Positions 1 to 64,000 of a stretch of 64,000 bases of DNA are shown here, one piece after another. Numbering within the stretch: position 1 is the first letter of the stretch; each line of letters begins with the position of its first letter. The position numbers and the translations under genes were made by a program. The notes beneath the pieces were generated by a model that worked only from the letters and a program-made list of their open reading frames with translations, did no database searches and was not told the DNA's origin. The stretch lies in NCBI GenBank assembly GCA_964566135.1, contig CAZMHM010000003.1, positions 15,856-79,855 of the forward strand. The letters run 5' to 3'. The stretch comes from an uncultured Candidatus Saccharibacteria bacterium (GTDB taxonomy: Bacteria; Patescibacteriota; Saccharimonadia; Saccharimonadales; CAIOMD01).

Positions 1-3000
1 TGCAAACCACCAATGGAGCCGGTACCCTCAGCAGCACCCTTGCCATTAACACTCCAACGGTTGGTAACCAGACCTTCCAAATCCCCGACCAAGCCGCTGC
101 CGGTACGTACACAATTTGTATTCAGAACGCGACGGGTTGTGGCTTCCTTAAGCGAGGTGCACAAGACACTTCAACGCTTGGCACCTTAACTGCCGGCCAG
201 TACCTCTACGGCTTTAGCAACACTAGTGCCACAGCCAGTGGTGTGCTGTCACTCACTAACGGTGCAACCTCAACAGGCAATACCCTCTACGTTACATCCA
301 GCGGTAACCCCGCAGCGGGCAGCGCCCTCATCGTCGCCAACGCCGCAACTGGTGTAACTGGCAACCTCATAGATTTACAGCTCAACGCCGTCAGCAAGTT
401 TAGTGTTAACCAAGCAGGTAACGTGATAGCTGCCGGCACCATTACCAGTGGTGCCGTTAACGGCTTAACCCTCACCTCTGCTGCTGATGGCTTTACCATT
501 GCCGGTGGTACTGCCAGCCGAACACTCACTGTTACTGGTGCTAACATCACCATTGGCTCAACCATTACGCCAACTGCTGCTGGTGCGCTTGCGGTCAGTG
601 CTAATGGTGCCAACAACCTTAGCCTTGATGGTGGTACGACAGGTGCTGTTAACATTAACGGTTCAAGCAGCGGTGACGTTAACATTGCTGGTGGTAGTGG
701 TACAACTGGTTGTACCGTCACTAACAGCACAGGTGCTTTAACCTGTACAGCTGGCATTACTAGTAACAACAACACCATTAACAGCCAAACCTTAAGCAGC
801 ACAGCCTTAACCTTTACTGGCGCTAATCCAACTATTAGCCCAAGCACTGCCAACACTGGTATTACACTCCAGGCAAACGGTACTGGTGCCTTAACCCTTG
901 GTGGTATTAGCACTGCTAGTAACACTATTAACGTTGGCACAGCTGCAGGTAACACCTTTACCCAAACCGTCAACATTGGTACGAGCGCAACGGCTGGTTC
1001 AACCACTAACGTCAACATTGGTTCAACCGTAGCTGGTACAACAACCTTACAAGGTCTCCTGGCTATTAGTGGCGGTACCAACAATGGTGTCTATTACCGA
1101 AACTCGTCTGGTAATGTCGTAAACACTGCCGCCGGTACAACAGGGCAATGTCTCCAGGGTGTGACCGGTGCTGCACCTAGCTGGTCAGCCTGTCTGAGTG
1201 CTGAAGCGGATACCTTGGCTACGGTTACTTCTCGTGGTGCAACCACTGCTACTGCTACCAGCTTCACTGGTGGCTTAACCGTTAGCAACGGTGCTGCTAC
1301 TGCTATTGCTGTTACTTCAAACGCAACAGTGCCAACAGCCGACCAATTAAGTATTACTAACACCGGCTCAACGGGTGTTACAACTGCAGGTGTAAATGGA
1401 TTAAGTATTGCGTACAAGGGTGGTGCTGCAGCTGTTGAAGCCGCTGGCGCCCGTGTTGACCTTACACCTGGCACAACCTCTGGTGGTACCTGGAGTGGTG
1501 TTCGTGTCGTACCAAATGCAACCGGTGCTGTAGCTGGCGTCACTGAAAATGCTCTTAAGATAGACACCCTCACCACACCGGGTGCTGGTACTGAAAATGC
1601 TATCTCGGTTGGTACTGGCTGGGATGCGGTTCTTTCATATAACGGTACTGTTCTTATTAATGGCACGGGTATTGTCCAAAGCGCTGCCGTGTCTGGTAGC
1701 TACACCGGCATTACTGGTGTCGGTACTCTTACCGTTGGTACTTGGAACGGTACCCAAATTGGTGCAACCTACGGTGGTACTGGTCAAACGACCACCACAG
1801 CTGGTGACCTATTAGTTGGTGCTGCTGGTAATACCTGGAACAAGGTTGCCGCAGTCGCATCTGGTTCTTGTCTTATATCTCAGGGTGTTGGTGTTGCACC
1901 GATTTGGGGAGCTTGTGGAGCAACAAACATCGTTCAGGCTCCAACTAACACGGCTCAAAACACTATTACACCAACAACAACTGGCACAGTTGGTCTTACG
2001 GTTAACAGCACAAGCTTCGCAACTGGTGGTGCAACGGCTCTCATTGTTAACCAAACTGCCACCGCCGCAACTGCTGTAGATGGTGTAGACATTAACATTA
2101 ACAATGCCACTAACCCAGTAACAAACGGGCTCCTTATTAATAAGACCGGTGCAGGCACGATAACAAGCTTACTCAACCTTACCCAAGGTGCAGGCACCAC
2201 AACAAACGGTATTATCTTTAACGGTACTATTACCAATGACATCACCACGGCAGCTGCTCGGGCACTCACGGTAGTTACCGGTACAACTGGTGCCTTGTCA
2301 CTCGACACCGGTACAACAGGCGCTATTAATATAGGAACAAACGTTAATAATAAGACAATCCAAATTGGAGCCGGTACTGGTACTGCCGCAAGTAGTACAG
2401 TCAATATTGCCAACTCGGCAAGTGCTGCGCAAACAGTAACTATTGGCTCGACTAACGGCGCAAGTGCATTAACACTTCAGGGTGGTACAGGAAATATCAA
2501 CTTAAGTACTAACTCTTCTTCTGCTAGCGTGATAATTAAGACGCTCACAAACAGCACAACGGCGTTTAGGATACTAGACGCTAGTAATAATCAGATCTTC
2601 AATGTAGACACCACAACTGTGAATGGAACAGGAGCATTTAAGTTAGGTAATTCTGCCTATGTACAGGCTACAAATAGCTCTGGGCTTGTTCAGAAGCTAT
2701 ATATGACAGATGGATTTAGCTACATAAGCTTTGATAACCAATCAGGCCCAGGTGGTATTGAGTTGGGTGGTAATGTTGGGGTGAACGGTGTTATCGCGGG
2801 TACAACTATTACCGCTACAGGTGGCCCGATAGCCGCACAAGCAGGTAATGGAACAAATGCGAAGCCAGTATTAAGGGTATTCCCTGCCTCCGTAAATGGA
2901 GGTGACACTACTGGTACAACAGGTCAAACTGCAGGCTCTGGCTCCGGGATAACTCTTCAAACAAGTACTGGTGGCGCGGCTACTGGTGCATCTGGTGCAA

Positions 3001-6000
3001 ACTTTGGTGGCGCCGGTGGTGCATTCTCAGTTCTCACGGCAAACGGTGGCGCCGCAACAAGTGGTACCGGTGGTGCAGGCGGTGACATTTCATTAACTGC
3101 CGGCAATGGTGGAAATGGCTCAACAACCGGTGGCCGTGGTGGTAACATCACATTAGCTGCAGGTACTGTTGGTACGGGCGGTACCCCAACCCAAGGTAAG
3201 GTGATAGTAAAAAATATTGCCAACTCAACAACTGCCTTCCAAGTTCAAAACGCATCTAGCACACCAGTACTCGCCGTTGACACCACCAACCAAACGGTCA
3301 AAGTCCGCAGCCTCAGCGACGCTGCATCACTTGGCGCAAACTTGTTTGCAAACAGCTGTACTGGTGCTAACTGGAGTGGCGCTAACCCCTACACCCACAC
3401 TGCCGGTTCAACTACCGTACTGACCTGTACTGTCCCAAGCATAACTGCAGGTGCAACCTACGAAGTTGCCTATACCACTGCCGGCACTACAGCAGGTGAG
3501 TACTTTACCCCAAGTATGGGTGGTTCTAATGGACCACGAATCTATGGGGACGTTTCTGGTACAGTAGTCATTAGCACCACTACAACTGCAAACATGACCA
3601 TTGCACCAACCTCTGCGCAAACTGGTTCATTCACCATTACTTCAGTGAAGTTGGTTACCAACGCTAGCACACCACTGACCGTGCTAGACAGTACTGGTAC
3701 AACACGCCTAGAAGTTCGCGCTACTACCTACAACACCGCCCTAGGTCTGTCCAGCTTGCAATCAAACACAACTGGTTCACGTAACACCGCCGTTGGAAAC
3801 ATTAGCTTACAGAGTAATACAACTGGTAGCGACAACGCTGCCTTTGGCTATGCAGCACTGCAATACAACACAACTGGATTTAACAACACTGCAACTGGTT
3901 CATTTGCACTGTACTCAAACAGCACTGGTTCAAACAACACCGCAAACGGACAAAATGCACTGAGCAATAACTCTTCAGGTTACAACAACGCAGCATTTGG
4001 ATCAGCTGCCCTACAAACGAACAATGTCGGTATACAAAATACCGGTATTGGTATGTCAGCGCTTGCTGCTAATACCTCTGGCTCTAATAACACAGCAGTC
4101 GGCTATGCATCTCAGAGCGGTGGCACCACCACATCCAATAACACCAGCGTCGGCTACAACAGCCTCCAGAACGCCACTGGGTCATACAACACCGCCGTTG
4201 GTACGAGCACATTTACCGGTACAATATCTGGCGTCAACAATACCGCACTTGGCTTCAACGCTGGTACCTCTAACGGCGGCTTCACTCAAGTAACCAATGT
4301 AGACAACGCCACAGCTATTGGTGCCTACGCACTTGTCCAGGCCAGCAACTCACTGGTCTTAGGCCAAATACCAACACCAACTAAGGTTGGTATTGGCACC
4401 ACCATTCCGCTCAACACCTTTAGTGTTAGCCCAGTCGATTACGCAGTCGGTACCATTAGCCAAACTGCTAGTGCTACCGTGGTTGGTTCTGGTACCACCT
4501 TCACGGCTGCTATGGTTGGTGATCAGCTCATTTATGCCGATGGTGTCACCGACACCGTTACTGGATTTACCGATGCAACACACATCACCGTTACCACCAG
4601 CCGTACCCACAGTTCATCTGCTTACCGCTTGCACTACATTGGCTTGCAGGTACAAAGCAATGGTACTACCTACGCGCAAGGTAACAGTGCCACACAGCTT
4701 CAGGTTAAGAATGGCCAAGGTGTCGCCGTCCTTAACGTCGATACCGCCAATGGTCAACTACAACTCGGTAACTATAACGGTGGAACAAATGCCGTTGCAG
4801 GTAAGCTTGTTCTCAACAATACGACGAACGCCAATGGCTTGACTATTGTTGCCGGTGCAACTGCAAGCAACTATACGCTCACACTCCCAACCAGCGCTGG
4901 TAGCTCAAATGACTGTCTTAAGAACAGTGGTACGGCTGGTATATTGACGTTTGGTGCATGCGCCTCAGGTATCACACTGCAAGCAGCTTATAACTCATCT
5001 GCCGGAGCCACCCCAAGCATTGCTGTTAACTCAACCAACAAAGCAGTTGTCGTACAAAATTCTGTTACAAGTAGTATCGCAGCCGGTAACGAATACTTTG
5101 GTGTTCGTGCCGCTGGCGCAAGTGATGTTGTGTACGGTAACAGCATTTTCACTGTTAACAGTGGTGGTGTTGGTATTAACATCGGTGGTACTGGTAACCC
5201 AGTTACCAGCTACGACCTAAGCTTTGGCCAAGGTGCTAACCGTACCATTGGTGTACAAGTCCAAGGCACCGCTGCAACAGCGGGTAATAACTTGACCGTT
5301 TCAGCAGGCCAGGGAAATACAACAGGTGCCGGTGGTGTACTTATCCTTCGTGGTGGTACTGGTGGCGCAACTGGTGCTGGTGGAGACGTAACTATCACCG
5401 GTGGTACTGGTGGCGCAACGAGTGGTAATGGTGGCAACGTTACATTAGTAGCCGGCACAATGACGAGCGGTACCGCAGGTAGCGTAATTCTAAAACCTGG
5501 TGTCGGTGGCGACAAAGCGGGCGCTATTTCTATACAAAATGCGGCAGGTTCATCAATACTTGGTGTGAATACGTCAACTGGCGTTGTTTCTATAGACAAT
5601 GGTGATGCAGCTATTTCGCTACACGATGCGGCAAGTCCGAATACGTGGTTAATCGATAACTGGGCAGGTGGTGATTTATCTATTGGTATAGGCGGTAACG
5701 ACGATTTCAGGCTCGATGGTAAGTATGCTTATCTTGGCTCAAGCGATTTAGGGTCTAAGCTTATGTTTGGCGATAAACAAAATAATGCATACGGTAATGT
5801 TATGGTGGGCGAATATGGTAATACTGACACAGATATTGCACAACTGTTTGGATTTAGCGGCACTAACTTATCGTATGGGTATGGCACTGGTTCTATTTCT
5901 CAATCTGGCACAACTACTGTAACTGGTGTGGGTACATCATTTGATTTAAGTATGGAAGGTGCAACATTAGCTTATGCTGACGGTACGCTTGACACAGTTG

Positions 6001-9000
6001 TTACCGTTAATAGCCCAACCTCACTAACCGTTACAACATCGCGCACTAAGGGTTCAGATAGTAATTATCGCATTATTCGTAATGCACTATCCGTAAATCA
6101 ATATGGTGAGACAACGTTCCAATCGAATAGTTCAGGTAAATCTTTTGCCGTATTAGATAGTGCGAGTAACCCAGTATTAAGTGTTGATACATCATCGAGT
6201 GCTACTACCGGATGGAGCTCTAACTGGGTGATTAATAACGGTGTCAATAACAAGCAAAATGAACTAGAAAACCCAGGGTTTGAAGCAGCGACAGAAGATG
6301 GTCAATATTCAGGTTGGGCAGGGTCAGGTGTATTGCAAAACAATGCTACAAATGCACGTACGGGTAATCATGTGATGGAGCTCCCATCGGCAAATATGGA
6401 TATTTGCGAAGCAAAAGTTCACCCGGTACAACCAGGCGATATAATTTACTACGAAGGCTATGTTAAACGATCTGTTGGCGGTGGTGGTACTGGCGGTTTT
6501 TATGTTAAAGTACTCGATAAAGACTTTACTAATCCGGCCTTTAGTTCTGATACATGGACAGACCCAGGCACAAGTTATACACTACGCGCCAATTCATACA
6601 CCGTACCTGCAGGTAAATATTACGTAGAAATGTGTAACACTACCAGTGCTGGTACAACCGGTTCTTGGTTCTTTGACGATTTATATATGACCATTTCTAC
6701 CGAAAGAAGTTGGGTAACATATCGTAATACCTCAAACTCAACAACAGCATTCCAGATTCAAAATGCGGCAGGTACTTCAGTGCTCAATGTCGATACAACA
6801 AATGGCAACTTACTCATAAATGGCGTTACACCGACTACCTTTACTGGTAGCTTTGCTACGACGGGTGCGCACTGGTCGTTATCAAAGCAGGCTGACTATA
6901 TTTATTCAGTTCGCGATGGTACTTCGTTCCAGATTATTGATGCAACCAATCCGGCAAGTATGACAAATATTAGCACTACAACGGTATCGGGTGCTAACCG
7001 TCTACAGTCTATTCAGATTGCGGGCAAGTATGCATATATTTCAGACTTTGGTACTACGCAGTTCTATGTCTACGATGTCACTAACGCCGCCGCACCTACA
7101 CTTGTAAAAACGGTCACAACAGCAAGTAACCTTACCGATCTGTATGTATCGGGTAAAATTGGTTTCGCCGTTGGTACAAACAGACATATATATGCATATG
7201 ACTTAACGAACCCACTTAACCCACTACTGTTAAGCGATACTACCACGCCATTTACAACCGGTAGCGTGCTTGGCATTAAGACACTCGGTAATTACCTATA
7301 CATAACTGGTAACGTGAGCGGTACGGGTAAACTATTTATCTATGATTGGTCTAACTCTAGCTCATTAATACTTAAGAATGGTGCAGGCGCCTCAACTAAC
7401 ACGACGTCACCGCAGGGTCTTACGGTTGTTGGCCGTTATGCATATGTATACAACCGCACAACCGCAGCTTCGTTTGAAATCTTTGACATCAGTAATCCAT
7501 CAACTACCTCAGCACATGTCGGCACGCTTAACCTCACTGCTGGTGGTGCCACAAGCGCGAGCAGCCCACAGATGGTTGTCGTGCAAGGCAGTACAGCGTA
7601 TATAACGAATAACTCGGCAAGTAAGCTCGAAATTGTTGATGTAACTACGCCATCAGCACCATCGCTACTTGGTTCGGTCACAACCGACACAAACCCAGTG
7701 AGTATTGCAGTCGATGGCCGTTATGCCTATGTGGAATCCTATGGCTCAAGTACTATAAAGTCATATAACATTGGTGGTGCATATATTCAGGCTATCGATG
7801 CGGGCAATACAGCAGTAACTGATTTGCAGGTGTACAATAACGCAACAATTGCGGGTAACCTAACTGTGTATACCGGCTTAAATGTTGGCCAATCGCTTAA
7901 CGTTAACGAAGACCTTGGCGTAGCAGGGGATGTAAAATTCCAGAATTCATCTAACTCTAGTACCGCATTTGCGGTACAATCTGCTAGCGGTTATAACCAG
8001 ATTCTTGTAAATAACAGTGACACTAATAATAATCAGGTTGCAAACCCTAGCGCCGAACAAAATACAACTGGCTGGAATCCACGCACGGGCACAACACTTA
8101 CAAGGGACACGACAGATGAGTATGCCGGTGTTGCAAGCTTTAAACTAGCCAATACAGCTACCGCCAACGCCGGCATGAATCTACCGATTGTGCTAACGGC
8201 GAACACATATTACACTATGTCGTTTATGGTTAAGACCAGTAGTGCTTCGTCGACGCTTAGTTATGGTTATGCAGCTGATGGAGCAACCGAGACGCTTGCA
8301 ACATGTAACCCTGGCAGTAACCAGCCTTGTTTTGTTTCATCAGTTGCGATGGGCACTGGATGGACACGAACAATCATCGGGATTACAACTCCGAATACTG
8401 TTAACGGTGGCGCATACTTCTTTATTAAGCAGAGCGATGCGGTAGCGCGAAACATCTGGATTGATGCTGTTCGTATAGAGTCCGGTGGTTCTGGCCCACA
8501 ATACAGAGAGGGTGTCGTTAGCCTCGGTAGCAACGCAACGCTAGTAGGCGTAAATACCACCGCACCAATTGCTAATCTACAAGTGCAACAATCCTCATCA
8601 ACCTTTGGTCTAATCGTAAAGGGTAACGGTGAAAACTTCTTAGGAAAACAAGCGGTGTTCTCTATACAAGATAGTATAGGAACGAGTCATGTACAGTTTG
8701 ATGAGTTGCCTAACGAAACAAGAATTTACGGCGGTAGTGACTTCTGGGGCTCAGCAGGCTTATGGGTTGGTCCGCAGTTCACTAATGCGGTTGGCCTTAG
8801 GATTCAGGGTCAATCTGGCCAAACCGCAAATCTGTTTGACGTAATGGACAGCAGCACTAACAGGCTTGTCGTCATTAGTGGCTCGGGCGGGCTTGGCGCA
8901 GGGGGCGTCTCTATACCTAGCACGACTCTCAATGCGAGCCCCACATATTACAGTACGGGTACTGCCTACCAAAGTGGTACAACCATTACTGGTGTTGGGA

Positions 9001-11654
9001 CGACCTGGACAAGCGCTATGGTGGGCATGGTCTTTGAATTTACTGCATTAAACGGCACGACAGGCATAGTTCCGGTAACGATTACTGCGGTTAATAGCGC
9101 CACAAGCCTTACCGTTAACACAAGTCAAACATTCTCGAGCAACCCTGGCGCAGGGTATAGGATTCATACTCCTGGGTTAGTGGTCGACGCTTCGGGTAAC
9201 ACCGATATGCAGGTAACAAGTGCAACTGCGCTACAAGTAAAAAATGCCGCAAATTCTCAAGTTCTTACCGTCGATACTTCTGGAGGAAATTTGATTGCAA
9301 ATGGTGATTTCGAAACTTCTACCACTGCTGGCTGGGCGGCGCTACCTGCGGGGGCAACATCGCTCGCTACCAATACGGCCAATATTATGAGTGGCACTAC
9401 GAGCCTAGCCTTTACAAACCCAGCAACCGCAAATACGGGCGTTAAGGCTACGGCATTTACTCAGACTGTAGCTGCCGGTACGTATACTCTTAGCTTCAAT
9501 GTAAAGACTGCGACTGCGCTGGCGTATAACAGTATTATTGCTGGCTACAACCAGGGTGCTGCTGACGTACCATGTACTACCAATGTTGTTGCGCAGGGTG
9601 GAAACATGCCAACGGGCATCTTTACGCAGGTTAACTGTACGTTTACATCGACAGGTAACCTATCGTATGTATATATTCATCAAGGCGCTAGCACTACTGC
9701 GCGCACCATATATATTGACGGAGTGCGACTTGAACAGTCGAGTACTAGCGGTGGTTTCTCCGCGGGTGCAGTAGGAATCAACACATCAACCGGCTTTAAT
9801 AATCGTAATCAGCTAGTGGTTAATACGCCAACCACTGTAGCCTCTAATGCGGCAGTTGTTGTTCAAGCTAATTCAGCCGATCAAATAGGGTTAGTGTTGC
9901 AAGCGGCTTTAGCATCGTCTGCCAACGCATTCCAATATCGCCGCTACGACGGTACGGTTATGTATGCAGTAACGGGTGGTGATGGCCGCATGATTACAGG
10001 TGGTCCATCGAGTGTTGCAGTGTTAGGTGCAGATTCAGTTCAGCTAACATCATATGTACCTGGTTCAGCAGATTATGTTGGCCTTATGGTATCGGGCGCA
10101 GATTCACAAACAAAAGATTTGGTTAATGTTGGCAACCGTCGTAACGCTGGTGCATACACTAGCGTCTTCAATATTGCAGCAGAAGGTGCAACATTATTTA
10201 AGAACAGAGTTAATTCAACAACTGGATTCCAAATTCAAAATGCATCAGGCACGTCACTTCTAAAAGTTAATACAGGAGCAGGGACAGAGAACGTTGACTT
10301 AGGCGGTAGTCTTACTATGGGCTATTTCAGCGATATTCGGGCTGCAGAAACAGGCACGGCAACCTATACGGTGTCCACGGCAGCCTCGGCATATTATGTA
10401 TCGGCAAATAGCACTACTACGGCTGCATCGTTCACTACAACCTTTAATATCACAGGTGCTTCTACAACTGACGGTACCATTGTGGTTATTAAAGCTTCGT
10501 CTATAAAAGGTGTTACCGCGGCTAATCAGATACACACGGTGGCTGTGCAACTTAATGGTTCGACGGTAGCGACACTTGCTCCGGCGACCCAAACAACTGC
10601 TGTTACGGTAACTCGTACTATGATATTCATGCGCATGAACGGTGTGTGGTCATTAATAGGCCAGCCAGCTACCGCAAACGTCGCTAATACTTCTAACTCT
10701 GCAACAACAGCTGACTTTGCAGAATGGATTCGTTATAGTGGCAATACGGCGCCACAACCAGGTGAGATACTAGTTGTCGGTGACGATCCTACAAGCGCAA
10801 AAGTATCGACCACACCATACGATAAACAAATAATTGGTGTTGTATCTACGAGCCCATACGAAGTTGCTGGGGCGGAAGACAGCCATTCAGTGATAATTGC
10901 ACTTACCGGCCGTGTACCGGTTAAAGTAAGTCTCGAAAACGGTCCTATCCAAAAGGGTGATTCGCTTACCTCGTCATCTACGCCTGGTGTAGCCATGAAG
11001 GCCGTTAAAGCAGGTAAGATAATCGGAACAGCACTCGCAGACTATGATGGCACGCAGGTTGACAACAAGATTGATGTGCAACTTGGTGTAAGTTACGACG
11101 AGCCAGCATCTGTAAGCAGCAGCCTACAGGGCTCCGACTTAACAATAAGTGGCGCTGCTACCGTTAATGGCAATATGACCATTGGCGCTAACTTATATGT
11201 ATCAGGTACGGCAACGTTTAATGACTTGGTTGTAAATGGTAATGCAATATTTAATGGCAATCTTACGGTGCAAAATATCTCAGTCAAAAACATCACTATC
11301 AATGGGCACATTATTACTGCCGGCAACACACCTACAATTGCAGCTGGCGCTGCTGCGGGCGTAGCCGATACGCTTAATAATATTCCAGCGCCTACGGCTT
11401 CTGTAGACGGTAACGACACCGCCGGAACAATCACCGTTGTAGCTGGTGCAAACACCGTTGCAGGCGACTTTGTAGAGGTAACCTTTAACGCTGCGTTTAC
11501 TAAGACGCCTAAGGTTATCCTAAATGCTGGTAACGAATATGCGGCAAACCTTAAGTTCTACCGTGATGCCGATACAGGCAAGTTCCGCATTAAGCTGCCT
11601 CAGGCGCCTACTGCAGGCCAAACATATACATTTGATTACATGGTGGTGCAATAA
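1..11654 (+). CDS. Giant T/G/A/N/S-rich cell-surface fibre protein, paralog A; the 5' end lies upstream of the window (3,883 codons visible)
   Basis: Frame 3 is open from nt 3 to the TAA at 11652-11654; the ORF track starts only at an internal GTG at 243. nt 1-157 are 149/157 identical to 13531-13687, about 190 codons inside paralog B, so the true start is off-window. Modules read from the translation: TxxIG repeats, two GGxGG blocks, 17-aa NTAxG repeats, three CBM-like modules (NPGFE..GW / NPSAE..GW / NGDFE..GW, each ending [FIW][FIY]D), an LVIVD-type region, and a C-terminal module shared with B. Confidence 0.9.
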   Translation, partial: QTTNGAGTLSSTLAINTPTVGNQTFQIPDQAAAGTYTICIQNATGCGFLKRGAQDTSTLGTLTAGQYLYGFSNTSATASGVLSLTNGATSTGNTLYVTSSGNPAAGSALIVANAATGVTGNLIDLQLNAVSKFSVNQAGNVIAAGTITSGAVNGLTLTSAADGFTIAGGTASRTLTVTGANITIGSTITPTAAGALAVSANGANNLSLDGGTTGAVNINGSSSGDVNIAGGSGTTGCTVTNSTGALTCTAGITSNNNTINSQTLSSTALTFTGANPTISPSTANTGITLQANGTGALTLGGISTASNTINVGTAAGNTFTQTVNIGTSATAGSTTNVNIGSTVAGTTTLQGLLAISGGTNNGVYYRNSSGNVVNTAAGTTGQCLQGVTGAAPSWSACLSAEADTLATVTSRGATTATATSFTGGLTVSNGAATAIAVTSNATVPTADQLSITNTGSTGVTTAGVNGLSIAYKGGAAAVEAAGARVDLTPGTTSGGTWSGVRVVPNATGAVAGVTENALKIDTLTTPGAGTENAISVGTGWDAVLSYNGTVLINGTGIVQSAAVSGSYTGITGVGTLTVGTWNGTQIGATYGGTGQTTTTAGDLLVGAAGNTWNKVAAVASGSCLISQGVGVAPIWGACGATNIVQAPTNTAQNTITPTTTGTVGLTVNSTSFATGGATALIVNQTATAATAVDGVDININNATNPVTNGLLINKTGAGTITSLLNLTQGAGTTTNGIIFNGTITNDITTAAARALTVVTGTTGALSLDTGTTGAINIGTNVNNKTIQIGAGTGTAASSTVNIANSASAAQTVTIGSTNGASALTLQGGTGNINLSTNSSSASVIIKTLTNSTTAFRILDASNNQIFNVDTTTVNGTGAFKLGNSAYVQATNSSGLVQKLYMTDGFSYISFDNQSGPGGIELGGNVGVNGVIAGTTITATGGPIAAQAGNGTNAKPVLRVFPASVNGGDTTGTTGQTAGSGSGITLQTSTGGAATGASGANFGGAGGAFSVLTANGGAATSGTGGAGGDISLTAGNGGNGSTTGGRGGNITLAAGTVGTGGTPTQGKVIVKNIANSTTAFQVQNASSTPVLAVDTTNQTVKVRSLSDAASLGANLFANSCTGANWSGANPYTHTAGSTTVLTCTVPSITAGATYEVAYTTAGTTAGEYFTPSMGGSNGPRIYGDVSGTVVISTTTTANMTIAPTSAQTGSFTITSVKLVTNASTPLTVLDSTGTTRLEVRATTYNTALGLSSLQSNTTGSRNTAVGNISLQSNTTGSDNAAFGYAALQYNTTGFNNTATGSFALYSNSTGSNNTANGQNALSNNSSGYNNAAFGSAALQTNNVGIQNTGIGMSALAANTSGSNNTAVGYASQSGGTTTSNNTSVGYNSLQNATGSYNTAVGTSTFTGTISGVNNTALGFNAGTSNGGFTQVTNVDNATAIGAYALVQASNSLVLGQIPTPTKVGIGTTIPLNTFSVSPVDYAVGTISQTASATVVGSGTTFTAAMVGDQLIYADGVTDTVTGFTDATHITVTTSRTHSSSAYRLHYIGLQVQSNGTTYAQGNSATQLQVKNGQGVAVLNVDTANGQLQLGNYNGGTNAVAGKLVLNNTTNANGLTIVAGATASNYTLTLPTSAGSSNDCLKNSGTAGILTFGACASGITLQAAYNSSAGATPSIAVNSTNKAVVVQNSVTSSIAAGNEYFGVRAAGASDVVYGNSIFTVNSGGVGINIGGTGNPVTSYDLSFGQGANRTIGVQVQGTAATAGNNLTVSAGQGNTTGAGGVLILRGGTGGATGAGGDVTITGGTGGATSGNGGNVTLVAGTMTSGTAGSVILKPGVGGDKAGAISIQNAAGSSILGVNTSTGVVSIDNGDAAISLHDAASPNTWLIDNWAGGDLSIGIGGNDDFRLDGKYAYLGSSDLGSKLMFGDKQNNAYGNVMVGEYGNTDTDIAQLFGFSGTNLSYGYGTGSISQSGTTTVTGVGTSFDLSMEGATLAYADGTLDTVVTVNSPTSLTVTTSRTKGSDSNYRIIRNALSVNQYGETTFQSNSSGKSFAVLDSASNPVLSVDTSSSATTGWSSNWVINNGVNNKQNELENPGFEAATEDGQYSGWAGSGVLQNNATNARTGNHVMELPSANMDICEAKVHPVQPGDIIYYEGYVKRSVGGGGTGGFYVKVLDKDFTNPAFSSDTWTDPGTSYTLRANSYTVPAGKYYVEMCNTTSAGTTGSWFFDDLYMTISTERSWVTYRNTSNSTTAFQIQNAAGTSVLNVDTTNGNLLINGVTPTTFTGSFATTGAHWSLSKQADYIYSVRDGTSFQIIDATNPASMTNISTTTVSGANRLQSIQIAGKYAYISDFGTTQFYVYDVTNAAAPTLVKTVTTASNLTDLYVSGKIGFAVGTNRHIYAYDLTNPLNPLLLSDTTTPFTTGSVLGIKTLGNYLYITGNVSGTGKLFIYDWSNSSSLILKNGAGASTNTTSPQGLTVVGRYAYVYNRTTAASFEIFDISNPSTTSAHVGTLNLTAGGATSASSPQMVVVQGSTAYITNNSASKLEIVDVTTPSAPSLLGSVTTDTNPVSIAVDGRYAYVESYGSSTIKSYNIGGAYIQAIDAGNTAVTDLQVYNNATIAGNLTVYTGLNVGQSLNVNEDLGVAGDVKFQNSSNSSTAFAVQSASGYNQILVNNSDTNNNQVANPSAEQNTTGWNPRTGTTLTRDTTDEYAGVASFKLANTATANAGMNLPIVLTANTYYTMSFMVKTSSASSTLSYGYAADGATETLATCNPGSNQPCFVSSVAMGTGWTRTIIGITTPNTVNGGAYFFIKQSDAVARNIWIDAVRIESGGSGPQYREGVVSLGSNATLVGVNTTAPIANLQVQQSSSTFGLIVKGNGENFLGKQAVFSIQDSIGTSHVQFDELPNETRIYGGSDFWGSAGLWVGPQFTNAVGLRIQGQSGQTANLFDVMDSSTNRLVVISGSGGLGAGGVSIPSTTLNASPTYYSTGTAYQSGTTITGVGTTWTSAMVGMVFEFTALNGTTGIVPVTITAVNSATSLTVNTSQTFSSNPGAGYRIHTPGLVVDASGNTDMQVTSATALQVKNAANSQVLTVDTSGGNLIANGDFETSTTAGWAALPAGATSLATNTANIMSGTTSLAFTNPATANTGVKATAFTQTVAAGTYTLSFNVKTATALAYNSIIAGYNQGAADVPCTTNVVAQGGNMPTGIFTQVNCTFTSTGNLSYVYIHQGASTTARTIYIDGVRLEQSSTSGGFSAGAVGINTSTGFNNRNQLVVNTPTTVASNAAVVVQANSADQIGLVLQAALASSANAFQYRRYDGTVMYAVTGGDGRMITGGPSSVAVLGADSVQLTSYVPGSADYVGLMVSGADSQTKDLVNVGNRRNAGAYTSVFNIAAEGATLFKNRVNSTTGFQIQNASGTSLLKVNTGAGTENVDLGGSLTMGYFSDIRAAETGTATYTVSTAASAYYVSANSTTTAASFTTTFNITGASTTDGTIVVIKASSIKGVTAANQIHTVAVQLNGSTVATLAPATQTTAVTVTRTMIFMRMNGVWSLIGQPATANVANTSNSATTADFAEWIRYSGNTAPQPGEILVVGDDPTSAKVSTTPYDKQIIGVVSTSPYEVAGAEDSHSVIIALTGRVPVKVSLENGPIQKGDSLTSSSTPGVAMKAVKAGKIIGTALADYDGTQVDNKIDVQLGVSYDEPASVSSSLQGSDLTISGAATVNGNMTIGANLYVSGTATFNDLVVNGNAIFNGNLTVQNISVKNITINGHIITAGNTPTIAAGAAAGVADTLNNIPAPTASVDGNDTAGTITVVAGANTVAGDFVEVTFNAAFTKTPKVILNAGNEYAANLKFYRDADTGKFRIKLPQAPTAGQTYTFDYMVVQ
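3729..4364 (+). repeat. About 12 tandem 17-aa (51-nt) repeats NNTAxGxxALxxNTTGx inside paralog A (YadA-head/Hep_Hag-like or tail-fibre-like)
   Basis: Translation reads YNTALGLSSLQSNTTGS / RNTAVGNISLQSNTTGS / DNAAFGYAALQYNTTGF / NNTATGSFALYSNSTGS / NNTANGQNALSNNSSGY ... ending NATAIGAYALVQASNSLVLG. The period was counted by hand. Confidence 0.7.
6880..7790 (+). other. LVIVD-type beta-propeller region of paralog A (approximate bounds)
   Basis: Recurrent blades of the form YAY[IV]xD...[FL]x[IV][FYV]D[IV][ST]NPxxP, e.g. KYAYISDFGTTQFYVYDVTNAAAPTLV, RYAYVYNRTTAASFEIFDISNPS, TAYITNNSASKLEIVDVTTPSAPSLLG. Paralogous to 17900-18830 in B. Confidence 0.55.
11124..11651 (+). other. C-terminal ~175-aa module shared by paralogs A and B (beta-helix-like NGN repeats plus a terminal small beta-sandwich with an H-type-lectin-like pattern)
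   Basis: A reads ...FNGNLTVQNISVKNITINGHIITAGNTPT...VDGNDTAGTITVVAGANTVAGDFVEVTFNAAFTKTPKVILN...YTFDYMVVQ. This aligns colinearly with B: ...FNGNLTVQNIQVANITINGHIITAGNAPT...IDGNDTAGSITIVAGASTTAGDMANVTFTTTFGKAPRIILT...YTYNYQIMQ. The lectin-like label rests only on the VxFxxxFxxxPxV pattern. Confidence 0.7.
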
Positions 11655-11718
11655 CATGAGCTATCAATATCAATCACACCTTACATCGTTTATCACAATA
11701 TCATCCTCTAACTTCGCT

Positions 11719-11753
11719 GCTCTTATTGGTGGCCATTCGCCACCAATAAGAGC
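11719..11753 (+). other. Perfect 15-bp stem / 5-nt loop hairpin 65 nt after the stop of A, with no U-tract
   Basis: GCTCTTATTGGTGGC-cattc-GCCACCAATAAGAGC. An analogous U-less hairpin follows gene C at 53288-53314. Confidence 0.6.
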
Positions 11754-11907
11754 GCTTAGGGTAGCTGTGTAATCTCGCGGATACACAGGCCCAGGATGCA
11801 AAAAACAAAAACATTTTTGCTACCTGCAAACATACTCGTATGGCCACTTGCGCGTTTGGTATACCGCACTCGGGGTAAAGGGCTAGCAACAAATACAAAA
11901 TCCAACC

Positions 11908-11936
11908 AAAGCCGCACAGCAATGTGCGGCTTTTTG
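11908..11936 (+). terminator. Rho-independent terminator
   Basis: aaaGCCGCACA-gcaa-TGTGCGGCttttt: 8-bp GC-rich stem with A/U extension, followed by a T5 run. Confidence 0.75.
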
Positions 11937-11993
11937 TACCTATAAATTTATTCAAATAATCGTTTTTTATTTTTTATCTTTAATGATACTTTT

Positions 11994-12434
11994 ATTACTT
12001 TGCCGAGGCAAAGTAATAGCAAACCGACTGGGCGCAAATCAAAAAGACTCTTATCTGATAGTAATAATCACAAAGCACAAAAAGGACTTCACTCCGTTCG
12101 GCCCCTTCAAATACCAATAGAACTCTGGGGCTAACTTTTTGCCTTAGCTTTGATGATTTAACTCGTCTCTAAATCAGTATTAGATTTGATGCCCAGACTC
12201 ATTAATAACAAGATGTTTCTGCGATTGATGTCGGGCATCAGGGATACCATGGGCAGGATTGCCAAACTTACTAACTTCAAAGCAAAAAGGCTAGTCTAAA
12301 ACTCTACTCAAATATAATGAGTTTTAGACCGACTGCAAGGAGTCCTTTCTGCAGTTGTAAGGCTTGGCAAAAACCTGCACCACGGGATATATGCGCCCGA
12401 GAGTTTTTGTATTACTTTTTGGGTAAAAAGTAAT
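11994..12434 (+). repeat. Structured intergenic repeat family, copy 1 (variant 3' half), bounded by two ATTACTTT..AAAGTAAT hairpins
   Basis: Left hairpin 11994-12017 (ATTACTTTGC-cgag-GCAAAGTAAT). Long imperfect inverted repeat 12028-12196 (CTGGGCGCAAATC...CAAAAAG / CTTTTTG...GATTTGATGCCCAG). Right hairpin 12411-12434 (ATTACTTTTT-gggt-AAAAAGTAAT). The first ~210 nt align with copies at 21514 and 44840. Confidence 0.7.
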
Positions 12435-12704
12435 AAAGAAAGACCTGCTTTTAAATAGCCAGAAACTAATCAGTTTTGGTATGCAGCTTGCTTTAACCCT
12501 GTGGAAAACCTCCATACCCTCAAACCTACTCATTGTAAGTATCTCTACGTTTTGGTTATGTTGTTTTAGTTGTGTTGCGATAGCGCAGTGTGACGATTCT
12601 AGATTGAAGGGAGGTAAAATGTTGTTAATATAACAATATTTTGTGATATTGTTTTGCATGGGTTTGGTGCGTTTATTTGTATACATATATATACATAAAA
12701 CGTC

Positions 12705-12733
12705 TTGAATCGCCTCTGTTAAACAGATAAACT
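12705..12733 (+). promoter_or_regulatory. Putative sigma70-type promoter of giant gene B
   Basis: TTGAAT - 17 nt - TAAACT, ending ~8 nt before the start of the leader that is conserved with gene C. Confidence 0.45.
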
Positions 12734-12740
12734 GAGCTTA

Positions 12741-12965
12741 AGTTTGTCAAAACGAACATTCAAAGAGCAGATAAAGACGTTAAAAACAAAACAAGATTGT
12801 CCGCAGCGAGTTCATCGTCACAAAATTATGTGGCCGTAAACTTGAATAAATCTTGAGCAAAAAATCTTAAAAAAACACAAGAGATTTGCAGTAGCAACAA
12901 ACATGCTCGGCTCGTAAAAATACAAGACAAACCGCAGAAATTAAAACAAAGGTAACAATTCACAC
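12741..12965 (+). promoter_or_regulatory. Conserved ~225-nt 5' leader of giant gene B (paralogous to 45741-45962)
   Basis: AGTTTGTCAAAACGAACATTCAAAGAGCA...GACGTTAAAAACAAAACAAGAT is near-identical in both leaders. The shared blocks ATGCTCGGCTCGTAAA and ACAAGACAAACCGCA..AAAACAAAGG lie just before a GTG start. The leader is A/C-rich with only a weak AAGG ~15 nt upstream. Confidence 0.6.
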
Positions 12966-15900
12966 GTGAGTAGACTGTTCCGCACCAGTCCCATACTTTC
13001 ACGCACCCATAAAACCTCTGATGTAACAGTGGTACGGGTGCTCTTTGTCGTGTTTGCACTTGCGTTGTTTGTTGCAACGTTCGCTATATATCCTTATACG
13101 CGTGACGCAGGTACGCGCACAGCTAAGGCTGCAACTAACTCAACCCTCAACTTCCAAGCTCGTATCCTCACATCTGGTGGAGCAGTTGTATCAGATGGTA
13201 GCTACAACATTCGTTTCAAGATTTACACTGGTGGTACTAGTGGTGGCCCAGGCGGTATTGGTGCCGCTAACGCTGGTACACTACTTTGGACAGAAACCTG
13301 GCAGAACTCTAACAGCCAAGGTATTGTTACTAAGAACGGCTACATCAGTGCAGCCCTTGGTAGCATTACTGCCTTTAGTGGTATTAACTGGGATCAAGAG
13401 CTTTGGGTAACCATGGACGTTGGTGGTACTAGCGTTGGTGCATCACCAACTTACGACGGTGAAATGCTCCAAACCGGCAACAAGCGCATGAAGGTAACCG
13501 GTGTACCATACGCACTGGCTGCTGGCACTTTGCAAACCACCAATGGAGCCGGTACCCTCAGTAGCACCCTTGCTATTAACACTCCAACGGTTGGTAACCA
13601 AACCTTCCAAATCCCTGACCAAGCCGCTGCTGGTACGTACACAATTTGTATTCAGAACGCGACGGGTTGCGGTTTCCTTAAACGAGGAACAGCCGACACT
13701 TCATCGGGTGCAGCTGGTGCTGGTTACCTGTATGGTTTTACCAACTCATCTAGTGCACTCACTGGCGGTGTTCTGCAACTAGATAACGGTACCAACACTG
13801 GTAACACTCTCTATGTCGCATCATCTGGCAACCCAGCAGCCGGTAAAGCACTCATCGTTGCTAACGCCGCTACTGGTGTTACTGGTAACCTCATTGATCT
13901 CCAGCTCAATGCCGTCAGCAAGTTTAGTGTGAACCAGGCAGGTAATGTCATAGCTGCTGGCACAATTACCAGCGGTGCAGTGAACGGGCTAACCCTCACC
14001 AGTGCCGCTGATGGCTTTACCATAGCTGGTGGTACTACCAGCCGAACTTTAACCGTCACTGGCGCCAGCATCACTATTGGTAGCACCATTACGCCAACTG
14101 CAGCAGGAGCACTTAGCGTGACATCCAATGGTGCTAACGCATTAACACTCGATAGCGGCGGTGCTGCAAATGTAAACATCGGTACTGGTGCCGCCTCCAA
14201 AACCATCCAAATTGGCACCACTGCCGTAAACACTGGTAACACCCAAGCTATTGGCATTGGTAACACAGCAGCAGCCGGTACTACCAACGTCACAATTGGT
14301 GCAACCACTGGTGCTACTGGTGGTACCACCACCATCCAATCGCTTGGTACCCTAGCACTCGGTAACAGCATCAGCCCAACCGTTACCTTACAGTCAACTG
14401 TTGGTGGCACCATTAACCTTGGTACTGCAACTACCACCGGCACTATTAGTCTTGGTGGCACAAGTACCAGTGGCACTATTACCCTTGGTCAATCCAGTGG
14501 TGTTAACAACACCATTAACATTGGTGCAAACATAGCTAACACCTTCACCCAAACCATTAACATTGGTACCAGTGCAACAGGTACTACCAACACAACCATT
14601 GGTTCGGCAACTGCTGGTACTACTATCCTCCAAGGCACTACCCGCTTAAGCGCACTGACCACCAACGGTTTTGTTAAAACAACTGGTGCAAACGGAACCC
14701 TCGCAGTCAGCACTACGGTTGCGCTTGGTAGTGAGGTGAGTGGTATCCTTGGCGCAGCTAATGGCGGTACTGGCAATGGCTTTACCGCATTCAGTGGCCC
14801 AACAACAGCGACTAAGACCTTCGCACTACCTGATGTTTCAACAACTATCTGTACTACCAACAGTGTTTGTGCTGGGTACGCACCAAGTGCAACTAATGGC
14901 TATGTACAGTTGGCGCCGGCGTCAATCCAAGCTGATAGCACTACCAATACTAGTATCTTCCTGAATAAAACAGGTGCAAGTGGCAGTCTGCTAGATTTGC
15001 GAAACAACAACACGAGCATATTTTCTCTTGGATATTCGGGTGCCCTTACAGTACTACCAGTTCAGCCAGCGGCTCTTGCCGCTAATGGTACCTCCCAAGG
15101 CACCACGGTTAACTTTAATGGTGGAATAGGTGGCAACACTACTGGTACAACTGGCCAAACTGCGGGTCAGGGTGGCAATCTCTTCTTTAGTGGCGGTAAT
15201 GGTGGTACTGCCGGAGTAGGTTCTACGAATGGTAGGGGTGGTGATATTACACTACAGGGTGGTACTGCTGGTGCTGGAGCAGGTGGCGCAAACTTTAGTG
15301 GTAACGTACTGCTACAACCAAATACTGGCTTTAGTGTTGGCGTAGGTACTCCAACACCCGCTAACCAGTTCTCGGTCAATGCGCTTACGACTGCAGATGC
15401 TAATTATCGCGTTGCAATCTCTACTCGTGCAACAACCGATAAAGGCCTACTAGTTCAAGGAATCCTTAACCAATCTGGTGATTTGTTCCAGGCCCAAACC
15501 AGCACAGGTGCAACCCTCGCATCTATTGGCGCAACTGGCGCAACCGCATTTAAGAACTCGGTCGATTCTAGTAGTGCATTCCAGATTCAGACCGCAGCAG
15601 GTGTTAATGCAGTTAATCTTAATAATACATACGATACCAACAACCTATTTTCTGCTAACCCTAGTTTCGAGGTAAACACCAATGGTTGGGCTGCAGAAGC
15701 AGCGGGCGGCTCTATAGCTCGCACCACGACAGCGGGCCAGTTTTATTATGGTGATGCAGGTGGTGTGGTCACTACAACTACTACGGCTGGTACGGGTGTT
15801 CGCTATAACCTTACCCTTACAGACGCCACTGTATACAACCTGACTATTCCAATAAAAGGAGCAACGGCATTTAGCACACTACAAATTGGTTATGCATCTA

Positions 15901-18900
15901 CTGGCTTGGTTGGTAGCGAGGGCACTGCTGGCCAGAACTGTACTGCCCTAAATGTAACTACAGGCTGGAGCTTTGTAAGCTGTACTATCACGACAACAAC
16001 GCATTCTGGTACGCCGTATATATATATAAAGCAAACCGATGCCGGCACGGCGCGAACATTCTATATTGATGGCGTAATTTTAGCTCCTGCTGCATTTGGC
16101 AATCTTGGATTTACCGAATCGCATCTATCATTACAAGACACCACATTGGCAATAAATACTACTACGGATACACAGGCAGCGTTAACAATTCAACAGCGCA
16201 TCAGCCAGGGTGGCCTATTGCTTAAGGGTAGCGGCGAAGTAAATATCTTCCAGCAACCACTGCTTGATGTGCAGTCTTCGAGCGGTAGCCCGTTACTACG
16301 AGTGTTAGATACTGTCAATACCGTTCGAGCAACTGGTGGTAGTAGCTTGTACCACAGCGCAGCCTTTACGTCAGTATCTGGTTCGGATGGGTTCCAGTCT
16401 TTGAATGTGTACGGTAACTCTGCAACGCAAACAGCAGATTTGCTGCGAGTACAAAAGAACGCAGGTGCAACCACCGGTTTAGTTGTAACTGCAGCTGGCC
16501 GCCTTGGTATTGGTACGCCGGTGGTGAATACCAATGATGTATCGACAGTGAATTATGATTTAGCATTCGGTCAAGGCGCTGATAGAACTATTGGCGTTGA
16601 AACACAATTAACCGCCGCTACTGCAGGAAACAATCTAACAATTAGTTCTGGCCAAGGCAATACAACCGGGGCAGGTGGAAATATAGCACTGCAAGCTGGT
16701 GGCAGCGGTACTGGTGCTACTGGTAATGGTGGTGGAATTACGCTTACCGCAGGTACTGCGTTGTCAACCGATGGTAACGGCGGTGATATAACGCTAGTTG
16801 CTGGTGCCAAATCCGGCACGGGTACAGGCGGAAAGATAGTGGTTAAACCTGGCACACTTGGCAATCGCATCGACTTCTTCCAATTCCAAAACCAAGGTGG
16901 GTTCCAAGTCGCAAACGTTGACACCCAAAACAACATCTTCAATTTCGGACAGGGTAGTCTCATAGACGGTAAAATTCGCTTCTACAATGCTAGCAGTGGC
17001 AACTTTGTAACAATGGATGCATCAACTGCAGCAGCAAGCTATGTACTACGTCTACCAACTACAGCTGGTGCTGCATCAGATTGTCTTAAGAACTCTGGTA
17101 CTGCTGGTGTGCTTACATTTGGTAGTTGTGCAGCAGCAAGCTCGTTGCAATCTGCATACGATGCTGATGTTGATGGTTCGGACACGGTTATTGCATTAAC
17201 AGCCGCTGACGACTCGCTTATTCTACGTAACCCTGCAGCCGGTGGCACTGATAGTACATATATATTAACGCTCGATCAATTAGCAACAACAGCAAAAGGT
17301 GGTTTAAGCGTACAAAGTGCTGGTACTGGCAACTTGTTGCTTGTTACAGACACTACTGCAACCGCACGTGATGTCCTAACTATTGCAGATGGCGGTGCTA
17401 CTACATTCAGAAATCAAACTAATACTGGGGCGGCATTCCAGGTGCAAAACGCTGCAGGCAGTAGCATTATCAATGTTGGAAGTTCCACTCCACAATTTAC
17501 CCTAAGTGATGGGGCGGTCGCAGGCGCTGGTAATTTAGTACTTACAACTAACGTTGCAAGTGGCGAAGATGCAGGAGATGTAATATTTAACAACAATGCC
17601 GGTACCCAAAAGGCTCGCATATGGTCATCTAGTGCAGCGGGAGTGAGCGGTCTATTCCTAAGCTCTGGTGATCTTACTGCAGATATTTCAATCGACAATT
17701 CGGGTAACACAACCATTGCATCAAACCTCACAGCGAATGGATCATCTCTCTTCAAGAATGGGGCCGATTCTACGACCGCCTTCCAAATCCAAAATGCAGC
17801 CGGCGCAAACATACTCAATGTAAATACCACTGCTGGTAACCTTCTTATTAACGGTGTAGTGCCAGCTACCTTTACGGGTAGTGTCGCTACAAGCCTTACG
17901 CCATTCGCAATCGAAAAAGTTGGCGACTTAATCTATGTAGTAGGTGCAGCTAACAACTTACAAATATTTGACGCTTCTAACCCCGCCTTAGTAACCCTTA
18001 AGACAACATTTGCCGTAACAGGTGCAAGTGCGCTTGAATCAGTTGTTGTACGTGGCAATTATGCATACATCTCGGACTTTACGGCCACTAAGTTCTTTAT
18101 TGTTGACATATCAAACACAAATGCGCCTGTACTTGTAAAAACTGTGACAACTGCCAGCAGTATTGTTGATCTTAATGTTTATGGTAACTATGCATATTTG
18201 TTTACCAACGCAAATACCATTGTTATATACGACATCACAAACCCAAATAACCCTGTTCTTAAAAGCACCACCGCCACTAGCATTACTACCTTTAGTGGTG
18301 CCAGCGGTATCGTGGTAAAGGGGAGCTACTTATATATATCAGGTACTAATGGCACTAATGGAAAGCTATACATATACGACATTAGCAATCCAAGCTTACC
18401 TGTGCTTAAGAATGGCGCTGGTGCCACAACCAACTCAACCTCTCCAGCCGGTATGAGTGTCGTTGGTAGCTATGCGTACATATATAACCGTACACTTACT
18501 GCATCACTTGAAATCTTTGACATATCTAATGCCACAACTACCGCTGCGCATGTTGGTACAGTAAATCTTACCGCAGGTGGCACAATTGCTGGCTGGGGTC
18601 CGTCTTCGGTGTCGGTACAAGGTAATAGAGCGTATGTAACTAATAACTCGGCAAACAGGCTCGAAATTATTGATATTTCGGCTGTTACAGCGCCTACAAT
18701 CAGCGGTTCCGTTTCTACAGATACTCGCCCGGCGGGAGTTAAAGTAGACGGTTTGTATGCCTATGTACTTACCTACACGAGTGCCACAATTAAGACTTAT
18801 AACATTGGTGGTGCATATGCTCAGACTCTCGAAGCCGGTAATCTCAACGTGACTGATTTGCAAGTAGGCAACAGCGCTACCTTTAATGCTAACGCCAGTA

Positions 18901-21506
18901 TCTTTGGAAGCTTAAATGTTGGTCAAAACCTGCAAGTCAATGAAGATTTGGGCGTGGCTGGCAATGCAAAGTTTCAGAATACTGCCAATAATACTAATGC
19001 GTTCAAGATACAAAATACAGCAGGCGCTAATCTGATTAATGTAGACACAATATCAAATAATAATAATCTAATCACTAACCCAAGCGCAGAAGTTGATACT
19101 TCTGGCTGGAATACAAATGCGCCGCGAACAGGCACTGCAATATCACGAACAACAACGGCAGCAAACGTGTATTACGGTGTTGGTGCAATTGATGCAAACG
19201 TAACAACTGGTTCTGTAAATTCTGGCGTAAACTATCCAATAACACTTACAGCGGGTGTTGCGTATAACGCTACTGTCATGATGAAGCTAACGACTAATGG
19301 TAACGTAACGTTTGGTTATGCGCATAACGGTACAGAAGGCACGTACCAAAACAATGCATGTTATGGTGGCAACGCTGGTACGGGATGGTATATTTGTAGC
19401 CTTACATTTACGCCAGCTACGGTTAGCGGCTCGCCGTACTTCTTTATCAAGCAAAACGATTCTGTGGTCCGTCATATCTACATTGATGGTTTATTTATCG
19501 CCCCTGTAGCGGGCTGGACGGGTGGCTATCAAGAAGGTCAAATAAATCTTGGTAATTCGGCCACTCCAGTTTATGTTGGTGGTTCACCCTCAAATCCAAT
19601 TGTAAATGGGATTGGTACTCTTTTTGTTCAGCAGGTACGCGATAAAGCAGGATTGCAGGTTCGTGGCACTCCAGAAAATGATTTGCTTAGACAGCCTATT
19701 TTAAACGTAGAAACAAGCGGACAATTCTCGCTCTTGAATGTCAACGAAGCACAGGCAGTAACGCAAATTCAGGGTGGTTCGGCATTTTGGGGTAGCGCCG
19801 CCTTAAGGGTCTTGAGTAATGATGCTGGTGCAACGGCACTACGAGTTATGGCTGCGCCGAGCCAAACAGGCAATGTATTTGAGGTAACGGACAATAGTGG
19901 CACTGATATGTTTACAGTAGGTTCCGCTGGCAGTACTCTTGTTAAGACATTAACTAATTCAACAACAGCTTTCCAAGTACAGAATTTGGGAGGTACCGCT
20001 GCCTTAACGGTTGATACTACCACTAATGACACTACTCTAAGTGGAGATCTAAGCATTGGTTCGGGGGGTACGCTCGGCCAAGTTATATTTAATAACGGAA
20101 CAGCCAACCTGCTCAGTTATCCAAACGTTGGTGTAGCTGCGCCTACATTCACAACTAGAAGTGCTGGCACTAAGATATTGCTCTATAACGGTTTAACCGG
20201 CAGCGCTACCGATTATGCAATTGGTATTGCAAATAACACGCTCTGGAATAGTGTACCAGCCTCTACGAATCAATTTGCCTGGTACGTAGGCACCACTGCG
20301 GTCGCAACACTAAATGGGTCCGGATGGTTTAATGTTGCTGGCACGGGTACTGCAAACGATGCACCGCTCCATATTCAAAATAGTGGAAACGCATGGACTA
20401 CTGCAACTTGGAAAAAATCTATTCGACTTGATGGTGGTGCGAACGCCATTGAATTTAGTGCAGGTACGGCAAATCCGACTGGTATTGGTGGAACTACAAA
20501 CGGTGTTTATATCTGGGAAGCTGCCGGTGAAACGGGTGCTTCTGGGCTTACCTATGTCATGCGCGCATCGTCTTCATTAGGGTTTTCTGCATATATTGCT
20601 AACGGAGCCGGTGCTACTGCGGTTTGTGCCTCTTCTACTGTAGCAGGTAACAGAACCTTCACTGCAGCTGCAACCGTATGTACTAACCCATCATCAATAC
20701 GACTAAAAGAAAACGTAACTGATATGTCTGATGCGCTAAATATTTTGGGCCAACTACGACCAGTTGCGTTTAACTGGAAGGCAAGCACTGGAATAACTGC
20801 AATTAATGGCGGCTCAGCCGATTATGGTTTCATTGCAGAAGAAGTAAATAATGTTATACCAGAACTAGTCTCTCGTGATGAAAATGGCCAAATACAAGGA
20901 CTCAACTATTCTGGCTTTGTGCCATTCCTAGCTCGTGCTATTCAGCAACAACAAGCAGAAATCACTGCGCTACAAGGTAACGCAGCCGGCATTACTGGTG
21001 GCGGTACTGTAAACGGTAATTTGGCAATCACTGGCAGTCTAAATGTCACCGGCCCAACAACGTTGGATGGCGGGCTAACCGTAAATGGCAATGCAGTCTT
21101 TAACGGAAACCTTACTGTGCAAAACATCCAAGTCGCTAATATCACTATCAATGGGCACATTATTACCGCTGGTAACGCACCAACCGCTGCAGTTGAAACT
21201 GCTGCTGGCATAGCTGATACCCAAAACAATATTGCTGCTCCAGTGGTAACAATAGATGGTAATGATACCGCTGGATCCATTACAATTGTTGCCGGTGCAA
21301 GTACTACAGCGGGTGACATGGCCAACGTGACTTTTACTACTACATTCGGTAAAGCGCCTCGCATTATCTTAACCCCAGTAGGTTCAGACAGCGCTAAGCT
21401 ACAAACCTACGTAAATGGTACCAGTGCTGCTGGCTTTAAACTTGGTACAAATGTTGCACCAGCCGCTGGCACAACGTACACGTATAACTACCAGATAATG
21501 CAATAA
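12966..21506 (+). CDS. Giant cell-surface fibre protein, paralog B (2,846 aa) with a phage-type S74 domain near the C-terminus
   Basis: GTG start conserved with gene C (MSRLFRTSP..). TM/signal-anchor VLFVVFALALFVATFAIY, then NSTLNFQARIL...WTETW...VTGVPYALAAG, an N-terminal domain shared with C and E. Also two GGxGG blocks, two CBM-like modules (15650-16090, 19070-19510), an LVIVD region, S74, and the shared C-terminal module. Confidence 0.93.
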   Translation: MSRLFRTSPILSRTHKTSDVTVVRVLFVVFALALFVATFAIYPYTRDAGTRTAKAATNSTLNFQARILTSGGAVVSDGSYNIRFKIYTGGTSGGPGGIGAANAGTLLWTETWQNSNSQGIVTKNGYISAALGSITAFSGINWDQELWVTMDVGGTSVGASPTYDGEMLQTGNKRMKVTGVPYALAAGTLQTTNGAGTLSSTLAINTPTVGNQTFQIPDQAAAGTYTICIQNATGCGFLKRGTADTSSGAAGAGYLYGFTNSSSALTGGVLQLDNGTNTGNTLYVASSGNPAAGKALIVANAATGVTGNLIDLQLNAVSKFSVNQAGNVIAAGTITSGAVNGLTLTSAADGFTIAGGTTSRTLTVTGASITIGSTITPTAAGALSVTSNGANALTLDSGGAANVNIGTGAASKTIQIGTTAVNTGNTQAIGIGNTAAAGTTNVTIGATTGATGGTTTIQSLGTLALGNSISPTVTLQSTVGGTINLGTATTTGTISLGGTSTSGTITLGQSSGVNNTINIGANIANTFTQTINIGTSATGTTNTTIGSATAGTTILQGTTRLSALTTNGFVKTTGANGTLAVSTTVALGSEVSGILGAANGGTGNGFTAFSGPTTATKTFALPDVSTTICTTNSVCAGYAPSATNGYVQLAPASIQADSTTNTSIFLNKTGASGSLLDLRNNNTSIFSLGYSGALTVLPVQPAALAANGTSQGTTVNFNGGIGGNTTGTTGQTAGQGGNLFFSGGNGGTAGVGSTNGRGGDITLQGGTAGAGAGGANFSGNVLLQPNTGFSVGVGTPTPANQFSVNALTTADANYRVAISTRATTDKGLLVQGILNQSGDLFQAQTSTGATLASIGATGATAFKNSVDSSSAFQIQTAAGVNAVNLNNTYDTNNLFSANPSFEVNTNGWAAEAAGGSIARTTTAGQFYYGDAGGVVTTTTTAGTGVRYNLTLTDATVYNLTIPIKGATAFSTLQIGYASTGLVGSEGTAGQNCTALNVTTGWSFVSCTITTTTHSGTPYIYIKQTDAGTARTFYIDGVILAPAAFGNLGFTESHLSLQDTTLAINTTTDTQAALTIQQRISQGGLLLKGSGEVNIFQQPLLDVQSSSGSPLLRVLDTVNTVRATGGSSLYHSAAFTSVSGSDGFQSLNVYGNSATQTADLLRVQKNAGATTGLVVTAAGRLGIGTPVVNTNDVSTVNYDLAFGQGADRTIGVETQLTAATAGNNLTISSGQGNTTGAGGNIALQAGGSGTGATGNGGGITLTAGTALSTDGNGGDITLVAGAKSGTGTGGKIVVKPGTLGNRIDFFQFQNQGGFQVANVDTQNNIFNFGQGSLIDGKIRFYNASSGNFVTMDASTAAASYVLRLPTTAGAASDCLKNSGTAGVLTFGSCAAASSLQSAYDADVDGSDTVIALTAADDSLILRNPAAGGTDSTYILTLDQLATTAKGGLSVQSAGTGNLLLVTDTTATARDVLTIADGGATTFRNQTNTGAAFQVQNAAGSSIINVGSSTPQFTLSDGAVAGAGNLVLTTNVASGEDAGDVIFNNNAGTQKARIWSSSAAGVSGLFLSSGDLTADISIDNSGNTTIASNLTANGSSLFKNGADSTTAFQIQNAAGANILNVNTTAGNLLINGVVPATFTGSVATSLTPFAIEKVGDLIYVVGAANNLQIFDASNPALVTLKTTFAVTGASALESVVVRGNYAYISDFTATKFFIVDISNTNAPVLVKTVTTASSIVDLNVYGNYAYLFTNANTIVIYDITNPNNPVLKSTTATSITTFSGASGIVVKGSYLYISGTNGTNGKLYIYDISNPSLPVLKNGAGATTNSTSPAGMSVVGSYAYIYNRTLTASLEIFDISNATTTAAHVGTVNLTAGGTIAGWGPSSVSVQGNRAYVTNNSANRLEIIDISAVTAPTISGSVSTDTRPAGVKVDGLYAYVLTYTSATIKTYNIGGAYAQTLEAGNLNVTDLQVGNSATFNANASIFGSLNVGQNLQVNEDLGVAGNAKFQNTANNTNAFKIQNTAGANLINVDTISNNNNLITNPSAEVDTSGWNTNAPRTGTAISRTTTAANVYYGVGAIDANVTTGSVNSGVNYPITLTAGVAYNATVMMKLTTNGNVTFGYAHNGTEGTYQNNACYGGNAGTGWYICSLTFTPATVSGSPYFFIKQNDSVVRHIYIDGLFIAPVAGWTGGYQEGQINLGNSATPVYVGGSPSNPIVNGIGTLFVQQVRDKAGLQVRGTPENDLLRQPILNVETSGQFSLLNVNEAQAVTQIQGGSAFWGSAALRVLSNDAGATALRVMAAPSQTGNVFEVTDNSGTDMFTVGSAGSTLVKTLTNSTTAFQVQNLGGTAALTVDTTTNDTTLSGDLSIGSGGTLGQVIFNNGTANLLSYPNVGVAAPTFTTRSAGTKILLYNGLTGSATDYAIGIANNTLWNSVPASTNQFAWYVGTTAVATLNGSGWFNVAGTGTANDAPLHIQNSGNAWTTATWKKSIRLDGGANAIEFSAGTANPTGIGGTTNGVYIWEAAGETGASGLTYVMRASSSLGFSAYIANGAGATAVCASSTVAGNRTFTAAATVCTNPSSIRLKENVTDMSDALNILGQLRPVAFNWKASTGITAINGGSADYGFIAEEVNNVIPELVSRDENGQIQGLNYSGFVPFLARAIQQQQAEITALQGNAAGITGGGTVNGNLAITGSLNVTGPTTLDGGLTVNGNAVFNGNLTVQNIQVANITINGHIITAGNAPTAAVETAAGIADTQNNIAAPVVTIDGNDTAGSITIVAGASTTAGDMANVTFTTTFGKAPRIILTPVGSDSAKLQTYVNGTSAAGFKLGTNVAPAAGTTYTYNYQIMQ
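17900..18830 (+). other. LVIVD-type beta-propeller region of paralog B (approximate bounds)
   Basis: NYAYISDFTATKFFIVDISNTNAPVLV, NYAYLFTNANTIVIYDITNPNNPVLKS, SYAYIYNRTLTASLEIFDISNATT, RAYVTNNSANRLEIIDISAVTAPTISG, ending YNIGGAYAQT exactly as A ends YNIGGAYIQA. Confidence 0.55.
20688..20975 (+). other. Peptidase S74-type intramolecular chaperone / autoprocessing domain (tailspike-endosialidase type) inside B
   Basis: PSSIRLKENVTDMSDALNILGQLRPVAFNWK...ADYGFIAEEVNNVIPELVSRDENGQIQGLNYSGFVPFLARAIQQQQAEITALQ. The Ser-x4-Lys dyad spacing (S-S-I-R-L-K), the GxIA[QE]EV..xxPxxV block and the terminal helical segment match the family pattern known from phage tail spikes and fibres. Confidence 0.75.
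20970..21503 (+). other. C-terminal module of B, homologous to 11124-11651 of A, lying downstream of the S74 domain
   Basis: Colinear alignment with the C-terminus of A (see feature 11124-11651). Confidence 0.7.
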
Positions 21507-21513
21507 CCTTGTT

Positions 21514-21964
21514 ATTACTTTTGCTGACAAAAGTAATGCAAAATCACTGGGCGCAAATCAAAAAGACTCTTAGCTGATAGTAATAATCACAAAGCGCAAA
21601 AAGAACTCGCTATGCTCGGCTTCGCCAAATTCTAGCGGAAGGCTCAGCTGGCTTTTTGCCTTGGCTTTGATGATTCTTACATCATCTAAATCAGTATTTG
21701 ATTTGATGCCCAGACCCTAAGAATAAAATATACCGTGATTAACGGGGTCCGGGGCATCGGCTTGCTATAGGGTAGATTTACGTCATAAGTAGCAGAGTAA
21801 TTACCGAGGACTCGTCCCAACGCTTCTTGGATATGTTTCGTTGGGACCGACCGTAGGGAGTTCCGCAGGTACTGCTAGTTATATGTAAAGATACACCTGC
21901 TAGCAAACGCAACCCCGGCAGTTTACCCAACTTTGCTGTCCAAAGTTGGAAAAGTGCGTTTGCT
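21514..21964 (+). repeat. Structured intergenic repeat family, copy 2 (candidate structured ncRNA or non-autonomous mobile element)
   Basis: Hairpin 21514-21537 (ATTACTTTTG-ctga-CAAAAGTAAT) starts 8 nt after the stop of B. Long inverted repeat 21547-21713. A multi-helix 3' module runs to ~21964, with stems GTCCCAACG/CGTTGGGAC, CCAACTTTG/CAAAGTTGG, AGCAAACGCA/TGCGTTTGCT and CCGGGG/CCCCGG. About 450 nt align with copy 3. Confidence 0.7.
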
Positions 21965-21984
21965 GTATATATTAAGATATCTAT

Positions 21985-22452
21985 CTAAGCGACGACGCGA
22001 CGGGTGACACGGCAGAGTGGCGAATGTGGCACACTCCACGTTGTGGTGCAATTAAAACACTGATATAAACCATCTGCGCGCTGCAAACTAACCACGCTAC
22101 AGTTAGGGCATTTGGCACGTTTGTGCAGCCAATCGCGGTACGTGTCTAAGCAGTCTTGGATGTGCTCACCGTCAATATCAACGTTGTATTTCTTACCTAA
22201 GCGTTTTGCATGTTGCCATGCGGTTGATTCTAATTTTAGTAGCTCAAAATCATTTGCGTAGTGCACATGGCCAAGCGCAGCATGCGAAACTTCGTGTAAG
22301 AGCGCCCATACACCATGCTCAGCAATGTCTTGGTGGGTCGTATAGGTAATCTTGCTTTCGCGCGGTGACCAGTAAAACGAATCACCGTTTTTAAAGGTAA
22401 TAGCAGGGAAGTCTTTTTTAAGAGTCGGTAAAATATTACTGATGCTGTTCAT
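21985..22452 (-). CDS. Putative zinc metallopeptidase-like protein (HExxH) with a C-terminal zinc-ribbon
   Basis: 155 aa. Contains LLHEVSHAALGH (HExxH plus downstream H) and CPNC..x15..CFNC. Its start overlaps the stop of the upstream ROK kinase gene by 17 nt (operon-like). Confidence 0.7.
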   Translation of the reverse strand: MNSISNILPTLKKDFPAITFKNGDSFYWSPRESKITYTTHQDIAEHGVWALLHEVSHAALGHVHYANDFELLKLESTAWQHAKRLGKKYNVDIDGEHIQDCLDTYRDWLHKRAKCPNCSVVSLQRADGLYQCFNCTTTWSVPHSPLCRVTRRVVA

Positions 22453-23251
22453 GCTGGTTGGCTAAAATTACACAGCCAAATACTACTGCCTGCTCGGCTT
22501 CTTGGGCGGGTACAATAGGTGGCTTATCAATTAACGGTGGCGTCATGGCATCGATATGATGCTTCAAAAACGTACCGTATTTTGCAAAATGGGTGCCCAC
22601 ACCACCACCAATAACTATTACATCCGGTTCTAAAACTGCTGTTAAATCAACAATACCAAGTGCGAAGTTTTTCGAAATTGCATCCCATGCTTTTGGATCA
22701 TCAAGGTCAGAAGCACGCTTGCCATACTTAGCAACAATAGCTTTACCACTGGCATATTTTTCCCACATCTCGAGCTTGCCATCATGCTCAAACAACATGT
22801 TGCCACCTTCGCTATCTAAGAAGTCTGGGTCCAAATAGCCATCTGTTACTAGGCCAGTACCAATACCGGTACTAAAGGTTATATAGAGCACGCGGTGGGG
22901 CAGTGGCTTAATACGGTGCGCCTCTGATAATCCAGCTAAATTTGCATCGTTTTCAATCAGTACTTTTGTGCCAGTTAACTTCGCCACATCATGCTGTAAT
23001 GGCACGTTTTTCCAGGGCAAGTTACCAAAGCCAATCACGGTACCGGTTTTGCGGTCAATCTTGCCAGGGGCAGCCATGGCCGTAATGGTGCGATCTTTTG
23101 CTGGAATAGCATTAATCGCCAACCCTAGCTCTTTTATAAAATCTTTGTAGTTTTTTGGGGTTTCAAATCGCTGTTCACTAACGACAGTGCCGTCAGATTT
23201 GCAAAGTGCCACGAGTGTTTTGGTCCCCCCAATGTCTATGGCAATAATCAT
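22436..23251 (-). CDS. ROK-family sugar kinase (glucokinase-like)
   Basis: N-terminal MIIAIDIGGTKTLVAL ATP-binding motif, ENDANLAGLSEA, and GGGVG near the C-terminus; 271 aa. Confidence 0.85.
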   Translation of the reverse strand: MIIAIDIGGTKTLVALCKSDGTVVSEQRFETPKNYKDFIKELGLAINAIPAKDRTITAMAAPGKIDRKTGTVIGFGNLPWKNVPLQHDVAKLTGTKVLIENDANLAGLSEAHRIKPLPHRVLYITFSTGIGTGLVTDGYLDPDFLDSEGGNMLFEHDGKLEMWEKYASGKAIVAKYGKRASDLDDPKAWDAISKNFALGIVDLTAVLEPDVIVIGGGVGTHFAKYGTFLKHHIDAMTPPLIDKPPIVPAQEAEQAVVFGCVILANQHEQHQ

Positions 23252-23335
23252 CGCTAAAAGTGTACCACTTTTTAGAACCGCGGCGCTAGATTTGGTGTAC
23301 TAGGCGGACATTTTATGGTGCCAAATGCCCCTCTG

Positions 23336-23364
23336 TTGCAACAGATACGCCAGTAGCGTATAAT
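23336..23364 (+). promoter_or_regulatory. Putative promoter of rpsA
   Basis: TTGCAA - 17 nt - TATAAT, about 120 nt upstream of the rpsA ATG. The leader contains the stem CTCATGC...GCATGAG. Confidence 0.65.
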
Positions 23365-23483
23365 AAGAAGCAATCTGAAAGTTAAGCTGCGTGCACACAG
23401 ACTCATGCCCTCGTCCGGGGTAGTATAGTCATCGTGCATGAGCTCGCTTTAAGAAATACAATTTAAAGGAGTGATTTAATCAC

Positions 23484-24548
23484 ATGAGTACTAAAGTAAC
23501 TATGGACGAACTGCTTGCTGGAAGCGACTTAAAAGCGCTGAAATCAGGTGACGTTTTAGAGGCAACTATTACCTCTATTCGTAAGCACGAAATCTGGCTC
23601 GATCTTGGCCCATATGGCGTTGGTGTAGTAATGCGCCGCGAAATTGGCCACGGACAGGTACTTGAAGTTGGCCAAGCGGTCAGCGCAAGTGTCGTTGACC
23701 CAGAAATCGAAGACGGCTACGCACTATTAAGTTTGCGTAAAGCCGCAAAGGATCGCGGTTGGGATGAACTAAAGCGTTCTATGGACGACGGCGAGATTAT
23801 GGAAATCACTGCATACGATGCAAATCGTGGCGGCCTATTAATCGAACTAGAAGGTATCCGCGGATTCCTACCAGTAAGTCAATTAAGTGCAGACCACTAT
23901 CCACGTGTTTCTGGCGCTGATAAAGACGAAATCTTGCAAAAGCTAAACTCACTTATTGGCAAGCCAATTCGTGTTCGTTTGTTAGATGTAAGCCGCAAAG
24001 ATAACAAGCTTATCTTTAGCGAAAAAGAAGCAATCAAAGACGACATGCAAGCTCGCTTTAGCGAACTTAAGGTTGGTGACACTGTAGAAGGTGTCGTAAC
24101 TGGCGTAATCGACTTTGGTGCGTTCGTAAACGTTGATGGCATCGAAGGCCTTATTCACATCTCTGAAATTTCATGGGAACGTGTTGAAGATCCTCGTAAG
24201 TATGTTAAAAACGGCGACCGTATCGAAGCAAAGATTATCGCTATCGACAAAGATCGCCTAAGCCTTAGCCTTAAGCAAATGGGTGATGACCCATGGGTTA
24301 AGGATGTTGAGAATATTAAAAAAGGCCAAACTGTCGAAGGTACAATCACACGTATTACACCATTTGGTGCATTCGTGCAGCTTACCCCAGCAGTTGAAGC
24401 TTTGGTGCATGTATCAGAAATCGCCGATGGCGGTGATGATGCAGTAGATCCAGAAAAAATCTTTAAGCTCAATGAAAAGAAGCAGTTTAAAGTACTAGAC
24501 GTTAACAAAGACGCTCGCAAAATTGCGCTCAGTCTTAAGGACGCCTAA
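23484..24548 (+). CDS. rpsA: 30S ribosomal protein S1-like (four S1 domains)
   Basis: 354 aa with four repeats of the S1 OB-fold pattern (G.v..G.V..i...G.fV.l..gveGl.h.SE...). AAAGGAG RBS 7-8 nt upstream of the ATG. Confidence 0.9.
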   Translation: MSTKVTMDELLAGSDLKALKSGDVLEATITSIRKHEIWLDLGPYGVGVVMRREIGHGQVLEVGQAVSASVVDPEIEDGYALLSLRKAAKDRGWDELKRSMDDGEIMEITAYDANRGGLLIELEGIRGFLPVSQLSADHYPRVSGADKDEILQKLNSLIGKPIRVRLLDVSRKDNKLIFSEKEAIKDDMQARFSELKVGDTVEGVVTGVIDFGAFVNVDGIEGLIHISEISWERVEDPRKYVKNGDRIEAKIIAIDKDRLSLSLKQMGDDPWVKDVENIKKGQTVEGTITRITPFGAFVQLTPAVEALVHVSEIADGGDDAVDPEKIFKLNEKKQFKVLDVNKDARKIALSLKDA

Positions 24549-24558
24549 ACAAACACCC

Positions 24559-24592
24559 GTTTATCCGCCTGGGTTCGCCTGGGCGGATAAAC
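24559..24592 (+). other. 11-bp stem-loop between rpsA and infB (no U-tract)
   Basis: GTTTATCCGCC-tgggttcgcctg-GGCGGATAAAC. Possibly a processing, attenuation or stability element. Confidence 0.5.
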
Positions 24593-24620
24593 AGTTAAGT
24601 AAAGGAGACGGTTAACAGCC

Positions 24621-26390
24621 ATGGCACGAACGATTGAAATAGGCGACATGATTACGGTTGGCGCACTGGCTGACAAACTATCTCTACCTGCAACTAAGGT
24701 GATTGCTGAGCTGTTTAAGAACGGCATGATGGTTACTATCAACGAAAAGATTGATGTTGATACTGCCCAGATTATTGTTGATGAGCTTGGGCTTGAGGTT
24801 GAGCTTGTTGCAAAGCAGCATGTCGAAGACGATGTTGTTACCAAGCGCGAACGCGTTTATAGCGATAAAGCCGAGGTACGCCCACCTGTAGTAGCAGTGA
24901 TGGGTCACGTCGACCACGGCAAAACCAGCCTGCTTGATGTTATCCGCCAAGATGATGTTGCCGCGCACGAAGCCGGCGGTATTACGCAGCACATTAGTGC
25001 ATACCAAGTGACTCGCAATGACCGCCTCATTACATTTCTAGATACTCCTGGCCACGAGGCTTTTGCAGCTTTGCGCGAACACGGCGCGCACCTAACTGAT
25101 GTCGTAATTATTGTTGTCGCCGCCGATGACGGCATTAAGCCACAAACACTCGAGGCTATTCGGTTTGCTCGCAAAGCTGGTGCCCAAATGATTGTTGCCG
25201 TTACTAAAATCGACAAAGAGGGCGCTAACATTGATCGCGTTAAGCAACAGCTATCTGAACAGCAATTGATTGCAGAGGAATGGGGTGGTGACACCGTTAT
25301 CGTACCTGTTTCGTCTAAGACCAAAGAGGGCGTTGATAAGCTACTCGACATGGTGCTGCTAGTTGCCGATGTCGAAGAACTTAAGGCAGACGTAGAAGTA
25401 CCTGGCGAAGGTTTGATTATCGAATCACATATGGAACAAGGCCGTGGGCCAATTGCGGTTGCTCTCGTACAACAAGGTACGCTTAAGCAAGGCGATTTTG
25501 TTGTCGCTGGTAGTACCTATGCAAAGGTTCGTGTACTTGATGATAGCCGTGGCAAGGTTATCAAAAAAGCTGGTCCTTCAACTCCAATTATCATTACTGG
25601 CTTTAAGGCATTGCCGCAATTCGGCGATAAGTTTACGGTCGTTGCCAACGAAAAGGCCGCACGTGCACTATCTACCGACAACGCTAATGAATCTGCCGAA
25701 CACAATGGCCGCTTAGACATGAGCAGTGGTGAACTTATCCGTCTTATCAACCAAAAGACTGCCATGCAAGAGCTTAACGTAATTGTAAAAGCCGACGTGC
25801 AGGGCTCGTTAACCTCTGTAATTGACAGCCTAAAAACACTTGATACCGATGAGGTTTCAATCCGTGTGGTTGGCTCGGGCGTTGGTGCAATTACCGATAA
25901 CGATATTCGCATGGCTGCAACCAGCAAGGCTATTATTTATGGCTTCCAGGTTACGATGCCGGCTAATATCAAGCACATTGCAATGCGTGATAAGGTGCCT
26001 GTACGCCTATACCGCATTATTTACGAGCTACTTGATGATGCCAAGCAAGAACTAAGCGACATGCTTGCGCCAGAAGAAATTGTTACCAATGTTGGGCGCT
26101 TACTTGTCCGCGGTATCTTTAAAACCAGCAAAACAGAGAGCATCTGTGGTGGCGAAGTCACTAAGGGCAAACTTGTTATTCCTGCATTTGCTACCGTGTA
26201 TCGTGGTGACGATATCATTGCCGAAAACTTGGTAGTAACAAATCTCAAACATGGCCCAACCGACACAAAAGAAGTTCTAGAAGGCGAAATGTGCGGGATG
26301 AACCTTGCAACAACATCGCGCCTAGATCTCGAAGAAGGTGACCGTATCGAGTTCTTTACCCGAGAAATCCGCGAACGCAGCCTCTTTTAG
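24621..26390 (+). CDS. infB: Translation initiation factor IF-2 (short form)
   Basis: GTPase motifs GHVDHGKTS, DTPGH, TKID, then the C-terminal IF2 domains (VIVKADVQGSLTSV...); 589 aa. Confidence 0.95.
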   Translation: MARTIEIGDMITVGALADKLSLPATKVIAELFKNGMMVTINEKIDVDTAQIIVDELGLEVELVAKQHVEDDVVTKRERVYSDKAEVRPPVVAVMGHVDHGKTSLLDVIRQDDVAAHEAGGITQHISAYQVTRNDRLITFLDTPGHEAFAALREHGAHLTDVVIIVVAADDGIKPQTLEAIRFARKAGAQMIVAVTKIDKEGANIDRVKQQLSEQQLIAEEWGGDTVIVPVSSKTKEGVDKLLDMVLLVADVEELKADVEVPGEGLIIESHMEQGRGPIAVALVQQGTLKQGDFVVAGSTYAKVRVLDDSRGKVIKKAGPSTPIIITGFKALPQFGDKFTVVANEKAARALSTDNANESAEHNGRLDMSSGELIRLINQKTAMQELNVIVKADVQGSLTSVIDSLKTLDTDEVSIRVVGSGVGAITDNDIRMAATSKAIIYGFQVTMPANIKHIAMRDKVPVRLYRIIYELLDDAKQELSDMLAPEEIVTNVGRLLVRGIFKTSKTESICGGEVTKGKLVIPAFATVYRGDDIIAENLVVTNLKHGPTDTKEVLEGEMCGMNLATTSRLDLEEGDRIEFFTREIRERSLF

Positions 26391-26404
26391 ATAAAAGCCT
26401 ATAC

Positions 26405-26433
26405 TTGACAATTTTGCACGTTTGTGCTAGTAT
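26405..26433 (+). promoter_or_regulatory. Putative promoter of the 26478 gene
   Basis: TTGACA - 17 nt - TAGTAT. It overlaps the GTG start (26424) used by the ORF track, which argues for the downstream ATG at 26478. Confidence 0.65.
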
Positions 26434-26477
26434 TTGTTTATAAATTCAAAAACAAAAAACTAGCAGGATTTAACAAA

Positions 26478-28088
26478 ATGTCAGAAAAAGCACCCCGAAC
26501 TTTAGACGAACGCACCATTGCGGGCTATGAAGATATCCAAGCAATTGTCGAAGAAGATATAGAAGAGCAGCGTAAAGCTAAGCTATTGGCGCACTATAAT
26601 GGTGACGACAAAGAAGTTCGTAACGCACGTGATCGTGCTAATCGCCGTGTAAAAAAACTCGGCGAGATGGATGCATTACAATCACATCTTGAAGACCTAG
26701 AAACAAAAACAATTGATGAATTAGATTTTAAGACGAGCCTACAAGAAAACTACGACGAGCTGTCGCTGAGCGAACTGTCACTTGGTCTAGAAGCCGCAGA
26801 AGCCGCTCAATATGACTTTGAAAAGCAAGCTCTTGAAGCAGCAATTGCCGAAAAGATTACTAAACTATCATTGAACGAACTTACCGAATCTGCTCGCGAA
26901 GCCTACGAATCAGGTGATGATTATATGCAGGGTTTGCTTGAAGATAGGATTACCGAGAAACTTGCTGCGTATGCCGAAAAATATGGCTGGGACGAAGCTG
27001 CTCAGTCACAACATCTCGAACACGTTATCGAACAGGTATATAGCAAGTCCGAACAAGACCCAGAATCATTGTTTAAAGAGGGTGATGCAATTAATTGGAA
27101 TGGCAAGGACTTTACCGTTAAAGCGGTAGGTGTCAAGGCAGATGATGGTACTCGTGTAGTAGTTCTTTCTCCGGTTGATGGTTCAGAAGACGTCATAACT
27201 ACCGACCGAACATTATCTGAAGCTGCAGAGTCTGAAGACAATGCAAAGTTAGAAAACATGGATGGTTTTAGGCAGGACATTATGAATCTTGTGTTCGCAT
27301 CGGATACGATGACCGATGATGAAATTCGTGCAAGGGTTGATGAAATTCTTACTCAAAACAATATTTCAGCCGGATATTCAGGTGATCTATTCTTAGACGA
27401 GCTACCAATGTTACGAGAACGCTTAATAGGTAATACAGGCGACACCCCTCGTGTTGCTGATGAGCCAAAGGCCGAAGATGAGCCATTGCCGGCAGATATC
27501 CCACGCGTAGCGCCACAGACATTAGGTGAACGACTTCGTGACGCAGCAAATACTGCGGTAACTGCACCTGTGGTATGGGCTCAAGTTCGTGCAAATGATG
27601 CAGCAGCTCGACGTAACGAAGCGGGCCAGGACGGCAATAAACTTAGCCGTCGTCGACGCATAGGCCTTGCGATAGCAGGTGTTGCGTTCATAGCGGTTGG
27701 CGTTGGTGTTGCGGTAGCAGCTATGCGTAATGGTATGAGTGCTCCAAAGCCAGGTGGACTTAAAGACGGTTTAGATACGTTCTTAGATCCTAGCACTGCG
27801 CCAAAACCAAGTGCTAGTACTGCCGATACTGTTGGATCAACATTCTCTGTAGAAGCCCGACATATACGTAAGGGAGAAGGTTGGTATCAAACCTTCAAGG
27901 AACTTGGCGTAAAATCTAAAGACCGAGCAACATTACTAGCGAAGGTAGGCCCTAAATTGCAGCAAATGGGTATTGCATATAAAGACCCAAGTATTGGTGG
28001 CTACGGTATATCGCACAGTGGAACGATGCCTAAAAAAGCGCTCGTATACATTAATAGCGTTGCACGTGAACTTGGGATGGTAAAATAG
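26478..28088 (+). CDS. Hypothetical membrane protein: acidic coiled-coil N-terminus, one TM, conserved C-terminal domain
   Basis: Start moved to ATG 26478 (MSEKAPRTL; AGGA 9 nt upstream). TM segment IGLAIAGVAFIAVGVGVAVAAM. No recognisable catalytic motifs. Confidence 0.75.
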   Translation: MSEKAPRTLDERTIAGYEDIQAIVEEDIEEQRKAKLLAHYNGDDKEVRNARDRANRRVKKLGEMDALQSHLEDLETKTIDELDFKTSLQENYDELSLSELSLGLEAAEAAQYDFEKQALEAAIAEKITKLSLNELTESAREAYESGDDYMQGLLEDRITEKLAAYAEKYGWDEAAQSQHLEHVIEQVYSKSEQDPESLFKEGDAINWNGKDFTVKAVGVKADDGTRVVVLSPVDGSEDVITTDRTLSEAAESEDNAKLENMDGFRQDIMNLVFASDTMTDDEIRARVDEILTQNNISAGYSGDLFLDELPMLRERLIGNTGDTPRVADEPKAEDEPLPADIPRVAPQTLGERLRDAANTAVTAPVVWAQVRANDAAARRNEAGQDGNKLSRRRRIGLAIAGVAFIAVGVGVAVAAMRNGMSAPKPGGLKDGLDTFLDPSTAPKPSASTADTVGSTFSVEARHIRKGEGWYQTFKELGVKSKDRATLLAKVGPKLQQMGIAYKDPSIGGYGISHSGTMPKKALVYINSVARELGMVK

Positions 28089-28111
28089 ACTAGACTAACA
28101 AAAGGATTACT

Positions 28112-28444
28112 ATGTTTAAACTTGATGATAATTTCTTAGCAGAACTTGGCCTTGGGGCTTTACCAGCAGAAGAAAAAAAGAAGATGCTGGCACATATTTA
28201 CGAAACTCTTGAGCTACGTGTTGGTATGAAACTGGCCGAAAACATGAGCGATGCCCAATTAGACGAATTCGAGGCACTCATGGATAACGGTAACGAGGCA
28301 GGGGCACTGATGTGGCTTGAAACAAATGTGCCAAATTACAAAGATGTCGTTGCTGCCGAGCTCGAAGTATTAAAGTCAGAAATTAAACAAACAGCGCCAA
28401 TGATTTTGGCAGCTGCGCAAGAGCAAGAACAAGCTGCTGCGTAA
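28112..28444 (+). CDS. Small acidic helical hypothetical protein (110 aa)
   Basis: AAAGGA RBS. MFKLDDNFLAELGLGALPAEEKKKML...; no motif recognised. Confidence 0.7.
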   Translation: MFKLDDNFLAELGLGALPAEEKKKMLAHIYETLELRVGMKLAENMSDAQLDEFEALMDNGNEAGALMWLETNVPNYKDVVAAELEVLKSEIKQTAPMILAAAQEQEQAAA

Positions 28445-28449
28445 ACTGA

Positions 28450-29376
28450 TTAGCCTTGAGCAATACGAGCGCCATAGCCATTCAAAAAGGCTGCGGCGCT
28501 CATTTTTTGCTTGCCAAGTGGCATGAGTTCTATGATAGAAAGGCTACCCACGCGGGTGCCGAGCAACAGCTCTTTTGCGTCAGTAATCACCAACTCGCCG
28601 GGAGCTAACTGTTGCGACAGTACCTGTGCCTTTGTGATAATCACAGTTAACGAATCATTGATGACTAGCTTCGACTTTGGCCACTCGCTAAAGGCACGTA
28701 TTTCGCGCTCTAAGGCGCTTGCTGGCTTGAGGACGTCAATGTATCCATCCTGCTTGGTAAGCTTGCGAGAATAGCTTGCAATGCGCTCGTGCGTGTCTTG
28801 TGGCACGCCGACGGCAGCGCCGTCTATGTATAACGGCAGTATGGCGGCAAGCTGTGCATTGCTGGCATCAATCAACTTTTGGGTTAGTGATTCGCCGGTA
28901 TCATGAGAGCTAATTGCTACTGGGGTCTCGGCAATAATGGCGCCGGTATCAAGCCCTTCGTCGATTATCATGAGGCTGACACCGGTATCAGCTTGGCCAG
29001 ATAGTAGCGAGAAAGTAATAGGGTCTGCACCGCGCCATTCTGGCAATAAACTAAAGTGACTATTTACAATTCCAAGCGAAAAATAATCAATAACGTGCTG
29101 GCTAATAATAACGCCGTAATCTATCACGACGCCGCATGTGCTGGCTGGGTTAAGGGTATCAATTACCGTATCAAGTTCGTGTTTGCTGTCGGCGTATGCG
29201 AGCTGCAGGCCGTGTTTTTTAGCGAGCTCTTCGACTGGTGCAGGGTCTTTGTGATGTGTGGGCTTGTGCTTGGTTACGACAAGTTCAATAGTAAACTCAT
29301 TTAGTAAGCTTTCAAGGCTGGCGGCGGCAACAGGGCCGCTACCAAAGAATACGATTGTCTTTGATGTCTGCTTCAT
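28450..29376 (-). CDS. fmt: Methionyl-tRNA formyltransferase
   Basis: N-terminal IVFFGSGPVA, the HFSLLPEWRGADPI (SLLP..RG) formyltransferase motif, and a C-terminal tRNA-binding domain. Adjacent to def. Confidence 0.9.
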   Translation of the reverse strand: MKQTSKTIVFFGSGPVAAASLESLLNEFTIELVVTKHKPTHHKDPAPVEELAKKHGLQLAYADSKHELDTVIDTLNPASTCGVVIDYGVIISQHVIDYFSLGIVNSHFSLLPEWRGADPITFSLLSGQADTGVSLMIIDEGLDTGAIIAETPVAISSHDTGESLTQKLIDASNAQLAAILPLYIDGAAVGVPQDTHERIASYSRKLTKQDGYIDVLKPASALEREIRAFSEWPKSKLVINDSLTVIITKAQVLSQQLAPGELVITDAKELLLGTRVGSLSIIELMPLGKQKMSAAAFLNGYGARIAQG

Positions 29377-29920
29377 AGTCGAGTGGACTTAGGTGGCCAT
29401 CTTCGCCAAGGGTAAAGAATGCCTCTGGGTTATTTTTGATATGGTCGATAAACACGATACCATTTGTGTGGTCGATTTCGTGTTGAAAGACTCTGGCCAA
29501 AAATCCGTCAGCAGTAATGCGGAACTCGCGCCCATTAATGTCGGTTGCTTTGACCCGTACTTTTTCGTAGCGAGGGACCTTACCGTATATGTCAGTAATA
29601 CTTAAACAGCCTTCAAAATCTTCGACTATGTTGCCTTCGTATTTGGTGATAACTGGGTTAATAAATACGGTGAAATCACGGTTCTTTTTGTCGTCAAAAT
29701 CATCGCGGATGACTACTACGCGATACAGTTTATCAATTTGTACAGCAGCTAATGCAACGCCAACTTCATGTTCGCGACTGTCTTCCCAGTCAAGTGTCGC
29801 TGCCTCCATTGCTGCGACAAGTTCAAGAATCTCATCAGAAACTAACCCTACTTTACGCGAACGTTCACGTAAGTGATTGTTGGGCAGGGTAATAATATCG
29901 TTTCGAGTTGCCGTAGCCAT
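29339..29920 (-). CDS. def: Peptide deformylase
   Basis: All three PDF motifs are present: GVALAAVQI, FEGCLS, QHEIDHTNG. Its 3' end overlaps the fmt start by 38 nt. Confidence 0.93.
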   Translation of the reverse strand: MATATRNDIITLPNNHLRERSRKVGLVSDEILELVAAMEAATLDWEDSREHEVGVALAAVQIDKLYRVVVIRDDFDDKKNRDFTVFINPVITKYEGNIVEDFEGCLSITDIYGKVPRYEKVRVKATDINGREFRITADGFLARVFQHEIDHTNGIVFIDHIKNNPEAFFTLGEDGHLSPLDYEADIKDNRILW

Positions 29921-29949
29921 TCCGCCTAGTATAACAGAGGCGGGCTAGA

Positions 29950-31872
29950 CTACAAAAGACTTACTGGATCAATGTCTACGAGCCAGTCATTTGGCAGTAG
30001 TTTTGCTGCCTCGACAAGCTTAGAATGCTTATTGGATTTAACAATAACTTGCCAGGTATATAGGTCGTTTGATTTTTCGTAATAGCTAGGCGATGGCCCT
30101 AGTACCGATATGCCGCCAACGGTACTTAGTAGTGTCATTGCTTTATCAGCTGTTGCCTCGGCTGCTACGCTTGTCTTTTTGCTGACTTTAAAGACGGCTA
30201 TAAAGCAGTATGGTGGGTATGAAAATTGCTTGCGCTTGGATAGCTCGTACGTATAGTAATCTTCCCACGACCTCTGTAAAACAGCTTCCATAACTGGATG
30301 ATTTGGCAGTCGAGTTTGAACAAATGATTTGCTCAATTTGTGGCCTCTACCAACGCGCCCAGTAACCTGATATAGCTGCTGAAAGGTCGTTTCTTCGGCT
30401 CGAAAGTCGGGTAAATTAAGCCCCGTATCGGCATTGATAACACCAACAACGCTTAGGTTTGGCAGGTCAATTCCTTTACTAATAAGCTGGGTGCCAATCA
30501 CAATATCAACCTCACCATTTTTTAGTACATCGACATTTCGGTGCAGTTGTTCGGCTGCGAGCGAGTCAGCATCAAAGCGCATAATGCGTGCTTTTGGGAA
30601 CAGCTTTTGTGTTTGCTCAACGAGCGTTTTTGTACCAATACTTTTAAATGATAGTTCTGCCGATTTGCATATTGGACAGCTGGTTGGCGCAGCTTCTTTA
30701 TAGCCACATGTATGGCATCTAATGGTGTATTGATCGTGGTGATAGGTAAGCGGAATACCACAACGCGGGCACAATGCTTGCCAGCCGCAGCTTGCGCACT
30801 GCACTAAACGGGCACTACCGCGACGATTTAAAAACAGCATTGCTTGCTCTGATTTTGCTAATGCGTCTGCAATTGCATCCAGTAACTGATTTGAAAGGTA
30901 AGGATTTTTTGTAAAGTTTTCGCGGTTTGTAATATCTATGAGTTCGGTTGTAGATGTCAGTGTGCCAGCCGCAGGTGTTTTCATACGGAGAATCTCGTAG
31001 TTGTTTTGCACGGCAAGTTCGTAATCGTCTGTATTTGGTGTCGCGGTGCTCTGTATGAGTTCGGCATCGTGTAAGCCGGCAAGCCGAGCGGCAATGTGTG
31101 CGCTTTGATAGCGAGGCGACTGACCTTGTTTGTACGATGCGTCGTGGGCCTCGTCTATAACAATAAGCCCGAGGTTTTGGATAGGCAGAAACAGCGCCGA
31201 GCGTGGACCAACATATACATGAGGTTCAGGGCTATTTACGGCGTGTTCCCAAACCCTACGGCGTTCGACAGGTGTGAGTTCTGAATGAGTCAAAATAACA
31301 GGCGCCGTAACGTGGGTGGCAATTTCGGCAATGAGCTGTGGCGTTAACCCAATTTCTGGGGTAAGTACTAAAACTGATTTGCCCCGAGCCAGTGTTTGGT
31401 TCGCAACTTCAATAAATACACGAGTTTTACCCGTGCCAGTATCGCCGTGCAATAATGCACGCTTTGTTTTTGCATCTAATAGCTTTGCAAGTGCAACTTG
31501 TTGCTCTGGGTTAGTTGACGGCAACGGTTTATTACTTCCGGGTAGGCTTTTGGCTGTCTGCTTATTTGGCTTCGAGACAAAATTACTTGGTATAAAGAGC
31601 TGCGTAATCATGCCCCTATCGTCGGGATAAAACGTAAACATCCAAAGCATAAGCTGGAGGCTCTCGGCTGGTAGGGTAAAGGGTAAAATTTCGCTAATTG
31701 GTTTTGTTTTAAATGTTGGCTTTTTGACTATACCAACAACAACACCCATTGCCTTGGTGCGGCCGTAAGAAACACGCACAATCGTGCCAATCTCTACCGG
31801 CAACTCAGTTTCATAAGAGAAGAACTTATCGCCAGTATGTTGTTTAGCAATAGCAACTTCAACATAGGTCAT
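29950..31872 (-). CDS. priA: Primosomal protein N' (replication restart helicase)
   Basis: Walker A GDTGTGKT, DEAHD box, a Cys-rich zinc region CASCGWQALCPRCGIPLTYH...CHTCGY...CPICKS, and helicase C motifs; 640 aa. Confidence 0.93.
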   Translation of the reverse strand: MTYVEVAIAKQHTGDKFFSYETELPVEIGTIVRVSYGRTKAMGVVVGIVKKPTFKTKPISEILPFTLPAESLQLMLWMFTFYPDDRGMITQLFIPSNFVSKPNKQTAKSLPGSNKPLPSTNPEQQVALAKLLDAKTKRALLHGDTGTGKTRVFIEVANQTLARGKSVLVLTPEIGLTPQLIAEIATHVTAPVILTHSELTPVERRRVWEHAVNSPEPHVYVGPRSALFLPIQNLGLIVIDEAHDASYKQGQSPRYQSAHIAARLAGLHDAELIQSTATPNTDDYELAVQNNYEILRMKTPAAGTLTSTTELIDITNRENFTKNPYLSNQLLDAIADALAKSEQAMLFLNRRGSARLVQCASCGWQALCPRCGIPLTYHHDQYTIRCHTCGYKEAAPTSCPICKSAELSFKSIGTKTLVEQTQKLFPKARIMRFDADSLAAEQLHRNVDVLKNGEVDIVIGTQLISKGIDLPNLSVVGVINADTGLNLPDFRAEETTFQQLYQVTGRVGRGHKLSKSFVQTRLPNHPVMEAVLQRSWEDYYTYELSKRKQFSYPPYCFIAVFKVSKKTSVAAEATADKAMTLLSTVGGISVLGPSPSYYEKSNDLYTWQVIVKSNKHSKLVEAAKLLPNDWLVDIDPVSLL

Positions 31873-31906
31873 CCCCCAAACTATACGACAATTTTGCAGA
31901 AAATGG

Positions 31907-31935
31907 TTTACACTAGCCGGTACAGACGCTATAAT
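31907..31935 (+). promoter_or_regulatory. Putative promoter of the wHTH gene
   Basis: TTTACA - 17 nt - TATAAT, in the divergent priA/31967 intergenic region. Confidence 0.6.
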
Positions 31936-31966
31936 TAACGTTGTTTGAATAACAGCAGGTGGTTAC

Positions 31967-32275
31967 ATGTTAGATGTTTTTATTACTTCCAGGGTACGTC
32001 GCAAGATCATAGTCGTCTATGCTAAGTTTCCTGATTTCAAAACTCACGTTCGAGGCCTAGCAAAACTTATCAAAGAAGATGCTGGCAATATCCAACGTGA
32101 ACTTAAGCGGCTTGAAAAAGTAGGCTTTTTGACGAGCGAAAAACAAGGTAATACCAAGATTTATTCTACGAACAAGAGCTTCCCAATTTTTAAAGAACTA
32201 CAAGGGATTGTGCTTAAGAGCCAACGCGCAAACGCAAACTCACGCACCACAACAGGCCCAGTTCGCAAGCCATAA
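31967..32275 (+). CDS. Small winged-helix (ArsR/PadR-like) DNA-binding protein
   Basis: 102 aa. ...VRGLAKLIKEDAGNIQRELKRLEKVGFLTSEKQGNTKIYS fits an HTH plus wing pattern. AGGTGG RBS. Confidence 0.75.
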   Translation: MLDVFITSRVRRKIIVVYAKFPDFKTHVRGLAKLIKEDAGNIQRELKRLEKVGFLTSEKQGNTKIYSTNKSFPIFKELQGIVLKSQRANANSRTTTGPVRKP

Positions 32276-32299
32276 AGCAAACAACTTTTGAAATTTTTT

Positions 32300-32331
32300 G
32301 GACGTTTGGCATAAATCAAACGTCCTTTTTT
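32300..32331 (+). terminator. Rho-independent terminator
   Basis: GGACGTTTG-gcataaat-CAAACGTCC followed by TTTTTT. Confidence 0.8.
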
Positions 32332-32364
32332 ATTACAAACTTAGTAAAAACATATAGTTTACTC

Positions 32365-32393
32365 TTGTCAAAAAGGCTCAAGTACCGTAAAAT
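32365..32393 (+). promoter_or_regulatory. Putative promoter of rpsU (would give a leaderless or near-leaderless mRNA)
   Basis: TTGTCA - 17 nt - TAAAAT. The -10 ends 9 nt before the ATG at 32403 and no SD lies in between. Confidence 0.6.
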
Positions 32394-32402
32394 AACGCAA
32401 GT

Positions 32403-32618
32403 ATGATTCAAGTTACTCGTAAAGACGCCAAAGAGTCCACAGAGAGTCTTATTCGACGTTTTAGCCGCAAGGTCCAGCAATCTGGCGTGTTGGCCGAAGT
32501 CAAGCAGGTGCAATACTTTGAGAAACCTATTTCTAAGCGTGAACGCCGCCTTAAGGCAATTGTTCGCCGCGAACGAAAAGCAGTCAAAGCAAAACGCGCT
32601 AAGCTTGGTTTACGCTAA
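32403..32618 (+). CDS. rpsU: 30S ribosomal protein S21
   Basis: 71 aa, basic. ...ESLIRRFSRKVQQSGVLAEVKQVQYFEKPISKRERRLKA matches the S21 pattern (RRF.R....G......R..YEKPS..R). Confidence 0.88.
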   Translation: MIQVTRKDAKESTESLIRRFSRKVQQSGVLAEVKQVQYFEKPISKRERRLKAIVRRERKAVKAKRAKLGLR

Positions 32619-33058
32619 TGCAAGAGCGAATTAGTTCTGACATAAACGCAGCACTGAAGCGTGGCGATAAAGCCACTGCCGAGGCGCTGCGTTTAGTTAA
32701 GAGCGCACTAACCTATGCAAGAATAGCCGCCGGCCATGAGCTGAGCGATGACGAAGTTATTAAAGTTCTCCGAAAAGAAATTAAATCACGGGTTGAAGCT
32801 CGCGATTTATATGCTGCCAATGACCGAGCCGAACAAGCTGCAAAAGAAGAATTTGAACGAAGCGTATACGCAACATATGTTCCCGAGCAATTAAGTGAAA
32901 CAGATATTGATGCCATGGTTGCAGTAGCTGCGGCCGACCTTGGTGCCGATGCTACTTTTAGCCAATTGATGCCAGCAACTATGAAGCTTGCAGCCGGTAA
33001 GGCCGATGGCAAACTTGTCGCTGACAGGGTGAAAGCGTATTTAGAGGAGCGTAAGTAA
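32618..33058 (+). CDS. yqeY: GatB/YqeY-domain protein
   Basis: 146 aa. MQERISSDINAALKRGDKATAEALRLVKSAL... is typical YqeY helical repeat content. Its ATG overlaps the rpsU stop (TAATG). Confidence 0.85.
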   Translation: MQERISSDINAALKRGDKATAEALRLVKSALTYARIAAGHELSDDEVIKVLRKEIKSRVEARDLYAANDRAEQAAKEEFERSVYATYVPEQLSETDIDAMVAVAAADLGADATFSQLMPATMKLAAGKADGKLVADRVKAYLEERK

Positions 33059-33061
33059 GAC

Positions 33062-33610
33062 GTGATTATCATCTTAGGCGTCGCTGGCTCAGGCAAAAGT
33101 ACACAAAGCCAGCTTTTGGCAGCCAAAGATGGTTTTGACTGGTTATCGATGGGCGAATTACTACGCAGCGTTATTACTGACGAGCGTCGCGAGCACATGC
33201 TTGCAGGCAAGGTACTAGACGAGTACGAAGTGATAGAAATTTTAGATGCCGAGCTCGCAAAACGCGGCGACAATCCAGAAGTAATCTTAGATGGGTTTCC
33301 ACGCGGACTAAAACAAGCAGACTGGCTTATTGCAGAACGTGCAACAGGGCGCTTTGATATTAGGGCTGTGGTGCATTTGCACGCAAATAAAGACGCAGTA
33401 AAAGAGCGTCTATTAGCGCGTGGTCGCCAAGATGATACCGAAGATGCAATCAAAGAACGCTTCCATGAATACGAGCACACCATAAAGCCGATTATAGAAA
33501 CCTTACATGCAAGTGGTATACCAATCGTACAAGTAAATGCCGAACAAGCCCCCGAACAAGTCTTCGCAGAGCTTGAGGCTGGTATGGCCCAGATAGGAAT
33601 CAACGTATGA
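33062..33610 (+). CDS. adk: Adenylate kinase (short, lid-less type)
   Basis: P-loop GVAGSGKSTQ, DGFPR, LLARGRQDD; GTG start; 182 aa. Confidence 0.9.
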   Translation: MIIILGVAGSGKSTQSQLLAAKDGFDWLSMGELLRSVITDERREHMLAGKVLDEYEVIEILDAELAKRGDNPEVILDGFPRGLKQADWLIAERATGRFDIRAVVHLHANKDAVKERLLARGRQDDTEDAIKERFHEYEHTIKPIIETLHASGIPIVQVNAEQAPEQVFAELEAGMAQIGINV

Positions 33611-34356
33611 TGACAAAAGTTAAAACTCCCGCAGAGCTAAAAGACATGCGCGAAAGTGGCCGTATGTTGGCTACGGTTTTGCAGGTAGTGCAAAAGGCAA
33701 TCGCGCCTGGCATTACAACAAAAGAACTCGACACTATTGCCGCTAAAGAGCTTGAGCGTCTTGGTGGCAAACCAGCATTTCTTGGCTACTATGGGTTTCC
33801 GGGTGTTATTTGTATTTCGCTTAATGATGAAGTTGTTCATGGCATCCCCGGTAAGCAGGTTGTGAAAAATGGCGACATTATTAGTTTTGATTTTGGTGTT
33901 TCATATAACGGTATGATTACCGATGCGGCACGCACAATTTTGGTCGGGCCACATAATAAAGCCAAGCAAAACCTTATAGATGGCACGCTTGAATCGCTAG
34001 ATGCAGGCATTGCTGCCGTAAAAGACGGTGCGCATGTTGGCGATATTAGCGCGCATGTGCAAGCCGTGCTTGATACCTATGGATACGGCATAGTACGTGA
34101 TTTAGTCGGCCATGGTGTTGGCCACGCGCTACACGAAGAACCGAACATTCCAAATTATGGCCGGGCAGGCACTGGGCCAACATTACAGGCAGGTATGACA
34201 ATTGCAATCGAGCCAATGTCGACACTTGGCTCTTATAAGGTATATACCGCCGATGATGGTTGGACAATTGCAACACGCGACGGTAGTTTAGCGGCTCATT
34301 TTGAAGATACAATACTCGTTACCGACAAGGGTGCCGAGATTCTCACACGGCTTTAA
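33607..34356 (+). CDS. map: Methionine aminopeptidase, type I
   Basis: Metal ligands are in context: ...FDFGVSYNGMITDAART, GHGVGHALHEEP, IAIEPM, HFEDT. The start overlaps the adk stop (ATGA). Confidence 0.95.
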   Translation: MMTKVKTPAELKDMRESGRMLATVLQVVQKAIAPGITTKELDTIAAKELERLGGKPAFLGYYGFPGVICISLNDEVVHGIPGKQVVKNGDIISFDFGVSYNGMITDAARTILVGPHNKAKQNLIDGTLESLDAGIAAVKDGAHVGDISAHVQAVLDTYGYGIVRDLVGHGVGHALHEEPNIPNYGRAGTGPTLQAGMTIAIEPMSTLGSYKVYTADDGWTIATRDGSLAAHFEDTILVTDKGAEILTRL

Positions 34357-34404
34357 GCTAAATCTTCTTGCCGTATCAAGAGCACAAGCAGTATACTAGG
34401 GCTT

Positions 34405-35640
34405 ATGCAAAAAGCTCCTTATTTTGTTGGGCTTGATATCGGTACCGCCAACGTTCGTTGCGTGGTCGGAATGCTCGAAACAAACGAAACAGAAAACAAT
34501 CTTTCGGTTATTGGCGTTGGTTCAAGTCAGAACCATGGCATGCGTAAAGGTGCTGTTGTGCACGTCGAAGACGTTGCTGCTGCAATTAGCGAGGCGGTAA
34601 CAGAGGCAGAGCGCATGGCTGGCCTACGTATTAGTGGCGCTACTATCAATGTAAATGGTGCCCATATTGGCGGGCAGGCATCACACGGCGTTGTTGCGAT
34701 TAGTAATCCGAACCGTGTTATTACTGATGACGACAGGGCTCGAGTAGAAGAAGCCGCAACGGTTATTAATCTGCCAGCTAATCGTGAAATTATTCAAGTC
34801 TTTGCCAAGAGTTACCAGATTGATGGCCAAGATAACATTAAAGATCCTGTTGGCATGCAAGGTGTACGCCTTGAAGTTGACACACTAGTTGTCACCGCAG
34901 GTATCCCGCTACTACGCACCTTAGACACTGCGCTAGATAAGGCACAAGTTGGCGTGCATCATCACACGGTTGCAAGCCTAGCTGCTGCCGAGGCAGTGCT
35001 TGATAGGCGCCAAAAAGAATCTGGTACAGCCGTAGTTGATATTGGAGCTGGCACGACGAACATTGTTATTTTAGAAGAAGGTGAAGTAGAGCACGTAGCA
35101 GTTATCCCAATTGGTAGCCAGAATCTGACGAATGACTTAGCTATTGGCCTAAAAACTGATTTAGATATCGCTGACGCAGTTAAGAAAGCACATGCAACGC
35201 TCGACTTTAGCAGTGAGCCTGCAGAGTTTGTGAGCGTAGAGCACGAAGGCAAGCGTTATCAGTATCCCGAAAAGACGGTTCGAATTGTTGTTGAAGCTCG
35301 CATGGAAGAATTGTTTGAACAGATCGACCGAGAATTTAAGAAGGTAGGCAAATCACGCAAGTTACCGGGTGGTGTCGTGCTAGTCGGTGGTGTTGCTAAC
35401 ATGCCGGGCCTGGCCGATTATGCGAAAGAACGCTTACAGTTGCCAGCGAAGATTGGCAAGATTACAGCTGTCGGTGGTTTAGTGGATACTATTAATAGCC
35501 CCGAATATGTGACAAGTGTTGGGCTTATGATGCTCGATATGATTTTAGGCGGTCAACAGCTTGGAAGTGGCACATTGACCTCTGGTGGACAGCTCACATC
35601 TGGATTGTTCACAAAATTTAAGCAAATGTTTGGTCGTTAA
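34405..35640 (+). CDS. ftsA: Cell division protein FtsA
   Basis: Actin-fold motifs GLDIGTANVRCVVG and DIGAGTTNIVI. Lies immediately upstream of ftsZ; 411 aa. Confidence 0.93.
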   Translation: MQKAPYFVGLDIGTANVRCVVGMLETNETENNLSVIGVGSSQNHGMRKGAVVHVEDVAAAISEAVTEAERMAGLRISGATINVNGAHIGGQASHGVVAISNPNRVITDDDRARVEEAATVINLPANREIIQVFAKSYQIDGQDNIKDPVGMQGVRLEVDTLVVTAGIPLLRTLDTALDKAQVGVHHHTVASLAAAEAVLDRRQKESGTAVVDIGAGTTNIVILEEGEVEHVAVIPIGSQNLTNDLAIGLKTDLDIADAVKKAHATLDFSSEPAEFVSVEHEGKRYQYPEKTVRIVVEARMEELFEQIDREFKKVGKSRKLPGGVVLVGGVANMPGLADYAKERLQLPAKIGKITAVGGLVDTINSPEYVTSVGLMMLDMILGGQQLGSGTLTSGGQLTSGLFTKFKQMFGR

Positions 35641-35755
35641 AAAAATCTGAACAGAAATTTGGAACGTCTTAAAAACAGGCTATTTTATTTGAATACTTTT
35701 TAGTACCTATGCGCTATAATAATACCGAAAGTTAACGAGGAAGGTACAGTACGCG

Positions 35756-37087
35756 ATGCCACAAGTGACACCAGAAATTGAAACATTTGCCCGAATTAAA
35801 GTTGTAGGAGTTGGCGGTGCCGGTGGCGCAGCTATTAACCGTATGGTTGAAGCTGGTGTCCAGGGTGTTGAATTTATCGCGGTCAATACTGATGCTCAAG
35901 CGTTGCATCACTCTAAGGCGGAGACAAAAATCCACATTGGTGGCGATTCTACTCGTGGTCTTGGTGCTGGTGCTGACCCAAGCGTAGGCGAAAAAGCCGC
36001 ACAGACCTCTGTTGAAGATATCAAAAAAGCAGTACAAGGCGCCGATATGGTGTTTGTAACCCTTGGTGCCGGTGGTGGCACGGGTAGTGGCGCTGGCCAT
36101 ATAGTGGCGCAAGTTGCTCGTGAATCTGGTGCTCTTGTAGTTGGTTTTGCAACTCGTCCATTTGCGTTCGAAGGCGAAAAGCGTCGCCGTAATTCAGAAT
36201 TCGCTATCGAAAAGCTCCGTAACAATGTAGATACTCTTATTACTGTTCCTAACGATCGTTTGTTGCAAACAATTGACCGTAAGACACCACTACTTGAGGC
36301 TTTTAAAGTTGCTGACGATGTACTGCGTCAAGGTGTACAAGGTATATCTGACCTTATTACTGTGCACGGGCTTATTAACCTCGACTTTGCCGATGTTAAG
36401 GCGGTTATGAGCGAAGCAGGCTCAGCACTGATGGGTATTGGCCGCGCCAGTGGTGATGACCGTGCCGTAGAAGCTGCTCATCAAGCTATCGAGTCACCAC
36501 TACTCGAAGTGTCAATCGACGGTGCTCGGGGTATCCTGTTCAACGTGATTGGTGGTCTTGATATGACCATGCACGAAATCAACGCTGCTGCCGAGGCAAT
36601 CACTGCCGCCGCAGATCCTGACGCTAATATTATCTTTGGTGCAACCATTAACCCAGAGCTCGAGGGCGATATTATCATCACCGTTGTGGCTACTGGTTTT
36701 GATGCTGCGTACTATGCTAACCGCCAAAAACTTCGCTCACCACTGACCGAAGAAACTGTCGCAACTGCTCTCGCATCATCTGATGACGAAGATGAGGGCG
36801 AAGTTGACCCAGATGCGGCTAAGCTTGCCGAAGAAGTAACGGCAGACCCTAAGCCAATGAGTACTACTATTGATGATGAAGATATTAAATCACTCAACCT
36901 TGATCTAGAAGAAAAGAAAGCCGAACCTGCAGCCGACCTAAAAGACGAGACTCCATTGCCAAATATTTGGTCATTTGATTCTGACGATGCAAGCAAAGAC
37001 GAAGACAAATTTGATAAGCCAAGCTTTTTACGCCGCCTAAAGCGCCGCAAAAAAGACGACGAAACAGATACAAAAGATACGTTCTAG
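35756..37087 (+). CDS. ftsZ: Cell division protein FtsZ
   Basis: [17 protein letters not shown], the tubulin signature [14 protein letters not shown], and an acidic/basic C-terminal tail; 443 aa. Confidence 0.97.
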
Positions 37088-37124
37088 CAGTTTACGGCTG
37101 TTTAAAAATTACGACATTTTTTTC

Positions 37125-37153
37125 TTGCAAACACCATATAAAGGGTATAGCAT
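37125..37153 (+). promoter_or_regulatory. Putative promoter of nrdR(-nrdJ)
   Basis: TTGCAA - 17 nt - TAGCAT. Confidence 0.5.
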
Positions 37154-37180
37154 AAGACGTATACACACTATATATAGTGA
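37131..37180 (+). promoter_or_regulatory. Two tandem NrdR-box-like palindromes overlapping the nrdR promoter
   Basis: Distal box ACACCATATAAAGGGT (37131-37146; ~12/16 to the published acaCwAtATaTwGtgt consensus). Proximal box ACACTATATATAGTGA (37165-37180; near-perfect palindrome). Centres are 34 bp apart. Confidence 0.55.
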
Positions 37181-37213
37181 TTGCACTTTAGAAAGCAATC
37201 GAGAGGATTACCA

Positions 37214-37684
37214 GTGAAATGCCATCAATGCCAATTCGCAGACACTAAAGTTATTGAGTCGCGTGACGTAGCGGATGGAGAATCAACCAGGCGCAGGCGT
37301 GAATGCCCAGCATGTAATGCTCGGTTTACGACATACGAACGGCTCGAAAGGCCACAGCTGATTATTATTAAGCAGCATGGATCGCGCGAGCTGTTTAGCC
37401 GTACCAAGTTACTTGCCGGTTTGCACCGTGCATGCGAAAAAACGCCAGTAACAAACGTCCAGCTAGAAGCGCTTGTCGCGCGGGTAGAAAACGAGTTGTA
37501 CGGCAGGGGAGAACCCGAAGTTGATTCACGTGAGGTTGGTGAGCTTGTGATGGACGGCCTAGCCGACTTGTCAGAAGTAGCCTACGTACGTTTTGCGAGC
37601 GTATACCGACGATTTAGCGACATTACCGGGTTCGAGTCCGAACTCGCGCAAATACGCGCTAAAAAGTCTCAAAAAGAGTCGTAG
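37214..37684 (+). CDS. nrdR: Transcriptional repressor NrdR
   Basis: Start moved to GTG 37214 (GAGAGGA RBS 6 nt upstream) to give the canonical N-terminus (V)KCHQCQFADTKVIESRD...RRRRECPACNARFTTYE (zinc ribbon) plus an ATP-cone. Confidence 0.93.
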   Translation: MKCHQCQFADTKVIESRDVADGESTRRRRECPACNARFTTYERLERPQLIIIKQHGSRELFSRTKLLAGLHRACEKTPVTNVQLEALVARVENELYGRGEPEVDSREVGELVMDGLADLSEVAYVRFASVYRRFSDITGFESELAQIRAKKSQKES

Positions 37685-37875
37685 TAGTCTAATCGATAGC
37701 ACCATAAGTGTGTTTTGCACAGAAAGCGAGCCCCTCGCAGGGTGGTTCTTTGTGCAGAGCGCGCTTTTTCCAGCAACTAGTACAGATAACCCGAGAGACT
37801 ATCTGTACCCAAAAAGCTGGCGGCGAGCTTTAATAAAAACTTAAAAAATACTAACTAAAAAGTGAGGGTATAAAT

Positions 37876-40647
37876 ATGGCACAAACAACTGCCTTAGGTA
37901 TGAGTCGCTTCTTTACGCGACCAGGTAAAAACGCATACGACCAACTAACGTGGGTCAAACGGGATTCAGTTTTAACGAATCCTATGTCAAACACCCCTGT
38001 TTTTGAACAGCTCGGTGTCGAGTTTCCAGAAGATTGGTCGCTAAACGCAATCAATATTGTGGCGCAGAAATACTTTGCTGGTACGCCAGGTAGTAAAGAC
38101 CGCGAGGGCTCATTAAAAACACTAATAAATCGCATTGTCGATACAATTACACGAGCCGGTTTGCAGGAGTCATATTTTGCCGACGAAAAAGAAGCTGAGA
38201 CATTTAGCGAAGAGCTCAAGTATATACTCGCTACGCAGCGTGCAGCATTTAATTCGCCAGTGTGGTTTAACATTGGCGTGCCAAGTCGTGCACAACAGGC
38301 AAGCGCTTGTTTCATTTTGGGCGTAGAAGATACGATGAGTTCAATTCTTAACTGGTATGTCGAGGAAGGCACAATCTTTAAGGGCGGTTCAGGCTCGGGT
38401 ATTAACCTATCGACTATTCGTTCAAGCGCGGAGCGTCTGAGTGCGAGCGGTGGCAAGGCGAGTGGTCCTGTAAGCTTTATGCGCGGCGCCGATGCAAGTG
38501 CTGGCACCATTAAGAGTGGCGGCAAGACACGACGCGCAGCAAAGATGGTTATTTTGAATGTTGATCACCCAGATATCGAAGAGTTTATTTGGTGTAAAGC
38601 GCACGAAGAAAAGAAAGCCCAAGTGCTTAAAGATGCTGGCTTTGATATGAGTTTTGATGGCAAAGATAACTTTAGTGTGCAGTATCAAAATGCCAATAAC
38701 TCAGTGCGCGTTACTGATGACTTTATGAAGGCTGTAGAAGCTGATGAAGATTGGAATCTCGTTGCCGTTAAGACAGGTGAAGTCGTAAAGACAGTAAAGG
38801 CAAAAGAGCTGTTCCGCCAATTTGCGCAAGCTGCATGGGAATGTGCTGATCCTGGCATGCAGTTTGATACTACGATTAACAAGTGGCATACCTCGCCAAG
38901 TGCGGGCCGCATTAACGGTTCTAACCCTTGTAGCGAATACATGCACCTTGATAATTCTGCGTGTAACCTAGCAAGCATCAACTTGCTTAAGTACTTACGC
39001 GAAGATGGTAGTTTTGATATCGCTGCATTTAAGCACACCGTAGAGATTATCTTTACGGCGCAAGAAATTCTTGTTGGCTACTCAAGCTATCCAACAGAAG
39101 GTATTGGCAAGAATGCTCGCGCATATCGCGAACTTGGTATTGGCTATGCAAACCTTGGTGCGCTATTAATGGCGCAAGGTTTGCCGTACGATTCCGATGA
39201 AGGTCGCGCACAAGCCGCAGCTATTACAGCGCTTATGACGGGCTATTCGTACGCTACAAGCGCAAAGATTGCTAAACGAGTTGGACCATTTGCAGGCTTC
39301 CATAAAGATCGTGATGCAATGCTCAATGTACTACGCATGCACCGTGCAGAAGTCGACAAAGTTGATGCTGGTTTGGTAGCCGAAGAACTACTAAGTGCCG
39401 CTGCAACTGCATGGGATGAAGCAGTCGAACTCGCTGAAGTAAATGGTGTACGCAACAGTCAGGCTAGTGTGCTTGCGCCAACCGGTACTATCGGTCTTAT
39501 GATGGATTGTGATACGACTGGTATCGAGCCAGACCTAGGTCTTGTTAAGGTGAAAAAACTCGTTGGTGGTGGCACGATGAGTATCGTGAACCAAACTGTG
39601 CCACGTGCTTTGCGTGCGCTTGGATACACGAAGTCGCAAGCAGACGACATCATTGCCTACATTGATACCGAAAAGACAATCGTAGGTGCGCCACACCTTA
39701 AAAAGCAACACCTTGCAGTGTTTGCGTGCTCGATGGGTGATAACACGATTCACTATCTTGGTCACGTTAAGATGATGGCAGCCGTGCAACCATTCTTGTC
39801 AGGCGCAATTAGCAAGACCGTTAATATGCCAGAAGAGGCAACCGTTGAGGATGTCGAACAATTACACATCGATGCATGGAAACTGGGTGTAAAGGCAATC
39901 GCCATTTACCGCGATAACTGTAAGGTTTCGCAACCGCTTTCTATGGCTAAAAAAGATGGTGCAGAGGAAGCTCCTAAGGGCGAATCAGCGCTTGCTCCAG
40001 ATACATTTGTCGTACGAGGTGCGGTAAAGCGCGAACTACCTAAGCGCCGCGCTAGCTACACCTATGAGTTCCACGTTGCAGATTCTAAAGGCTTCTTTAC
40101 TGTTGGCGAGTACGAAGATGGTCAACCAGGTGAATTGTTTATTCACGTTGCCAAGCAAGGCTCAACGCTATCTGGTTTAATGGATTCATTCGCTATATCT
40201 GTTAGTCACGGTTTGCAGTACGGAGTGCCATTAAAGAGCTATGCAAAGACGATGATGAGTCGTAGCTATGCTCCATCTGGTATGACGGATGACCCAGAAA
40301 TCCGTACGGCTAGCTCAATCACAGACTACATCTTTAGGCGTCTTGCACTCGATTATCTATCGTTTGATGATAGGTTAGAAATTGGATTGGCAAGTATAGA
40401 CGATATGCCAACAGATGAGCAAACATCACTACTTGATGTTGTCGTCGAAGAGCCAGCTCCAGTAGTAGAACCTGTTGCAGAAAAGCCAGCTCCTAAGGCT
40501 GCTGAGGCGCCTGCGCCAAAAGTAACTGCAAAGGCGGTTGCAAAAGATAGCGCCGCACCGTTATGCTATAACTGTGGCAATCAAACCCAACGTTCAGGCA
40601 GTTGTTATGTCTGTACATCATGTGGTTCGACGACAGGCTGTAGCTAA
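37876..40647 (+). CDS. nrdJ: Class II (adenosylcobalamin-dependent) ribonucleotide reductase
   Basis: 923 aa. Active-site finger-loop GSNPCSEYMHLDNSACNLASINL. Long single-chain enzyme directly after nrdR. Cys-rich C-terminal tail CYNCGNQTQRSGSCYVCTSCGSTTGC, of the zinc-finger type described for many class II RNRs. Confidence 0.93.
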   Translation: MAQTTALGMSRFFTRPGKNAYDQLTWVKRDSVLTNPMSNTPVFEQLGVEFPEDWSLNAINIVAQKYFAGTPGSKDREGSLKTLINRIVDTITRAGLQESYFADEKEAETFSEELKYILATQRAAFNSPVWFNIGVPSRAQQASACFILGVEDTMSSILNWYVEEGTIFKGGSGSGINLSTIRSSAERLSASGGKASGPVSFMRGADASAGTIKSGGKTRRAAKMVILNVDHPDIEEFIWCKAHEEKKAQVLKDAGFDMSFDGKDNFSVQYQNANNSVRVTDDFMKAVEADEDWNLVAVKTGEVVKTVKAKELFRQFAQAAWECADPGMQFDTTINKWHTSPSAGRINGSNPCSEYMHLDNSACNLASINLLKYLREDGSFDIAAFKHTVEIIFTAQEILVGYSSYPTEGIGKNARAYRELGIGYANLGALLMAQGLPYDSDEGRAQAAAITALMTGYSYATSAKIAKRVGPFAGFHKDRDAMLNVLRMHRAEVDKVDAGLVAEELLSAAATAWDEAVELAEVNGVRNSQASVLAPTGTIGLMMDCDTTGIEPDLGLVKVKKLVGGGTMSIVNQTVPRALRALGYTKSQADDIIAYIDTEKTIVGAPHLKKQHLAVFACSMGDNTIHYLGHVKMMAAVQPFLSGAISKTVNMPEEATVEDVEQLHIDAWKLGVKAIAIYRDNCKVSQPLSMAKKDGAEEAPKGESALAPDTFVVRGAVKRELPKRRASYTYEFHVADSKGFFTVGEYEDGQPGELFIHVAKQGSTLSGLMDSFAISVSHGLQYGVPLKSYAKTMMSRSYAPSGMTDDPEIRTASSITDYIFRRLALDYLSFDDRLEIGLASIDDMPTDEQTSLLDVVVEEPAPVVEPVAEKPAPKAAEAPAPKVTAKAVAKDSAAPLCYNCGNQTQRSGSCYVCTSCGSTTGCS

Positions 40648-40671
40648 AGTAATCAAGGGTGGTGATACGTG

Positions 40672-40935
40672 ATGAAAGTGGCGGTTCTTTACCGTAGTCA
40701 ATCAGAGCAAGAGCGTTCAGTGCTCGACTTTGAGCGCGACTATAGTCGGCAAACGGGCCGCCAACTTTCGCTATTTGACCTTAATACTCGTGAAGGCGCA
40801 ACGCTTGCAACTCTTTATGATGTTGTCCAATACCCGGCAGTACTTGCTATGGGCAACGACGGGCAATTATTGCAAATGTGGCAGGGCGAAAACTTGCCGC
40901 TCATGAACGAAGTCATGTACTACGACCGCGATTAG
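40672..40935 (+). CDS. Small thioredoxin-fold-like protein lacking the CxxC motif
   Basis: 87 aa from ATG 40672 (GGTGGTGA RBS 6 nt upstream). KVAVLYRSQSEQERSVLDF...YDVVQYPAVLAMGNDGQLL resembles a Trx/Grx beta-alpha-beta layout with cis-Pro (YP), but SQSE replaces CxxC. Confidence 0.65.
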   Translation: MKVAVLYRSQSEQERSVLDFERDYSRQTGRQLSLFDLNTREGATLATLYDVVQYPAVLAMGNDGQLLQMWQGENLPLMNEVMYYDRD

Positions 40936-40970
40936 TTGTTTTTTACAAATAACAGGGGTATAGTAGTAAT

Positions 40971-41163
40971 ACAATTTAGCGAGATACATTTTGCTTAGTG
41001 CAAATAAGTGACTATCAATCACGAAGTATTGCGAAGAACGGGCATATCCCTACTAGAACGCAACGTTATGCAGCTCACGTTAGAGCAATAAATAAGTGAC
41101 CAATACCACTGGTAAGTCGGATGGTACCTCCCATTATGGGATCCGACAACGCCGGTGGTTTTT
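40971..41163 (+). promoter_or_regulatory. T-box-like leader upstream of ileS (candidate tRNA-Ile-sensing riboswitch, non-canonical)
   Basis: GUCGGA-UGGUACC-UCCCA-uua-UGGGA-UCCGAC (41116-41147) reproduces the antiterminator architecture: helix A1, 7-nt UGGNACC bulge, helix A2. An AUC-A triplet sits in a small loop at 41014-41017, and a U5-tailed hairpin lies directly before the ileS RBS. A possible promoter TTGTTT-17-TATAGT sits at 40936-40964. Stem I elements could not be identified by eye. Confidence 0.4.
41106..41163 (+). terminator. Intrinsic terminator/attenuator in the ileS leader
   Basis: CCACTGG..GTCGGAT...ATCCGAC..CCGGTGG followed by TTTTT (41159-41163), 20 nt before the ileS ATG. 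Confidence 0.7.
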
Positions 41164-41182
41164 ATATTAAAGAAAGGCAACC

Positions 41183-44077
41183 ATGAAGTTCCAAAAAGGC
41201 ACACGACGACGAGCAAACGAATACGAAAAAGCCCTTATTGAATACTGGCAAAAAAACGATACGTTTAATAAGTCTGTCGAAGCACGCCCAACAGATAATG
41301 CGTTTGTGTTTTATGATGGCCCTCCGTTCTTAACCGGAACACCTCACCATGGCCATCTTCTTATCTCGAGTGTTAAAGACGCAGTAGCGCGTTTTTGGAC
41401 GATGCAAGGTAAGCGTGTCGAACGTCGTTGGGGATGGGATTGTCACGGTTTGCCTGCAGAATTATTTGTCGAAAAAAGCCTTGGTATAGCCAATAAAAAA
41501 GAGATTGGCGTTAAGATATCTATCCCAGATTATGTAAATGCATGCCGTGCCGCAATGGTAAAAACAGGCACCGAATGGGAAGACACTGTTGACCGTATTG
41601 GCCGTTGGGTTGACTTTAAAGGTGCCTATAAAACCATGGACAACGAGTTTATGGAAAGTGTTTGGTGGGCATTCAAAGAGCTATATGAAAAGGGCAAGAT
41701 TTACGAGGGCGAGAAGATTTTGGTGTATTGTACGCAAGATGCAACGCCAATTTCTAAGTCTGAAGTTGCCATGGAAAATAGCTACCAAAAAGACACAGAC
41801 CCGAGTGTGTACGTCTATTTTGAACTCGAAGGTTCAGATGAATCAGTACTTGCCTGGACAACAACACCGTGGACGCTACCAGCTAATGTTGCAGTTGCCG
41901 TCAATCCAAAACTAAGCTACTTGCTTGTCGAGTTCAACGGCAAAAAGATGTATGTTGCCGAGGCTGCAGCCGAGAAGGTATTTACTGACGAGAAGCATCA
42001 AGCACTGCCATTTACAGTTATAAAAAAAGTAAAAGGTACGACGCTTGTCGGTAAAAAATACCATCCGTTATTTGAAAATCGTGGCCCGTCGGCGCATGTT
42101 ATTTTGGCTGCGGACTTTGTCACCGCAGACGACGGTACTGGTATTGTGCACGAAGCTCCAGCTTACGGTGAAGAAGACTACGAACTATGCAAAGCCAATA
42201 ATATTCCTATCATTTCGATTGTTGATGAAGACGGCAATTATACCGAAGGCCCTTGGCTCGAAAAGAACATCTGGGATGTTAATAAAGAGATAGCCAAGAC
42301 GCTCGTTGCCGAAGGCAAGGCGCTTAAAGTCGAATATATTGTGCACGATTATCCGCACTGTCATCGCTGTGGCTCTAAGCTCATGTACCGCGCGCATCCA
42401 AGTTGGTTTATGGACATACAGGGTCAGAAGACCGAGATGCAAGCCGCTAACGCACAAACAAGTTGGATTCCAAAGGCACTCCAAACAGGCCGCTTTGCCA
42501 ATATCATTGAGACAGCGCCAGATTGGAACCTATCGCGTGATCGTTATTGGGCAACGCCGATACCGGTTTGGTCCGGTACACGCCCTGATGGCACGCAGGT
42601 AGTTAAGGTTATCGGCTCGTATGATGAGTTTAAGCAGCTAACGGGCAAGACGCTCGATGATTATCACCTACCAAACGTAATGGATATTACGTTTGAGGTA
42701 GATGGGGTAGTCGTAAAACATATTGGTAAGGTACTCGATTGTTGGTTTGAAAGTGGTAGTATGCCGTTTGCTCAGTTCCACTATCCATTCGAAAACAAAC
42801 AAAAGTTCGAACAAAGCTTCCCGGCAGACTTTATTGTTGAGGCTATCGATCAAACTCGTGGTTGGTTCTATTCGCTTACGGCGGTCAATGTTGGCCTGTT
42901 TGGTCAATCGCCATTCAAAAACCTCATCTGTACTGGGTTTATTAACGCAGCTGATGGCAAAAAAATGAGTAAAAAACTTAAAAACTATACCGATCCAATA
43001 GAGCTTATGGACAAATATAGCGCTGATAGCTTCCGCTTATTGCTGCTTAATTCTCCGCTCCTTAACGGGGAAGACTTTGCCTTAAACGACAAAGATGTTG
43101 CCGATGTAGCACGCAAGCTGAGTATGATTTGGAACATGTACGACTTCTTTACACTGTATGCCGAAGTTGATAAATGGGAATGGAAGGGTGGCTTGCCCGC
43201 AGACCCATCACGCGAGCTGACTAATCCGCTTGATATTTGGGTTGTATCACGTGTGCACCAGCTTGTTAAAGAGGTAGGCGATAAGACAGCGACATACAAT
43301 CTACCAGAGGCAACACGCCCAATTTTGCCGTTTATCGATGATGCTAGTAACTGGTTTGTGCGCCGCAGCCGCAAGCGATTCTGGAAGAGTGATAACGATG
43401 GTGACAAACAAGATGCCTACAAGACACTACACTACGTCCTGGTGCAGCTTTCACTCGTATTGGCACCATTTACACCATTCTTGGCCGAAGAGCTGTACCA
43501 GAAGCTTACAGGCGGTGAATCAGTCCACTTAGAAGATTGGCCAAAAGCTGGCGCCATTAATGAAGAAGTCGTATCTGATATGGAACGCACACGTAAGATT
43601 GTCGAGAGTGGCCTTGGCCTGCGCATGTTTAAGAGCGATACCGAAGAGTCCGTAAAGATTCGCCAGCCCCTACAGTCCCTTTCATACACTAGCAAGCAAC
43701 TATCTGCGGATTTAGAGGATATTATCGCCGAAGAGGTTAATGTTAAAGAGGTTTTGCATGCTCATCCAGAGGACGAAAACTTCAAAGTATCTATTAATAA
43801 AACCTTAACGCCGGAATTAAAGCGCGAGGGCATGATGCGCGATGTCGTGCGCCTAGTACAGAGCAGCCGCAAAGAGGCAGGCTTAAATGTTGATGATCAT
43901 ATTGTATTAAGCCTTGAAACAACAGATACAGAGCTCGCAAAAGCCATTGCCGAGCATCAAGCAACTATAGAGGCAGAAACGCTTGCTTCATACGGTACGC
44001 CAGCTTCAAAAGCAGCATACGTTGCGTCGGCAACGCTAGATGGCCTCGAGCTAAACATTACGCTAGAGCGAAAATAG
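41183..44077 (+). CDS. ileS: Isoleucyl-tRNA synthetase
   Basis: Class I signatures HHGH (PHHGHLL) and KMSKKLKN (KMSKS), a CP1 editing insertion, a WATPIP block, and the anticodon-binding C-terminus; 964 aa. Confidence 0.97.
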   Translation: MKFQKGTRRRANEYEKALIEYWQKNDTFNKSVEARPTDNAFVFYDGPPFLTGTPHHGHLLISSVKDAVARFWTMQGKRVERRWGWDCHGLPAELFVEKSLGIANKKEIGVKISIPDYVNACRAAMVKTGTEWEDTVDRIGRWVDFKGAYKTMDNEFMESVWWAFKELYEKGKIYEGEKILVYCTQDATPISKSEVAMENSYQKDTDPSVYVYFELEGSDESVLAWTTTPWTLPANVAVAVNPKLSYLLVEFNGKKMYVAEAAAEKVFTDEKHQALPFTVIKKVKGTTLVGKKYHPLFENRGPSAHVILAADFVTADDGTGIVHEAPAYGEEDYELCKANNIPIISIVDEDGNYTEGPWLEKNIWDVNKEIAKTLVAEGKALKVEYIVHDYPHCHRCGSKLMYRAHPSWFMDIQGQKTEMQAANAQTSWIPKALQTGRFANIIETAPDWNLSRDRYWATPIPVWSGTRPDGTQVVKVIGSYDEFKQLTGKTLDDYHLPNVMDITFEVDGVVVKHIGKVLDCWFESGSMPFAQFHYPFENKQKFEQSFPADFIVEAIDQTRGWFYSLTAVNVGLFGQSPFKNLICTGFINAADGKKMSKKLKNYTDPIELMDKYSADSFRLLLLNSPLLNGEDFALNDKDVADVARKLSMIWNMYDFFTLYAEVDKWEWKGGLPADPSRELTNPLDIWVVSRVHQLVKEVGDKTATYNLPEATRPILPFIDDASNWFVRRSRKRFWKSDNDGDKQDAYKTLHYVLVQLSLVLAPFTPFLAEELYQKLTGGESVHLEDWPKAGAINEEVVSDMERTRKIVESGLGLRMFKSDTEESVKIRQPLQSLSYTSKQLSADLEDIIAEEVNVKEVLHAHPEDENFKVSINKTLTPELKREGMMRDVVRLVQSSRKEAGLNVDDHIVLSLETTDTELAKAIAEHQATIEAETLASYGTPASKAAYVASATLDGLELNITLERK

Positions 44078-44155
44078 GCTCTAACACTTTACGGACAGCG
44101 GTTAATCTGTTATTATGTTCGTTGACTGTTTTTATAAATTGTAAGGAATAAACCC

Positions 44156-44461
44156 GTGAAGAAAGCTGTAATCGCAACCGGTGGCAAGCAATACATCGTC
44201 TCAGAAGGCGATATTATTGAAGTTGAGCTACTAGAAGCAGAAAAAACTGTAGAATTTGAACCATTAATGGTTATCGATGGCGATAAGACCACTGTTGGTA
44301 CCCCAGCCGTTAAAGGTGCTAAAGTAACCGCAGAGGTAGTTGAGCAGAATGTTAAGGCCGATAAGGTTATGGCAATCCGCTACAAAGCAAAGAAGCGCGT
44401 CCACAAAGTTCGTGGTCATCGCCAACAGCACACGCAAATTAAGATTTCGAAAATCGCCTAA
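44156..44461 (+). CDS. rplU: 50S ribosomal protein L21
   Basis: (V)KKAVIATGGKQYIVSEGDIIEVE...KVMAIRYKAKKRVHKVRGHRQQHTQIKI is a typical L21; GTG start with a TAAGGA RBS. Confidence 0.93.
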   Translation: MKKAVIATGGKQYIVSEGDIIEVELLEAEKTVEFEPLMVIDGDKTTVGTPAVKGAKVTAEVVEQNVKADKVMAIRYKAKKRVHKVRGHRQQHTQIKISKIA

Positions 44462-44488
44462 TACGCACTAATCGAACTTAAAAACACG

Positions 44489-44520
44489 ATATCCCCAAAC
44501 AAAATTTGGGGATATTTTTT
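44489..44520 (+). terminator. Rho-independent terminator after rplU
   Basis: ATATCCCCAAA-caaaa-TTTGGGGATAT followed by a T-run. Confidence 0.8.
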
Positions 44521-44542
44521 ATTTTTATACACATAAAAACAG

Positions 44543-44572
44543 TGGACATCTTGCAAATAACAGGGGTAAATA
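44543..44572 (+). promoter_or_regulatory. Putative promoter of a short non-coding transcription unit
   Basis: TGGACA - 18 nt - TAAATA. The spacer contains CAAATAACAGGGGTA, identical to the 15-mer at 40946-40960. Confidence 0.45.
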
Positions 44573-44578
44573 GGCTGT

Positions 44579-44787
44579 GGAAAATGAGTACATATTTTGT
44601 GCAAAAACTATTGCATTAGTTTGCCAAATAGAACATACTAAAAGTACAAAAATAAACACAAGAGGTACGTGCAAAAAGGGTATGAAGAACTAGAAAGCCT
44701 TCTCATCGTAAGCTATTAGATCTCGCAGGCTAAGAGCTTACAAATACTCGCACTACCAGGAAAGCGCCCCCAACCGGGCGCTTTTTT
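44579..44787 (+). ncRNA. Candidate ~210-nt small RNA (promoter-to-terminator unit with no credible ORF)
   Basis: Bounded by the promoter-like site above and the terminator at 44761-44787. It contains the internal hairpin GTAAGCTaTTAG-atctcgcagg-CTAAgAGCTTAC (44719-44752). The only ORF is 16 codons and its SD is too close to the start. Confidence 0.3.
44761..44787 (+). terminator. Rho-independent terminator
   Basis: aaaGCGCCC-ccaacc-GGGCGCtttttt. Confidence 0.7.
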
Positions 44788-44839
44788 ATTACTCACTTCT
44801 TAGAATCATCTCTGCAATGCTGCAAATAATACTTCCTTT

Positions 44840-45290
44840 ATTACTTTTGGCAGCAAAAGTAATGCCAAACTGCTGGGCGCAAATCAAAAGACTCTTATCT
44901 GATAGTAATAATCAAAAAGCGCAAAAAGAACTCGCTACGCTCGGCTTCGCCTAATTTTATAGGAAGGCTCGGCTGACTTTTTGCCTTGGCCTTGTAATTA
45001 GTTACATCATCTAAATCAGCATTTGATTTGATGCCCAGACACATTAATTACAAGTTCTATGTGATTATTGGGGCCCGGGGCATCGGCTTGCTACAAGGTG
45101 TGATATAGCAAAAAGTAAGGAGTAACTACCGAGGACCAGTCCCAACACTTCCAAATAAGTATTGTAGGGGCCGACCAAAGGGGGTTCCGCAGGTACCGAA
45201 GCTTTTAGGTATAGCGCACATCTGCTAGTAAACACAGCCCCGGCAGGTTTACCCAACTTTGCTGCCCAAAGTTGGAAGAGTGCTTTAAGA
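44840..45290 (+). repeat. Structured intergenic repeat family, copy 3
   Basis: Hairpin 44840-44863 (ATTACTTTTG-gcag-CAAAAGTAAT). Long inverted repeat 44873-45038. The 3' module is colinear with copy 2 and conserves its stems (GTCCCAACA/TGTAGGGGC with a U-A to U-G change; CCAACTTTG/CAAAGTTGG; CCGGGGC/GCCCCGG). Confidence 0.7.
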
Positions 45291-45705
45291 AAGCACGTAA
45301 GCTAACAAGTTTGGGAAATAGGCGTATGTCATTTAGCTAGAAAAAGTGCGGTTCTATTATTCATAGTGCGCAAGGTCAACACTGAATAACTACGATATTG
45401 GTAATATTTGTACCCAACAAAAGCACAATTTATGGCTATATTTTATGCTAAATTTTGTTGTAAAAATGCGGTTTAAAAGCACTGAAAATAACTTACTACT
45501 GCTAACTATAAGGCACTATTTGCTGTGGAAAACTTACTCATGAAAAAATCAATCGTTATATAAAATACATCAAAAAAATTTTGAGAATTTTTAAAATGGG
45601 AACTACTATAACACCAGTAGTGATATTAAATTCACAACAATAATTATGCTGCAAAAATCGAAAAATCTACAGATTTACACCTCAGTATTTTAGTTAGATA
45701 GACTA

Positions 45706-45736
45706 TTGTAATAACAGTGGTTACAAGAGATACTAA
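45706..45736 (+). promoter_or_regulatory. Putative promoter of giant gene C
   Basis: TTGTAA - 19 nt - TACTAA, ending ~6 nt before the conserved leader. The spacer begins TAACAGTGGT, related to the TAACAGGGGT motif. The long spacer lowers confidence. Confidence 0.4.
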
Positions 45737-45740
45737 GGCT

Positions 45741-45962
45741 AGTTTGTCAAAACGAACATTCAAAGAGCAAACAAAGACGTTAAAAACAAAACAAGATCGT
45801 CCGCAGCAGGTTCATCGTCATGTCCGCAACTGGCTATAAACTTGACTAGGTCTTGAACAAACAAATCGCACAAACAAAATGCGAATTGAAATAACAACAA
45901 AAATGCTCGGCTCGTAAACAACAAGACAAACCGCACAAACTAAAACAAAGGCACAATTCGCA
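45741..45962 (+). promoter_or_regulatory. Conserved ~222-nt 5' leader of giant gene C (paralogous to 12741-12965)
   Basis: The first ~85 nt are near-identical to the B leader. It shares the blocks ATGCTCGGCTCGTAAA and ACAAGACAAACCGCA..AAAACAAAGG and the same GTG start context (GTGAGTAGACTGTTCCGCACCAGTCC). Confidence 0.6.
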
Positions 45963-48900
45963 GTGAGTAGACTGTTCCGCACCAGTCCTGTTCTTCATTG
46001 CACCCACGGTACCACTAAAAAGACAGTGGTAAGGGTGCTTTTTGTCGTGCTAAGCCTTAGTTTGTTAGCTACAAGTATTATTCCTATACGCGGGGGTGAG
46101 CGTGCACATGCAGCAAGCAATAACACCCTGAACTTCCAAGCTCGCATCCTCCAGACTAACGGTGCAGTTGTGCCCGATGGTAGCTACAACGTTCGGTTTA
46201 AGATTTACTCTGGTGGTACCAGTGGTGGCCCAGGCGGCATTGGTGCTGCGAACGCTGGTAGCTTGCTGTGGACTGAAACATGGCAGAACTCCAATAGCCA
46301 AGGTATTGATACCAAGAACGGCTACATTAGTGCAGCCCTTGGTAGCATTACGGCGTTCAGTGGCATTAACTGGGATCAAGAACTTTGGATAACCATGGAT
46401 ATCGGTGGCACGAGTGCTGGCGCCAGCCCAACTTACGATGGCGAAATGTTACAAACCGGCAACAAGCGCATGAAGGTTACTGGCGTACCGTATGCAATTG
46501 CTGCCGGCAGGCTTCAAACAACCGATGCAGCGGGTACAAACACAAGTTCGCTTTCGATTGCTGCACCTACTGGCGGTAGCCAAGTATTCCAACTTCAGGA
46601 TCAAACCGCTGCAGGCACATACAACCTTGCGTTGCTTAATGGCAATGGCACGCAGACATTCACGGGATTGAACACATTTAGTGCAGCAGGTACCGCATTG
46701 ACGGTAACGAACAATGCAAGCATCGGCGGCACGCTAGGCGTCACCGGCTTAACGACAGCAACAGGTGGTTTAACGACTGGCACTGGCAGTACGCTGACCG
46801 TTGGTGGTGCAACACTCAACAACACGTTAGCGATTGGTAACCTCAATTACACCGGTACTGGCAATACGGGTTCGATTGGTTCTGCTGCAAGTACGGTAGA
46901 CATCTATACCAACATAACGATTGCACAGACAACTGCTGGCCAAACGCTAACAATTCCTGCACCAACAACTTCAACATCTGGCCGTGTTATTTATATAACC
47001 AACATTGGTAGTGCTGGCTATACTATGGCAGGTGCGGTTGTTAGTCCGGGCGTAACAATGCAGTTCGTTTGGAACAATACTACTTCGAGTTGGTCACTTG
47101 TTACGAGTGGTGTGAGTGGTAGCTATATCCAAAACGGTACTGCCGTACAGACTGCTAACTTTAATATTCAAAGCAATAGTACGACAGATGTTTCGGCTAT
47201 CGTACAAGGTGCAAATAGTCAAAGTGCCGACATTCTACAAGTTAAAGCGGCAAGCATTAGCAGCCCACTATTTAGCGTAAGTGCAACGGGTAATACGACT
47301 GTTCAGCCGAGTGTTGATAGTTCCACTGCATTTGTTGTTAAGAACGCCGCAGGCAGCACAAGCTTGTTCGTTGCCGATACCTCTACGGGAACGGTTTCTG
47401 TCAACGGTAAGTTCATAACAAGTGGTGGTCAAGTTAATATTAACAGTGCCGGTGCAGGGAACACATACATTGGTAACACCGGCTATGCAACTCAACTTAC
47501 TGGTGGGGTTACTTTAACGACTAGTGGATCGGCTAACTTTATAGATATCACCGACGGCACCAACAACTATTTCAGGTTTAATGGCACAAATAGCTCAGTA
47601 TCTGTTGGCAACAGTGCTGTCGCAACATCGGCAACAAATATTAATGCTGGCTCCACGGGCCTCATTAATCTAAACCAGTCAACCACCATTAGTGGTGATC
47701 TTACATTTGTAGTAGGTGCGACAAGAACCATTAGTGTTGCAAACCAAACTGTAAATAACACTGCAGGTAATGGGCTAGTAGTTCGATCTGCTGCTGGTCT
47801 CGGTTCTGGCAGCGGTGGTCAACTAAACGTAGTCGCTGGTGATGGTGGTGCGACTGGCGCAGGTGGCGCAGTCTTTGTTACCGCAGGTAGTAGCGGTTCA
47901 TCTGGCACTGCAGCTGGTGGTCAGCTCAATTTGGCCGGTGGCGCAAGCTTTAATGGTACTGGCGCAGGTGGCGCAGTTAATATTGTTGGCGGCGGCAATT
48001 CTACGACTGGTAGCGGCGGCAATATCAATATCACAGGCGGTGGTACTGATACTGGTGCTGGCGGAAGTGTGTATCTTGACCCAGGACAAGCAGGCAGTGC
48101 ATTTAATCCCGGTAACATATATATAGGAACAATGTCTGGTGGTGGCACTATTAATATAGGAAACACGTCAGACAGTATGGGCGTGAACATTCTGAACGCC
48201 GGTACTCTAAATATAGGCACAGGCAATGTCGGGTCAACCGTCAACCTTGGGACAGGCAATGGTCTAAAGGCAGTTACTATTGGCTCGACAAATACCACTA
48301 GTGGCACAACTATTCTTGCCGGTAGCGGTAACATTAATCTTAATGCTGCAACGATCGCCACTAATCAAACGAGCATCAACCTTCTTAATACCACTGCAAC
48401 AACCGTAAATGCTTTTGGTGCTGCAACTGCCTTAAATATTGGCGCTGGTAGTGGTACAACAACAATCAATAATGGTTTAACTGTATCTGGCGCAACGCTA
48501 CTAAATGGCAACAGCACCATCGGTAACGCCAGTACTGATCGCTTAACTGTAACCAGCCAAATCCTTGGCGGCTCACCACTGGTATTCCAGGGCGCTACCG
48601 ACGATGGCTTTACAACTACCTTTGATGTAACTGATCCAACAGCAAACAATACTATTATATTCCCGAACGCATCTGGCACTGTATTGCTTGCCGCTACAGG
48701 TTCAGGAAATGCGATAGTCCAAGTGCCCACAGCGGCAGGCGTTAACGTTATCACCCCAACCGCAGCAAGCGTTATTGGTCTTACGGTTAACGGTACAATT
48801 GGTACTGCTGCAACTGCACTTGCTATAAGCCAACCGGGTGCGGCAGCAGGCGTTACTATTGCTAGCGCTAACAATACCGCAACAAACGGCCTCAGCTTTA

Positions 48901-51900
48901 GCGGGACGTTTACTAACCTTATTAATGCAACAAACTTCAGCGTTACCAATGCCGGCGCGATTACAGCGGCAAGCACCTATAACACTAATACCTTTACTGG
49001 TTCAGCACTTACATTTGGATCAGCGGCAACGGCAACGGTACAAAGTGCTGCATCTCAGGCTTTAAATATAACCGGTCACGCCAACAGTGTATTTTCAACA
49101 GACGCTGGTACGCTTACGCTACAGGGTGTTACGGGCACTACATTAACCACTGCCGCAGGGGGTACCTCTACGAATGTAACCATAAAGAGTGGTGATGCTT
49201 CTGCTGGCGTATCGGGTAATGTTGAAATAGATACTGGTACCCATACAAGTGGCTCGCCATCTGTTAAGATTGGCACAAACGCGCAGACGTCAGCAGTGTT
49301 CGTTGGTAACACGACTGGGACAAATACAACCACAATTAACGGTGGGGTTAATGGAACGACGCCTACCATTTCTTTGCAAGCTGCAACTAGCGGTTATATT
49401 GCAGTGGGTACGGCGAATGCTAATACAATTCAGATTGGTGCAGTTGGTGCGTCAGCGTTTACAAGTACTGTGACAATAGGTACTAGCACTGGCGCTGCAC
49501 AAAATGTAACCATAGGCTCCAATGCTAACTTTAATAGTGCAACAATCATACAAGGTGGTAACAGTAATACGGCTGGTAGTGAGGCAATCCGATTAGTACC
49601 ACAGACTACCGGTGGTATCGCAATCGGTGCCACAGCAGGCACGGGCACTATCACACTTGGCCAGTCAACGGCGTCCAATACGATAGCAATTGGTAATGCA
49701 GTTGGTGCAGGTAATACGCAAACTATTGGTATCGGTACTAGCACAACAGGGACAACAGCTCTAACAGTTGGCTCTAATACCACTACGAGCACCATTAGTC
49801 TACAGTCTGGCAACATCACGCTTGGAAATACTACTAATCGCGGTACGGTCACCAATAATGGCGGTACGTTTATGGCGACCCTTACTGTTAATGACGACAG
49901 TAATGGTGGTGCACTTGGTGGCACGCCTGCGGGTGGCCTTACCGCTGCGCAATCAGTAGACAGCTACACATCAATTGGTATCAATCAAACCACGGCTGGT
50001 CAGGCCATTACGCTACCGAACTCTGCTTCAACAATCGGTCGCGTGCTATATGTCACCAACACAGGTACGACTAGCTTTACTATCAACGGCACCACGTTTA
50101 CTACCGGTTCAACAGCAACAATGTTCTGGACGGGTAGCGCTTGGACATTTGCAGGTATGGATGGCGGCAGCAGCAACTACATCCAAAACCAGACTGCTAC
50201 GGATCAAGCGGCAAGCTTCAAGATTAGCGGTACTGCAACTATCAAGACAACCAATGCAAATGCCTTCCAGGTACAAAGCGCTTCAGGAACCGATACTATG
50301 CTTAATATCGATACCACTACTGGCAATGCAATAAAGGTCGGCAACAATACTGGCACCGGAACCGCAACGACTATATTCGTACTTGATAGCGCTACGACTT
50401 CGGCGGGCTTACCTACGACAGTTGGTGCAATGTACTACGATACAACAGCCGGCCGTATTCAATGTTACGAGGGTACTAGTTGGGGCAACTGTGGCAACAC
50501 AACACTGCAAGAGGCATATGATAGTAGCTCAAACGGGGCCACTACTCCAGAAATTAAGGTAACAAGTACCAATAGCCATAACGGACTAGATGTACAAGAT
50601 GCTGACACGACGCTTGGTGCTACTGCTGGCTTGTTTAACGTACGCGCATCATCAGTAGGCGCTCTCGGTGCGTCACTCTTTACGGTACAGGGCAACGGCC
50701 GTGTTGGTATCAATAATGGCTCAACTAGTACTACCCCAGCCGTAAGTTATGACTTAAGCTTTGGCCAAATCGCAGGCGCAACTACGGCTCGCACAATTGG
50801 TGTCGAGACCCAAGCAACAGCAGCAACAGGCGGTAACGGCTTAACGGTTAGCGCTGGTACTGGTAACACAACTGGCGTTGGTGGTACATTATCACTCCAG
50901 GGTGGTAACGGCGGTAACGCAGCCGCCGGCGGGGCAGTATTCTTAACCGGTGGCGCAGCCGGCGGTGGTAATACTAACGGTGGTAGCGTTACTATTGCCG
51001 GTGGTGCCGCAGCCGGTAGCGGTGTACAGGGAGTCGTTAATTTATCAACTACAGCATTCACCGCAGCCGGCACAGTATCATTTGCAGCGAACAACACACT
51101 CAATACACTCCTCACTAATGCAACGAACTTATATAGCACGGTGCCTGTTAACGCGACCGCATCCGGCCTTACGCTTACTGTAGACTTACCAACAATCACT
51201 ACTGTTGGCCGTATCTTATATATTACTGCCGTCAATGGTTCTAACGACTTTGCGCTCTTACTCGCCGGCACATCAGTCAACATTTCGATGAAAGCAAACA
51301 GCACCGCTACTCTTATATATAACGGTACCGGTTGGACGGCTGCCGGTGCATCAAGCTCAACAACCTTACAAGCTGCGTACGACAACACCCTTATCAGTGC
51401 CGGTGGTGCCGAACTACTACTTAACAACAGTACTGCCGGTGGTGATGGTCTTACTATTCGCAACAATACTGGCGTAAAGACCATCACAGGTGCGCTATTA
51501 GAAGTCCAAACTAACGTTGGTAGCAATCTCTTTAGTGTTAACAATAACGCTACAGAATATGCAAATAACGGTGGCGCCGAAAGTGCAACCTTTACGATGT
51601 GGCCAACCGCACCTAATGGTGGCACAACAGCTACTGTCACGCGTGATACTACAACGTTCGCAACCGGTATTGCATCAACAAAGGTGGTAACAACCGGTAC
51701 GGCTACAGCTAACCAGGGTGTTGCCAATACACTTTCCGCAACACTTAGTGCTAACTTACAGTACGCGGTATCGTTTACGGTAAAGAGTGGCACAGCAAAC
51801 AGCTTTAGTACCCTCGATGTAGTTTATTCACGCGATGGCACAAATGCTTCTACGGTTAGCTGTACTACAGGTCGAACCGTTACCGCATCAGCATGGACAC

Positions 51901-53216
51901 GCGTTACCTGTACGTTTACCGCACCAGCAACAGGTGAAACTGCTGCCAACGCAATCTTTATTCGTCAGAGTAACAGCAATACCTCGGGCCAGACGTTCTT
52001 TGTCGATAACTTAAGCGTTACTGTAAATGCTAGTGTTAACCACGCGATTGACGGCAGTGTTGACGCGGCGCTTGGCACTAACTGGGTAGCTATCGGCGGC
52101 TCGGTTGCTCGGGACACTACTACTATCTATGACACGAGTGGTTCGGTCGCAGCAACTACGAGCGGCACGGCCGGCAGGGGTGTATATAACAACCTAACCG
52201 CTAACATCATACCTGCAGTTTCTACCCAATATCGTGTATCATTCTACGCTAACGCTAACAGTGGTACTGCTACGCTTGCTGCTGCCTATACACCAGATAA
52301 CAATGCTACGACTGTTGCTTGCCAAGACTTCAATACACAGGTTGTAACTGCCGGCAGCTGGCAGCTTATAACTTGTATTATCACTACCACCGCCACAGCA
52401 CCAGTTACCTCGCAACAATTACGTATTACACAAACTGCGGGTGCGGCTACCATCTTCTACGTTGATGCGCTAACAATGACACTTAGTAACAATAATGCTT
52501 CGAATGTACAAATTGGTGGCGCCAACAAGGGCGGTCCAACCACGCTACTAACACTAGATAGGGCATCAACTGCACCAATTGCAGCCAATAACGATGCATA
52601 TCTTGGTAGCATGTACTACGACACCACTACTGGCCGTATCCAGTGTTACGAGGCTGACGGTTGGGGTGCTTGTGGTAGCGCACCAGATAACATCGTTAAC
52701 CTTAACCCAGAATATGCAGGTGCTGTGCTTAACGGTACTGGCGTCGGTACTATGACGACTGACTTCTGTGGTAACGGTGGTGGACTAACCGTTAACGTAG
52801 CACTCTGTGCTAGCGGTGAAGCTCGCAACTACTATAAATGGACAAGCCCACAGGCAACGCAGCAAACCTACAGTATCTATGTAACCTATCAGCTACCAGC
52901 CACCTTTAAAGCATTTGCCTCTGACGCAACCGTAAACCTTACTGGCCGCGTAGATGATAATGCTAACGCAGCAGTAACCTATCAGATGTTCAGCAGTAAC
53001 GGGGCCACAATCACCGCCTGTGGTACCGAGACCGATGTTATTGGTGGTGTAGGTAACAACAATACGTGGATGACGACACCAATAAACGGTAATGAAGCAA
53101 CAGGCGCCTGTGGCTTTACACCTGGTGGGTTCGTGATCTTTAAGATAAATCTAAAGGCTAATAGTGGAAAGAATGCGTACGCAGGTACGCTCAGCTTTAC
53201 CACGACGGGTAAATAA
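45963..53216 (+). CDS. Giant cell-surface fibre protein, paralog C (2,417 aa)
   Basis: Same start peptide (MSRLFRTSP), TM anchor and NNTLNFQARIL...VTGVPYAIAAG domain as B. Long TxxIG beta-helix-like repeats, two GGxGG blocks, two CBM-like modules (51545-52030, 52040-52490), and two copies of the MYYDTTxGRIQCYExxxWGxCG motif. Confidence 0.93.
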   Translation: MSRLFRTSPVLHCTHGTTKKTVVRVLFVVLSLSLLATSIIPIRGGERAHAASNNTLNFQARILQTNGAVVPDGSYNVRFKIYSGGTSGGPGGIGAANAGSLLWTETWQNSNSQGIDTKNGYISAALGSITAFSGINWDQELWITMDIGGTSAGASPTYDGEMLQTGNKRMKVTGVPYAIAAGRLQTTDAAGTNTSSLSIAAPTGGSQVFQLQDQTAAGTYNLALLNGNGTQTFTGLNTFSAAGTALTVTNNASIGGTLGVTGLTTATGGLTTGTGSTLTVGGATLNNTLAIGNLNYTGTGNTGSIGSAASTVDIYTNITIAQTTAGQTLTIPAPTTSTSGRVIYITNIGSAGYTMAGAVVSPGVTMQFVWNNTTSSWSLVTSGVSGSYIQNGTAVQTANFNIQSNSTTDVSAIVQGANSQSADILQVKAASISSPLFSVSATGNTTVQPSVDSSTAFVVKNAAGSTSLFVADTSTGTVSVNGKFITSGGQVNINSAGAGNTYIGNTGYATQLTGGVTLTTSGSANFIDITDGTNNYFRFNGTNSSVSVGNSAVATSATNINAGSTGLINLNQSTTISGDLTFVVGATRTISVANQTVNNTAGNGLVVRSAAGLGSGSGGQLNVVAGDGGATGAGGAVFVTAGSSGSSGTAAGGQLNLAGGASFNGTGAGGAVNIVGGGNSTTGSGGNINITGGGTDTGAGGSVYLDPGQAGSAFNPGNIYIGTMSGGGTINIGNTSDSMGVNILNAGTLNIGTGNVGSTVNLGTGNGLKAVTIGSTNTTSGTTILAGSGNINLNAATIATNQTSINLLNTTATTVNAFGAATALNIGAGSGTTTINNGLTVSGATLLNGNSTIGNASTDRLTVTSQILGGSPLVFQGATDDGFTTTFDVTDPTANNTIIFPNASGTVLLAATGSGNAIVQVPTAAGVNVITPTAASVIGLTVNGTIGTAATALAISQPGAAAGVTIASANNTATNGLSFSGTFTNLINATNFSVTNAGAITAASTYNTNTFTGSALTFGSAATATVQSAASQALNITGHANSVFSTDAGTLTLQGVTGTTLTTAAGGTSTNVTIKSGDASAGVSGNVEIDTGTHTSGSPSVKIGTNAQTSAVFVGNTTGTNTTTINGGVNGTTPTISLQAATSGYIAVGTANANTIQIGAVGASAFTSTVTIGTSTGAAQNVTIGSNANFNSATIIQGGNSNTAGSEAIRLVPQTTGGIAIGATAGTGTITLGQSTASNTIAIGNAVGAGNTQTIGIGTSTTGTTALTVGSNTTTSTISLQSGNITLGNTTNRGTVTNNGGTFMATLTVNDDSNGGALGGTPAGGLTAAQSVDSYTSIGINQTTAGQAITLPNSASTIGRVLYVTNTGTTSFTINGTTFTTGSTATMFWTGSAWTFAGMDGGSSNYIQNQTATDQAASFKISGTATIKTTNANAFQVQSASGTDTMLNIDTTTGNAIKVGNNTGTGTATTIFVLDSATTSAGLPTTVGAMYYDTTAGRIQCYEGTSWGNCGNTTLQEAYDSSSNGATTPEIKVTSTNSHNGLDVQDADTTLGATAGLFNVRASSVGALGASLFTVQGNGRVGINNGSTSTTPAVSYDLSFGQIAGATTARTIGVETQATAATGGNGLTVSAGTGNTTGVGGTLSLQGGNGGNAAAGGAVFLTGGAAGGGNTNGGSVTIAGGAAAGSGVQGVVNLSTTAFTAAGTVSFAANNTLNTLLTNATNLYSTVPVNATASGLTLTVDLPTITTVGRILYITAVNGSNDFALLLAGTSVNISMKANSTATLIYNGTGWTAAGASSSTTLQAAYDNTLISAGGAELLLNNSTAGGDGLTIRNNTGVKTITGALLEVQTNVGSNLFSVNNNATEYANNGGAESATFTMWPTAPNGGTTATVTRDTTTFATGIASTKVVTTGTATANQGVANTLSATLSANLQYAVSFTVKSGTANSFSTLDVVYSRDGTNASTVSCTTGRTVTASAWTRVTCTFTAPATGETAANAIFIRQSNSNTSGQTFFVDNLSVTVNASVNHAIDGSVDAALGTNWVAIGGSVARDTTTIYDTSGSVAATTSGTAGRGVYNNLTANIIPAVSTQYRVSFYANANSGTATLAAAYTPDNNATTVACQDFNTQVVTAGSWQLITCIITTTATAPVTSQQLRITQTAGAATIFYVDALTMTLSNNNASNVQIGGANKGGPTTLLTLDRASTAPIAANNDAYLGSMYYDTTTGRIQCYEADGWGACGSAPDNIVNLNPEYAGAVLNGTGVGTMTTDFCGNGGGLTVNVALCASGEARNYYKWTSPQATQQTYSIYVTYQLPATFKAFASDATVNLTGRVDDNANAAVTYQMFSSNGATITACGTETDVIGGVGNNNTWMTTPINGNEATGACGFTPGGFVIFKINLKANSGKNAYAGTLSFTTTGK

Positions 53217-53287
53217 CATGACATACATTTTCCTATACCCACTAGCTACACATAAAATGACTCAAAATACTATTCTCTTTATGCATT

Positions 53288-53314
53288 CTTTCGGCGGTTT
53301 ATCGCCGCCGAAAG
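53288..53314 (+). other. 10-bp GC-rich stem-loop 72 nt after the stop of C, with no U-tract
   Basis: CTTTCGGCGG-tttatcg-CCGCCGAAAG. Its position parallels the hairpin after gene A. Confidence 0.55.
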
Positions 53315-53566
53315 TCTAGGTAAGTCGCACAAAAAATGTGTGCAGATGACCCCTTATCGCAAGTGGTTATCTTGGCTCGTAGTACATAAAACGAGCCGCC
53401 TAGAAAGTCAGAATTTATACGTTACCGGAAGTGCGGACCAAGGCGACGAAAAAGTAAATTCTGGCCCAAAACCAAAAACAAAAATTCATCACTGGCCAAC
53501 CCCAGTAAAAAACAAAACCAACACAAAAACCTGCTTCACCAAAATCGTGCAGCACACAAAAAATAG

Positions 53567-53616
53567 ATACCCCGTGTAAGACGACTTAGCATTTTGTCGC
53601 AACGGGGTATTTTTTA
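53567..53616 (+). terminator. Rho-independent terminator (A-run upstream, T-run downstream; possibly bidirectional)
   Basis: ATACCCCGT..CGAC-ttagcatttt-GTCG..ACGGGGTAT followed by TTTTT. It is preceded by a ~110-nt C/A-rich tract. Confidence 0.7.
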
Positions 53617-53647
53617 TTGCTATAACGGGGGTCTTATCTGCTATAAT
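53617..53647 (+). promoter_or_regulatory. Putative promoter of giant gene D
   Basis: TTGCTA - 19 nt - TATAAT. The spacer starts TAACGGGGGTC (TAACAGGGGT-like). Confidence 0.45.
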
Positions 53648-53694
53648 AGTTAGCATTAGGGGAATATAAAAAACAGAGGTGTAAAGTTAGTTCG

Positions 53695-56600
53695 ATGGAC
53701 GGTATCTCGCCACCACCAAAAAAAAGCGTAACTTCTTCGGAGATTGCTTCTGAAACTGATGCCTCGATACCTAAATCGAGCAAACCAAAAAGAGTAAAGA
53801 TAACTATTCGTTTTGGTGGAAAACCAAATGTTTTTAAAACATTACGCGCCATATCAAAGCGTTTTTATCTTAGGCATTCAGTATTTGTCAGGTTGAGCGC
53901 CGGCCTTATGGCCTTATTAATTGTTTTCTCAATGGGTTATGAGATTTATGGCTACGTTATGAAAGGTCGTGAGTATCAACTTTCGTCGCAAGCAGAAACG
54001 CTTGTAGGGAAAACTAACCCACTATATGCGGCAAAACTTACGTATAAATCAGATAAATCAGAATTTTTGTATAACGAAGGATACACGCCTGGTAATACCG
54101 AAACGGCCGGACTGACGGCTGGCCCAAAATTTAGTGCAAGTTTTGCCGAAGATCCGAATGATGGCCATACCATTACTGACCCGGTTTATAGCACCAACTT
54201 AACTATCAAGCCAAAGTTTCGGGTAAAGGCACCAGAAAAACAACAGAACAGAATGATTTACCCACTAGCTGGTAAGCAGGGCGCCGAAGTACTTACTCTT
54301 AAGGCAGGTAGCGTAAAAGAAGATATTATTTTAGAAAAAGTATCTGGCGACACAATGAAGTTCGAGTATGAATTGCAGCTAAATGAATCACTCGAAGCAC
54401 GTATGGAGAATGATGGCTCGATTGGGGTGTACGGGCTCGAGAATAGCGCGTTACTGGGCAACGTTTCTGCTGGTAGCGAGAAGGACGCAGAACTACTTAA
54501 AAATGCACGACAAAATGGCGAAAAAAATCGTCTTATATTTAGAATGCCTGCGCCATTTATAAAAGAGTCTGGCGGGAGGAAAAGTAGTGCAACAGCCTGG
54601 TATGAGCTAAAGAATAATGTCATTACGCTGCATGCGATTAATCTAAAACAAGCCAGTTACCCACTTAGTATTGACCCTACGGTATATGTCGAAACCGCTG
54701 CAAAATTTATGCAAGGCAACAACGAGACAAATGTTGATTTTGACCCAACGAACGAACTCATTCAAAAAAGTCAGACAACCGGTGCGCGTATTGATGGTTG
54801 GGTAGATAGTGTTGATATGAGCGCCGGTTTATGGGACCACTCCATTGCTACGGCGGGTGGATACATTTATCGTGCCGGAGGCCGTGTTGATCCAACAATG
54901 CCGTACCTTGTTGGGCAACAGGCAAGCACACAAGCGACCGATAGCACTACATTTGCAATGAATATGCCTACCTCGCGCCCGGCAGGTGATTTGTATATAG
55001 CAATAATGGGCCATAACGGCACGGTTACCGTAACGCCCCCAGCGGGTTGGACGGAACTTGCCGACAATGATGCCGGTGGCGGTAACACACGTGAACTCGC
55101 GGCATATTACAAAATTGGTACCGACCAAGGTGGTGGCAATGAATCTGCAAGCTATACCTGGACAGGTAGCGGAGCAGAACAGTGGACCGGTGTCATTATG
55201 CGCATTAAAGGCTTCGACAACGCCAATCCAATCGCCTGTACAACTGTGCCAACATGTTTAGGTCGTGGGTCAGACGGCACTGCTCCATACGTTCCTATCA
55301 CATTACCGACAGTAACTCCGAATACGGATGCTTCATTAGTGATTCGTGCTGCAGCAATAAACGAGGATGATCCATCAGACTACACGTGGCTCCCGTCTGG
55401 GCATACCAAAGTGTATGCTGGCACAAGCTTGGCCGGTAGCGCTACTAATAACAGCGTTGGACTTGTCACGATGACACTCGACCAGCCACCACTAGCAACC
55501 GTTGCAACGGGTACGGCAACACTTGCACAGGACGGAATTTTAGATGGTACCTATGGTGCAGTTTCAATTCCAATTCGTGCTGCAACGGTTACCCCGGGCT
55601 ATCAAAATACTGTCGAGTGGGCGCAGTTTAGTACAACCAGTTCTGATTTGCAGAGCCCTAATCCTGGTGCCGGTACGTGTAATGGCTGGTGTACAAATTC
55701 TGTCTACAACTTACCAGGCAACCGAGTTGGCATGTCGATGGTTGCCTACAATGGTTATTTGTATGCGCTTGGCGGTAGTACCGATGGCACGGCGGCGAAT
55801 GCTACAAATACTGTTTGGGTCGCTAAGCTAGGCGCCAACGGTGAACCACAATTATGGCATCCAACAGGGGGGACACCCGCCTACTGGTTTGTGTCTACTA
55901 CTACGTTACCAGTCGCAAACTCATATACTGCCGTAGCGGCGTACGAGAACCGGATATATCTTGTTGGCGGCCGTAACACTGCTGGCACAAGTATTAACTC
56001 GGTGTATTATGCGGATTTACTACCAAATGGTGATTTAGGCGCATGGTCTACAACTGGTATGCAAGATCTAACAACGCCAACGGCACGCTTTGGGCATTCC
56101 ATCCATATCTATAACGATGTTATGTATCTTTTGGGTGGCAATAATAATGGCACACTCCGCAATACGGTGTACTACAGCAAACTGGGTAGTGATGGGTCTA
56201 TGAATACATGGACGGCAACCAATAATTTTGCTACCGGGCGTACCTCGTTTGGGGGTTCGTTCAGCGCGGTCTGGGGGGCATACATTTATCTCGCGGGCGG
56301 CTGCACGGCATTGAGTGGTAATTACTGTTCGACAATAGCAAGCGATGTACAGCTTGCAAGTATTAATGCGGACGGTAGTTTGTCACCATGGAACTCGATT
56401 GCAACACTTAGCAACCAGCGTATAGGTTATACGTTTACTGCCTGGCAAGGGGGCTTGTATAGATTGGGTGGTTGTAACCGCCAAAACACCAGCACTGGCG
56501 TTTGTTATGCAACGCATAGAAGCGTAGAATTTGGTGCTGTTAACCCTCCGGGTGATGCATCAACAGTTAGTAATTCAGAACCAAGTGGCACGGCGCCGTG

Positions 56601-59600
56601 TAGCGGCGGTAGCCCAGTAAACTGCGACTTACCAACCGCTGGCGATGCTGCCGGTCAAGGCGGTCAAATGTCGAGTATGGTAGTCGTCAATAATGGCTAT
56701 ATCTATAATATTGGTGGCTGTGTTGACCCTACTGGTACTTGTGGCAGTGATATGAGTGGCAATGTCTCCTATGCTGCACTAAACTCACTTGGGCAGATGG
56801 TTGCACCAGCAAATTGTCCTGCACCAAATACGTCATACGGTCTGTGGTGTGTTGACAGTACCAATAGAATAAATGGCACTAACGGGCTAGGCGCCGCGGC
56901 TTCGGCGGTATTCAATAATGTTATTTACATCGCTGGTGGTACTGATTCAGCAAACTGGCAATCAAATATGTATCGAGTGCTTTTGAATGCAGATGGTTCG
57001 TTATCTGGCGCATGGCAATCGCAGACGTTTGCAGCAATTGGGGGTGGTAGCGCGCGAGGCTACATGTATATGTTTACTCGTGCGAACCCTGCATCAGCTG
57101 GCTCGAACCCTGGTAATTTATACATGCTTGGAGGTTGTAGTGGCACAGGCGGTATTGGCTGTAGCACGTACTACACCGATACGCGCAAGTGTAATATTCA
57201 AACAGATGCATCGCTGACCGGGTGTACGACAACCGGCCAAATGCAAGTCGATGCCGATAATCTTACGGCGGGCGACCAAGGCCTTGGGCTTATGGCCGGA
57301 ACAGTATATGCAAACAGATTATATTTAGTGGGTGGAGCTTGTGCTAGTGTTGGAGCAGCAGGTAACCCGTGTGGTTCTACGTATTCAGCCAACAGAAAAG
57401 ATACGATATACGCGATGATTAACGGTAGCAATAATATTGTTGATGCCACGAGTGGGCTATCCACAGGAACATGGAAGTTCGCGACTGCCCAAATGTCGCC
57501 AGTTAGGCGGCGTGCAGTTGCCTTTGGCTATAATGGCTATATTTATTCGCTTGCTGGTTATAGCGGTTCTGCATCACTGCAAGACCTTTTGTTCGCCAAG
57601 ATAAATGTAAGCACTGGCGATTTAAGCCCATGGGACAGCTCGGGCGTGGTGGTTACGCCGCGCTGGGATCTAAAGGCAATCGTTAGCAATGGCTATGTAT
57701 ATGCTATTGGTGGGTGTGCTGCTGGTGCGGCGCCTTCTAACTGTACTGGTATGCAGGCCGAGGTGCAAACATTCCAACTTTATAATAATGATAGTGGTAC
57801 GCCAGTATCATTTGCCGCAAGCGCAAATCAGTTCGCAACGGATAGGATGGGTGCTTCTAGCACAATACTTAACGGCAGGCTGTATGTAGCCGGAGGTTGT
57901 ATTAGTGCCACGGATTGTACAGATGCGACCAACAGTGTTCAATATGCAACCATAGACATTTACGGCAATTTAGGTACGTGGAGCGCAGGAGGTAACCTGC
58001 CTGCGGATAGAGCTTGGGGCCAGCTTGAAACTGTTGGTGGGACGTTATATTACATTGGTGGGCAGAACGATACCGCAACAAATGAACAAAGTACCGTCTA
58101 CTATACATCGAGTATCACCGCCGGTAATCCTACCTGGAATGGCACAGCCGCGACCAATGGACTGCCGGGTGCACGTACCCAATTTAGCGCAAGCGTATGG
58201 GACAATCAAATATACGTAACAGGTGGTTTAGACGGTTCGGCGGCGTCGACCTCCACAGTTTACGTAAGTCCAAATTTGCCTAGTGGTGGTAATATAACCA
58301 CTGCCTGGACAACCTCTACAAATTCATTTAGCGTTAACCGCAATGGTCATACGACTATTGCATATGCAAATAACCTCTATGTAATTGGCGGCTACGACGG
58401 GACGAACTATTTAAACGATGTGCAGTATGCGACTCTTGGATATAAAGTAGGTACTATTGCACAGACTGGAATTAATGTTACTGGTACTGGTACGTCATGG
58501 ACGTCATCAATGATAGGTTCCACGCTGCAATACAGGGATGGAGAAGTTGCGACTATTTTGACTGTTCCGTCGGGAACAACAATGACAGTTAGTGTTTCTA
58601 AAAACGTCACCGCCGGAACAGGCTATACAATCTTGGATGGGTCAGTAAGTACATGGTCATACACGACAAGTCTTCCGGAACCGATCCGCCAAGCAGACGG
58701 TTTTGCGGCCAATGGTTATATGTATCTTGTGGGTGGTCGTAGCTCAGACGGTGACTGTGTGCCAAACGTATTGCAGGCACCAATCAGTGCTAACACAACT
58801 ATTGCTACTGGTAATAATCCTACTGGTATTGGCGAGTGGTATGAAACAAATGTGAAATACTCCGGCGAACGGTATGGTAACGCGGTTAGTTACTCGGGCG
58901 GTAAGATGTATGTCACAGGTGGTGCTTGTGAAAAATGGCCAACCGTAACGTCTATGAGTACGCAATCATTTAATACCGATACTACGCCTCATAACGTGAC
59001 TATGCCGAGCGTTGTTGACCCAGGTGATTTGCTAATAGTGCTATTTAGCAACGATGGTAACGCTACGGTTACGGACCCTGATGGTGCCGGCGCATGGACA
59101 CAAATTAGTACGCAAACGCGTGGCACAAACGTCCGTGGTTCGGTGTGGGCTATCGATGCAGCTGGTACCGAGGACGGTACGAATGTTAACTTTGCAACCT
59201 CTGCAATCGAGCAAGCTTCAGCTATTGTCTATCGTATTCCGGCTGCGAGCTGGGAGGGCAATATTGCCAGTGTAGAAGCCGCCAATGTCGATCCCGGAGG
59301 CACAACTAATGCGCCTAATCCACCTGCATTAAATCCAACTGGCTGGGGAACCGAAAATACCCTGTGGCTAACATATGCGGCAGGTTCGGAATACGCGTCT
59401 GTGACTAACTATCCTGCAGGAACAACGAACGGGCTACATATTGGCTCGACAGGTGCTACGGCTACCAATCGTGCTACTACCTCAACATCACGTATTGAAA
59501 GCCGTGCTGCAAGTGTTGACCCCGCAGCATATGCAATGCCTAGTACCAGCAACGGTGTAGCCTTTACAATTGCCATTAGGCCGGCAGCATTTGCATATAC

Positions 59601-60123
59601 AAACACTAACAGGACTGTTCAATCAGCAGTCTATTCGCAACCTCAGGTCGCAGCGTACTCACGTTTAATAGATACCGACACCGACGTATTCCCAACCAAA
59701 TGGCTACTCAACGGACTTGATAATTCTATTGGCGCACGTTGGCAATTGAAGTATCGGTCTATGCACGATACATCTGATGGTGCTTTGCAACAAAACCCAA
59801 ATGAAGACTGTGGCACATCCGCAACAATGCCAATCATGACTACTTGGGGTCAAGAAACAAATTATGGTGACGTCACGCTTGGTACCCCTGCAACGTATAC
59901 TGCCTTAAATGGTAGTGGTGGCAACATCAACTGTGCCAGATATTTCTTCTTCTCTATAACTATTGATGCCTCACAGACGTTCGGTTATCCGGAGGATGTT
60001 AATCGTGGTCCAACAATATCTGATCTGAGTCTATACTTTACGGCCGACCCATCAAAACGATTGCGTCATGGTAAAACCTTTACTGGTGGACAGCTACAAC
60101 CACTCGATACGCCATTCCCATAA
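53695..60123 (+). CDS. Giant membrane-anchored protein D with at least 17 Kelch-type beta-propeller blades (2,142 aa)
   Basis: Lys-rich N-terminus, then the TM segment VRLSAGLMALLIVFSMGY. A beta-rich N-domain ends YPLSIDPTVYVE. Two copies of a PxGDL[YL]I...TVT.P.G.W module (54961-55215, 58990-59260). Blades such as YNGYLYALGG, NRIYLVGG, VMYLLGG, YIYLAGG, LYRLGG, YIYNIGG. C-terminal ...RLRHGKTFTGGQLQPLDTPF. Confidence 0.9.
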   Translation: MDGISPPPKKSVTSSEIASETDASIPKSSKPKRVKITIRFGGKPNVFKTLRAISKRFYLRHSVFVRLSAGLMALLIVFSMGYEIYGYVMKGREYQLSSQAETLVGKTNPLYAAKLTYKSDKSEFLYNEGYTPGNTETAGLTAGPKFSASFAEDPNDGHTITDPVYSTNLTIKPKFRVKAPEKQQNRMIYPLAGKQGAEVLTLKAGSVKEDIILEKVSGDTMKFEYELQLNESLEARMENDGSIGVYGLENSALLGNVSAGSEKDAELLKNARQNGEKNRLIFRMPAPFIKESGGRKSSATAWYELKNNVITLHAINLKQASYPLSIDPTVYVETAAKFMQGNNETNVDFDPTNELIQKSQTTGARIDGWVDSVDMSAGLWDHSIATAGGYIYRAGGRVDPTMPYLVGQQASTQATDSTTFAMNMPTSRPAGDLYIAIMGHNGTVTVTPPAGWTELADNDAGGGNTRELAAYYKIGTDQGGGNESASYTWTGSGAEQWTGVIMRIKGFDNANPIACTTVPTCLGRGSDGTAPYVPITLPTVTPNTDASLVIRAAAINEDDPSDYTWLPSGHTKVYAGTSLAGSATNNSVGLVTMTLDQPPLATVATGTATLAQDGILDGTYGAVSIPIRAATVTPGYQNTVEWAQFSTTSSDLQSPNPGAGTCNGWCTNSVYNLPGNRVGMSMVAYNGYLYALGGSTDGTAANATNTVWVAKLGANGEPQLWHPTGGTPAYWFVSTTTLPVANSYTAVAAYENRIYLVGGRNTAGTSINSVYYADLLPNGDLGAWSTTGMQDLTTPTARFGHSIHIYNDVMYLLGGNNNGTLRNTVYYSKLGSDGSMNTWTATNNFATGRTSFGGSFSAVWGAYIYLAGGCTALSGNYCSTIASDVQLASINADGSLSPWNSIATLSNQRIGYTFTAWQGGLYRLGGCNRQNTSTGVCYATHRSVEFGAVNPPGDASTVSNSEPSGTAPCSGGSPVNCDLPTAGDAAGQGGQMSSMVVVNNGYIYNIGGCVDPTGTCGSDMSGNVSYAALNSLGQMVAPANCPAPNTSYGLWCVDSTNRINGTNGLGAAASAVFNNVIYIAGGTDSANWQSNMYRVLLNADGSLSGAWQSQTFAAIGGGSARGYMYMFTRANPASAGSNPGNLYMLGGCSGTGGIGCSTYYTDTRKCNIQTDASLTGCTTTGQMQVDADNLTAGDQGLGLMAGTVYANRLYLVGGACASVGAAGNPCGSTYSANRKDTIYAMINGSNNIVDATSGLSTGTWKFATAQMSPVRRRAVAFGYNGYIYSLAGYSGSASLQDLLFAKINVSTGDLSPWDSSGVVVTPRWDLKAIVSNGYVYAIGGCAAGAAPSNCTGMQAEVQTFQLYNNDSGTPVSFAASANQFATDRMGASSTILNGRLYVAGGCISATDCTDATNSVQYATIDIYGNLGTWSAGGNLPADRAWGQLETVGGTLYYIGGQNDTATNEQSTVYYTSSITAGNPTWNGTAATNGLPGARTQFSASVWDNQIYVTGGLDGSAASTSTVYVSPNLPSGGNITTAWTTSTNSFSVNRNGHTTIAYANNLYVIGGYDGTNYLNDVQYATLGYKVGTIAQTGINVTGTGTSWTSSMIGSTLQYRDGEVATILTVPSGTTMTVSVSKNVTAGTGYTILDGSVSTWSYTTSLPEPIRQADGFAANGYMYLVGGRSSDGDCVPNVLQAPISANTTIATGNNPTGIGEWYETNVKYSGERYGNAVSYSGGKMYVTGGACEKWPTVTSMSTQSFNTDTTPHNVTMPSVVDPGDLLIVLFSNDGNATVTDPDGAGAWTQISTQTRGTNVRGSVWAIDAAGTEDGTNVNFATSAIEQASAIVYRIPAASWEGNIASVEAANVDPGGTTNAPNPPALNPTGWGTENTLWLTYAAGSEYASVTNYPAGTTNGLHIGSTGATATNRATTSTSRIESRAASVDPAAYAMPSTSNGVAFTIAIRPAAFAYTNTNRTVQSAVYSQPQVAAYSRLIDTDTDVFPTKWLLNGLDNSIGARWQLKYRSMHDTSDGALQQNPNEDCGTSATMPIMTTWGQETNYGDVTLGTPATYTALNGSGGNINCARYFFFSITIDASQTFGYPEDVNRGPTISDLSLYFTADPSKRLRHGKTFTGGQLQPLDTPFP
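55700..58930 (+). repeat. Array of ~17 Kelch-like blades (enough for 2-3 propellers) within D (approximate bounds)
   Basis: Hand count of [YLVI]Y.[ILVA][GA]G blade signatures: YLYALGG, IYLVGG, MYLLGG, IYLAGG, LYRLGG, IYNIGG, IYIAGG, LYMLGG, LYLVGG, IYSLAG, VYAIGG, LYVAGG, LYYIGG, IYVTGG, LYVIGG, MYLVGG, MYVTGG. Confidence 0.7.
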
Positions 60124-60135
60124 GCCATCTAACGA

Positions 60136-60144
60136 TGGTATAAT
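60136..60144 (+). promoter_or_regulatory. Extended -10 promoter element (TGgTATAAT) upstream of the 60180 gene
   Basis: TGGTATAAT lies 36 nt upstream of the ATG, directly after the stop of D. Confidence 0.5.
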
Positions 60145-60179
60145 ATACCTAAATACGAGAGGGTATTAAAACCAATATT

Positions 60180-61067
60180 ATGGATAGGGATAGGTATAAA
60201 AACAGAGCCCAAAACAATGGTCCGCAAAAGCGGTCAATTAATAGTGGCGAAAAGCCTCATCCAGATACGATTAAGCCTAGAGCGGTTCCCGTGACACCCC
60301 CTGTCACTAAGCAGTCCTCCCGGCCTATGTTATTCGATGACGAAGACGATGATATATTTGGTGTTTGGCAAAAACAGCAAGAGATAAAACAAGATCGCAA
60401 GGCAAGAGAGGCGGCAGCAAAACTCGCTAAAAAGGCCGAAAAACTTGCCGCTAAAGAACGTAAAAAAGCGCGTAAAGCTAGTGGTGAGCCACAAGAAATC
60501 GCCATCTCTCTTTCGCTACCAAAAGCACCCAAATTACCCAAGAGGTTGCCAGGTTATAAATCTGAATATAAGAAGCAATATATAGTTGGCGTATCACTAC
60601 TCGCGATACCACTTTTGGTGCTTAGTATTGGGCTGTTTGCGCATAACTCAGCGACAAAAGATAGCAAGAAAACAGATGTACTTGGTCAGAAAACAGTTGC
60701 TGCTAAACCGGATTTTTCAACTATTAAACCAACTACTACCGAAAACCAAGCAACGGCGCTCAAGTACGATGCCTCAAAAAAGGTCGCAACGTTCAATGAT
60801 GTTCTTGCAAGCGTGCCCATCACTGTCAGCCAGCAACCATTGCCATCCGATTTTAAATCAGACCCAACAGGGAAGGTTGAAAACCTTGCTAAACAGTTTA
60901 ATGCTAACGATAAGATTTCAGTTAGTGATGCTACAGCATTCTCTGGAATCTCAATTAAGGGTCCACAGACAGTCATATTCACTAAAAATGACCTACTGGT
61001 GTTTATATTTGCCGATAAAAAGATAGATACGCTTACCTGGAGTAAGTATATCGAGAGCATGCGTTAA
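60180..61067 (+). CDS. Hypothetical single-pass membrane protein (Lys-rich cytoplasmic N-terminus, extracytoplasmic C-domain)
   Basis: 295 aa. KARKEAAAKLAKKAEKLAAKERKKARK, then the TM segment YIVGVSLLAIPLLVLSIGLFAH, then a ~130-aa conserved-looking C-terminal domain. Sits between giant genes D and E. Confidence 0.75.
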   Translation: MDRDRYKNRAQNNGPQKRSINSGEKPHPDTIKPRAVPVTPPVTKQSSRPMLFDDEDDDIFGVWQKQQEIKQDRKAREAAAKLAKKAEKLAAKERKKARKASGEPQEIAISLSLPKAPKLPKRLPGYKSEYKKQYIVGVSLLAIPLLVLSIGLFAHNSATKDSKKTDVLGQKTVAAKPDFSTIKPTTTENQATALKYDASKKVATFNDVLASVPITVSQQPLPSDFKSDPTGKVENLAKQFNANDKISVSDATAFSGISIKGPQTVIFTKNDLLVFIFADKKIDTLTWSKYIESMR

Positions 61068-61258
61068 AGCCATAGAACCGTTCTAGGACGGTAACACTAC
61101 TACTGATAAAGAGTATTGCGCGTCGTCATTGCGGGATAGGGGAACGTCGTAAAATGCGCACTCATATTTAATTTTAACAGAGGCGTCAGCATTGCTAGTA
61201 TTATATGGCTAGTACTGTATGGTTGTGTAAAACAGTAGTAAAATAGGGGTGAAAATAC

Positions 61259-61288
61259 TTGCGCTTAATCAGGGGTCAGGCGTACACT
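61259..61288 (+). promoter_or_regulatory. Putative promoter of giant gene E
   Basis: TTGCGC - 18 nt - TACACT. The spacer contains TTAATCAGGGGTC (TAACAGGGGT-like). Confidence 0.4.
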
Positions 61289-61295
61289 AAGGGGG

Positions 61296-61368
61296 AACTT
61301 TACAAAAAACAAAAACCAACAACAAAAAGTTCACAAAAACCAACAACAAAAACAAAATCCAACCAAAA
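61296..61368 (+). promoter_or_regulatory. C/A-rich, almost G/T-free, SD-less leader of gene E with a 19-nt direct repeat
   Basis: CAAAAACCAACAACAAAAA occurs at 61310-61328 and 61334-61352. The last 16 nt (ACAAAATCCAACCAAA, 61352-61367) are identical to 11895-11910, downstream of gene A. Confidence 0.5.
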
Positions 61369-64000
61369 ATGCGAAAAGCCTTGCTGCGTGCAGGTAAAAC
61401 TGCCTATTCTGTTATAACAGGGAAAGGGACCCGAGTGGTCTCAGCCCTGTTTTTTGCATTTTTTGTATCCCTGTTCGCTTTTATATCTATATACGCGCGT
61501 GATGCGCAGGCTGCTACAAACAGCACTATAAACTTTCAGGCTCGTATCTTGCAGGCTAACGGTGCAGTAATCCCTGATGGCAGCGTAACCGTCCAGTTTA
61601 AGATTTACGATGCAGCTACAGCAGGCACAAACGAGTGGACTGAAACACAATCGCTTACCGCCAAAAACGGATATGTCAGTGCAAGTCTTGGTAGCGTAAC
61701 CTCATTCCCAGGGACAATTGATTGGAGTCAGGAGCACTGGCTGACCATGAACGTCAATAGCGACGGCGAAATGGGGCCGAGCAGGATGAAGATGACTGCA
61801 GTCCCGTATAGCTTCAGATCGGGACAGGCGGATACGCTCACGAACGGAACCGGCACCATTACGGCTGCCGGGCTTTTGCAATTATCGCCAAGTACTATTC
61901 AGAACACTACGTCAGCCACCCCGGCACTTCAGTTTAACCAGCTTGGCGCTGGAGCACTCCTCAAATTGCAATCATCAACAACAGATAAGTTTACCGTGTC
62001 TAACGCAGGTGACGTTACTGCAGCCGCCGGTTTGACCATTGGCAATAGCACTTCTACGACTGCTGGTACGATTCGCTGGAACGGTACTGCATTTGAAGGC
62101 TATAACGGAACAAGCTGGACATCATTAGGTGGTGGCTTAGTCGTAAGTTCGGGTGCTACTGCAAGCTTTGTATCGGGTTTGCAGAACGTTGCAGGTACCG
62201 CTACGGGTACGAATGTCGAAATGCTAGCATTTACGAGTGCCACGGCGGTATCGAACACCGTCGCTTCGGTTGGTTTTACGGCACCTGCAGCAGGTAGCTT
62301 TAGAACATGTCTCGTTAAAAACAATGCCGCAATCACAGCTGGCACGCTTAATTTGCGTTGGCGAGTCAATGGAGTGTCGGTAGGTGCTGCAGGATGTACG
62401 ATGAGTACTGCTGCACCTCGCCAAGACGCCGGTGCAATCGACGCCGGCGTTGTTACGTTTAATGCTGGCGATACCATTAGTGTCGCGTTCGATACGGTTG
62501 GGTTGCTGCCAGCAGCAACCAACGACTTCACTGTTTACTGGTCGGTTGAATACAATAGCTCGTCTAGCAGCCTAACGATGCAAAAGGTCTACGACTCCTC
62601 GGCCGCACCGGTAACGGTTGTTACAACAAACGCTAAAGATGTTAAATACACACTTTCGAACACCGCGACAGACAGTAATTTCTTGGTTGATATCGCAACG
62701 GGCTCAACAAGTAAATTCGCCGTGCAAAATAACGGAACAGATATCTTTAACGTTAATACTTCTGGTGGTGTAGGAGTAACGGGTAATTTAACGGTTAGCG
62801 GTACGACGACGCTGGATGGAAGCCTAATCGCGACGGGTTCTGCAACAGGTACGACTGGTATAGCCGCAAGCCCAGCTCAAACAAATGTTACAACTGTTGC
62901 GCTCACGGCTGCCGGTGCGTTTGCGAATAACGACGTCATCTTCATCAACAACGCAGGACAAGATTATTACACACGAATTGTCAGCGGTGGTGGTACAACT
63001 ACTCTCACCGTTTCGCCATCAGTTAGCTACGACGCCGGCGCAACAATTACGAAATACAATGTTCAGAATATCGGCGCAACAGCAACCGATTACTCGACGC
63101 AGGCTAATCGATTCTTCCAGGGATACTTCTTGGGTGGCGTTGTAGTAGGCGCTGGCAGTACAACAATCAGTGACGGTAACATCGAAAGCACCACGACACT
63201 TAATCTCCAAAAGAACGGCGGCGCACTCGTCATTGGCGGTACGTTAAATGTTGCGGGTACGATTACTGGTGATGCATCAGGATTAACAAATATTAACGCC
63301 TCGCAAATTAGTGGCGGAACCATTGCCGACACAAGCCTAAGTAATAATGTGACTATTCTCGGCAATACCTTCAATGGTGCAAGCCAACTTGTGCAGCTTG
63401 ATGGTGCAGGCGCGCTGCCAGCCTTAGACGGATCTGCGCTCACATCGCTTAACGCGTCAAATATTAGCTCAGGCACGGTTAATGACTTGCGACTGTCGAG
63501 TAATGTGACGCTTAAGGGTAACACCTTCAATGGTGTCAGCCAGTTGGTATTACTTGATGGTTCTGGCAATTTGCCAGCACTTAATGCGGCAGCTCTTACA
63601 AACATCAATGCCACAAATATTGCGAGCGGCACTATTAGTGACCTACGCTTATCGACGAACGTAACCACGAAGGGTAATACTTTCAACGGTATTAACCAGC
63701 TTGTTCTGCTTGACGGTACGGGTAAGTTGCCCTCGCTGGATGCAAGCAACCTAACAAATATAAGTGGCTCAGGTATTACTAACCTAAGTGCATCGAATCT
63801 TTCTTCTGGCACTCTCGATGATCTTCGGCTTTCATCAAATGTGACACTCAAGGGTAATACATTTAATGGGAACAGCCAACTAGTGTTGCTAGACGGATCG
63901 GGCGCGCTGCCAGCCTTAAACGGATCTGCGCTCACATCGCTTAACGCGTCAAATATTAGCTCAGGCACCATTAACGACCTACGCTTATCGACGAACGTAA
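61369..64000 (+). CDS. Giant cell-surface fibre protein, paralog E; the 3' end lies beyond the window (at least 877 codons); absent from the supplied ORF track
   Basis: Translated by hand: frame 1 from ATG 61369 has no stop through 63999. MRKALLRAGK..., TM anchor VVSALFFAFFVSLFAFISIY, then ATNSTINFQARILQANGAVIPDGS...WTETQ...MTAVPYSF, homologous to the N-termini of B and C. Also GTIRWNGTAFEGYNGTSWTSL, FAVQNNGTDIFNVNT, and 52-aa tandem repeats. Confidence 0.85.
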   Translation, partial: MRKALLRAGKTAYSVITGKGTRVVSALFFAFFVSLFAFISIYARDAQAATNSTINFQARILQANGAVIPDGSVTVQFKIYDAATAGTNEWTETQSLTAKNGYVSASLGSVTSFPGTIDWSQEHWLTMNVNSDGEMGPSRMKMTAVPYSFRSGQADTLTNGTGTITAAGLLQLSPSTIQNTTSATPALQFNQLGAGALLKLQSSTTDKFTVSNAGDVTAAAGLTIGNSTSTTAGTIRWNGTAFEGYNGTSWTSLGGGLVVSSGATASFVSGLQNVAGTATGTNVEMLAFTSATAVSNTVASVGFTAPAAGSFRTCLVKNNAAITAGTLNLRWRVNGVSVGAAGCTMSTAAPRQDAGAIDAGVVTFNAGDTISVAFDTVGLLPAATNDFTVYWSVEYNSSSSSLTMQKVYDSSAAPVTVVTTNAKDVKYTLSNTATDSNFLVDIATGSTSKFAVQNNGTDIFNVNTSGGVGVTGNLTVSGTTTLDGSLIATGSATGTTGIAASPAQTNVTTVALTAAGAFANNDVIFINNAGQDYYTRIVSGGGTTTLTVSPSVSYDAGATITKYNVQNIGATATDYSTQANRFFQGYFLGGVVVGAGSTTISDGNIESTTTLNLQKNGGALVIGGTLNVAGTITGDASGLTNINASQISGGTIADTSLSNNVTILGNTFNGASQLVQLDGAGALPALDGSALTSLNASNISSGTVNDLRLSSNVTLKGNTFNGVSQLVLLDGSGNLPALNAAALTNINATNIASGTISDLRLSTNVTTKGNTFNGINQLVLLDGTGKLPSLDASNLTNISGSGITNLSASNLSSGTLDDLRLSSNVTLKGNTFNGNSQLVLLDGSGALPALNGSALTSLNASNISSGTINDLRLSTNV
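63283..64000 (+). repeat. In-frame tandem repeats of 156 nt (52 aa) in gene E, at least 4.4 units, continuing off-window
   Basis: Units start at 63283, 63439, 63595, 63751 (this one is 180 nt, with an 8-aa insertion) and 63931. Consensus: LTNxNASNISSGTxxDLRLSxNVTLKGNTFNGxSQLVLLDGSGxLPALxxSA. 63403-63477 and 63895-63969 are almost identical at the nucleotide level. Confidence 0.9.

Follow-up and report, generated by a model that had tools for sequence, protein, structure and literature searches.

What kind of element lies between the first two giant surface-protein genes of this DNA, and did it arrive there by moving? The window analysed here, the whole stretch of 64,000 nucleotides, comes from a Candidatus Saccharibacteria chromosome and carries mainly housekeeping genes (among them those for S1, IF-2, PriA, FtsA/FtsZ, NrdR, class II RNR, IleRS and L21), between which lie five giant surface-protein genes. 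These giant genes evolve fast and are thought to mediate host attachment. The genomes of Saccharibacteria and other CPR bacteria are tiny and tightly packed, and to our knowledge descriptions of noncoding elements in them are almost lacking. A sequence-only reading of the locus had proposed a noncoding repeat in three copies, the first of which would be bounded by twin hairpins, would carry a replaced 3′ half with its own stems, might be closed by a long-range pairing, and would recall REP/BIME elements and elements derived from IS200/IS605.

Architecture of the repeat

All of the motifs and stems that had been named in copy 1 are present, as follows (letters as read on the plus strand).

11994-12017: 5′ hairpin ATTACTTTG-ccgagg-CAAAGTAAT
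12030-12036: GGGCGCA
12188-12194: GATGCCC, facing GGGCATC at 12233-12239
12296-12331: stem GTCTAAAACTC...GAGTTTTAGAC
12335-12356: stem CTGCAAGGA/TCCTTTCTGCAG
12392-12398: TGCGCCC
12411-12434: second end hairpin, ATTACTTTTT-gggt-AAAAAGTAAT

When this region was compared with the window by blastn, two more copies were found, both on the plus strand (copy 2, 21512-21960; copy 3, 44838-45286), which are 81% identical to one another over 455 nt. The first ~240 nt of copy 1 had been described as common to all three, and blastn bears this out with a match of ~210-236 nt, at 80% identity to copy 2 and 77.5% to copy 3 (E about 1e-41); past about 12212, blastn detects no similarity of copy 1 to the other two. 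The MFE z-scores of the three regions against shuffled sequence are -7.6, -7.1 and -3.2, well outside what chance would give. The description of a noncoding, hairpin-bounded repeat is supported, as the regions share no ORF, match no Pfam family and have hairpins at both ends. Twin end hairpins are not, however, peculiar to copy 1: a hairpin built on the same ACTTT/AAAGT core closes the 3′ end of copies 2 and 3 as well (CCAACTTTG-ctgtc-CAAAGTTGG, around 21926-21949 and 45252-45275).

The organization behind these features emerged from structure-based models. RNAalifold, applied to the shared 5′ module (six sequences), gave a 10-bp hairpin, P1, and a second, rod-like and much longer hairpin, P2, which is uniformly 166-169 nt long and is closed by CTGGGC...GCCCAG. 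A covariance model, R1, built from these 5′ modules (the A units) only, recovers its six training modules and also the opposite strand of the 3′ half of each copy, with E-values on units from 1e-8 to 1e-60. Because R1 matches the minus strand of every 3′ half, what had been counted as one ~450-nt "copy" is in every case a doublet, in which a noncoding unit of ~215 nt is present twice, tail to tail and inverted. The order P1-P2, a spacer of about 22-25 nt, and P2′-P1′ is the same in all four doublets: the three in the window and one in a related contig, L016. When the model was rebuilt (R2), the 10 units scored 135-209 bits, with no other match in 205 kb and no additional unit among fetched loci that total about 285 kb. 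Six units lie in the window and four in three Saccharibacteria-type contigs, two of which hold singlets; the 10 stem from about four genomes and are mutually related. The units and the spacer of the first doublet are listed here.

11986-12202, plus strand: unit 1A (R1 197.8 bits, E 2e-51; also fold, and blastn to 2A at 80% and 3A at 77.5%), with P1 at 11994-12017, an A-rich linker, and P2 at 12028-12196 with base CTGGGC...GCCCAG
12203-12224, no strand: spacer of doublet 1, AT-rich, alignable between doublets 1 and 3
12225-12442, minus strand: unit 1B, inverted, subfamily B1 (R1 68.2 bits, E 1.7e-16; R2 135 bits), with P1 at 12411-12434 and P2 at about 12231-12400
21506-21719, plus strand: unit 2A (R1 229.3 bits; fold)
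21744-21957, minus strand: unit 2B, inverted, subfamily B2 (R1 35.9 bits, E 8.5e-8; R2 138 bits), with P1 CCAACTTTG..CAAAGTTGG around 21926-21949
44832-45044, plus strand: unit 3A (R1 208.4 bits)
45069-45283, minus strand: unit 3B, inverted, subfamily B2 (R1 42.7 bits, E 1.3e-9; R2 145 bits)
L016 2980-3193, plus strand: R1 match (35.8 bits, E 9e-8)

This architecture accounts for what had been seen in copy 1. The twin end hairpins are the two P1s of the doublet. GATGCCC and GGGCATC are two conserved unit 3′ ends facing each other, and the spacer of doublet 1 is the loop of the GATGCCC(A)GAC / GTCGGGCATC hairpin that these two ends make. The GTCTAAAACTC stem is the apical helix of inverted unit 1B, and TGCGCCC is its P2 base (TCGGGCGCA on the minus strand). 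What had been listed as the stems of the 3′ half itself are thus P2 and P1 of an inverted unit, read antisense, and the idea that this half is an independent multi-branch RNA domain was dropped, superseded by the inverted-unit result. Nor was the half replaced by unrelated sequence, as it is a diverged P1+P2 unit in inverted orientation; what survives of the proposal is that 1B belongs to a different subfamily from 2B and 3B, from which it is as distant (34-39% identity in the model alignment) as from the A units (45-49%). To judge from these identities, the doublets are modular, since 1A pairs with a B subfamily unlike that of 2A and 3A. The complementarity of TGCGCCC to GGGCGCA is real and exists because the units are inverted homologues, but it is perfect in copy 1 only (elsewhere, CGCAACC, CACAGCC and CGCAGCC stand in the columns homologous to it), and the closure of the whole element that it had suggested is not conserved. 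The units of a doublet are predicted to fold independently: A and the reverse complement of B are only 52-57% identical, and the MFE pairs of the doublets fall mostly within one unit.

Fold and polarity of the unit

From 5′ to 3′, the unit consists of a U-rich lead-in, P1 (24 nt; a 10-bp AU-rich hairpin with core ACUUU/AAAGU), an A-rich linker, and P2 with its conserved base CUGGGC...GCCCAG. At the apex, the asymmetric region G-R-A-C-Y-C-N-Y-U-N4-UCGG, which has a conserved G.U pair, is invariant in 10/10 units. A units are 67-84% identical within the genome and 68-75% between contigs, so that those of other contigs are as alike as the paralogues of the window; A and B units are <50% identical. 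In the 10-unit alignment, standard pairs occupy 89% of cells, versus 70% in shuffles and 36-48% in slid controls, both sides have changed in 44 of 60 pairs, and 0 of 500 shuffles attain any observed pairing measure, numbers that are tilted towards structure, since the alignment was fitted to the model and the sequences are related. Two observations are independent of this bias. First, R1 detects the B units, none of which was in its training set. Second, whole helices have been swapped in L016, AAAUCAAA/UUUGAUUU becoming ACCAACC/GGUUGGU and GUCCCAAC/GUUGGGAC becoming GUCACAAC/GUUGUGAC. In addition, in the Saccharibacteria contig L009 the length of P2 is retained with an entirely different helix sequence. 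On the evidence of these models and comparisons, the fold of the unit is maintained by compensatory substitutions across subfamilies, and the best-supported description of the family is of structured intergenic repeats, restricted to one lineage, in which the unit is under selection for a single-stranded fold.

The polarity of the unit is less firmly assigned. One G.U pair is retained in 9/10 units, and cells with G.U outnumber those with A.C (42 versus 19). Folding energies of the plus and minus strands are equal, with no asymmetry, so the strand assignment rests on the asymmetric motif and the modest G.U excess. Polarity is, therefore, only moderate evidence that a sense-strand RNA or ssDNA is the acting form.

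Protein coding was considered and rejected: an antisense ORF of 48-49 codons is open in 2A and 3A but is broken or in another frame in 1A, L011, L016 and L009, it has no Pfam match, and no ORF is shared in frame or strand among the units. Among known RNAs, Rfam 15 at gathering level gave no match anywhere in the window, including to HEARO, omega-RNA or IS605-type families, permissive Rfam scans of the three regions (E up to 10) returned noise only, and the window contains no tRNA or tmRNA. Promoter and terminator scans found none associated with the units.

These searches bear on one alternative, in which the units are genes for a new ~215-nt structured RNA, with their own promoters, with doublets as convergent gene pairs, and with a protein partner that reads the apical motif. 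Preservation of the fold across subfamilies that are <50% identical, the fixed length of P2, the invariant single-stranded motif, the conserved G.U pair and the excess of G.U over A.C would all be expected of such genes, as would A units that differ no more across contigs than within the window (68-75%), and the lack of an Rfam match would simply make the family new. We nevertheless consider it unlikely, as no conserved promoter or terminator was found, the stop codon of the upstream gene marks the start of unit 2A, neither strand folds better than the other, very few genomes carry units, and close relatives lack them at the orthologous site described below.

Genomic setting, site occupancy and age

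The giant surface-protein genes and the doublets are interleaved in the window.

243-11654: giant surface-protein gene 1
12966-21506: giant gene 2
45963-53216: giant gene 3
53695-60123: giant gene 4
61369 to beyond 64000: giant gene 5
21985-22452, minus strand: gene for a 155-aa protein, neighbour of doublet 2

Copy 1 sits between giant genes 1 and 2. Copy 2 begins at the stop codon of giant gene 2 (ORF 12966..21506), facing the convergent 155-aa gene, and copy 3, which comes after rplU and two terminators, precedes giant gene 3 by about 680 nt. All three doublets of the window are thus <=1 kb from giant genes, downstream of genes 1 and 2 and upstream of genes 2 and 3; there is no unit in the spacer between giant genes 3 and 4.

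Some other features of these genes may be recorded here. At least some of the giant proteins have a Peptidase_S74-like region near a conserved C-terminus. The leader and N-terminal region of giant genes 2 and 3 are 80.5% identical (window 12741-13052 versus 45741-46049), the leader being A/C-rich. The 155-aa neighbour has no Pfam match and >1,300 homologues in Saccharibacteria/Patescibacteria, some of them named ImmA/IrrE-like metallopeptidase or zinc-ribbon protein, and its gene is syntenic with those for ROK kinase, S1 and IF-2.

Outside the window, pattern scans of genome and metagenome collections yielded one real match each, L009 and L011; the other nine loci are chance matches according to the covariance model. 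No match came from two viral-contig pattern scans or from blastn of phage and plasmid collections, and a phage or plasmid origin was set aside. L009 is a Saccharibacteria metagenome-assembled genome in which the unit is upstream of tRNA-Met. L011, an activated-sludge contig, has a single unit between response-regulator and hydrolase genes, antisense to both. Both are singlets. No further units came to light beside genes homologous to the 155-aa neighbour or to either terminus (C or N) of the giant genes.

L009 contains other structured sequence near its unit. A solo P1-like hairpin, TACTTTTTG-attcgg-CAAAAAGTA (6651-6674, minus strand), lies 86 nt upstream of the P1 of the unit and is the only solo hairpin seen outside the doublets. 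Downstream, at 6100-6380 on the minus strand, there are ~280 nt of further structure with a TCGGCC...GGCT apical-like motif, beyond which is the tRNA-Met (5977-6048). The extra structured sequence may be a degenerate second unit, though the model does not detect it.

One possibility is that the unit is a cis-regulatory UTR element of the giant surface-protein genes, controlling their expression or mRNA stability. The position of every window doublet within 1 kb of such a gene fits this reading, as does the fact that the element of doublet 2 has diverged along with the giant-gene allele beside it (see below). But the units of L011 and L009 adjoin unrelated genes, giant-gene homologues in L012, L013, L022, L028, L029 and L030 have no unit, nor has the spacer between giant genes 3 and 4, and strong terminators separate doublets 1 and 3 from the genes upstream. 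We therefore regard a UTR role tied to these genes as very unlikely.

Occupancy of the doublet-2 site could be followed in relatives, listed here with the identity of their counterpart of the 155-aa neighbour.

Window strain and L016-18 (contigs encoding an identical neighbour): doublet 2, that of L016-18 being about 75% identical to copy 2
L025 (neighbour 88% aa identity): 70-75-nt spacer with a simple hairpin
L021-23 (84% aa identity): 70-75-nt spacer with a simple hairpin
L020 (84% aa identity): a different structured region
L012, L024 and L026/27 (more distant neighbour): a small KGG-family gene

Comparison of orthologous loci had been put forward as a check on mobility, and presence/absence polymorphism is shown at this one orthologous site. 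Neither a duplication nor a clean empty site could be defined. The KGG-repeat (general stress protein-like) gene is at 11027-11224 in L012, 10523-10720 in L024 and 6931-7182 in L026.

A comparison of the window with L016 gives about 75% identity for the element and about 80% for the adjacent 3′ region of the giant gene, whereas the neighbouring housekeeping genes are 98-100% identical. From these identities, the divergence of the giant-gene 3′ region amid a conserved backbone suggests a hypervariable or recombining cassette. Because the element has diverged in step with that region, doublet 2 looks like part of the hypervariable block, long resident rather than recently inserted. The divergence among units is, likewise, far above that of an actively transposing family.

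The same block could be read in another way, with the element as a dsDNA site, either an operator or a site of recombination or cassette exchange, in which P1 is a palindromic protein-binding site bordering hypervariable surface-protein cassettes. P1 is indeed a near-perfect 10-bp palindrome, both strands fold equally well, and doublet 2 is at the edge of a block of ~80% identity inside a backbone that is 98-100% identical. Such a site would not be expected, however, to show compensatory changes along an imperfect rod of 75 bp, a conserved asymmetric motif or G.U pairs that are kept, and we think this reading most improbable.

A contig of SRR13208889 is 100% identical to the window. In independent public short-read assemblies, contig breaks fall on the doublets or close beside them: L019 begins at window 21963, L014 and L015 end at window 44705 and 44701, and the L009 contig ends about 95 nt upstream of its unit. 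These breaks at doublet edges suggest that the units or adjacent sequence are repeated elsewhere in those genomes, and we offer the repeat as an explanation for assembly breaks at these loci.

Known repeat systems and possible roles

Several known families resemble the Saccharibacteria repeat in part. In REP, REPIN and BIME systems, the unit is an imperfect palindrome of about 20-60 bp, the whole doublet forms one long hairpin, the genome has a RAYT (Y1 HUH) gene that is usually REP-flanked, and there are hundreds of near-identical copies per genome. REPINs and BIMEs lie outside genes, are noncoding and form hairpins; they are found singly or as inverted doublets around a short spacer, are believed to work as structures in ssDNA or mRNA, and differ in position from strain to strain (PMC3116915). 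Inverted doublets with a short spacer, here about 22-25 nt, are shared, and to this extent the likeness to REP/BIME elements that had been proposed is upheld in the layout. Membership in the REP/RAYT class is not supported: the unit is ~215 nt and has two distinct hairpins (P1 of 24 nt and P2 of 166-169 nt), the doublet is not one hairpin (its units are 52-57% complementary), the copies are highly diverged, and there is no RAYT in the window or the fetched loci. Copy number also looks low, with three doublets in 64 kb and few public matches; the hints on this point are those three doublets, the 67-84% identity of the A units, and the contig breaks, which hint at more copies.

ERIC, Correia and YPAL elements are intergenic imperfect palindromes of about 100-170 nt, co-transcribed with their neighbours, whose hairpins are kept by compensatory change and have effects at the RNA level, an example being the cutting of Correia hairpins by RNase III. 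The present unit does not resemble them in sequence, it adds a conserved 5′ hairpin, a polarity and an asymmetric apical motif, its host is a member of the Saccharibacteria (CPR), and no TA duplication or terminal inverted repeat of a parent IS was found. Non-autonomous IS200/IS605 derivatives (PATEs), with their omega/reRNAs, carry a hairpin close to each end and structured noncoding sequence in between, and lack a transposase in cis, all of which the Saccharibacteria doublet shares with PATEs. IS200/IS605 elements have, however, subterminal hairpins on one strand and ends that are not inverted repeats, and they insert 3′ of a conserved tetra- or pentanucleotide without duplication, whereas the hairpins of our doublets belong to inverted complete units, the window encodes no TnpA or TnpB (Pfam), Rfam has no HEARO/IS605-type match, and no conserved target motif is seen. 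Finally, MITEs have terminal inverted repeats, a target-site duplication and a parent IS with the same ends. The doublet amounts, in effect, to two long degenerate inverted ends, but neither a duplication nor a parent IS was found, and singlets exist. By analogy, then, the best reading is that REP doublets/BIMEs are the nearest match in organization, and ERIC/Correia-type elements the nearest in size and rod shape.

A further alternative is that the repeat is a non-autonomous element related to REP/RAYT or IS200/IS605 systems, moved as ssDNA by a Y1 HUH transposase that recognizes the P1 hairpins at its two ends. Every doublet has similar hairpins at both ends, the inverted doublets resemble REPINs (PMC3116915), selection apparently acts on a single-stranded fold, the site of doublet 2 is polymorphic for presence, and the L009 hairpins end in GTAG. 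Set against these points, the earlier statement that the window holds no transposase is confirmed by Pfam, and searches for Y1, RAYT and TnpB found none in the 64-kb window or in any fetched locus. The doublet flanks show neither a target-site duplication nor a conserved motif, and the left flanks, which are T-rich, lack a conserved target tetranucleotide. Moreover, a unit of 215 nt is far from a REP of 20-60 bp, the ends are inverted copies of whole units rather than the non-inverted ends of IS200/IS605, omega-RNA and HEARO are not matched in Rfam, and P1 is always accompanied by P2 within the window. Kinship with IS200/IS605, as once suggested, is accordingly not supported, and Y1-driven movement in general seems to us quite unlikely.

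The reading that we place first, at about an even chance of being right, is a small, lineage-restricted and previously undescribed family of dispersed structured intergenic repeats in a Candidatus Saccharibacteria clade, present as singlets and inverted doublets. It turns up in settings that have nothing in common, next to giant surface-protein genes, to rplU, to genes for a response regulator and a hydrolase, and to tRNA-Met. In such a family, the unit would act as a folded single strand in its sense orientation, either as read-through RNA or as ssDNA, and an inverted doublet would give one sense unit per DNA strand. A transcript arriving from either side would first gain P1 and the ~75-bp duplex, which could block 3′ exonucleases and serve as an RNase III substrate; the doublet might then be a transcript-end or insulator module, and the family would have been spread by an enzyme encoded elsewhere. 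That doublet 2 replaces the plain hairpin of relatives between convergent genes is consistent with a transcript-end module, but the L011 unit, antisense to both its neighbours, counts against a simple 3′-UTR role as a general rule.

A bolder and, in our judgment, unlikely proposal is that the unit represents a new functional RNA or ssDNA class of the Saccharibacteria lineage, with the apical motif (GRACYC-N-YU-N4-UCGG, with the G.U pair) and the 75-bp rod of fixed length being read by a dedicated protein. Such a protein could be a new enzyme of mobilization or recombination, or a regulator connected with the hypervariable loci of the giant surface proteins. For any of these readings, the result supplies a unit definition, a covariance model and coordinates for a structured repeat whose fold is kept at <50% identity. 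Were the repeat mobile, a lineage poor in transposases would have an undescribed mobilizing enzyme; were it an RNA, it would make up a large class of structured RNA that is new.

Giant genes are also followed by another noncoding region with structure, at 11655-11935 of the window and at 10470-10790 of L020, with partial instances at 44700-44790 and 53217-53620 of the window. The instances have no blastn similarity, and their likeness is at the motif level only: a conserved CATTCG-type loop hairpin with compensated stems, a hairpin loop CTCGCRGG, A/C-rich tracts, and a terminator with a CCAACCGG-type loop. In addition, a CTGTGGAAAA motif recurs at about 12500, 44576 and 45525.

Follow-up and report, generated by a model that had tools for sequence, protein, structure and literature searches.

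The leader shared by two giant genes of a Saccharibacteria genome, genes B and C, is, as judged from compensatory substitutions among the seven copies found, a conserved structured RNA of the sense strand, and from its position relative to promoter-like sites we infer that it lies between the predicted transcription start and the start codon and is therefore a 5' untranslated region (5' UTR). The reading we favor, with a probability of roughly 55%, is that of a transcribed structured 5' UTR of giant surface-protein mRNAs, in which protection of the 5' end, initiation with a poor Shine-Dalgarno (SD) sequence and docking of a trans-acting factor would be combined. To our knowledge, gene regulation and regulatory RNAs are almost undescribed in Saccharibacteria and other Patescibacteria, and no published description of these leaders was found in literature searches.

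The window, by which we mean the whole stretch of 64,000 nt that was analyzed, belongs to Saccharibacteria (TM7) and carries housekeeping genes at 22-44.5 kb (S1, a short IF2, PriA, FtsA, FtsZ, class II RNR, IleRS and L21) together with four very long ORFs (A, B, C, and D). Gene A starts before the window and ends at 11654, and the leader of gene A is located ~565 nt before the window start. Genes B (12966-21506, 2,846 aa) and C (45963-53216, 2,417 aa) are both on the forward strand. Gene D (53695-60123, 2,142 aa) differs in its N-terminus, has an ordinary SD, and lacks the leader. The N-terminal ~230 aa are common to the B and C products, with 75% identity, and include a 21-residue basic extension, a hydrophobic segment, and an NFQARIL motif, and the protein bodies contain LVIVD repeats, a tailspike-type Peptidase_S74 chaperone domain, or a CBM_4_9 domain. 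The products look like secreted or N-terminally anchored surface fibers. Saccharibacteria and other Patescibacteria attach to host bacteria, and large surface proteins are probably needed for this contact. A protein-guided scan of species-representative genomes resulted in 26 family loci, and all related loci in public genomes are Saccharibacteria MAGs. A protein search for closer relatives that might supply more leaders gave only fragments of at most 57% identity.

A BLASTN comparison of the upstream regions with the window aligned the leader of gene B (12741-12964) with that of gene C (45741-45962) at 81.8% identity over 225 columns (E = 4e-55), in agreement with the original prediction of a shared leader of ~225 nt. 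The near-identical 5' block that had been described is also present, the first 80 nt of the two leaders being 94% identical, and the strings quoted for it and for the rest of the leader (AGTTTGTCAAAACGAACATTCAAAGAGCA, ATGCTCGGCTCGTAAA, ACAAGACAAACCGCA, AAAACAAAGG, and GTGAGTAGACTGTTCCGCACCAGTCC) were all found. The similarity has a sharp onset at 12741/45741. With 3 mismatches allowed, the 23-mer GTTTGTCAAAACGAACATTCAAA has only two sites in the window, one in each leader, compared with a chance expectation of 0.01. The leaders are A/C-rich and G-poor as claimed, with 45-46% A and 16% G versus 32% A and 21% G in the other intergenic DNA of the window. Identity between B and C is 100% for the first 28 nt of the leader, 81% for the leader domain and 100% for the first 25 coding nt, whereas at four-fold degenerate sites within the first 240 codons it is only 57%, which is near saturation. 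A leader that is 81-100% identical next to four-fold sites of this divergence indicates selection rather than a relic of duplication. The suggestion that the block represents a functional 5' UTR is supported by this comparison and by the compensatory changes, G-U cells, and helix-respecting indels described below. A tRNA/tmRNA scan gave no match.

Five further paralogues with the leader were identified in three other Saccharibacteria assemblies, three of them (L001-L003) in one related MAG and two (L027 and L031) in two metagenomes, bringing the leader to seven copies in four assemblies, each with the same spacing to the same start codon. L001-L003 are the closest of the 26 family loci and have their GTG start at the same leader distance. 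L031 and L027 came from metagenomes, in which a 20-mer taken from the 5' block picked up these two true copies and three chance matches. When the seven copies are compared in all 21 pairs, four-fold sites are 39-64% identical, as against 96-100% for the 5' block and 84-100% for the first 25 coding nucleotides. Gene B is closest to L001, and L003 is closest to L031; by these sequence comparisons the split of the paralogues is older than the split of the species. Since the paralogues diverged before speciation, the leader has long been kept in several lineages, which excludes a relic or a recent conversion tract. The condition named as refuting the original prediction, that other family members have no related leader, does not hold, as five paralogues carry it. 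The leader is not found throughout the family: neither BLASTN with a word size of 7 nor an nhmmer profile of the seven leaders detected a homologous leader in the 23 more distant loci. The particular structured leader of B and C is, as far as these sequence searches reach, restricted to a narrow clade. In most of the 23 distant loci the last 100 nt before the start consist of ~50% A and ~10% G and are SD-poor, with typical runs such as CAAAAACAAAAAATAACTAAAACAAAA. A family-wide design of a paired 5' end followed by hairpins and an open A/C-rich, SD-poor region appears to exist. By eye, stems at the predicted 5' end were seen in several subfamilies, as AGUUAUU...AAUAACU in L006, L010, and L011 and as AGAUCUG...CAGAUCU in L021, L024, and L025, in each case after a TTGCACCTCTGTT-type promoter.

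Promoter-like sites are positioned directly upstream of both leaders on the forward strand. For gene B the site (12705-12733) consists of a -35 element TTGAAT (12705-12710), a 17-nt spacer, and a -10 element TAAACT (12728-12733), with a predicted start at ~12740/12741, and for gene C (45706-45734) of TTGTAA (45706-45711), again a 17-nt spacer, and GATACT (45729-45734), with a predicted start at ~45741. The pattern TTG-N17-nAnAnT is in register in all seven copies, 6-8 nt upstream of the invariant AGTTTGTCAAAACGAACATTCAAA. The DNA preceding the invariant AGTTTGTC shows almost no conservation except for the TTG, the 17-nt spacer, and A2, A4, and T6 of the -10 element; the -10-like hexamers read TAAACT, GATACT, GAAAAT, or CACAAT and are followed by 6-8 nt to the A of AGTTTG. 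The view that the promoters are not conserved therefore holds for alignment by BLAST, which does not align them, but not for the TTG, the spacer, and the three -10 positions, which are kept in all copies. This conservation of promoter positions in register is the main evidence for the predicted transcription start at ~12741/45741. The hexamers are weak, with the -10 box matching 4/6 positions, and a strict sigma-70 consensus scan calls neither the B nor the C site. A second promoter may be located further upstream, where CTGTGGAWAA is found at 217-241 nt. This motif, CTGTGGAAAA, is present on the forward strand at 12499-12508, 241 nt before +1 of leader B, and at 45523-45532, 217 nt before +1 of leader C, and is the reverse complement of the DnaA-box-type sequence TTWTCCACA. 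The window contains 3 copies versus 0.23 expected, and the window and loci together (258 kb) contain 33 forward and 4 reverse copies, nearly all of them upstream of giant-gene starts. Upstream of leader B there is also a TTGTTA-N3-TAACAA palindrome at 12622-12636.

When the seven leaders were folded separately, one architecture was obtained, and the RNAalifold consensus matches it. The structured domain of leader B comprises 12741-12932 on the forward strand and is closed by helix P1 (12742-12748 with 12926-12932), in which nucleotides 2-8, GUUUGUC, pair with GACAAAC ~185 nt downstream to enclose a domain of ~190 nt. Inside P1 are P2 (12765-12768 with 12905-12908; GAGC/GCUC), P3 (12792-12798 with 12849-12855), which encloses the interrupted 14-bp hairpin P4 (12807-12844), and the variable hairpin P5 (12858-12888). 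Two segments between the helices are invariant and unpaired, namely the 16-nt J1 AAAACGAACAUUCAAA (12749-12764) and J3/4 GUCCGCAG (12799-12806). The corresponding domain of leader C covers 45741-45931, also on the forward strand, and its P1 (45742-45748 with 45925-45931) encloses P2-P5, with UCCGCA in J3/4 and CCGCA in the P4 loop. In all seven copies P1 begins at nucleotide 2 of the predicted transcript, conditional on the predicted start. A local alternative to P1, GUUUG/CGAAC, is also seen at the leader 5' end.

The covariation set comprises seven sequences from about four lineages. RNAalifold on a plain MAFFT alignment recovered P1, P4, and the hairpin in codons 3-9. In this unfitted alignment, 5 pairs of P4 are changed on both sides, the covariation score is reached by 0/500 shuffles, and pairing is 97% compared with 21-47% in slid controls. 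For a second, structure-guided alignment, P2, P3, and P5 were aligned to the structure with N-padded rows. Here 96% of 303 cells pair (25-42% in slid controls), compensatory changes are found in 21/45 pairs (7/7 in P3, 8/8 in P5, 5 in P4, and 1 in P2), and 0/500 shuffles reach any of the measures, counts that are inflated because the columns of P3 and P5 were fitted to the structure by hand. In L002 the P2 helix GAGC/GCUC is changed to GCGC/GCGC. There are 15 G-U cells, which would be A-C mismatches on the opposite strand, favoring the mRNA (sense) strand as the one under constraint. P1 never varies and so has no covariation support; it is supported instead by the invariance of both strands, by pair probabilities of 0.69-0.95 across the seven leaders, and by two natural indels. 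L002 has lost P5 and has a P3 lengthened to 12 bp, and L027 carries an insertion of ~160 nt directly 3' of the P1 strand GACAAACC. The folding energies of leaders B and C are no better than those of shuffled sequence (z = -1.14 and +0.35), and thermodynamic stability is therefore no evidence here.

The unpaired parts of the domain contain a recurrent motif. UCCGCA between P3 and P4 is invariant and unpaired, CCGCA is present in the P4 loop of 5/7 copies and ACCGCA directly after P1 in 4/7, and the loop UUCCGCAC of the codon 3-9 hairpin (UCCCGCAC in L001) is found in 7/7. YCCGCA is thereby presented three or four times per leader in single-stranded junctions and loops, including the loop adjacent to the start codon. 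Four distant members (L004, L007, L014, and L016) also have CCGCA within -7 to +14 of the start, with the reading frame differing among them, which is no more than suggestive. A 16-nt invariant unpaired J1 exceeds what a pure stabilizer would need and points to a specific partner, and the invariant unpaired motifs together suggest, at the level of sequence, a putative binding partner. Pairing of the nearby sRNA-like unit E2 with the leader was no better than that of shuffled E2.

Downstream of the domain, leader B ends in an A/C-rich, mostly unpaired tail of ~33 nt (12933-12965, forward strand), which contains ACCGCA and a weak AAAGG ending 13 nt before the start; the last 40 nt have fractions of 0.53 A, 0.23 C, and 0.12 G. 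It is followed by the GTG start (12966-12968) and the hairpin GACUG-UUCCGCAC-CAGUC (12973-12990), formed by codons 3-9, the two together spanning 12966-12990. In gene C the tail, the GTG (45963-45965), and the start-proximal hairpin (45970-45987) occupy 45932-45987 on the forward strand. The region from -30 to +3 is predicted to be 0.51-0.74 unpaired across the seven copies, with a mean of 0.70 in leader B. The proposed near-absence of an SD is confirmed by the best SD/anti-SD pairing, -3.9 kcal/mol for B and -3.4 kcal/mol for C, made by AAAGG ending 13 and 11 nt before the GTG, respectively, and a weak AAGG 11-13 nt upstream of the start is present in 6/7 copies. In comparison, SD pairing of S1, IF2, FtsZ, RNR, and orf182, the genes best equipped with an SD, reaches -8.3 to -9.3 kcal/mol. 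The statement that housekeeping genes mostly have clear SD sites is a little too broad, as the SD is clearly strong in only about half of the other genes.

The identical GTG context of B and C was described correctly, their first 25 coding nucleotides being 100% identical, and GTG is found in 7/7 copies. The N-terminal extension of 21 codons keeps its length and has no stop in spite of many amino-acid changes, and the GTG of L002 is preceded, 2 codons away, by a stop in the same frame. The invariance in all copies, the open extension, and the upstream stop support GUG as the start. The codon 3-9 hairpin has inner pair probabilities of 0.8-1.0 and survives non-synonymous changes (S to G in L002, converting a U-A pair to U-G, and F to S in the loop in L001). 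Codons 3-8 hardly vary at their synonymous sites, indicating a constraint at the RNA level. A competing CAGU/ACUG hairpin, in which the GUG would be buried, was dropped because it is not conserved in B or L002.

A structured 5' UTR with combined functions could operate as follows. The paired extreme 5' end would shield messages of 7-11 kb from 5'-end-dependent decay, by analogy with other surface-protein leaders; the long structured 5' UTRs of S-layer mRNAs are credited with half-lives of 14-15 min (PMC3666127). The open, G-poor stretch between the domain and the downstream hairpin would let the 30S subunit pick the GUG with little help from an SD, and AAAACGAACAUUCAAA and the repeated YCCGCA may dock a putative trans-acting factor that co-regulates the paralogues. 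High abundance of the giant proteins is assumed in this scheme. The leader is a candidate new RNA family for Rfam and offers a way to test how mRNAs of great length could be stabilized and translated without a normal ribosome-binding site. With its putative promoter, SD-poor loading region, and GUG start it could also serve as a handle for expression studies and genetic tools.

The same structure can be read, with lower probability but as a possibility to be taken seriously, as that of a sensor, either a riboswitch-like aptamer or a platform for an RNA-binding protein, which gates translation initiation of the giant adhesin-like paralogues upon a signal and stabilizes the message only secondarily. 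A multi-helix junction closed by P1, with the invariant unpaired 16-nt J1 and UCCGCA in J3/4, would suit such a role, as would the recurrence of single-stranded YCCGCA, including the codon 3-9 loop and the CCGCA near the start in L004, L007, L014, and L016. Repeated loop motifs are known from CsrA-type targets, of which the YCCGCA repeats are reminiscent. However, no riboswitch expression platform was found in the seven leaders: they show neither a U-tract terminator nor a conserved alternative pairing nor an SD-sequestering helix, and the loading region is predicted to be open in 7/7. The lack of an Rfam match even at E <= 10, the very narrow phylogenetic range, and the absence of a candidate ligand or protein also speak against a sensor. 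Rather unlikely is the further-reaching proposal of a new signal-responsive RNA which, through a ligand or a dedicated protein, would switch on or off in concert the translation of these paralogues in episymbiotic Saccharibacteria, maybe together with the DnaA-box-like CTGTGGAWAA. If this were true, the phylum-wide, orientation-fixed CTGTGGAWAA could tie expression of the surface fibers to the cell or replication cycle.

A role in processivity or anti-termination, in which the leader would act like ops, put, or EAR elements and load a NusG-family protein or modify RNA polymerase for transcription of 7-11 kb genes, is improbable. Such signals usually sit promoter-proximal and untranslated, as the conserved element does here, the gene products are of exceptional length (2,417 aa, 2,846 aa, and >3,803 aa), and the tail, rich in A and C and poor in G, looks like a site of Rho loading, against which such a signal would have to work. 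Yet there is no likeness to the anti-termination RNAs of Rfam and no NusG paralogue or Rho gene in the window, and the equally large gene D does without the leader. Also quite improbable is conservation at the DNA level, with the block from +1 to +28 acting as an operator or an initial-transcribed-region element while the remainder drifts. The first 24-28 nt are indeed invariant whether paired or not, and CTGTGGAWAA and the TTGTTA-N3-TAACAA palindrome provide other conserved DNA motifs upstream, but the 5' block is not palindromic, and this reading does not explain the G-U pairs or the compensatory changes in P2-P5, nor why GACAAAC is invariant 185 nt away and synonymous sites in codons 3-8 are constrained.

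A small leader peptide or attenuator encoded in the 5' block is very improbable and was rejected, since the frame is not conserved. Upstream ORFs of 31 codons in B (12744-12839) and 40 codons in C (45717-45839) do span the block with the same end position in both, but a 1-nt indel (TTCAAAGAGC versus TTCAAAAGAGC) shifts the frame in L002, L027, and L031, a stop follows after ~10 codons in L001, L003, and L027, and ORF lengths range from 10 to ~50 codons. The start would moreover be a TTG at +4 inside P1 without an SD, and 3/4 codon differences between B and C are non-synonymous. Least probable of all is a functionless duplication relic or recent gene-conversion tract, which would fit the paralogy of B and C and the likeness of their coding 5' ends and is rejected by the comparison of four-fold sites (57%) with the leader (81-100%) and by the invariance of the same blocks in four assemblies among paralogues older than speciation. 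A MITE or mobile repeat was rejected, there being two window copies only, at the same offset from paralogous starts, with homology running into the coding sequence.

Comparison with known systems places the leader beside several described RNAs. Searches against Rfam 15 gave no match at the gathering threshold in the whole window, only noise of 14-21 bits against thresholds of 43-90 over 12400-13050 at E <= 10, and no credible match for either upstream region at E <= 5-10. With the c-di-GMP-I/II (GEMM) riboswitches at adhesin genes the leader shares a conserved multi-helix RNA, an invariant junction, and a large surface-protein gene, but unlike them it matches no Rfam model and has no expression platform that could be found. 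The sap homologues of Campylobacter fetus have conserved 5' regions that belong to a cassette system for antigenic variation. As in B and C, paralogous surface-protein genes there share the 5' UTR and the N-terminal coding region while their bodies diverge. In contrast to sap, each B/C paralogue has its own promoter-like site, no invertible promoter segment was seen, and the saturated synonymous sites argue against recent recombination among the leader-bearing paralogues.

SD-independent initiation on unstructured A-rich leaders is reportedly made possible by a local lack of structure around the start codon, according to Scharff et al. in 2011 and Nakagawa et al. in 2010. The A/C-rich, G-poor, predicted-open region with an SD of -3.4 to -3.9 kcal/mol is similar to such A-rich leaders, and this applies to the distant members too. 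The difference is that other genes of the genome use GGAG-type SDs, and the weak AAGG in 6/7 copies may still contribute. In E. coli, the 5'-terminal stem-loop of ompA reportedly protects against RNase E, according to Emory, Bouvet and Belasco in 1992. Both ompA and the present leader belong to envelope-protein mRNAs and pair within 1-2 nt of the (here predicted) 5' end, but ompA has a local 5' hairpin whereas B and C have a long-range helix, predicted only, that closes a 190-nt domain. The S-layer slpA genes of Lactobacillus acidophilus and L. crispatus (PMC3666127) likewise have a long untranslated leader with a predicted fold at its 5' end in front of a surface-protein gene. Unlike B and C, with their vestigial SD and GUG, the slpA genes have a strong SD; there is no homology in sequence or structure, and the long invariant unpaired motifs are a feature of the B/C leader. 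In common with slpA would be mRNA stabilization and high output, which for B and C is deduced, with protein abundance and S-layer formation only assumed. Judged by these sequence comparisons, the leader stands outside any described RNA family and probably works in the manner of the slpA and ompA leaders while not being homologous to them.

The sequence upstream of the giant surface-protein genes carries a recurrent 10-nt motif, CTGTGGAWAA, which occurs three times in the window (12499-12508, 44575-44584 and 45523-45532; 0.23 copies expected), with further copies in the giant-protein family loci of other assemblies (L001-L031). Across the 258 kb of the window and these loci the motif shows a strand bias of 33 forward versus 4 reverse copies, and nearly all copies lie 100-450 nt 5' of a giant-gene start. 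The motif is found upstream of giant genes in 22 of the 26 genome loci, and in the seven loci bearing the leader, the predicted ~225-nt structured 5' UTR of genes B and C, it is positioned 217-241 nt 5' of leader +1, the predicted transcription start. In the alignment of related loci, strings containing (T/A)ACAAC(A/G), such as TTACAACAATAT, recur between the motif and the promoter, and similar strings are also present in some distant loci. A perfect palindrome, TTGTTA-ATA-TAACAA, is located at window 12622-12636, ~70 nt 5' of gene B's -35 box. These sequences may be an operator.

The same CTGTGGAWAA sequence makes up exactly the first bases of a conserved ~215-nt unit (~75% identity) at window 44575-44790 (plus strand), with other copies at L001 2656-2866 and L003 2405-2613 of the related MAG and at L031 6072-6291 and L027 7383-7159 (minus strand) of metagenomic origin. 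The unit is located 3' of rplU, as confirmed for the window and L031. After the motif come a promoter-like TTGCAT-N17-CATACT site, two invariant stretches (TACAAAAATAAACACAAGAGGT and TTAGATCTCGCAGGCTAAG), and an intrinsic terminator in which a compensatory change is seen. With no ORF conserved and no match in Rfam, the unit resembles a small RNA gene.

Giant genes A, B and C are flanked by copies of element R, present in the window at 11982-12212 (partial), 21512-21960 and 44825-45286 with 77-81% mutual identity. The 3' half of the element is kept in the related MAG on the opposite strand (L001 2885-3135 and L003 2730-2985), its orientation inverted relative to the giant gene. Element R contains GUUCCGCAGGUACC, is predicted to fold into a long rod in which 17 of the 66 pairs show compensatory changes among four sequences, and matches no Rfam family. 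At the 3' ends of A and C, about 65-70 nt after the stop codon, are GC-rich hairpins lacking a U-tract (window 11719-11753, cttattggtggc...gccaccaataag, and about 53289-53317, tctttcggcgg...ccgccgaaag), followed by A/C-rich 3' UTRs and then by true terminators at about 11908-11937 and about 53570-53616.

The leaders of the distant family members (L004-L026) are non-homologous; their last 100 nt before the start codon are ~50% A and ~10% G with no Shine-Dalgarno site, and several appear to share a promoter of the TTGCACCTCTGTT type and, where the transcript is predicted to begin, a stem, all these features being judged by eye. In L027 a ~160-nt insertion (about 6303-6145, minus strand) directly follows the 3' strand (GACAAACC) of P1, the helix closing the structured domain, and sets this domain apart from the ribosome-loading tail, leaving both intact.

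Elsewhere in the window, the 535-nt intergenic region 5' of the isoleucyl-tRNA synthetase gene (40648-41182), a position usually occupied by a T-box or other leader, gave no Rfam match at the gathering threshold.

Read on the other strand, the upstream motif, written in full as (C/T)CTGTGGA(T/A)AA, corresponds to the DnaA-box consensus TTWTCCACA. CTGTGGAWAA could be a site for DnaA or another regulator, or belong to an upstream promoter.

Follow-up and report, generated by a model that had tools for sequence, protein, structure and literature searches.

A family of structured intergenic units arranged in head-to-head pairs in Saccharibacteria

Gene content of the window and anatomy of the repeat

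The window (the whole stretch of DNA that was analysed, 64,000 nucleotides) is chromosomal DNA of a Saccharibacterium; some homologues of its ORF155 and giant proteins (see below) are labelled Candidatus Saccharibacteria or Saccharimonadales. It contains housekeeping genes (ROK kinase, rpsA, infB, fmt, def, priA, map, ftsA, ftsZ, nrdR, class II ribonucleotide reductase, ileS and rplU) and five giant ORFs, named A to E, which carry LVIVD, Kelch, CBM_4_9 and Peptidase_S74 domains. The giant-gene region diverges between strains, with 71-88% identity versus 93-100% in its flanks. No transposase, RAYT (Y1/HUH), recombinase, integrase, invertase or reverse transcriptase is encoded in the 64-kb window, nor are TnpA, TnpB or IscB; retron, DGR and ωRNA readings of the elements described here were rejected because the window has no reverse transcriptase, TnpB or IscB. 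ARAGORN detected neither tRNA nor tmRNA in the window. The giant ORFs and a small gene adjoining one of the elements are located as follows:

Window start to 11654, + strand: giant ORF A, which runs into the window
12966-21506, + strand: giant ORF B
21985-22452, - strand: ORF155, a 155-aa gene convergent with B
45963-53216, + strand: giant ORF C
53695-60123, + strand: giant ORF D, with no unit
From ~61368, + strand: giant ORF E, which runs off the window end, with no unit

A first-pass annotation had placed a ~450-nt highly structured repeat at 11994-12434, 21514-21964 and 44840-45290 (copies 1 to 3, all on the + strand), and these coordinates were borne out. The repeat is confirmed as real and far beyond chance. 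The three aligned copies share 77% mean column identity, and the hairpin TTACTTT-N(4-12)-AAAGTAA occurs four times for 0.01 expected, the fourth occurrence (12412-12433), missing from that annotation, being the 3' end of copy 1. The strong structure first described was also recovered: the ~167-168-nt imperfect inverted repeat and the 3' module fold far better than shuffled sequences (z of -8.05 for copy 2, -7.58 for copy 1 and -3.67 for copy 3), and the + strand of a whole pair has a fold energy of -140 to -165 kcal/mol. The two stem changes reported between copies 2 and 3 are present (GTCCCAACG/CGTTGGGAC to GTCCCAACA/TGTAGGGGC, and TAGCAG/CTGCTA to AAAAG/CTTTT), and an ORF comparison agrees that no ORF is common to the three copies.

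The description of each copy as a single ~450-nt unit made of three distinct parts (a hairpin, a 167-nt inverted repeat and a 3' module) does not hold. Each ~450-nt element consists of two diverged homologous ~220-nt units, head-to-head, because a covariance model built from 3' modules alone matches the opposite strand of every 5' module. This model (R1) was built from seven 3' modules of the window and its relatives and searched without filters. It recovers these seven modules and, with E-values of 1e-12 to 1e-13, the minus strand of the 5' module of every copy (window 21505-21724, 11985-12207 and 44832-45049, plus 3214-3434 in the related strain L001; 45-51 bits), and it also picks up a second, inverted unit in two other relatives, L024 and L042. 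The hairpin and the 167-nt inverted repeat are the left unit viewed from the wrong strand, and motifs common to the 5' and 3' modules are visible in an alignment of both. The 3' module, originally attributed to copies 2 and 3, is indeed found in both, but copy 1 also carries a diverged version (153 bits). A second covariance model (R2), built from all 15 known units, finds exactly six units in the 64-kb window. The two units of a pair have their 5' ends on the inside and their terminal hairpins on the outside; in the window, ~33 nt separate the closing helices. The units and spacers of the window are:

11985..12207, - strand: left unit of copy 1 (R1 46.5 bits, E 3.5e-12; R2 148 bits); long hairpin 12028-12197, outward terminal hairpin 11994-12017 (z -5.2)
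12198-12232: inter-unit spacer of copy 1
12220..12442, + strand: right unit of copy 1 (R1 153 bits), the most diverged unit; terminal hairpin 12411-12434, ATTACTTTTT-GGGT-AAAAAGTAAT, of the left-unit type
21505..21724, - strand: left unit of copy 2 (R1 51.1 bits, E 1.6e-13; R2 159 bits); long hairpin 21547-21714, terminal hairpin 21514-21537
21715..21746, no strand assigned: inter-unit spacer of copy 2, AT-rich, ~33 nt
21739..21958, + strand: right unit of copy 2 (R1 195.6 bits); terminal hairpin 21926-21949
44832..45049, - strand: left unit of copy 3 (R1 45.4 bits; R2 150 bits); terminal hairpin 44840-44863
45041-45072: inter-unit spacer of copy 3
45065..45284, + strand: right unit of copy 3 (R1 179.9 bits); terminal hairpin 45252-45275

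Read 5' to 3' on its own strand, the whole unit (~220 nt, with a hairpin of ~170 nt) begins with a short AT-rich lead-in (…ATTAAyGGG). It continues with a closing helix CYGGGC/GCCCRG, in which a CAUC bulge is conserved, then with a long helix (~25 bp, interrupted) and a branched tip with the conserved CCGAcc-NNAG-GGAGUYC. A terminal hairpin of 9-11 bp (nnACYUUUG…CAAARGUnn) lies ~10 nt past the closing helix and is followed by AAAAR. The landmarks of the left unit, on its own strand, are GTCTGGGCATC at the start, GCCGAgc-TAG-cGAGTTC at the tip and GCGCCCAG closing the helix, with the small hairpin ~10 nt on. The right unit of copy 1 keeps the core spacing GGGCATC-(85)-GACCGAC-(62)-CCCG, and the two outer hairpins of this copy are near-identical in sequence. 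In the spacers, the motif TGnGATTAAyGGGG is conserved immediately upstream of the right unit, while copies 1 and 3 have a mirrored TTGTwATTAATG ahead of the left unit, and copy 2 a weaker form of it (TTTTATTCTTAGG). A central hairpin in the spacer was considered and rejected, as the spacer folds no better than shuffled sequences (z -0.7 to -0.9).

Copy 2 exactly occupies the gap between the convergent B and ORF155: its first hairpin (21514) begins 8 nt past the stop of B, as originally noted, and its right terminal hairpin is 36 nt from the stop of ORF155. Copies 1 and 3 lie 532 nt and 673 nt from the starts of B and C, in agreement with the distances first given, and stand behind ordinary intrinsic terminators (11908-11938 and ~44765-44790). 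B is flanked by two pairs (copies 1 and 2), which are in direct orientation. Upstream of B and C, only the unit and a separate 220-nt leader are homologous, and what lies between the two is unrelated; 300-450 nt of unconserved sequence part copies 1 and 3 from the conserved giant-gene leader. A simple segmental duplication with the giant genes was rejected given this limited homology and given that copy 2 has no downstream gene on its strand; co-duplication is excluded as the whole story, the cross-lineage covariation described below also showing constraint.

Conservation of the fold

The stems of the units are under selection and kept by compensatory changes. With RNAalifold on MAFFT alignments, compensatory (double-sided) changes were found in 29 of 48 pairs of the right units and in 16 of 56 pairs of the left units. 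In a model-fitted alignment of the 15 units, 88.8% of the cells are paired versus 63.1% after column shuffling and 39-49% when the partners are shifted by 1-3 columns; double-sided changes are seen in 42 of 48 pairs, and none of 500 shuffles reaches any observed measure; such an alignment is biased toward its own structure, and the MAFFT-based results agree with it. In L001, whose locus is orthologous to that of copy 2, a helix has been kept by block replacement (GCAAATCAAA/TTTGATTTG to GTACCAACC/GGTTGGTAC). Across the units, the two base pairs outside GGGC/GCCC covary as well (CC/GG, CU/AG, UC/GA). The unpaired CAUC bulge and the tip motif, for their part, are fixed between lineages that are otherwise 45-50% identical. 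A covariance model and more homologues, which the first-pass annotation had proposed as a check, have provided strong covariation support.

The strand on which the fold is read is less clearly marked. Sense and antisense strands fold about equally, with no MFE asymmetry in the units, and 2-6 G-U occur among ~55 pairs; equal folding and few G-U pairs are what a DNA-level palindrome would give. A strand test comparing G-U with A-C pairs at first gave ~3:1 for the own strand, but the reverse complement also had more G-U than A-C and the test, being biased, was dropped. Unpaired A is enriched in the right units on their own strand (0.29-0.46 A versus 0.14-0.27 U), with no such enrichment in the left units. 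The units failed a protein-coding test: they share no ORF, their substitutions are paired across stems and their gaps include 1- and 2-nt indels.

Distribution among relatives and database searches

Relatives were gathered by pattern scans (L024, L027 and L030) and through the neighbouring 155-aa gene (L001-L003). The 15 units known come from the window and five related Saccharibacteria lineages, and all are intergenic. Pairs with the compact arrangement are found in the window (33-nt spacer) and in L001. The pair of L042 has a spacer of 133 nt, which includes a fragment of a third unit, and lies 366 nt after the stop of a giant gene whose protein is 52% identical to B; an A-type giant gene is followed by a pair in the window and again in this distant relative. 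In L024, a groundwater Saccharibacteria MAG, the two units are ~800 nt apart and enclose a 126-aa ORF. This ORF is an orphan (one hit, itself) without Pfam domain, and a cargo hypothesis was rejected, the ORF being neither a conserved cargo nor a transposase. Single units occur in L043, L027 and L030. The units form several subfamilies, and membership does not follow the side of the pair: in L042 the unit on the right is of the window "left" type. The pair loci number five (copies 1 to 3 of the window, with L001 counted as the copy 2 ortholog, L042 and L024), and all have the same orientation relative to co-directional flanking genes. A T-rich pentamer adjoins the left end in all six pairs, and the flanks, YTTTT on the left and AAAAR on the right, show inverted symmetry, not direct repeats.

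Close relatives lack units at the same sites, and presence is patchy. In L043, the ortholog of the copy 3 locus, the right unit is 96% identical to that of the window, and ~68 nt of unrelated sequence stand in place of the left unit. L039, which has a B-like giant gene and an ORF155 84% identical to that of the window, carries no pair at the copy 2 site: a 69-nt spacer with a small hairpin is all that lies there, versus the 450-nt pair of the window. In L037 the A-type 3' region is joined directly to ORF155, without B and without any unit, and the sole scar-like trace is the 9-nt TTACTTTTT, which could be chance. The covariance-model search found no units in L037, L041 and L044-L046. Neither was a clean empty site found, L039 and L043 differing from the window by whole-spacer replacement. 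Target-site duplications, suggested earlier as a test of a MITE, were not found at the window flanks.

The repeat had been described as always next to giant genes. This link is local and holds for the three window copies only: two of the five giant genes of the window (D and E) have no unit, and the same holds for the four giant-gene loci of relatives that were checked (L039, the rplU-giant gene locus L044, and L045 and L046). Beyond the window, moreover, the units adjoin quite different genes. The left unit of L024 lies ~25 nt after the gyrA stop and its right unit ~370 nt ahead of 16S rRNA, in an interval that contains a perfect TTGACA-18-TATAAT; the unit of L030 lies ~420 nt upstream of a SAM riboswitch, and that of L027 adjoins an N6/N4 DNA methylase operon. 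Between L027 and L030 the units are 89% identical, in unrelated contexts, and since their similarity starts only ~8 nt before the closing helix, no common promoter has travelled with the unit.

The family matched nothing in Rfam, the database check put forward at the outset. A scan of the whole window with Rfam 15 at gathering scores gave 0 hits, and with a cut-off of E<=10 copy 2 and the L027 unit gave best E-values of 0.26-0.79, from eukaryotic snoRNA models far below their gathering scores. In a gathering-score scan of five related loci, the units were unmatched and the only hits, both outside the units, were the 16S rRNA of L024 and the SAM riboswitch of L030. The families covered include 6S, SRP, RNase P, tmRNA, Y-RNA-like, HEARO, OLE, raiA and ribozymes. 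An SRP-like reading of the CC-GNAG-GG tip was rejected, as SRP models do not match and the helices form a three-way junction, not SRP helix 8. BLAST of the pair against phages and plasmids found no match; pattern scans of viral contigs gave 0 hits, then 92 hits that the covariance model showed to be all chance. One of 20 hits of the genome pattern scan and two of 10 of the metagenome scan were real, the others being high-GC chance matches. No account of such elements, in Saccharibacteria or elsewhere in the Candidate Phyla Radiation, came up in the literature searches. The repeat is an undescribed, structurally constrained element family.

Nature of the units and possible significance

We tentatively propose, with a probability of roughly 0.4, that the units are a new non-autonomous structured intergenic repeat of the REP/REPIN/BIME, ERIC or BOX general kind. 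They appear closest to extragenic palindromic repeats because they combine multiple copies and subfamilies, inverted pairs with a variable insert, gain and loss between strains, the lack of an own gene, two strands that fold equally and hairpins preserved by compensating changes. Copies of the repeat would be made, lost and rearranged as DNA, through recombination or through an enzyme whose gene lies elsewhere in the genome. Selection would act on the folded single strand, either as DNA during mobilisation or as RNA when transcribed with the neighbours, and such selection would explain the paired stem substitutions together with the fixed loop and bulge sequences. Effects on neighbouring genes might include protection of mRNA ends, or insulation of the giant genes and of the convergent pair B/ORF155.

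REP (20-40 nt) and REPIN (~100 nt) are extragenic palindromes of proteobacteria that are mobilised by RAYT transposases; REP, REPIN and BIME form inverted doublets, or mosaics in which different subtypes alternate in orientation, with compensated hairpin arms, carry no gene of their own and often lie at gene 3' ends. The units resemble them in being extragenic and palindromic, in their inverted doublets and several subfamilies, in hairpins kept by compensating changes, in carrying no gene and in their frequent place at gene 3' ends. They differ by their size of 170-220 nt, their branched and sequence-conserved tip, their extra terminal hairpin, their number (six in 64 kb), the lack of a RAYT in the window and their host, a Saccharibacterium. 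ERIC, BOX, RUP and Correia/MITEs are imperfect palindromes of 100-200 nt, intergenic and often transcribed, which can alter mRNA stability or termination. Here the likeness lies in the intergenic, palindromic form, in the modular composition and in a presence that differs between close strains, whereas neither target-site duplications nor terminal inverted repeats of the transposase-binding type were found in our elements. For a MITE as such, the inverted architecture, the several copies and the patchy presence speak in favour, and the halves are inverted homologues as terminal inverted repeats are, but very long and diverged versus the typical short ones; the lack of a target-site duplication, of a clean empty site and of a transposase in our searches speaks against it. 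To our knowledge, stem covariation across distant lineages with fixed loops has not been described for MITEs.

IS200/IS605 ends and PATEs, their derivatives without ORF, share with the elements the subterminal hairpins at both ends and the T-rich pentamer at the left end, and IS200/IS605 and TnpB/IscB scaffolds also have a structured non-coding part of ~150-250 nt by one end. IS200/IS605 elements are expected to give no target-site duplication, and their ends are asymmetric and read on one strand. Our elements differ in that their halves are inverted homologues and that the window has no TnpA, TnpB or IscB; HEARO, the IscB-associated RNA, which is expected to be in Rfam, is absent from the matches in all Rfam scans.

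Several observations go against a mobile repeat of this kind. The window encodes none of the enzymes that might move it, be it a transposase, a RAYT, a recombinase or a reverse transcriptase. No target-site duplication was seen, and between occupied and empty sites the entire spacer is exchanged, without a clean insertion. A unit of 170-220 nt with a branched conserved tip is far larger and more elaborate than REP or REPIN, and loops conserved at 45-50% overall identity are more typical of functional RNA than of selfish DNA. Finally, a pair after an A-type giant gene in both the window and the distant L042 looks like inheritance, not recent movement.

The main rival, possible if doubtful, is that the units, or at least those of the right-hand type, are small RNA genes in their own right, ~220-260 nt long, the pairs being divergently transcribed paralogues. 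Such an RNA would act in trans, for example through a protein bound via the tip and the bulge, possibly controlling the neighbouring surface-protein genes. Multi-copy bacterial sRNAs are likewise intergenic, with covariation and conserved loops, and the strong covariation, the conserved unpaired motifs, the unpaired A of the right units and the constantly intergenic location without conserved ORF all fit this explanation. Some members also have signals for transcription. In L030 a same-strand intrinsic terminator directly follows the unit (GGCACT…AGTGCT + ATTTTTTG); in L024 the terminal hairpin of a unit is followed by a U-rich tail, and the sequence CTGCCA-16-TAAAAT, which resembles a promoter, stops ~10 nt short of the closing helix. 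Terminator-like 3' ends are, however, seen in L024 and L030 alone. The units of the window lack an intrinsic terminator, since their terminal hairpins precede A-runs, not U-runs (AAAAR on the own strand, GGTAAAC or GCAAAAT on the other). The TGnGATTAAyGGGG motif, conserved just upstream of the window-type units, is a candidate -10 element but a poor one (GATTAA without the final T), and it is absent from the L027 and L030 units. The ~33 nt between closing helices leave almost no room for two promoters, antisense folds as well as sense, the GU/AC test is non-discriminating and the left units show no unpaired-A enrichment. The units further differ from known multi-copy sRNAs by having no Rfam match, no consistent promoter or terminator in the window and tight head-to-head pairs, and a patchy, non-syntenic presence among close relatives in varied contexts is unusual for a conserved regulator.

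We consider it unlikely that the pair is a cis-acting part of the neighbouring transcripts, i.e. a stable multi-hairpin block in a 3' UTR and/or 5' leader, which may serve as an insulator or a factor-dependent terminator, or shield long mRNAs such as the 8-12-kb giant-gene messages from exonucleases. The uniform orientation at all five pair loci speaks for such a block, and so do the stability of the + strand of the whole pair and the position of the left terminal hairpin so close to the stop of B, and to that of gyrA in L024. Copy 2 fills the B/ORF155 gap, where L039 has its small hairpin, and the L024 unit immediately precedes the 16S rRNA promoter, a point at which read-through has to be prevented. 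Copies 1 and 3, on the other hand, already stand behind intrinsic terminators, which would make a further one redundant, and are split from the giant-gene leader by unconserved sequence; the hairpins have no U-tails, and neither the conserved loops nor the need for two inverted homologous units is explained.

Slightly less probable again is the more specific proposal that both halves are a new ~220-nt structured RNA class specific to Saccharibacteria, whose tip and CAUC bulge would bind a dedicated protein and so control the expression, or the recombination-driven switching, of giant surface-protein genes used by episymbionts for host attachment.

Folded-DNA recombination sites, in principle like integron attC or invertase sites, are very improbable. 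Any two pairs, each with both orientations, could delete, invert or exchange the giant-gene segment between them; B is bracketed by copies 1 and 2 in direct orientation, the L037 junction (no B, no unit) is as deletion of copy 1-B-copy 2 would give and the giant-gene region is a hot spot of divergence between strains. However, no integrase or invertase gene is present in the 64 kb, alternative junctions were never directly observed and L037 has no recognisable unit scar beyond its 9 nt. attC sites (core RYYYAAC … GTTRRRY, 57-141 nt, in one-orientation arrays) are recognised as a folded single strand, and the units resemble them in that structure is kept while sequence drifts and in sitting directly after a gene stop codon. 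They differ in having no integrase (tyrosine recombinase) in the 64 kb, a core that is not matched (ACCCAAC but GTTGGAA, which fails at the last position instead of giving GTTRRRY), about double the size, beyond the 57-141 nt range, and inverted pairs.

Saccharibacteria genomes are tiny, with little spare DNA, and against this background ~2.7 kb of hairpin units in a 64-kb window, their shape kept by compensatory evolution, is striking. If the units are RNA, they would be a well-supported new structured RNA family in a phylum with almost no known regulatory RNAs. If they are instead DNA-level repeats of the kind that we favour, they would be, as far as we found, the first large family of REPIN/BIME-like repeats to be reported from the Candidate Phyla Radiation, and would mark sites where giant adhesin-like genes are gained, lost and exchanged between strains. 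On either reading, the covariance model offers a direct handle for a phylum-wide census and for transcript mapping.

Non-coding sequences flanking the giant genes

Directly 5' of the GTG starts of the giant genes B and C lies an A-rich leader of ~220 nt:
12741-12960: leader of B
45741-45960: leader of C

The two leaders are 74-94% conserved in the repeat-finder blocks and 82% identical over 225 nt by BLAST, and the 300-450 nt that separate them from the repeat unit are unrelated in sequence. Gene E has the N-terminal signal region in common with B and C, without the ~220-nt leader.

A second conserved non-coding block, separate from the repeat units, was observed 3' of the A-type giant genes and is common to three lineages, namely the window and the loci L037 and L042 of relatives (alignment A7):
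11690-11940 (window): conserved block
10470-10790, minus strand (L037): conserved block
11938-12215 (L042): conserved block
11908-11938 (window): intrinsic terminator closing the block

In order, its parts are the hairpin TTGGYGGYC-WTTC-GCCRCCAA, the conserved sequence ATCTCGCRG, a tract rich in A and the terminator. This block is a candidate 3'-UTR element or, alternatively, a candidate sRNA derived from the 3' end.

The gap between rplU and copy 3 of the repeat (380 nt) encloses two terminators:
44488-44516: first terminator
~44765-44790: second terminator, GCGCCCCCAACCGGGCGC followed by a T-run, as read from the sequence

Because a possible promoter (TTGCAA…TAAATA) sits between them, the arrangement suggests a small independent transcript. 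Positions 44520-44790 of the window are identical to 340-610 of L043, which carries the orthologous copy 3 locus; the short-read contigs L005 and L006, from related strains, both stop at ~44703.

Domains and repeats within the giant genes

Giant protein B contains a Peptidase_S74 domain, the intramolecular chaperone familiar from endosialidases and the tail-spikes of phages, and the giant ORF E includes direct repeats near the end of the window:
20690-20870: Peptidase_S74 domain (B residues 2576-2635, ~210 residues before the C-terminus)
63346-63998: 161-nt direct repeat in three copies with 64-80% identity (family D5)

The direct repeats of ORF E presumably correspond to a protein repeat. A and B are 71% identical over their final ~290 nt (repeat family D6).

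ORF155 and divergence between strains

The 155-aa gene beside copy 2 (ORF155; 21985-22452, minus strand) is very strongly conserved, with 1368 homologues, of which those with names come from Saccharibacteria/Patescibacteria; a homologue is listed in one NCBI source as "ImmA/IrrE family metallo-endopeptidase", and the usual neighbour is a ROK kinase gene. In the related strain L001 the encoded protein is identical and the DNA just 87-95% identical, so that all the differences are synonymous.

The giant gene adjoining ORF155 varies among relatives, being B-like in L039 and having an A-type 3' end in L037. In L041, a relative's contig (ENA contig_123841), priA, rpsA, gyrA and further genes are split into many short ORFs, which looks like uncorrected long-read frameshift errors; the lack of giant gene calls there is therefore uninformative. 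When positions 20300-24968 were compared with L001, identity was 93-100% over rpsA/ROK and dropped to 71-88% in the stretch that takes in the 3' part of ORF155, the pair of repeat units and the last part of gene B. The giant-gene region is a hot spot of divergence and recombination between strains.

Follow-up and report, generated by a model that had tools for sequence, protein, structure and literature searches.

At the end of the window, the 64,000-nucleotide stretch of DNA from an uncultured Candidatus Saccharibacteria bacterium that was analyzed here, the question is whether a large gene runs off the edge unseen by the open reading frame (ORF) track and, if so, what its product does. The original prediction was that an ATG at position 61369 opens frame 1 for at least 877 codons, here called gene E, and that E is missing from the ORF track for want of a stop codon in the window. 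Both statements hold. On the plus strand, frame +1 from ATG 61369 consists of 877 sense codons without a single stop up to the window end at 64000, while the remaining five frames of the same interval contain 15-83 stops each, and the track omits ORFs that run off the window. The probability that 877 codons stay open by chance is ~7e-22 with the composition of the window and 6e-20 with the local composition. The track also mis-starts ORF A at the other edge of the window. The relevant features of the DNA are as follows.

61300..61368, plus strand: 5' leader, A/C-rich (CAA-type), abutting the start codon (sequence inspection)
61369..64000, plus strand: 5' part of gene E, codons 1-877 of a 1,432-codon coding sequence (open frame and identity to P0001)
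62100..62531, minus strand: antisense shadow ORF of 143 aa, not a gene, with stops in orthologous DNA
63090..63971, minus strand: antisense shadow ORF of 293 aa, mirroring the repeat array, not a gene

Evidence from outside the window came from P0001, an NCBI-derived protein of 1,432 aa that is 100% identical to E across all 877 aa. P0001 is encoded on a contig of 145,470 bp, and NCBI already lists it as a predicted protein. These data confirm that E is a real protein-coding gene, truncated by the edge of the 64-kb window and not, as had been proposed, by the edge of the contig. The warning that the region would be wrongly annotated is likewise not borne out for any real annotation. The significance for annotation is small, since E is complete and predicted in its source contig and only the ORF track of the cut window misses it. 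Assuming that P0001 and E remain one gene past residue 877, as the identity suggests, the stop codon would lie at about 65665-65667, ~1.67 kb past the window end, a position derived from the protein and not from DNA. ATG 61369 is supported as the start because P0001 begins with the same Met and the orthologues P0002, P0005 and P0009 begin at equivalent positions. No Shine-Dalgarno motif was found in the leader at 61300..61368 upstream of the E start. A weak sigma-70-like site lies at 61330-61358 (9/12 match), one of a class for which 6 sites were observed against 3.4 expected. A 24-nt match between the regions upstream of E and B falls in an A/C-rich stretch adjoining the terminator of A and was judged to be due to chance. 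Scans with Rfam and for tRNAs revealed no RNA features in the window, and the GC content at the E locus is unremarkable.

The two antisense ORFs had been described as the only entries of the track in this region and as shadows of E. The first part of this description applies to 63090-63971; at the 150-aa threshold, the 143-aa ORF at 62100-62531 is not listed. The second part is supported for both, as neither has a Pfam match and both are interrupted in orthologues. For 62100-62531, each antisense frame carries at least one stop in the orthologous DNA of five loci (L002, L003, L005, L007 and L015), and for 63090-63971 there are 2-44 stops per antisense frame in the four orthologues that cover it (L002, L003, L005 and L015). 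Comparison of E with L002 revealed 376 synonymous and 216 non-synonymous codon differences, but counts of substitutions by codon position cannot tell the plus frame from the antisense ORFs, because the antisense frame shares its wobble positions with the plus frame; they were replaced by the stop counts in orthologues and the absence of family matches. The ORF at 62100-62531 sits in this stop-poor antisense frame, whose wobble positions coincide with those of E and which has just 15 stops across 2.6 kb. The scarcity of antisense stops and the length of the antisense ORFs are explained by the low number of Tyr, His and Gln codons in E. The encoded protein is high in Thr, Ser, Gly, Ala and Asn and has few charged residues.

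E had also been called a fifth giant paralog, with an N-terminus homologous to those of B and C. The homology was seen both in a MAFFT alignment (45% identity to B and 43% to C, with many invariant columns) and with BLASTP (E 29-220 against B 32-249, 42% identity, E=8e-34; E 44-156 against C 46-186, 48% identity, E=1e-31). The part common to all three is an N-terminal module of ~190 aa with 42-48% identity, and a second module is common to E and C only (E 1173-1297 and C 1396-1520, BLASTP). The paralogy does not extend to the whole set, as neither D nor the portion of A inside the window has BLASTP similarity to E. "Giant" does not describe E: full-length P0001 has 1,432 aa, compared with 2,142 to >3,803 aa for A-D. 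E therefore differs from the giant set, defined by homology to each of A-D and a length of >2,000 aa, on both counts. The other members are themselves diverse. D differs in its N-terminus and has Kelch propellers, C carries CBM_4_9, and B carries LVIVD and Peptidase_S74 (Pfam), the latter as PF13884 at residues 2576-2635 (1.1e-12). With full-length E, phmmer missed B and C owing to its bias filter, and the first 400 aa alone recovered both.

A total of 104 homologues of E were found. The few whose source is named, and the best genome loci, come from Saccharibacteria/Patescibacteria metagenome-assembled genomes. The best locus in the genome-contig scan, L002, is 66% identical to E and keeps the gene order C-D-F-E, followed by parA/parB. 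This order is shared by genomes that are just ~66-75% identical in this protein. The genes around the E locus are housekeeping genes, encoding S1, IF-2, PriA, FtsA, FtsZ, RNR and an aminoacyl-tRNA synthetase. The part of E that lies in the window can be divided as follows.

61369..61434, plus strand: residues 1-22, basic tail or n-region MRKALLRAGKTAYSVITGKGTR (translation), with equivalent basic tails conserved in orthologues
61435..61494, plus strand: residues 23-42, hydrophobic segment VVSALFFAFFVSLFAFISIY, a signal-peptide h-region or signal anchor
61504..61512, plus strand: residues 46-48, A-Q-A, putative signal-peptidase I site (conservation)
61513..61818, plus strand: residues 49-150, beta-rich N-domain (MAT_N-like), family-defining and common to B and C
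62065..62127, plus strand: residues 233-253, conserved GTIRWNGTAFEGYNGTSWTSL motif, a small module recurring in many fiber-like proteins of other phyla
62143..62565, plus strand: residues 259-399, beta-sandwich, C1q/TNF-like jelly roll (AF2 pLDDT ~70-86; Foldseek)
62566..63342, plus strand: residues 400-658, shaft including the conserved FINNAGQDYYTR...SPSVSYDAGAT (module N3 in 18 homologues)
63343..64000, plus strand: residues 659-877, repeat copies 1-4 and three residues of copy 5 (motif scan)

The original prediction of a transmembrane anchor is correct in that residues 23-42 form a hydrophobic stretch, with a Kyte-Doolittle maximum of 2.58 at residue 23 (mean over 19 residues) and a hydrophobic core at the same position in 91 of the 98 relatives with enough upstream sequence. 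A permanent anchor is not the only reading. Relatives from Gram-negative lineages have a canonical cleavable signal peptide exactly where E has its hydrophobic segment, and an AXA-like motif lies ≤14 aa ahead of the first beta strand in 104/114 relatives, with A46, A48 and A49 invariant or nearly so in alignment A2. Given the position of the signal peptide in relatives and the A-x-A motif, cleavage of a Sec signal peptide is no less likely than a permanent anchor, and signal peptidase would be expected to cleave after A48.

The domain that follows is predicted with high confidence to be all-beta (residues 50-144, AF2 pLDDT 82-95) and is conserved in 99 of the 104 homologues, N-terminal in every case. 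It consistently comes right after a putative signal peptide. Its sole NCBIfam match is Bdello_MAT_N, at 2.2e-7 and 30.8 bits, below the cutoff of 60; across searches the match spans 25.2-30.8 bits (E=1.2e-5 to 2.2e-7) and covers profile positions 2-77 of 162. The same model is matched by 18/18 diverse relatives (best 4.8e-10). Because the match is significant but under the curated 60-bit cutoff for NF053851 Bdello_MAT_N, E is a remote homologue and not a member of the Bdellovibrio subfamily of MATs (mosaic adhesive trimers), which are chimeric fiber proteins. A profile search with the N-domain returned 69,568 representatives at E≤1e-3, and the domain is without a Pfam model although ~70,000 cluster representatives carry it. 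Homologue searches with the N-domain alignment and with the C-terminal tip alone each returned a few short, mostly unnamed proteins, and neither reached the Bdellovibrio MATs.

Beyond the N-domain, E is a succession of modules. The GTIRWNGTAFEGYNGTSWTSL motif has eight invariant columns (G233, T234, R236, W237, G239, Y245, W250 and L253), and loci with its pattern were found in Bacteroidota, Micavibrio, Moraniibacteria and other groups. For the jelly roll at residues 259-399, Foldseek matches in the PDB include Cbln1, C1QL, ExsFA/BxpB, collagen X NC1 and phage cement and knob proteins; the solved matches are trimeric, and the scores (prob 0.97-1.0, TMt 0.4-0.53) are to be read with the E-values of only ~2e-3 and the fact that jelly rolls are a common fold. 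Residues 400-658 are poorly modeled, with pLDDT mostly <60. The repeats after them (copies 1-4 of 52, 52, 60 and 52 aa) belong to an array of eight copies (NVTLKGNTFNG.SQLVLLDGSGALPALNGSALTSLNASNISSGT..DLRLS) that extends past the window to about residue 1085. The copies are 69-85% identical as protein and 64-79% as DNA, and it is this divergence at the DNA level that explains why TRF found no tandem repeat in E. Over residues 799-933, E shows 38% identity to a phage protein, the tail fiber protein of Synechococcus phage S-SRM01 (8e-8). The monomer AF2 model does not give the geometry of the fiber, since ~60% of it, including the entire repeat shaft, is at pLDDT <70.

The C-terminal tip, residues 1290-1432, lies past the window and is known from P0001. 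It is predicted to be a jelly roll (pLDDT 76-91), and its Foldseek matches are the TNF-like lectins PLTL (TMt 0.65) and BC2L-C (0.62), as well as the carbohydrate-binding domain of a cyanophage short tail fiber and the receptor-binding protein (RBP) heads of lactococcal phages. At the sequence level, the whole length of the tip aligns at 40% identity with the C-terminal 140 aa of gp29 of Streptomyces phage Beuffert (tblastn E-value 3e-14, pairwise 3e-24), a phage homologue limited to one lineage (Annadreamyvirus) in databases in which actinophages are over-represented. The gp29 gene sits between the capsid and head-to-tail adaptor genes, and for this reason gp29 may be a head fiber or a decoration protein and not a tail protein that binds a receptor. 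In BFVD, the top structural matches of E come from Mycobacterium and Gordonia phages, where they are minor tail proteins.

A comparison of homologues revealed modules in varying orders and combinations. P0003 matches residues 23-1286 of E at 73% identity and continues from there into an unrelated tip, P0004 bears yet another tip, and P0005 has the tip-type module twice. In P0004, P0005 and P0007, a tip-type module stands in place of the jelly roll at residues 259-399. The E family thus combines a conserved scaffold with a variable, mosaic tip, as expected of the MAT-like superfamily.

Taken together, we consider it probable that E is a Sec-exported, probably trimeric, chimeric surface fiber of a Saccharimonadales bacterium, resembling a phage tail fiber and most likely attaching this parasite to its host bacterium, a function that we infer. 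Under this model, Sec would export E by way of the N-terminal signal peptide or anchor; the hydrophobic segment and AQA are there to be seen, and cleavage would follow. By analogy with the MATs, the MAT_N-like domain may hold the base of the fiber at the cell's own envelope. Together with the shaft and the eight repeats of 52 aa, the jelly roll would form an extended and, judging from the fold matches, probably trimeric stalk. E may be an intertwined homotrimer, as the solved matches of its two TNF/C1q-like domains, which are trimers, indirectly suggest. The TNF-like, lectin-type tip would then bind to a glycan on the surface of the host, which is presumably an actinobacterium. Mosaicism is observed among A, B, C, E and the orthologues, and this shuffling of modules and tips may serve to diversify binding specificity.

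Several alternative models have to be weighed. The first, which is unlikely but deserves some weight, is that E is a structural protein of the cell envelope (S-layer, sheath or coat) that forms a protective or spacing layer without host recognition. The low-charge composition rich in Thr, Ser, Gly, Ala and Asn, the N-terminal export signal and the presence of a multigene family of very large proteins amid housekeeping genes are all consistent with such a layer, and the C1q-like matches ExsFA/BxpB are structural proteins of the exosporium. However, S-layers are usually made from one or two abundant, conserved genes and not from a mosaic family with swapped tips. The tip of E resembles lectins, the receptor-binding heads of phages and a phage virion protein, and the N-domain is related to that of the prey-binding fibers of Bdellovibrio, which argues further against a purely structural role.

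A second model, and an improbable one, holds that E is an antagonistic effector, akin to a bacteriocin or a host-lysing fiber, with a tip that targets the host and enzymatic paralogues that degrade its wall, rather than a stable adhesin. Some Saccharibacteria lyse their hosts, the Bdellovibrio MATs are active in prey invasion, and some modules in the paralogues of E bind carbohydrates or are associated with enzymes (CBM_4_9 in C, LVIVD and Peptidase_S74 in B). While these observations fit an effector, Pfam, NCBIfam and fold searches found no catalytic or toxin domain in E, whose architecture is purely anchor, shaft and tip.

That E is the tail-fiber gene of an integrated prophage or tailocin is very improbable. 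E does resemble phage tail fibers and minor tail proteins in sequence and fold, but there are no further phage genes nearby; the neighbors are housekeeping genes, with parA/parB in the orthologous locus. A search of PHROGs gave no match for E, the GC content does not stand out, and the gene order is kept between genomes ~66-75% identical in E. Moreover, E has a Sec signal at its N-terminus and a MAT_N-like domain of cellular type, neither of which a virion fiber needs. Finally, the idea that the plus frame is an accident of low-complexity DNA and that one or both antisense ORFs are real genes can draw on the ORF track, where antisense ORFs alone appear, and on wobble positions that leave substitution counts uninformative, but it has next to no probability in view of the ~1e-20 chance of 877 open codons, the 104 homologues with matching architecture and confidently folded domains, the lack of family matches for the antisense ORFs, the stops in their frames in every orthologue examined, and an ORF length that the few Tyr, His and Gln codons of E account for.

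The preferred model of a host-attaching surface fiber has parallels in three known systems. One consists of the TNF/C1q-like proteins, namely Photorhabdus PLTL (9ib9), the N-domain of BC2L-C (2wq4) from Burkholderia, Bacillus ExsFA/BxpB and C1q/cerebellin, which the two jelly rolls of E (259-399 and 1290-1432) match with prob 0.97-1.0 and TMt 0.4-0.65. With identities of 10-16% and Foldseek E-values of ~2e-3 to 1e-2, this is a resemblance at the level of the fold only. In Pfam and PDB sequence searches, nothing for E rose above noise.

Parallels with phage fibers extend to sequence. In addition to the likeness of the tip to the C-terminus of Beuffert gp29 (40%) and of the repeats to S-SRM01 gp051 (38%), E has folds that resemble phage RBP heads and minor tail proteins, and both follow a modular design of shaft plus tip. 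Unlike these phage genes, E belongs to the chromosome of a cell and has no phage genes around it, and its product has a Sec signal and an N-domain predicted to anchor it to the cell. The housekeeping neighbors, the conserved order, the parAB genes downstream in the orthologous locus and the lack of a PHROGs match argue against E being encoded in a phage structural module and forming part of a virion.

The third system is the MATs of Bdellovibrio. Caulton et al. (2024) described 21 Bdellovibrio MATs in which the N-domain follows a signal peptide, and these proteins act in prey invasion (PMC10769870). E likewise has a putative signal peptide followed directly by a beta-rich N-domain (~110-130 aa), then a long repetitive shaft and variable, swappable C-terminal tips, and its hydrophobic segment (23-42), AQA (46-48) and all-beta domain (49-150) are arranged as in a MAT-like protein. 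The N-domain significantly matches the MAT_N model and no other. As in Bdellovibrio, there is a multigene family that includes an S74 member (B) and non-S74 members (E, which has no Peptidase_S74 in Pfam, and C), and both organisms live on other bacteria or at their expense. There are also differences. The match of E is 30.8 rather than 60 bits and covers the first half of the profile only, the repeat unit and the tip are other sequences, and in E the n-region is long and basic and the hydrophobic segment of 20 residues may be a membrane anchor. E comes from a Patescibacteria epibiont, which is monoderm, and the MATs come from a diderm predator. Trimerization, surface display and glycan binding are, for E, predictions.

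Among the papers searched, none links MATs or chimeric fibers with Saccharibacteria, and for the way in which the ultrasmall Patescibacteria recognize and hold their hosts, the literature offers little more than type IV pili and "adhesins" without a name (PMC10633639, PMC12206443). A tentative and rather doubtful extension of the comparison is that Saccharibacteria share with many bacteria that live on or prey on bacteria an ancient fiber toolkit of MAT_N anchors and exchangeable tips, trading tips with phages of the same host; Micavibrio, Myxococcales, Bradymonadales and other Patescibacteria are among the bacteria named in this connection. If this were true, the tip of E, which it has in common with Streptomyces phage virion proteins, would be the determinant that recognizes an actinobacterial host, and the hosts of uncultured epibionts could be predicted from tip sequences. 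The locus holds a family of probable fibers built like the prey-recognition fibers of Bdellovibrio and the tail fibers of phages, and its members are testable candidates for determinants of host specificity.

E, the gene at the right edge of the window, begins with the ATG at 61369 on the plus strand, and translation of 61369-64000 gives 877 codons with zero stops; the five remaining frames over the same interval contain 15-83 stops each. The probability that base composition would yield an open frame of 877 codons is ~1e-20 to 1e-21. The original prediction, that this frame runs without an in-frame stop and is missing from the ORF track, was correct on both counts: the track shows only an antisense ORF at 63090-63971, since the mechanical ORF list drops ORFs running off the window. 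A protein search with the 877-residue query identified an NCBI protein of 1,432 aa (P0001), encoded on a 145,470 bp contig, with 100% identity over 100% of the query. We infer that P0001 and E are the same gene, in which case the stop lies ~1.67 kb past the window, at roughly 65665-65667, E is cut by the 64-kb window and not by the contig end as had been supposed, and E is already in the public record as a predicted protein. The annotation point is an artefact of the window. At 1,432 aa, E is also not the giant it was called, being large yet well under the other large ORFs of the window (A, >3,803 aa; B, 2,846 aa; C, 2,417 aa; D, 2,142 aa).

Evidence for a relationship between E and these ORFs came from MAFFT and BLASTP alignments of the N-termini, which confirm the proposed homology to B (E 29-220 vs B 32-249, 42% identity, 8e-34) and to C (E 44-156 vs C 46-186, 48% identity, 1e-31). 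E and C have a second module in common (E 1173-1297 vs C 1396-1520, 36%). BLASTP detected no similarity between E and D, or between E and the in-window part of A, and D has an N-terminus unlike that of E, together with two Kelch propellers. The description of E as a fifth paralogue is therefore valid for modules and not for whole proteins. Two of the ORFs bear on this comparison:

1-11654 (+): A, in frame with the listed ORF 243-11654 and free of stops from window base 3 onward; LVIVD repeats
12966-21506: B, with LVIVD repeats and a Peptidase_S74 intramolecular chaperone domain (residues 2576-2635, 1.1e-12)

The first ~80 residues of A are a near-exact match to B residues 190-270 which, with the frame open from base 3, indicates that A is cut by the left window edge as E is by the right. 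The true length of A is >3,880 aa, and the GTG at 243 listed as its start is an artefact. Peptidase_S74 is absent from E and C, and C has a CBM_4_9 domain.

Residue n of E starts at window position 61369+3(n-1), and the layout of the protein, on the plus strand, is as follows:

Residues 1-22: basic tail
Residues 23-42: strongly hydrophobic segment
Residues 46-48: A-Q-A
Residues 49-150: all-beta domain (N-domain), pLDDT 82-95
Residues 233-253: widely recurring GTIRW...EGYNG..W..L motif
Residues 259-399: jelly roll resembling trimeric C1q/TNF-family and exosporium ExsFA/BxpB domains (probability about 1, TMt 0.4-0.5)
Residues 400-658: poorly modelled region
Residues 659-1085: eight 52-aa repeats (one of 60 aa), with four copies and the first three residues of the fifth inside the window
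Residues 1085-1290: conserved module with a Cys pair
Residues 1290-1432: C-terminal tip, pLDDT 76-91

An AXA-like motif lies just ahead of the first strand in 104 of 114 relatives, the hydrophobic core is present in 91 of 98, and where E has its hydrophobic segment the relatives of Gram-negative lineage have a short signal peptide of textbook form. We therefore interpret the N-terminus as a signal peptide for Sec export, with a signal anchor as a possible alternative; the predicted transmembrane anchor was thus right as to the hydrophobic segment, with the signal peptide being the preferred interpretation.

Among 18,950 NCBIfam models, the sole family matched by the E N-terminus is Bdello_MAT_N, the N-domain model of the mosaic adhesive trimer (MAT) fibres of Bdellovibrio (E=2.2e-7; 30.8 bits, short of the curated cutoff of 60 bits). 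The same model was matched by all 18 of a diverse set of aligned N-domain sequences from Saccharibacteria, other Patescibacteria, Krumholzibacteria, Chitinivibrionia, Gemmatimonadota, Myxococcales and Micavibrio (best E-value 4.8e-10), one of which had an extra marginal match to GXX_rpt_CTERM (E=0.0077). Pfam scans found no match over the N-domain region of E, B or C. An exhaustive profile search recovered 69,568 cluster representatives at E<=1e-3, of which 32,231 remained at E<=1e-10, with the N-domain almost always at residues 20-170 of proteins 130-4,643 aa long. It follows a signal peptide in many phyla, as in Micavibrio (L045), Myxococcales (L064, L066, L074), Krumholzibacteria (L031, L046), Moraniibacteria (L044) and Lujinxingia (P0137), and its carriers include several predatory or epibiotic lineages.

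Module order varies among homologues. The orthologue P0003 matches E at 73% identity across residues 23-1286, beyond which its tip is unrelated; in P0004 and P0005 the tip-type jelly roll is internal, in place of the C1q-like domain of E, and P0005 has the tip-type module twice. Judging from these alignments, tips are swapped between close orthologues. The E tip has fold matches to the TNF-like lectins PLTL (TMt 0.65) and BC2L-C (0.62), and further matches to a cyanophage short-tail-fibre carbohydrate-binding domain, Pgp3 and lactococcal phage RBP heads.

Additional links to phages emerged when P0001 was compared by tblastn with 50,697 phage genomes, which gave matches in nine records. Seven of these belong to a single lineage of six Streptomyces phages (Beuffert, SparkleGoddess, Comrade, Karp and others) and align to E 1292-1431 with 38-40% identity (3e-14); this segment of P0001 lies outside the window, at ~65242-65661 by extrapolation, and corresponds to 6001-6420 of the phage locus L080. 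Over its full length the tip shares 40% identity with the last 140 aa of Beuffert gp29, in a pairwise alignment (3e-24) that reaches the C-terminus of both proteins. The 358-aa gp29 carries a minor tail protein annotation; its gene sits between those for the major capsid and the head-to-tail adaptor, making its virion role uncertain. Elsewhere in E, residues 799-933 share 38% identity with a Synechococcus phage S-SRM01 tail fiber protein, and a BFVD fold search with the N-terminal model ranked Mycobacterium and Gordonia phage minor tail proteins highest. Cultivated Saccharibacteria grow on Actinobacteria (PMC10633639), which makes a tip common to E and actinophages suggestive; the comparison draws on a single phage lineage and actinophage-rich databases.

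E is established as a real gene. Its product combines a conserved N-domain behind an export signal with a repeat array and two TNF/C1q-like jelly rolls, tips are mosaic across the family, and the tip of E is homologous to phage proteins; the product is probably a Sec-exported, MAT-like chimeric surface fibre. Cleavage would occur after A48, the N-domain would anchor the fibre base, the protein would trimerise, and the tip would bind a host-surface glycan. A specific role in host attachment is plausible, at a little under even chances. A purely structural envelope protein is unlikely, and we consider an antagonistic effector distinctly improbable.

The neighbourhood of E bears on whether it could be a prophage fibre. 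The rest of the window encodes a ROK kinase, ribosomal protein S1, IF-2, Met-tRNA formyltransferase, PriA, methionine aminopeptidase, FtsA, FtsZ, class II ribonucleotide reductase and an aminoacyl-tRNA synthetase, and includes these features:

44156-44461: 101-aa small ORF, ribosomal protein L21-like by sequence recognition only, in the low-GC (0.39) gap between the aminoacyl-tRNA synthetase gene and C
60180-61067: F, between D and E, small, Lys-rich, with a single hydrophobic segment, not assigned to any family
61300-61368: leader of E, ~70 nt, A/C-rich (CAA-type), directly before E, with no Shine-Dalgarno sequence

F has a counterpart in the same position at 8560-9498 of the best related locus, L002 (31% identity), and is a possible partner of the fibre genes. 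The order C-D-F-E is kept in L002, followed by parA and parB. With the housekeeping neighbours, this indicates a chromosomal locus, and a prophage origin is very unlikely; the few close homologues with a named source, and the best loci, are from Saccharibacteria/Saccharimonadales MAGs. Non-coding DNA is duplicated upstream of B and C (11982-12212 vs 44825-45054, 77.5% over 236 nt; 12741-13052 vs 45741-46049, 80.5% over 313 nt, including ~225 nt before the start codons) and may be a common leader or promoter; the duplication is absent upstream of E.

The antisense ORFs (62100-62531 and 63090-63971, minus strand) both use the frame that shares its third codon positions with E, so the third-position excess of substitutions between E and an orthologue (185, 147 and 519 at positions 1, 2 and 3) cannot alone separate the frames. 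This frame is stop-poor because a stop arises in it only where a suitable wobble base precedes a plus-strand codon that begins with TA or CA, and E is scarce in Tyr, His and Gln (16, 1 and 28 in 877 residues). That these ORFs are real genes can be dismissed, since the plus-strand product has 104 homologues and confidently folded domains, whereas the antisense products have zero Pfam family matches and stops interrupt every antisense frame at least once in matching segments of orthologous DNA (L002, L003, L005, L007, L015); they are shadows, as predicted.

The surface-fibre reading of E has its closest parallel in Bdellovibrio, where Caulton et al. described 21 MATs, in subfamilies with and without Peptidase_S74, as intertwined trimers with diverse, swappable tips that are displayed on the predator surface and bind glycans (PMC10769870). 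Assignment of E as a Bdellovibrio-type MAT was rejected because it falls below the curated cutoff of the subfamily model, and E is treated as a putative remote homologue with the same architecture. No published description of MAT-like or phage-like chimeric fibres in the lineage of E was found in the literature, and E is a testable candidate for a host-specificity determinant of Patescibacteria. As in Bdellovibrio, the window has both S74 (B) and non-S74 (E, C) fibre types. E, its function being predicted, joins the MAT-like or phage-like chimeric fibres, a known kind and nothing categorically new.
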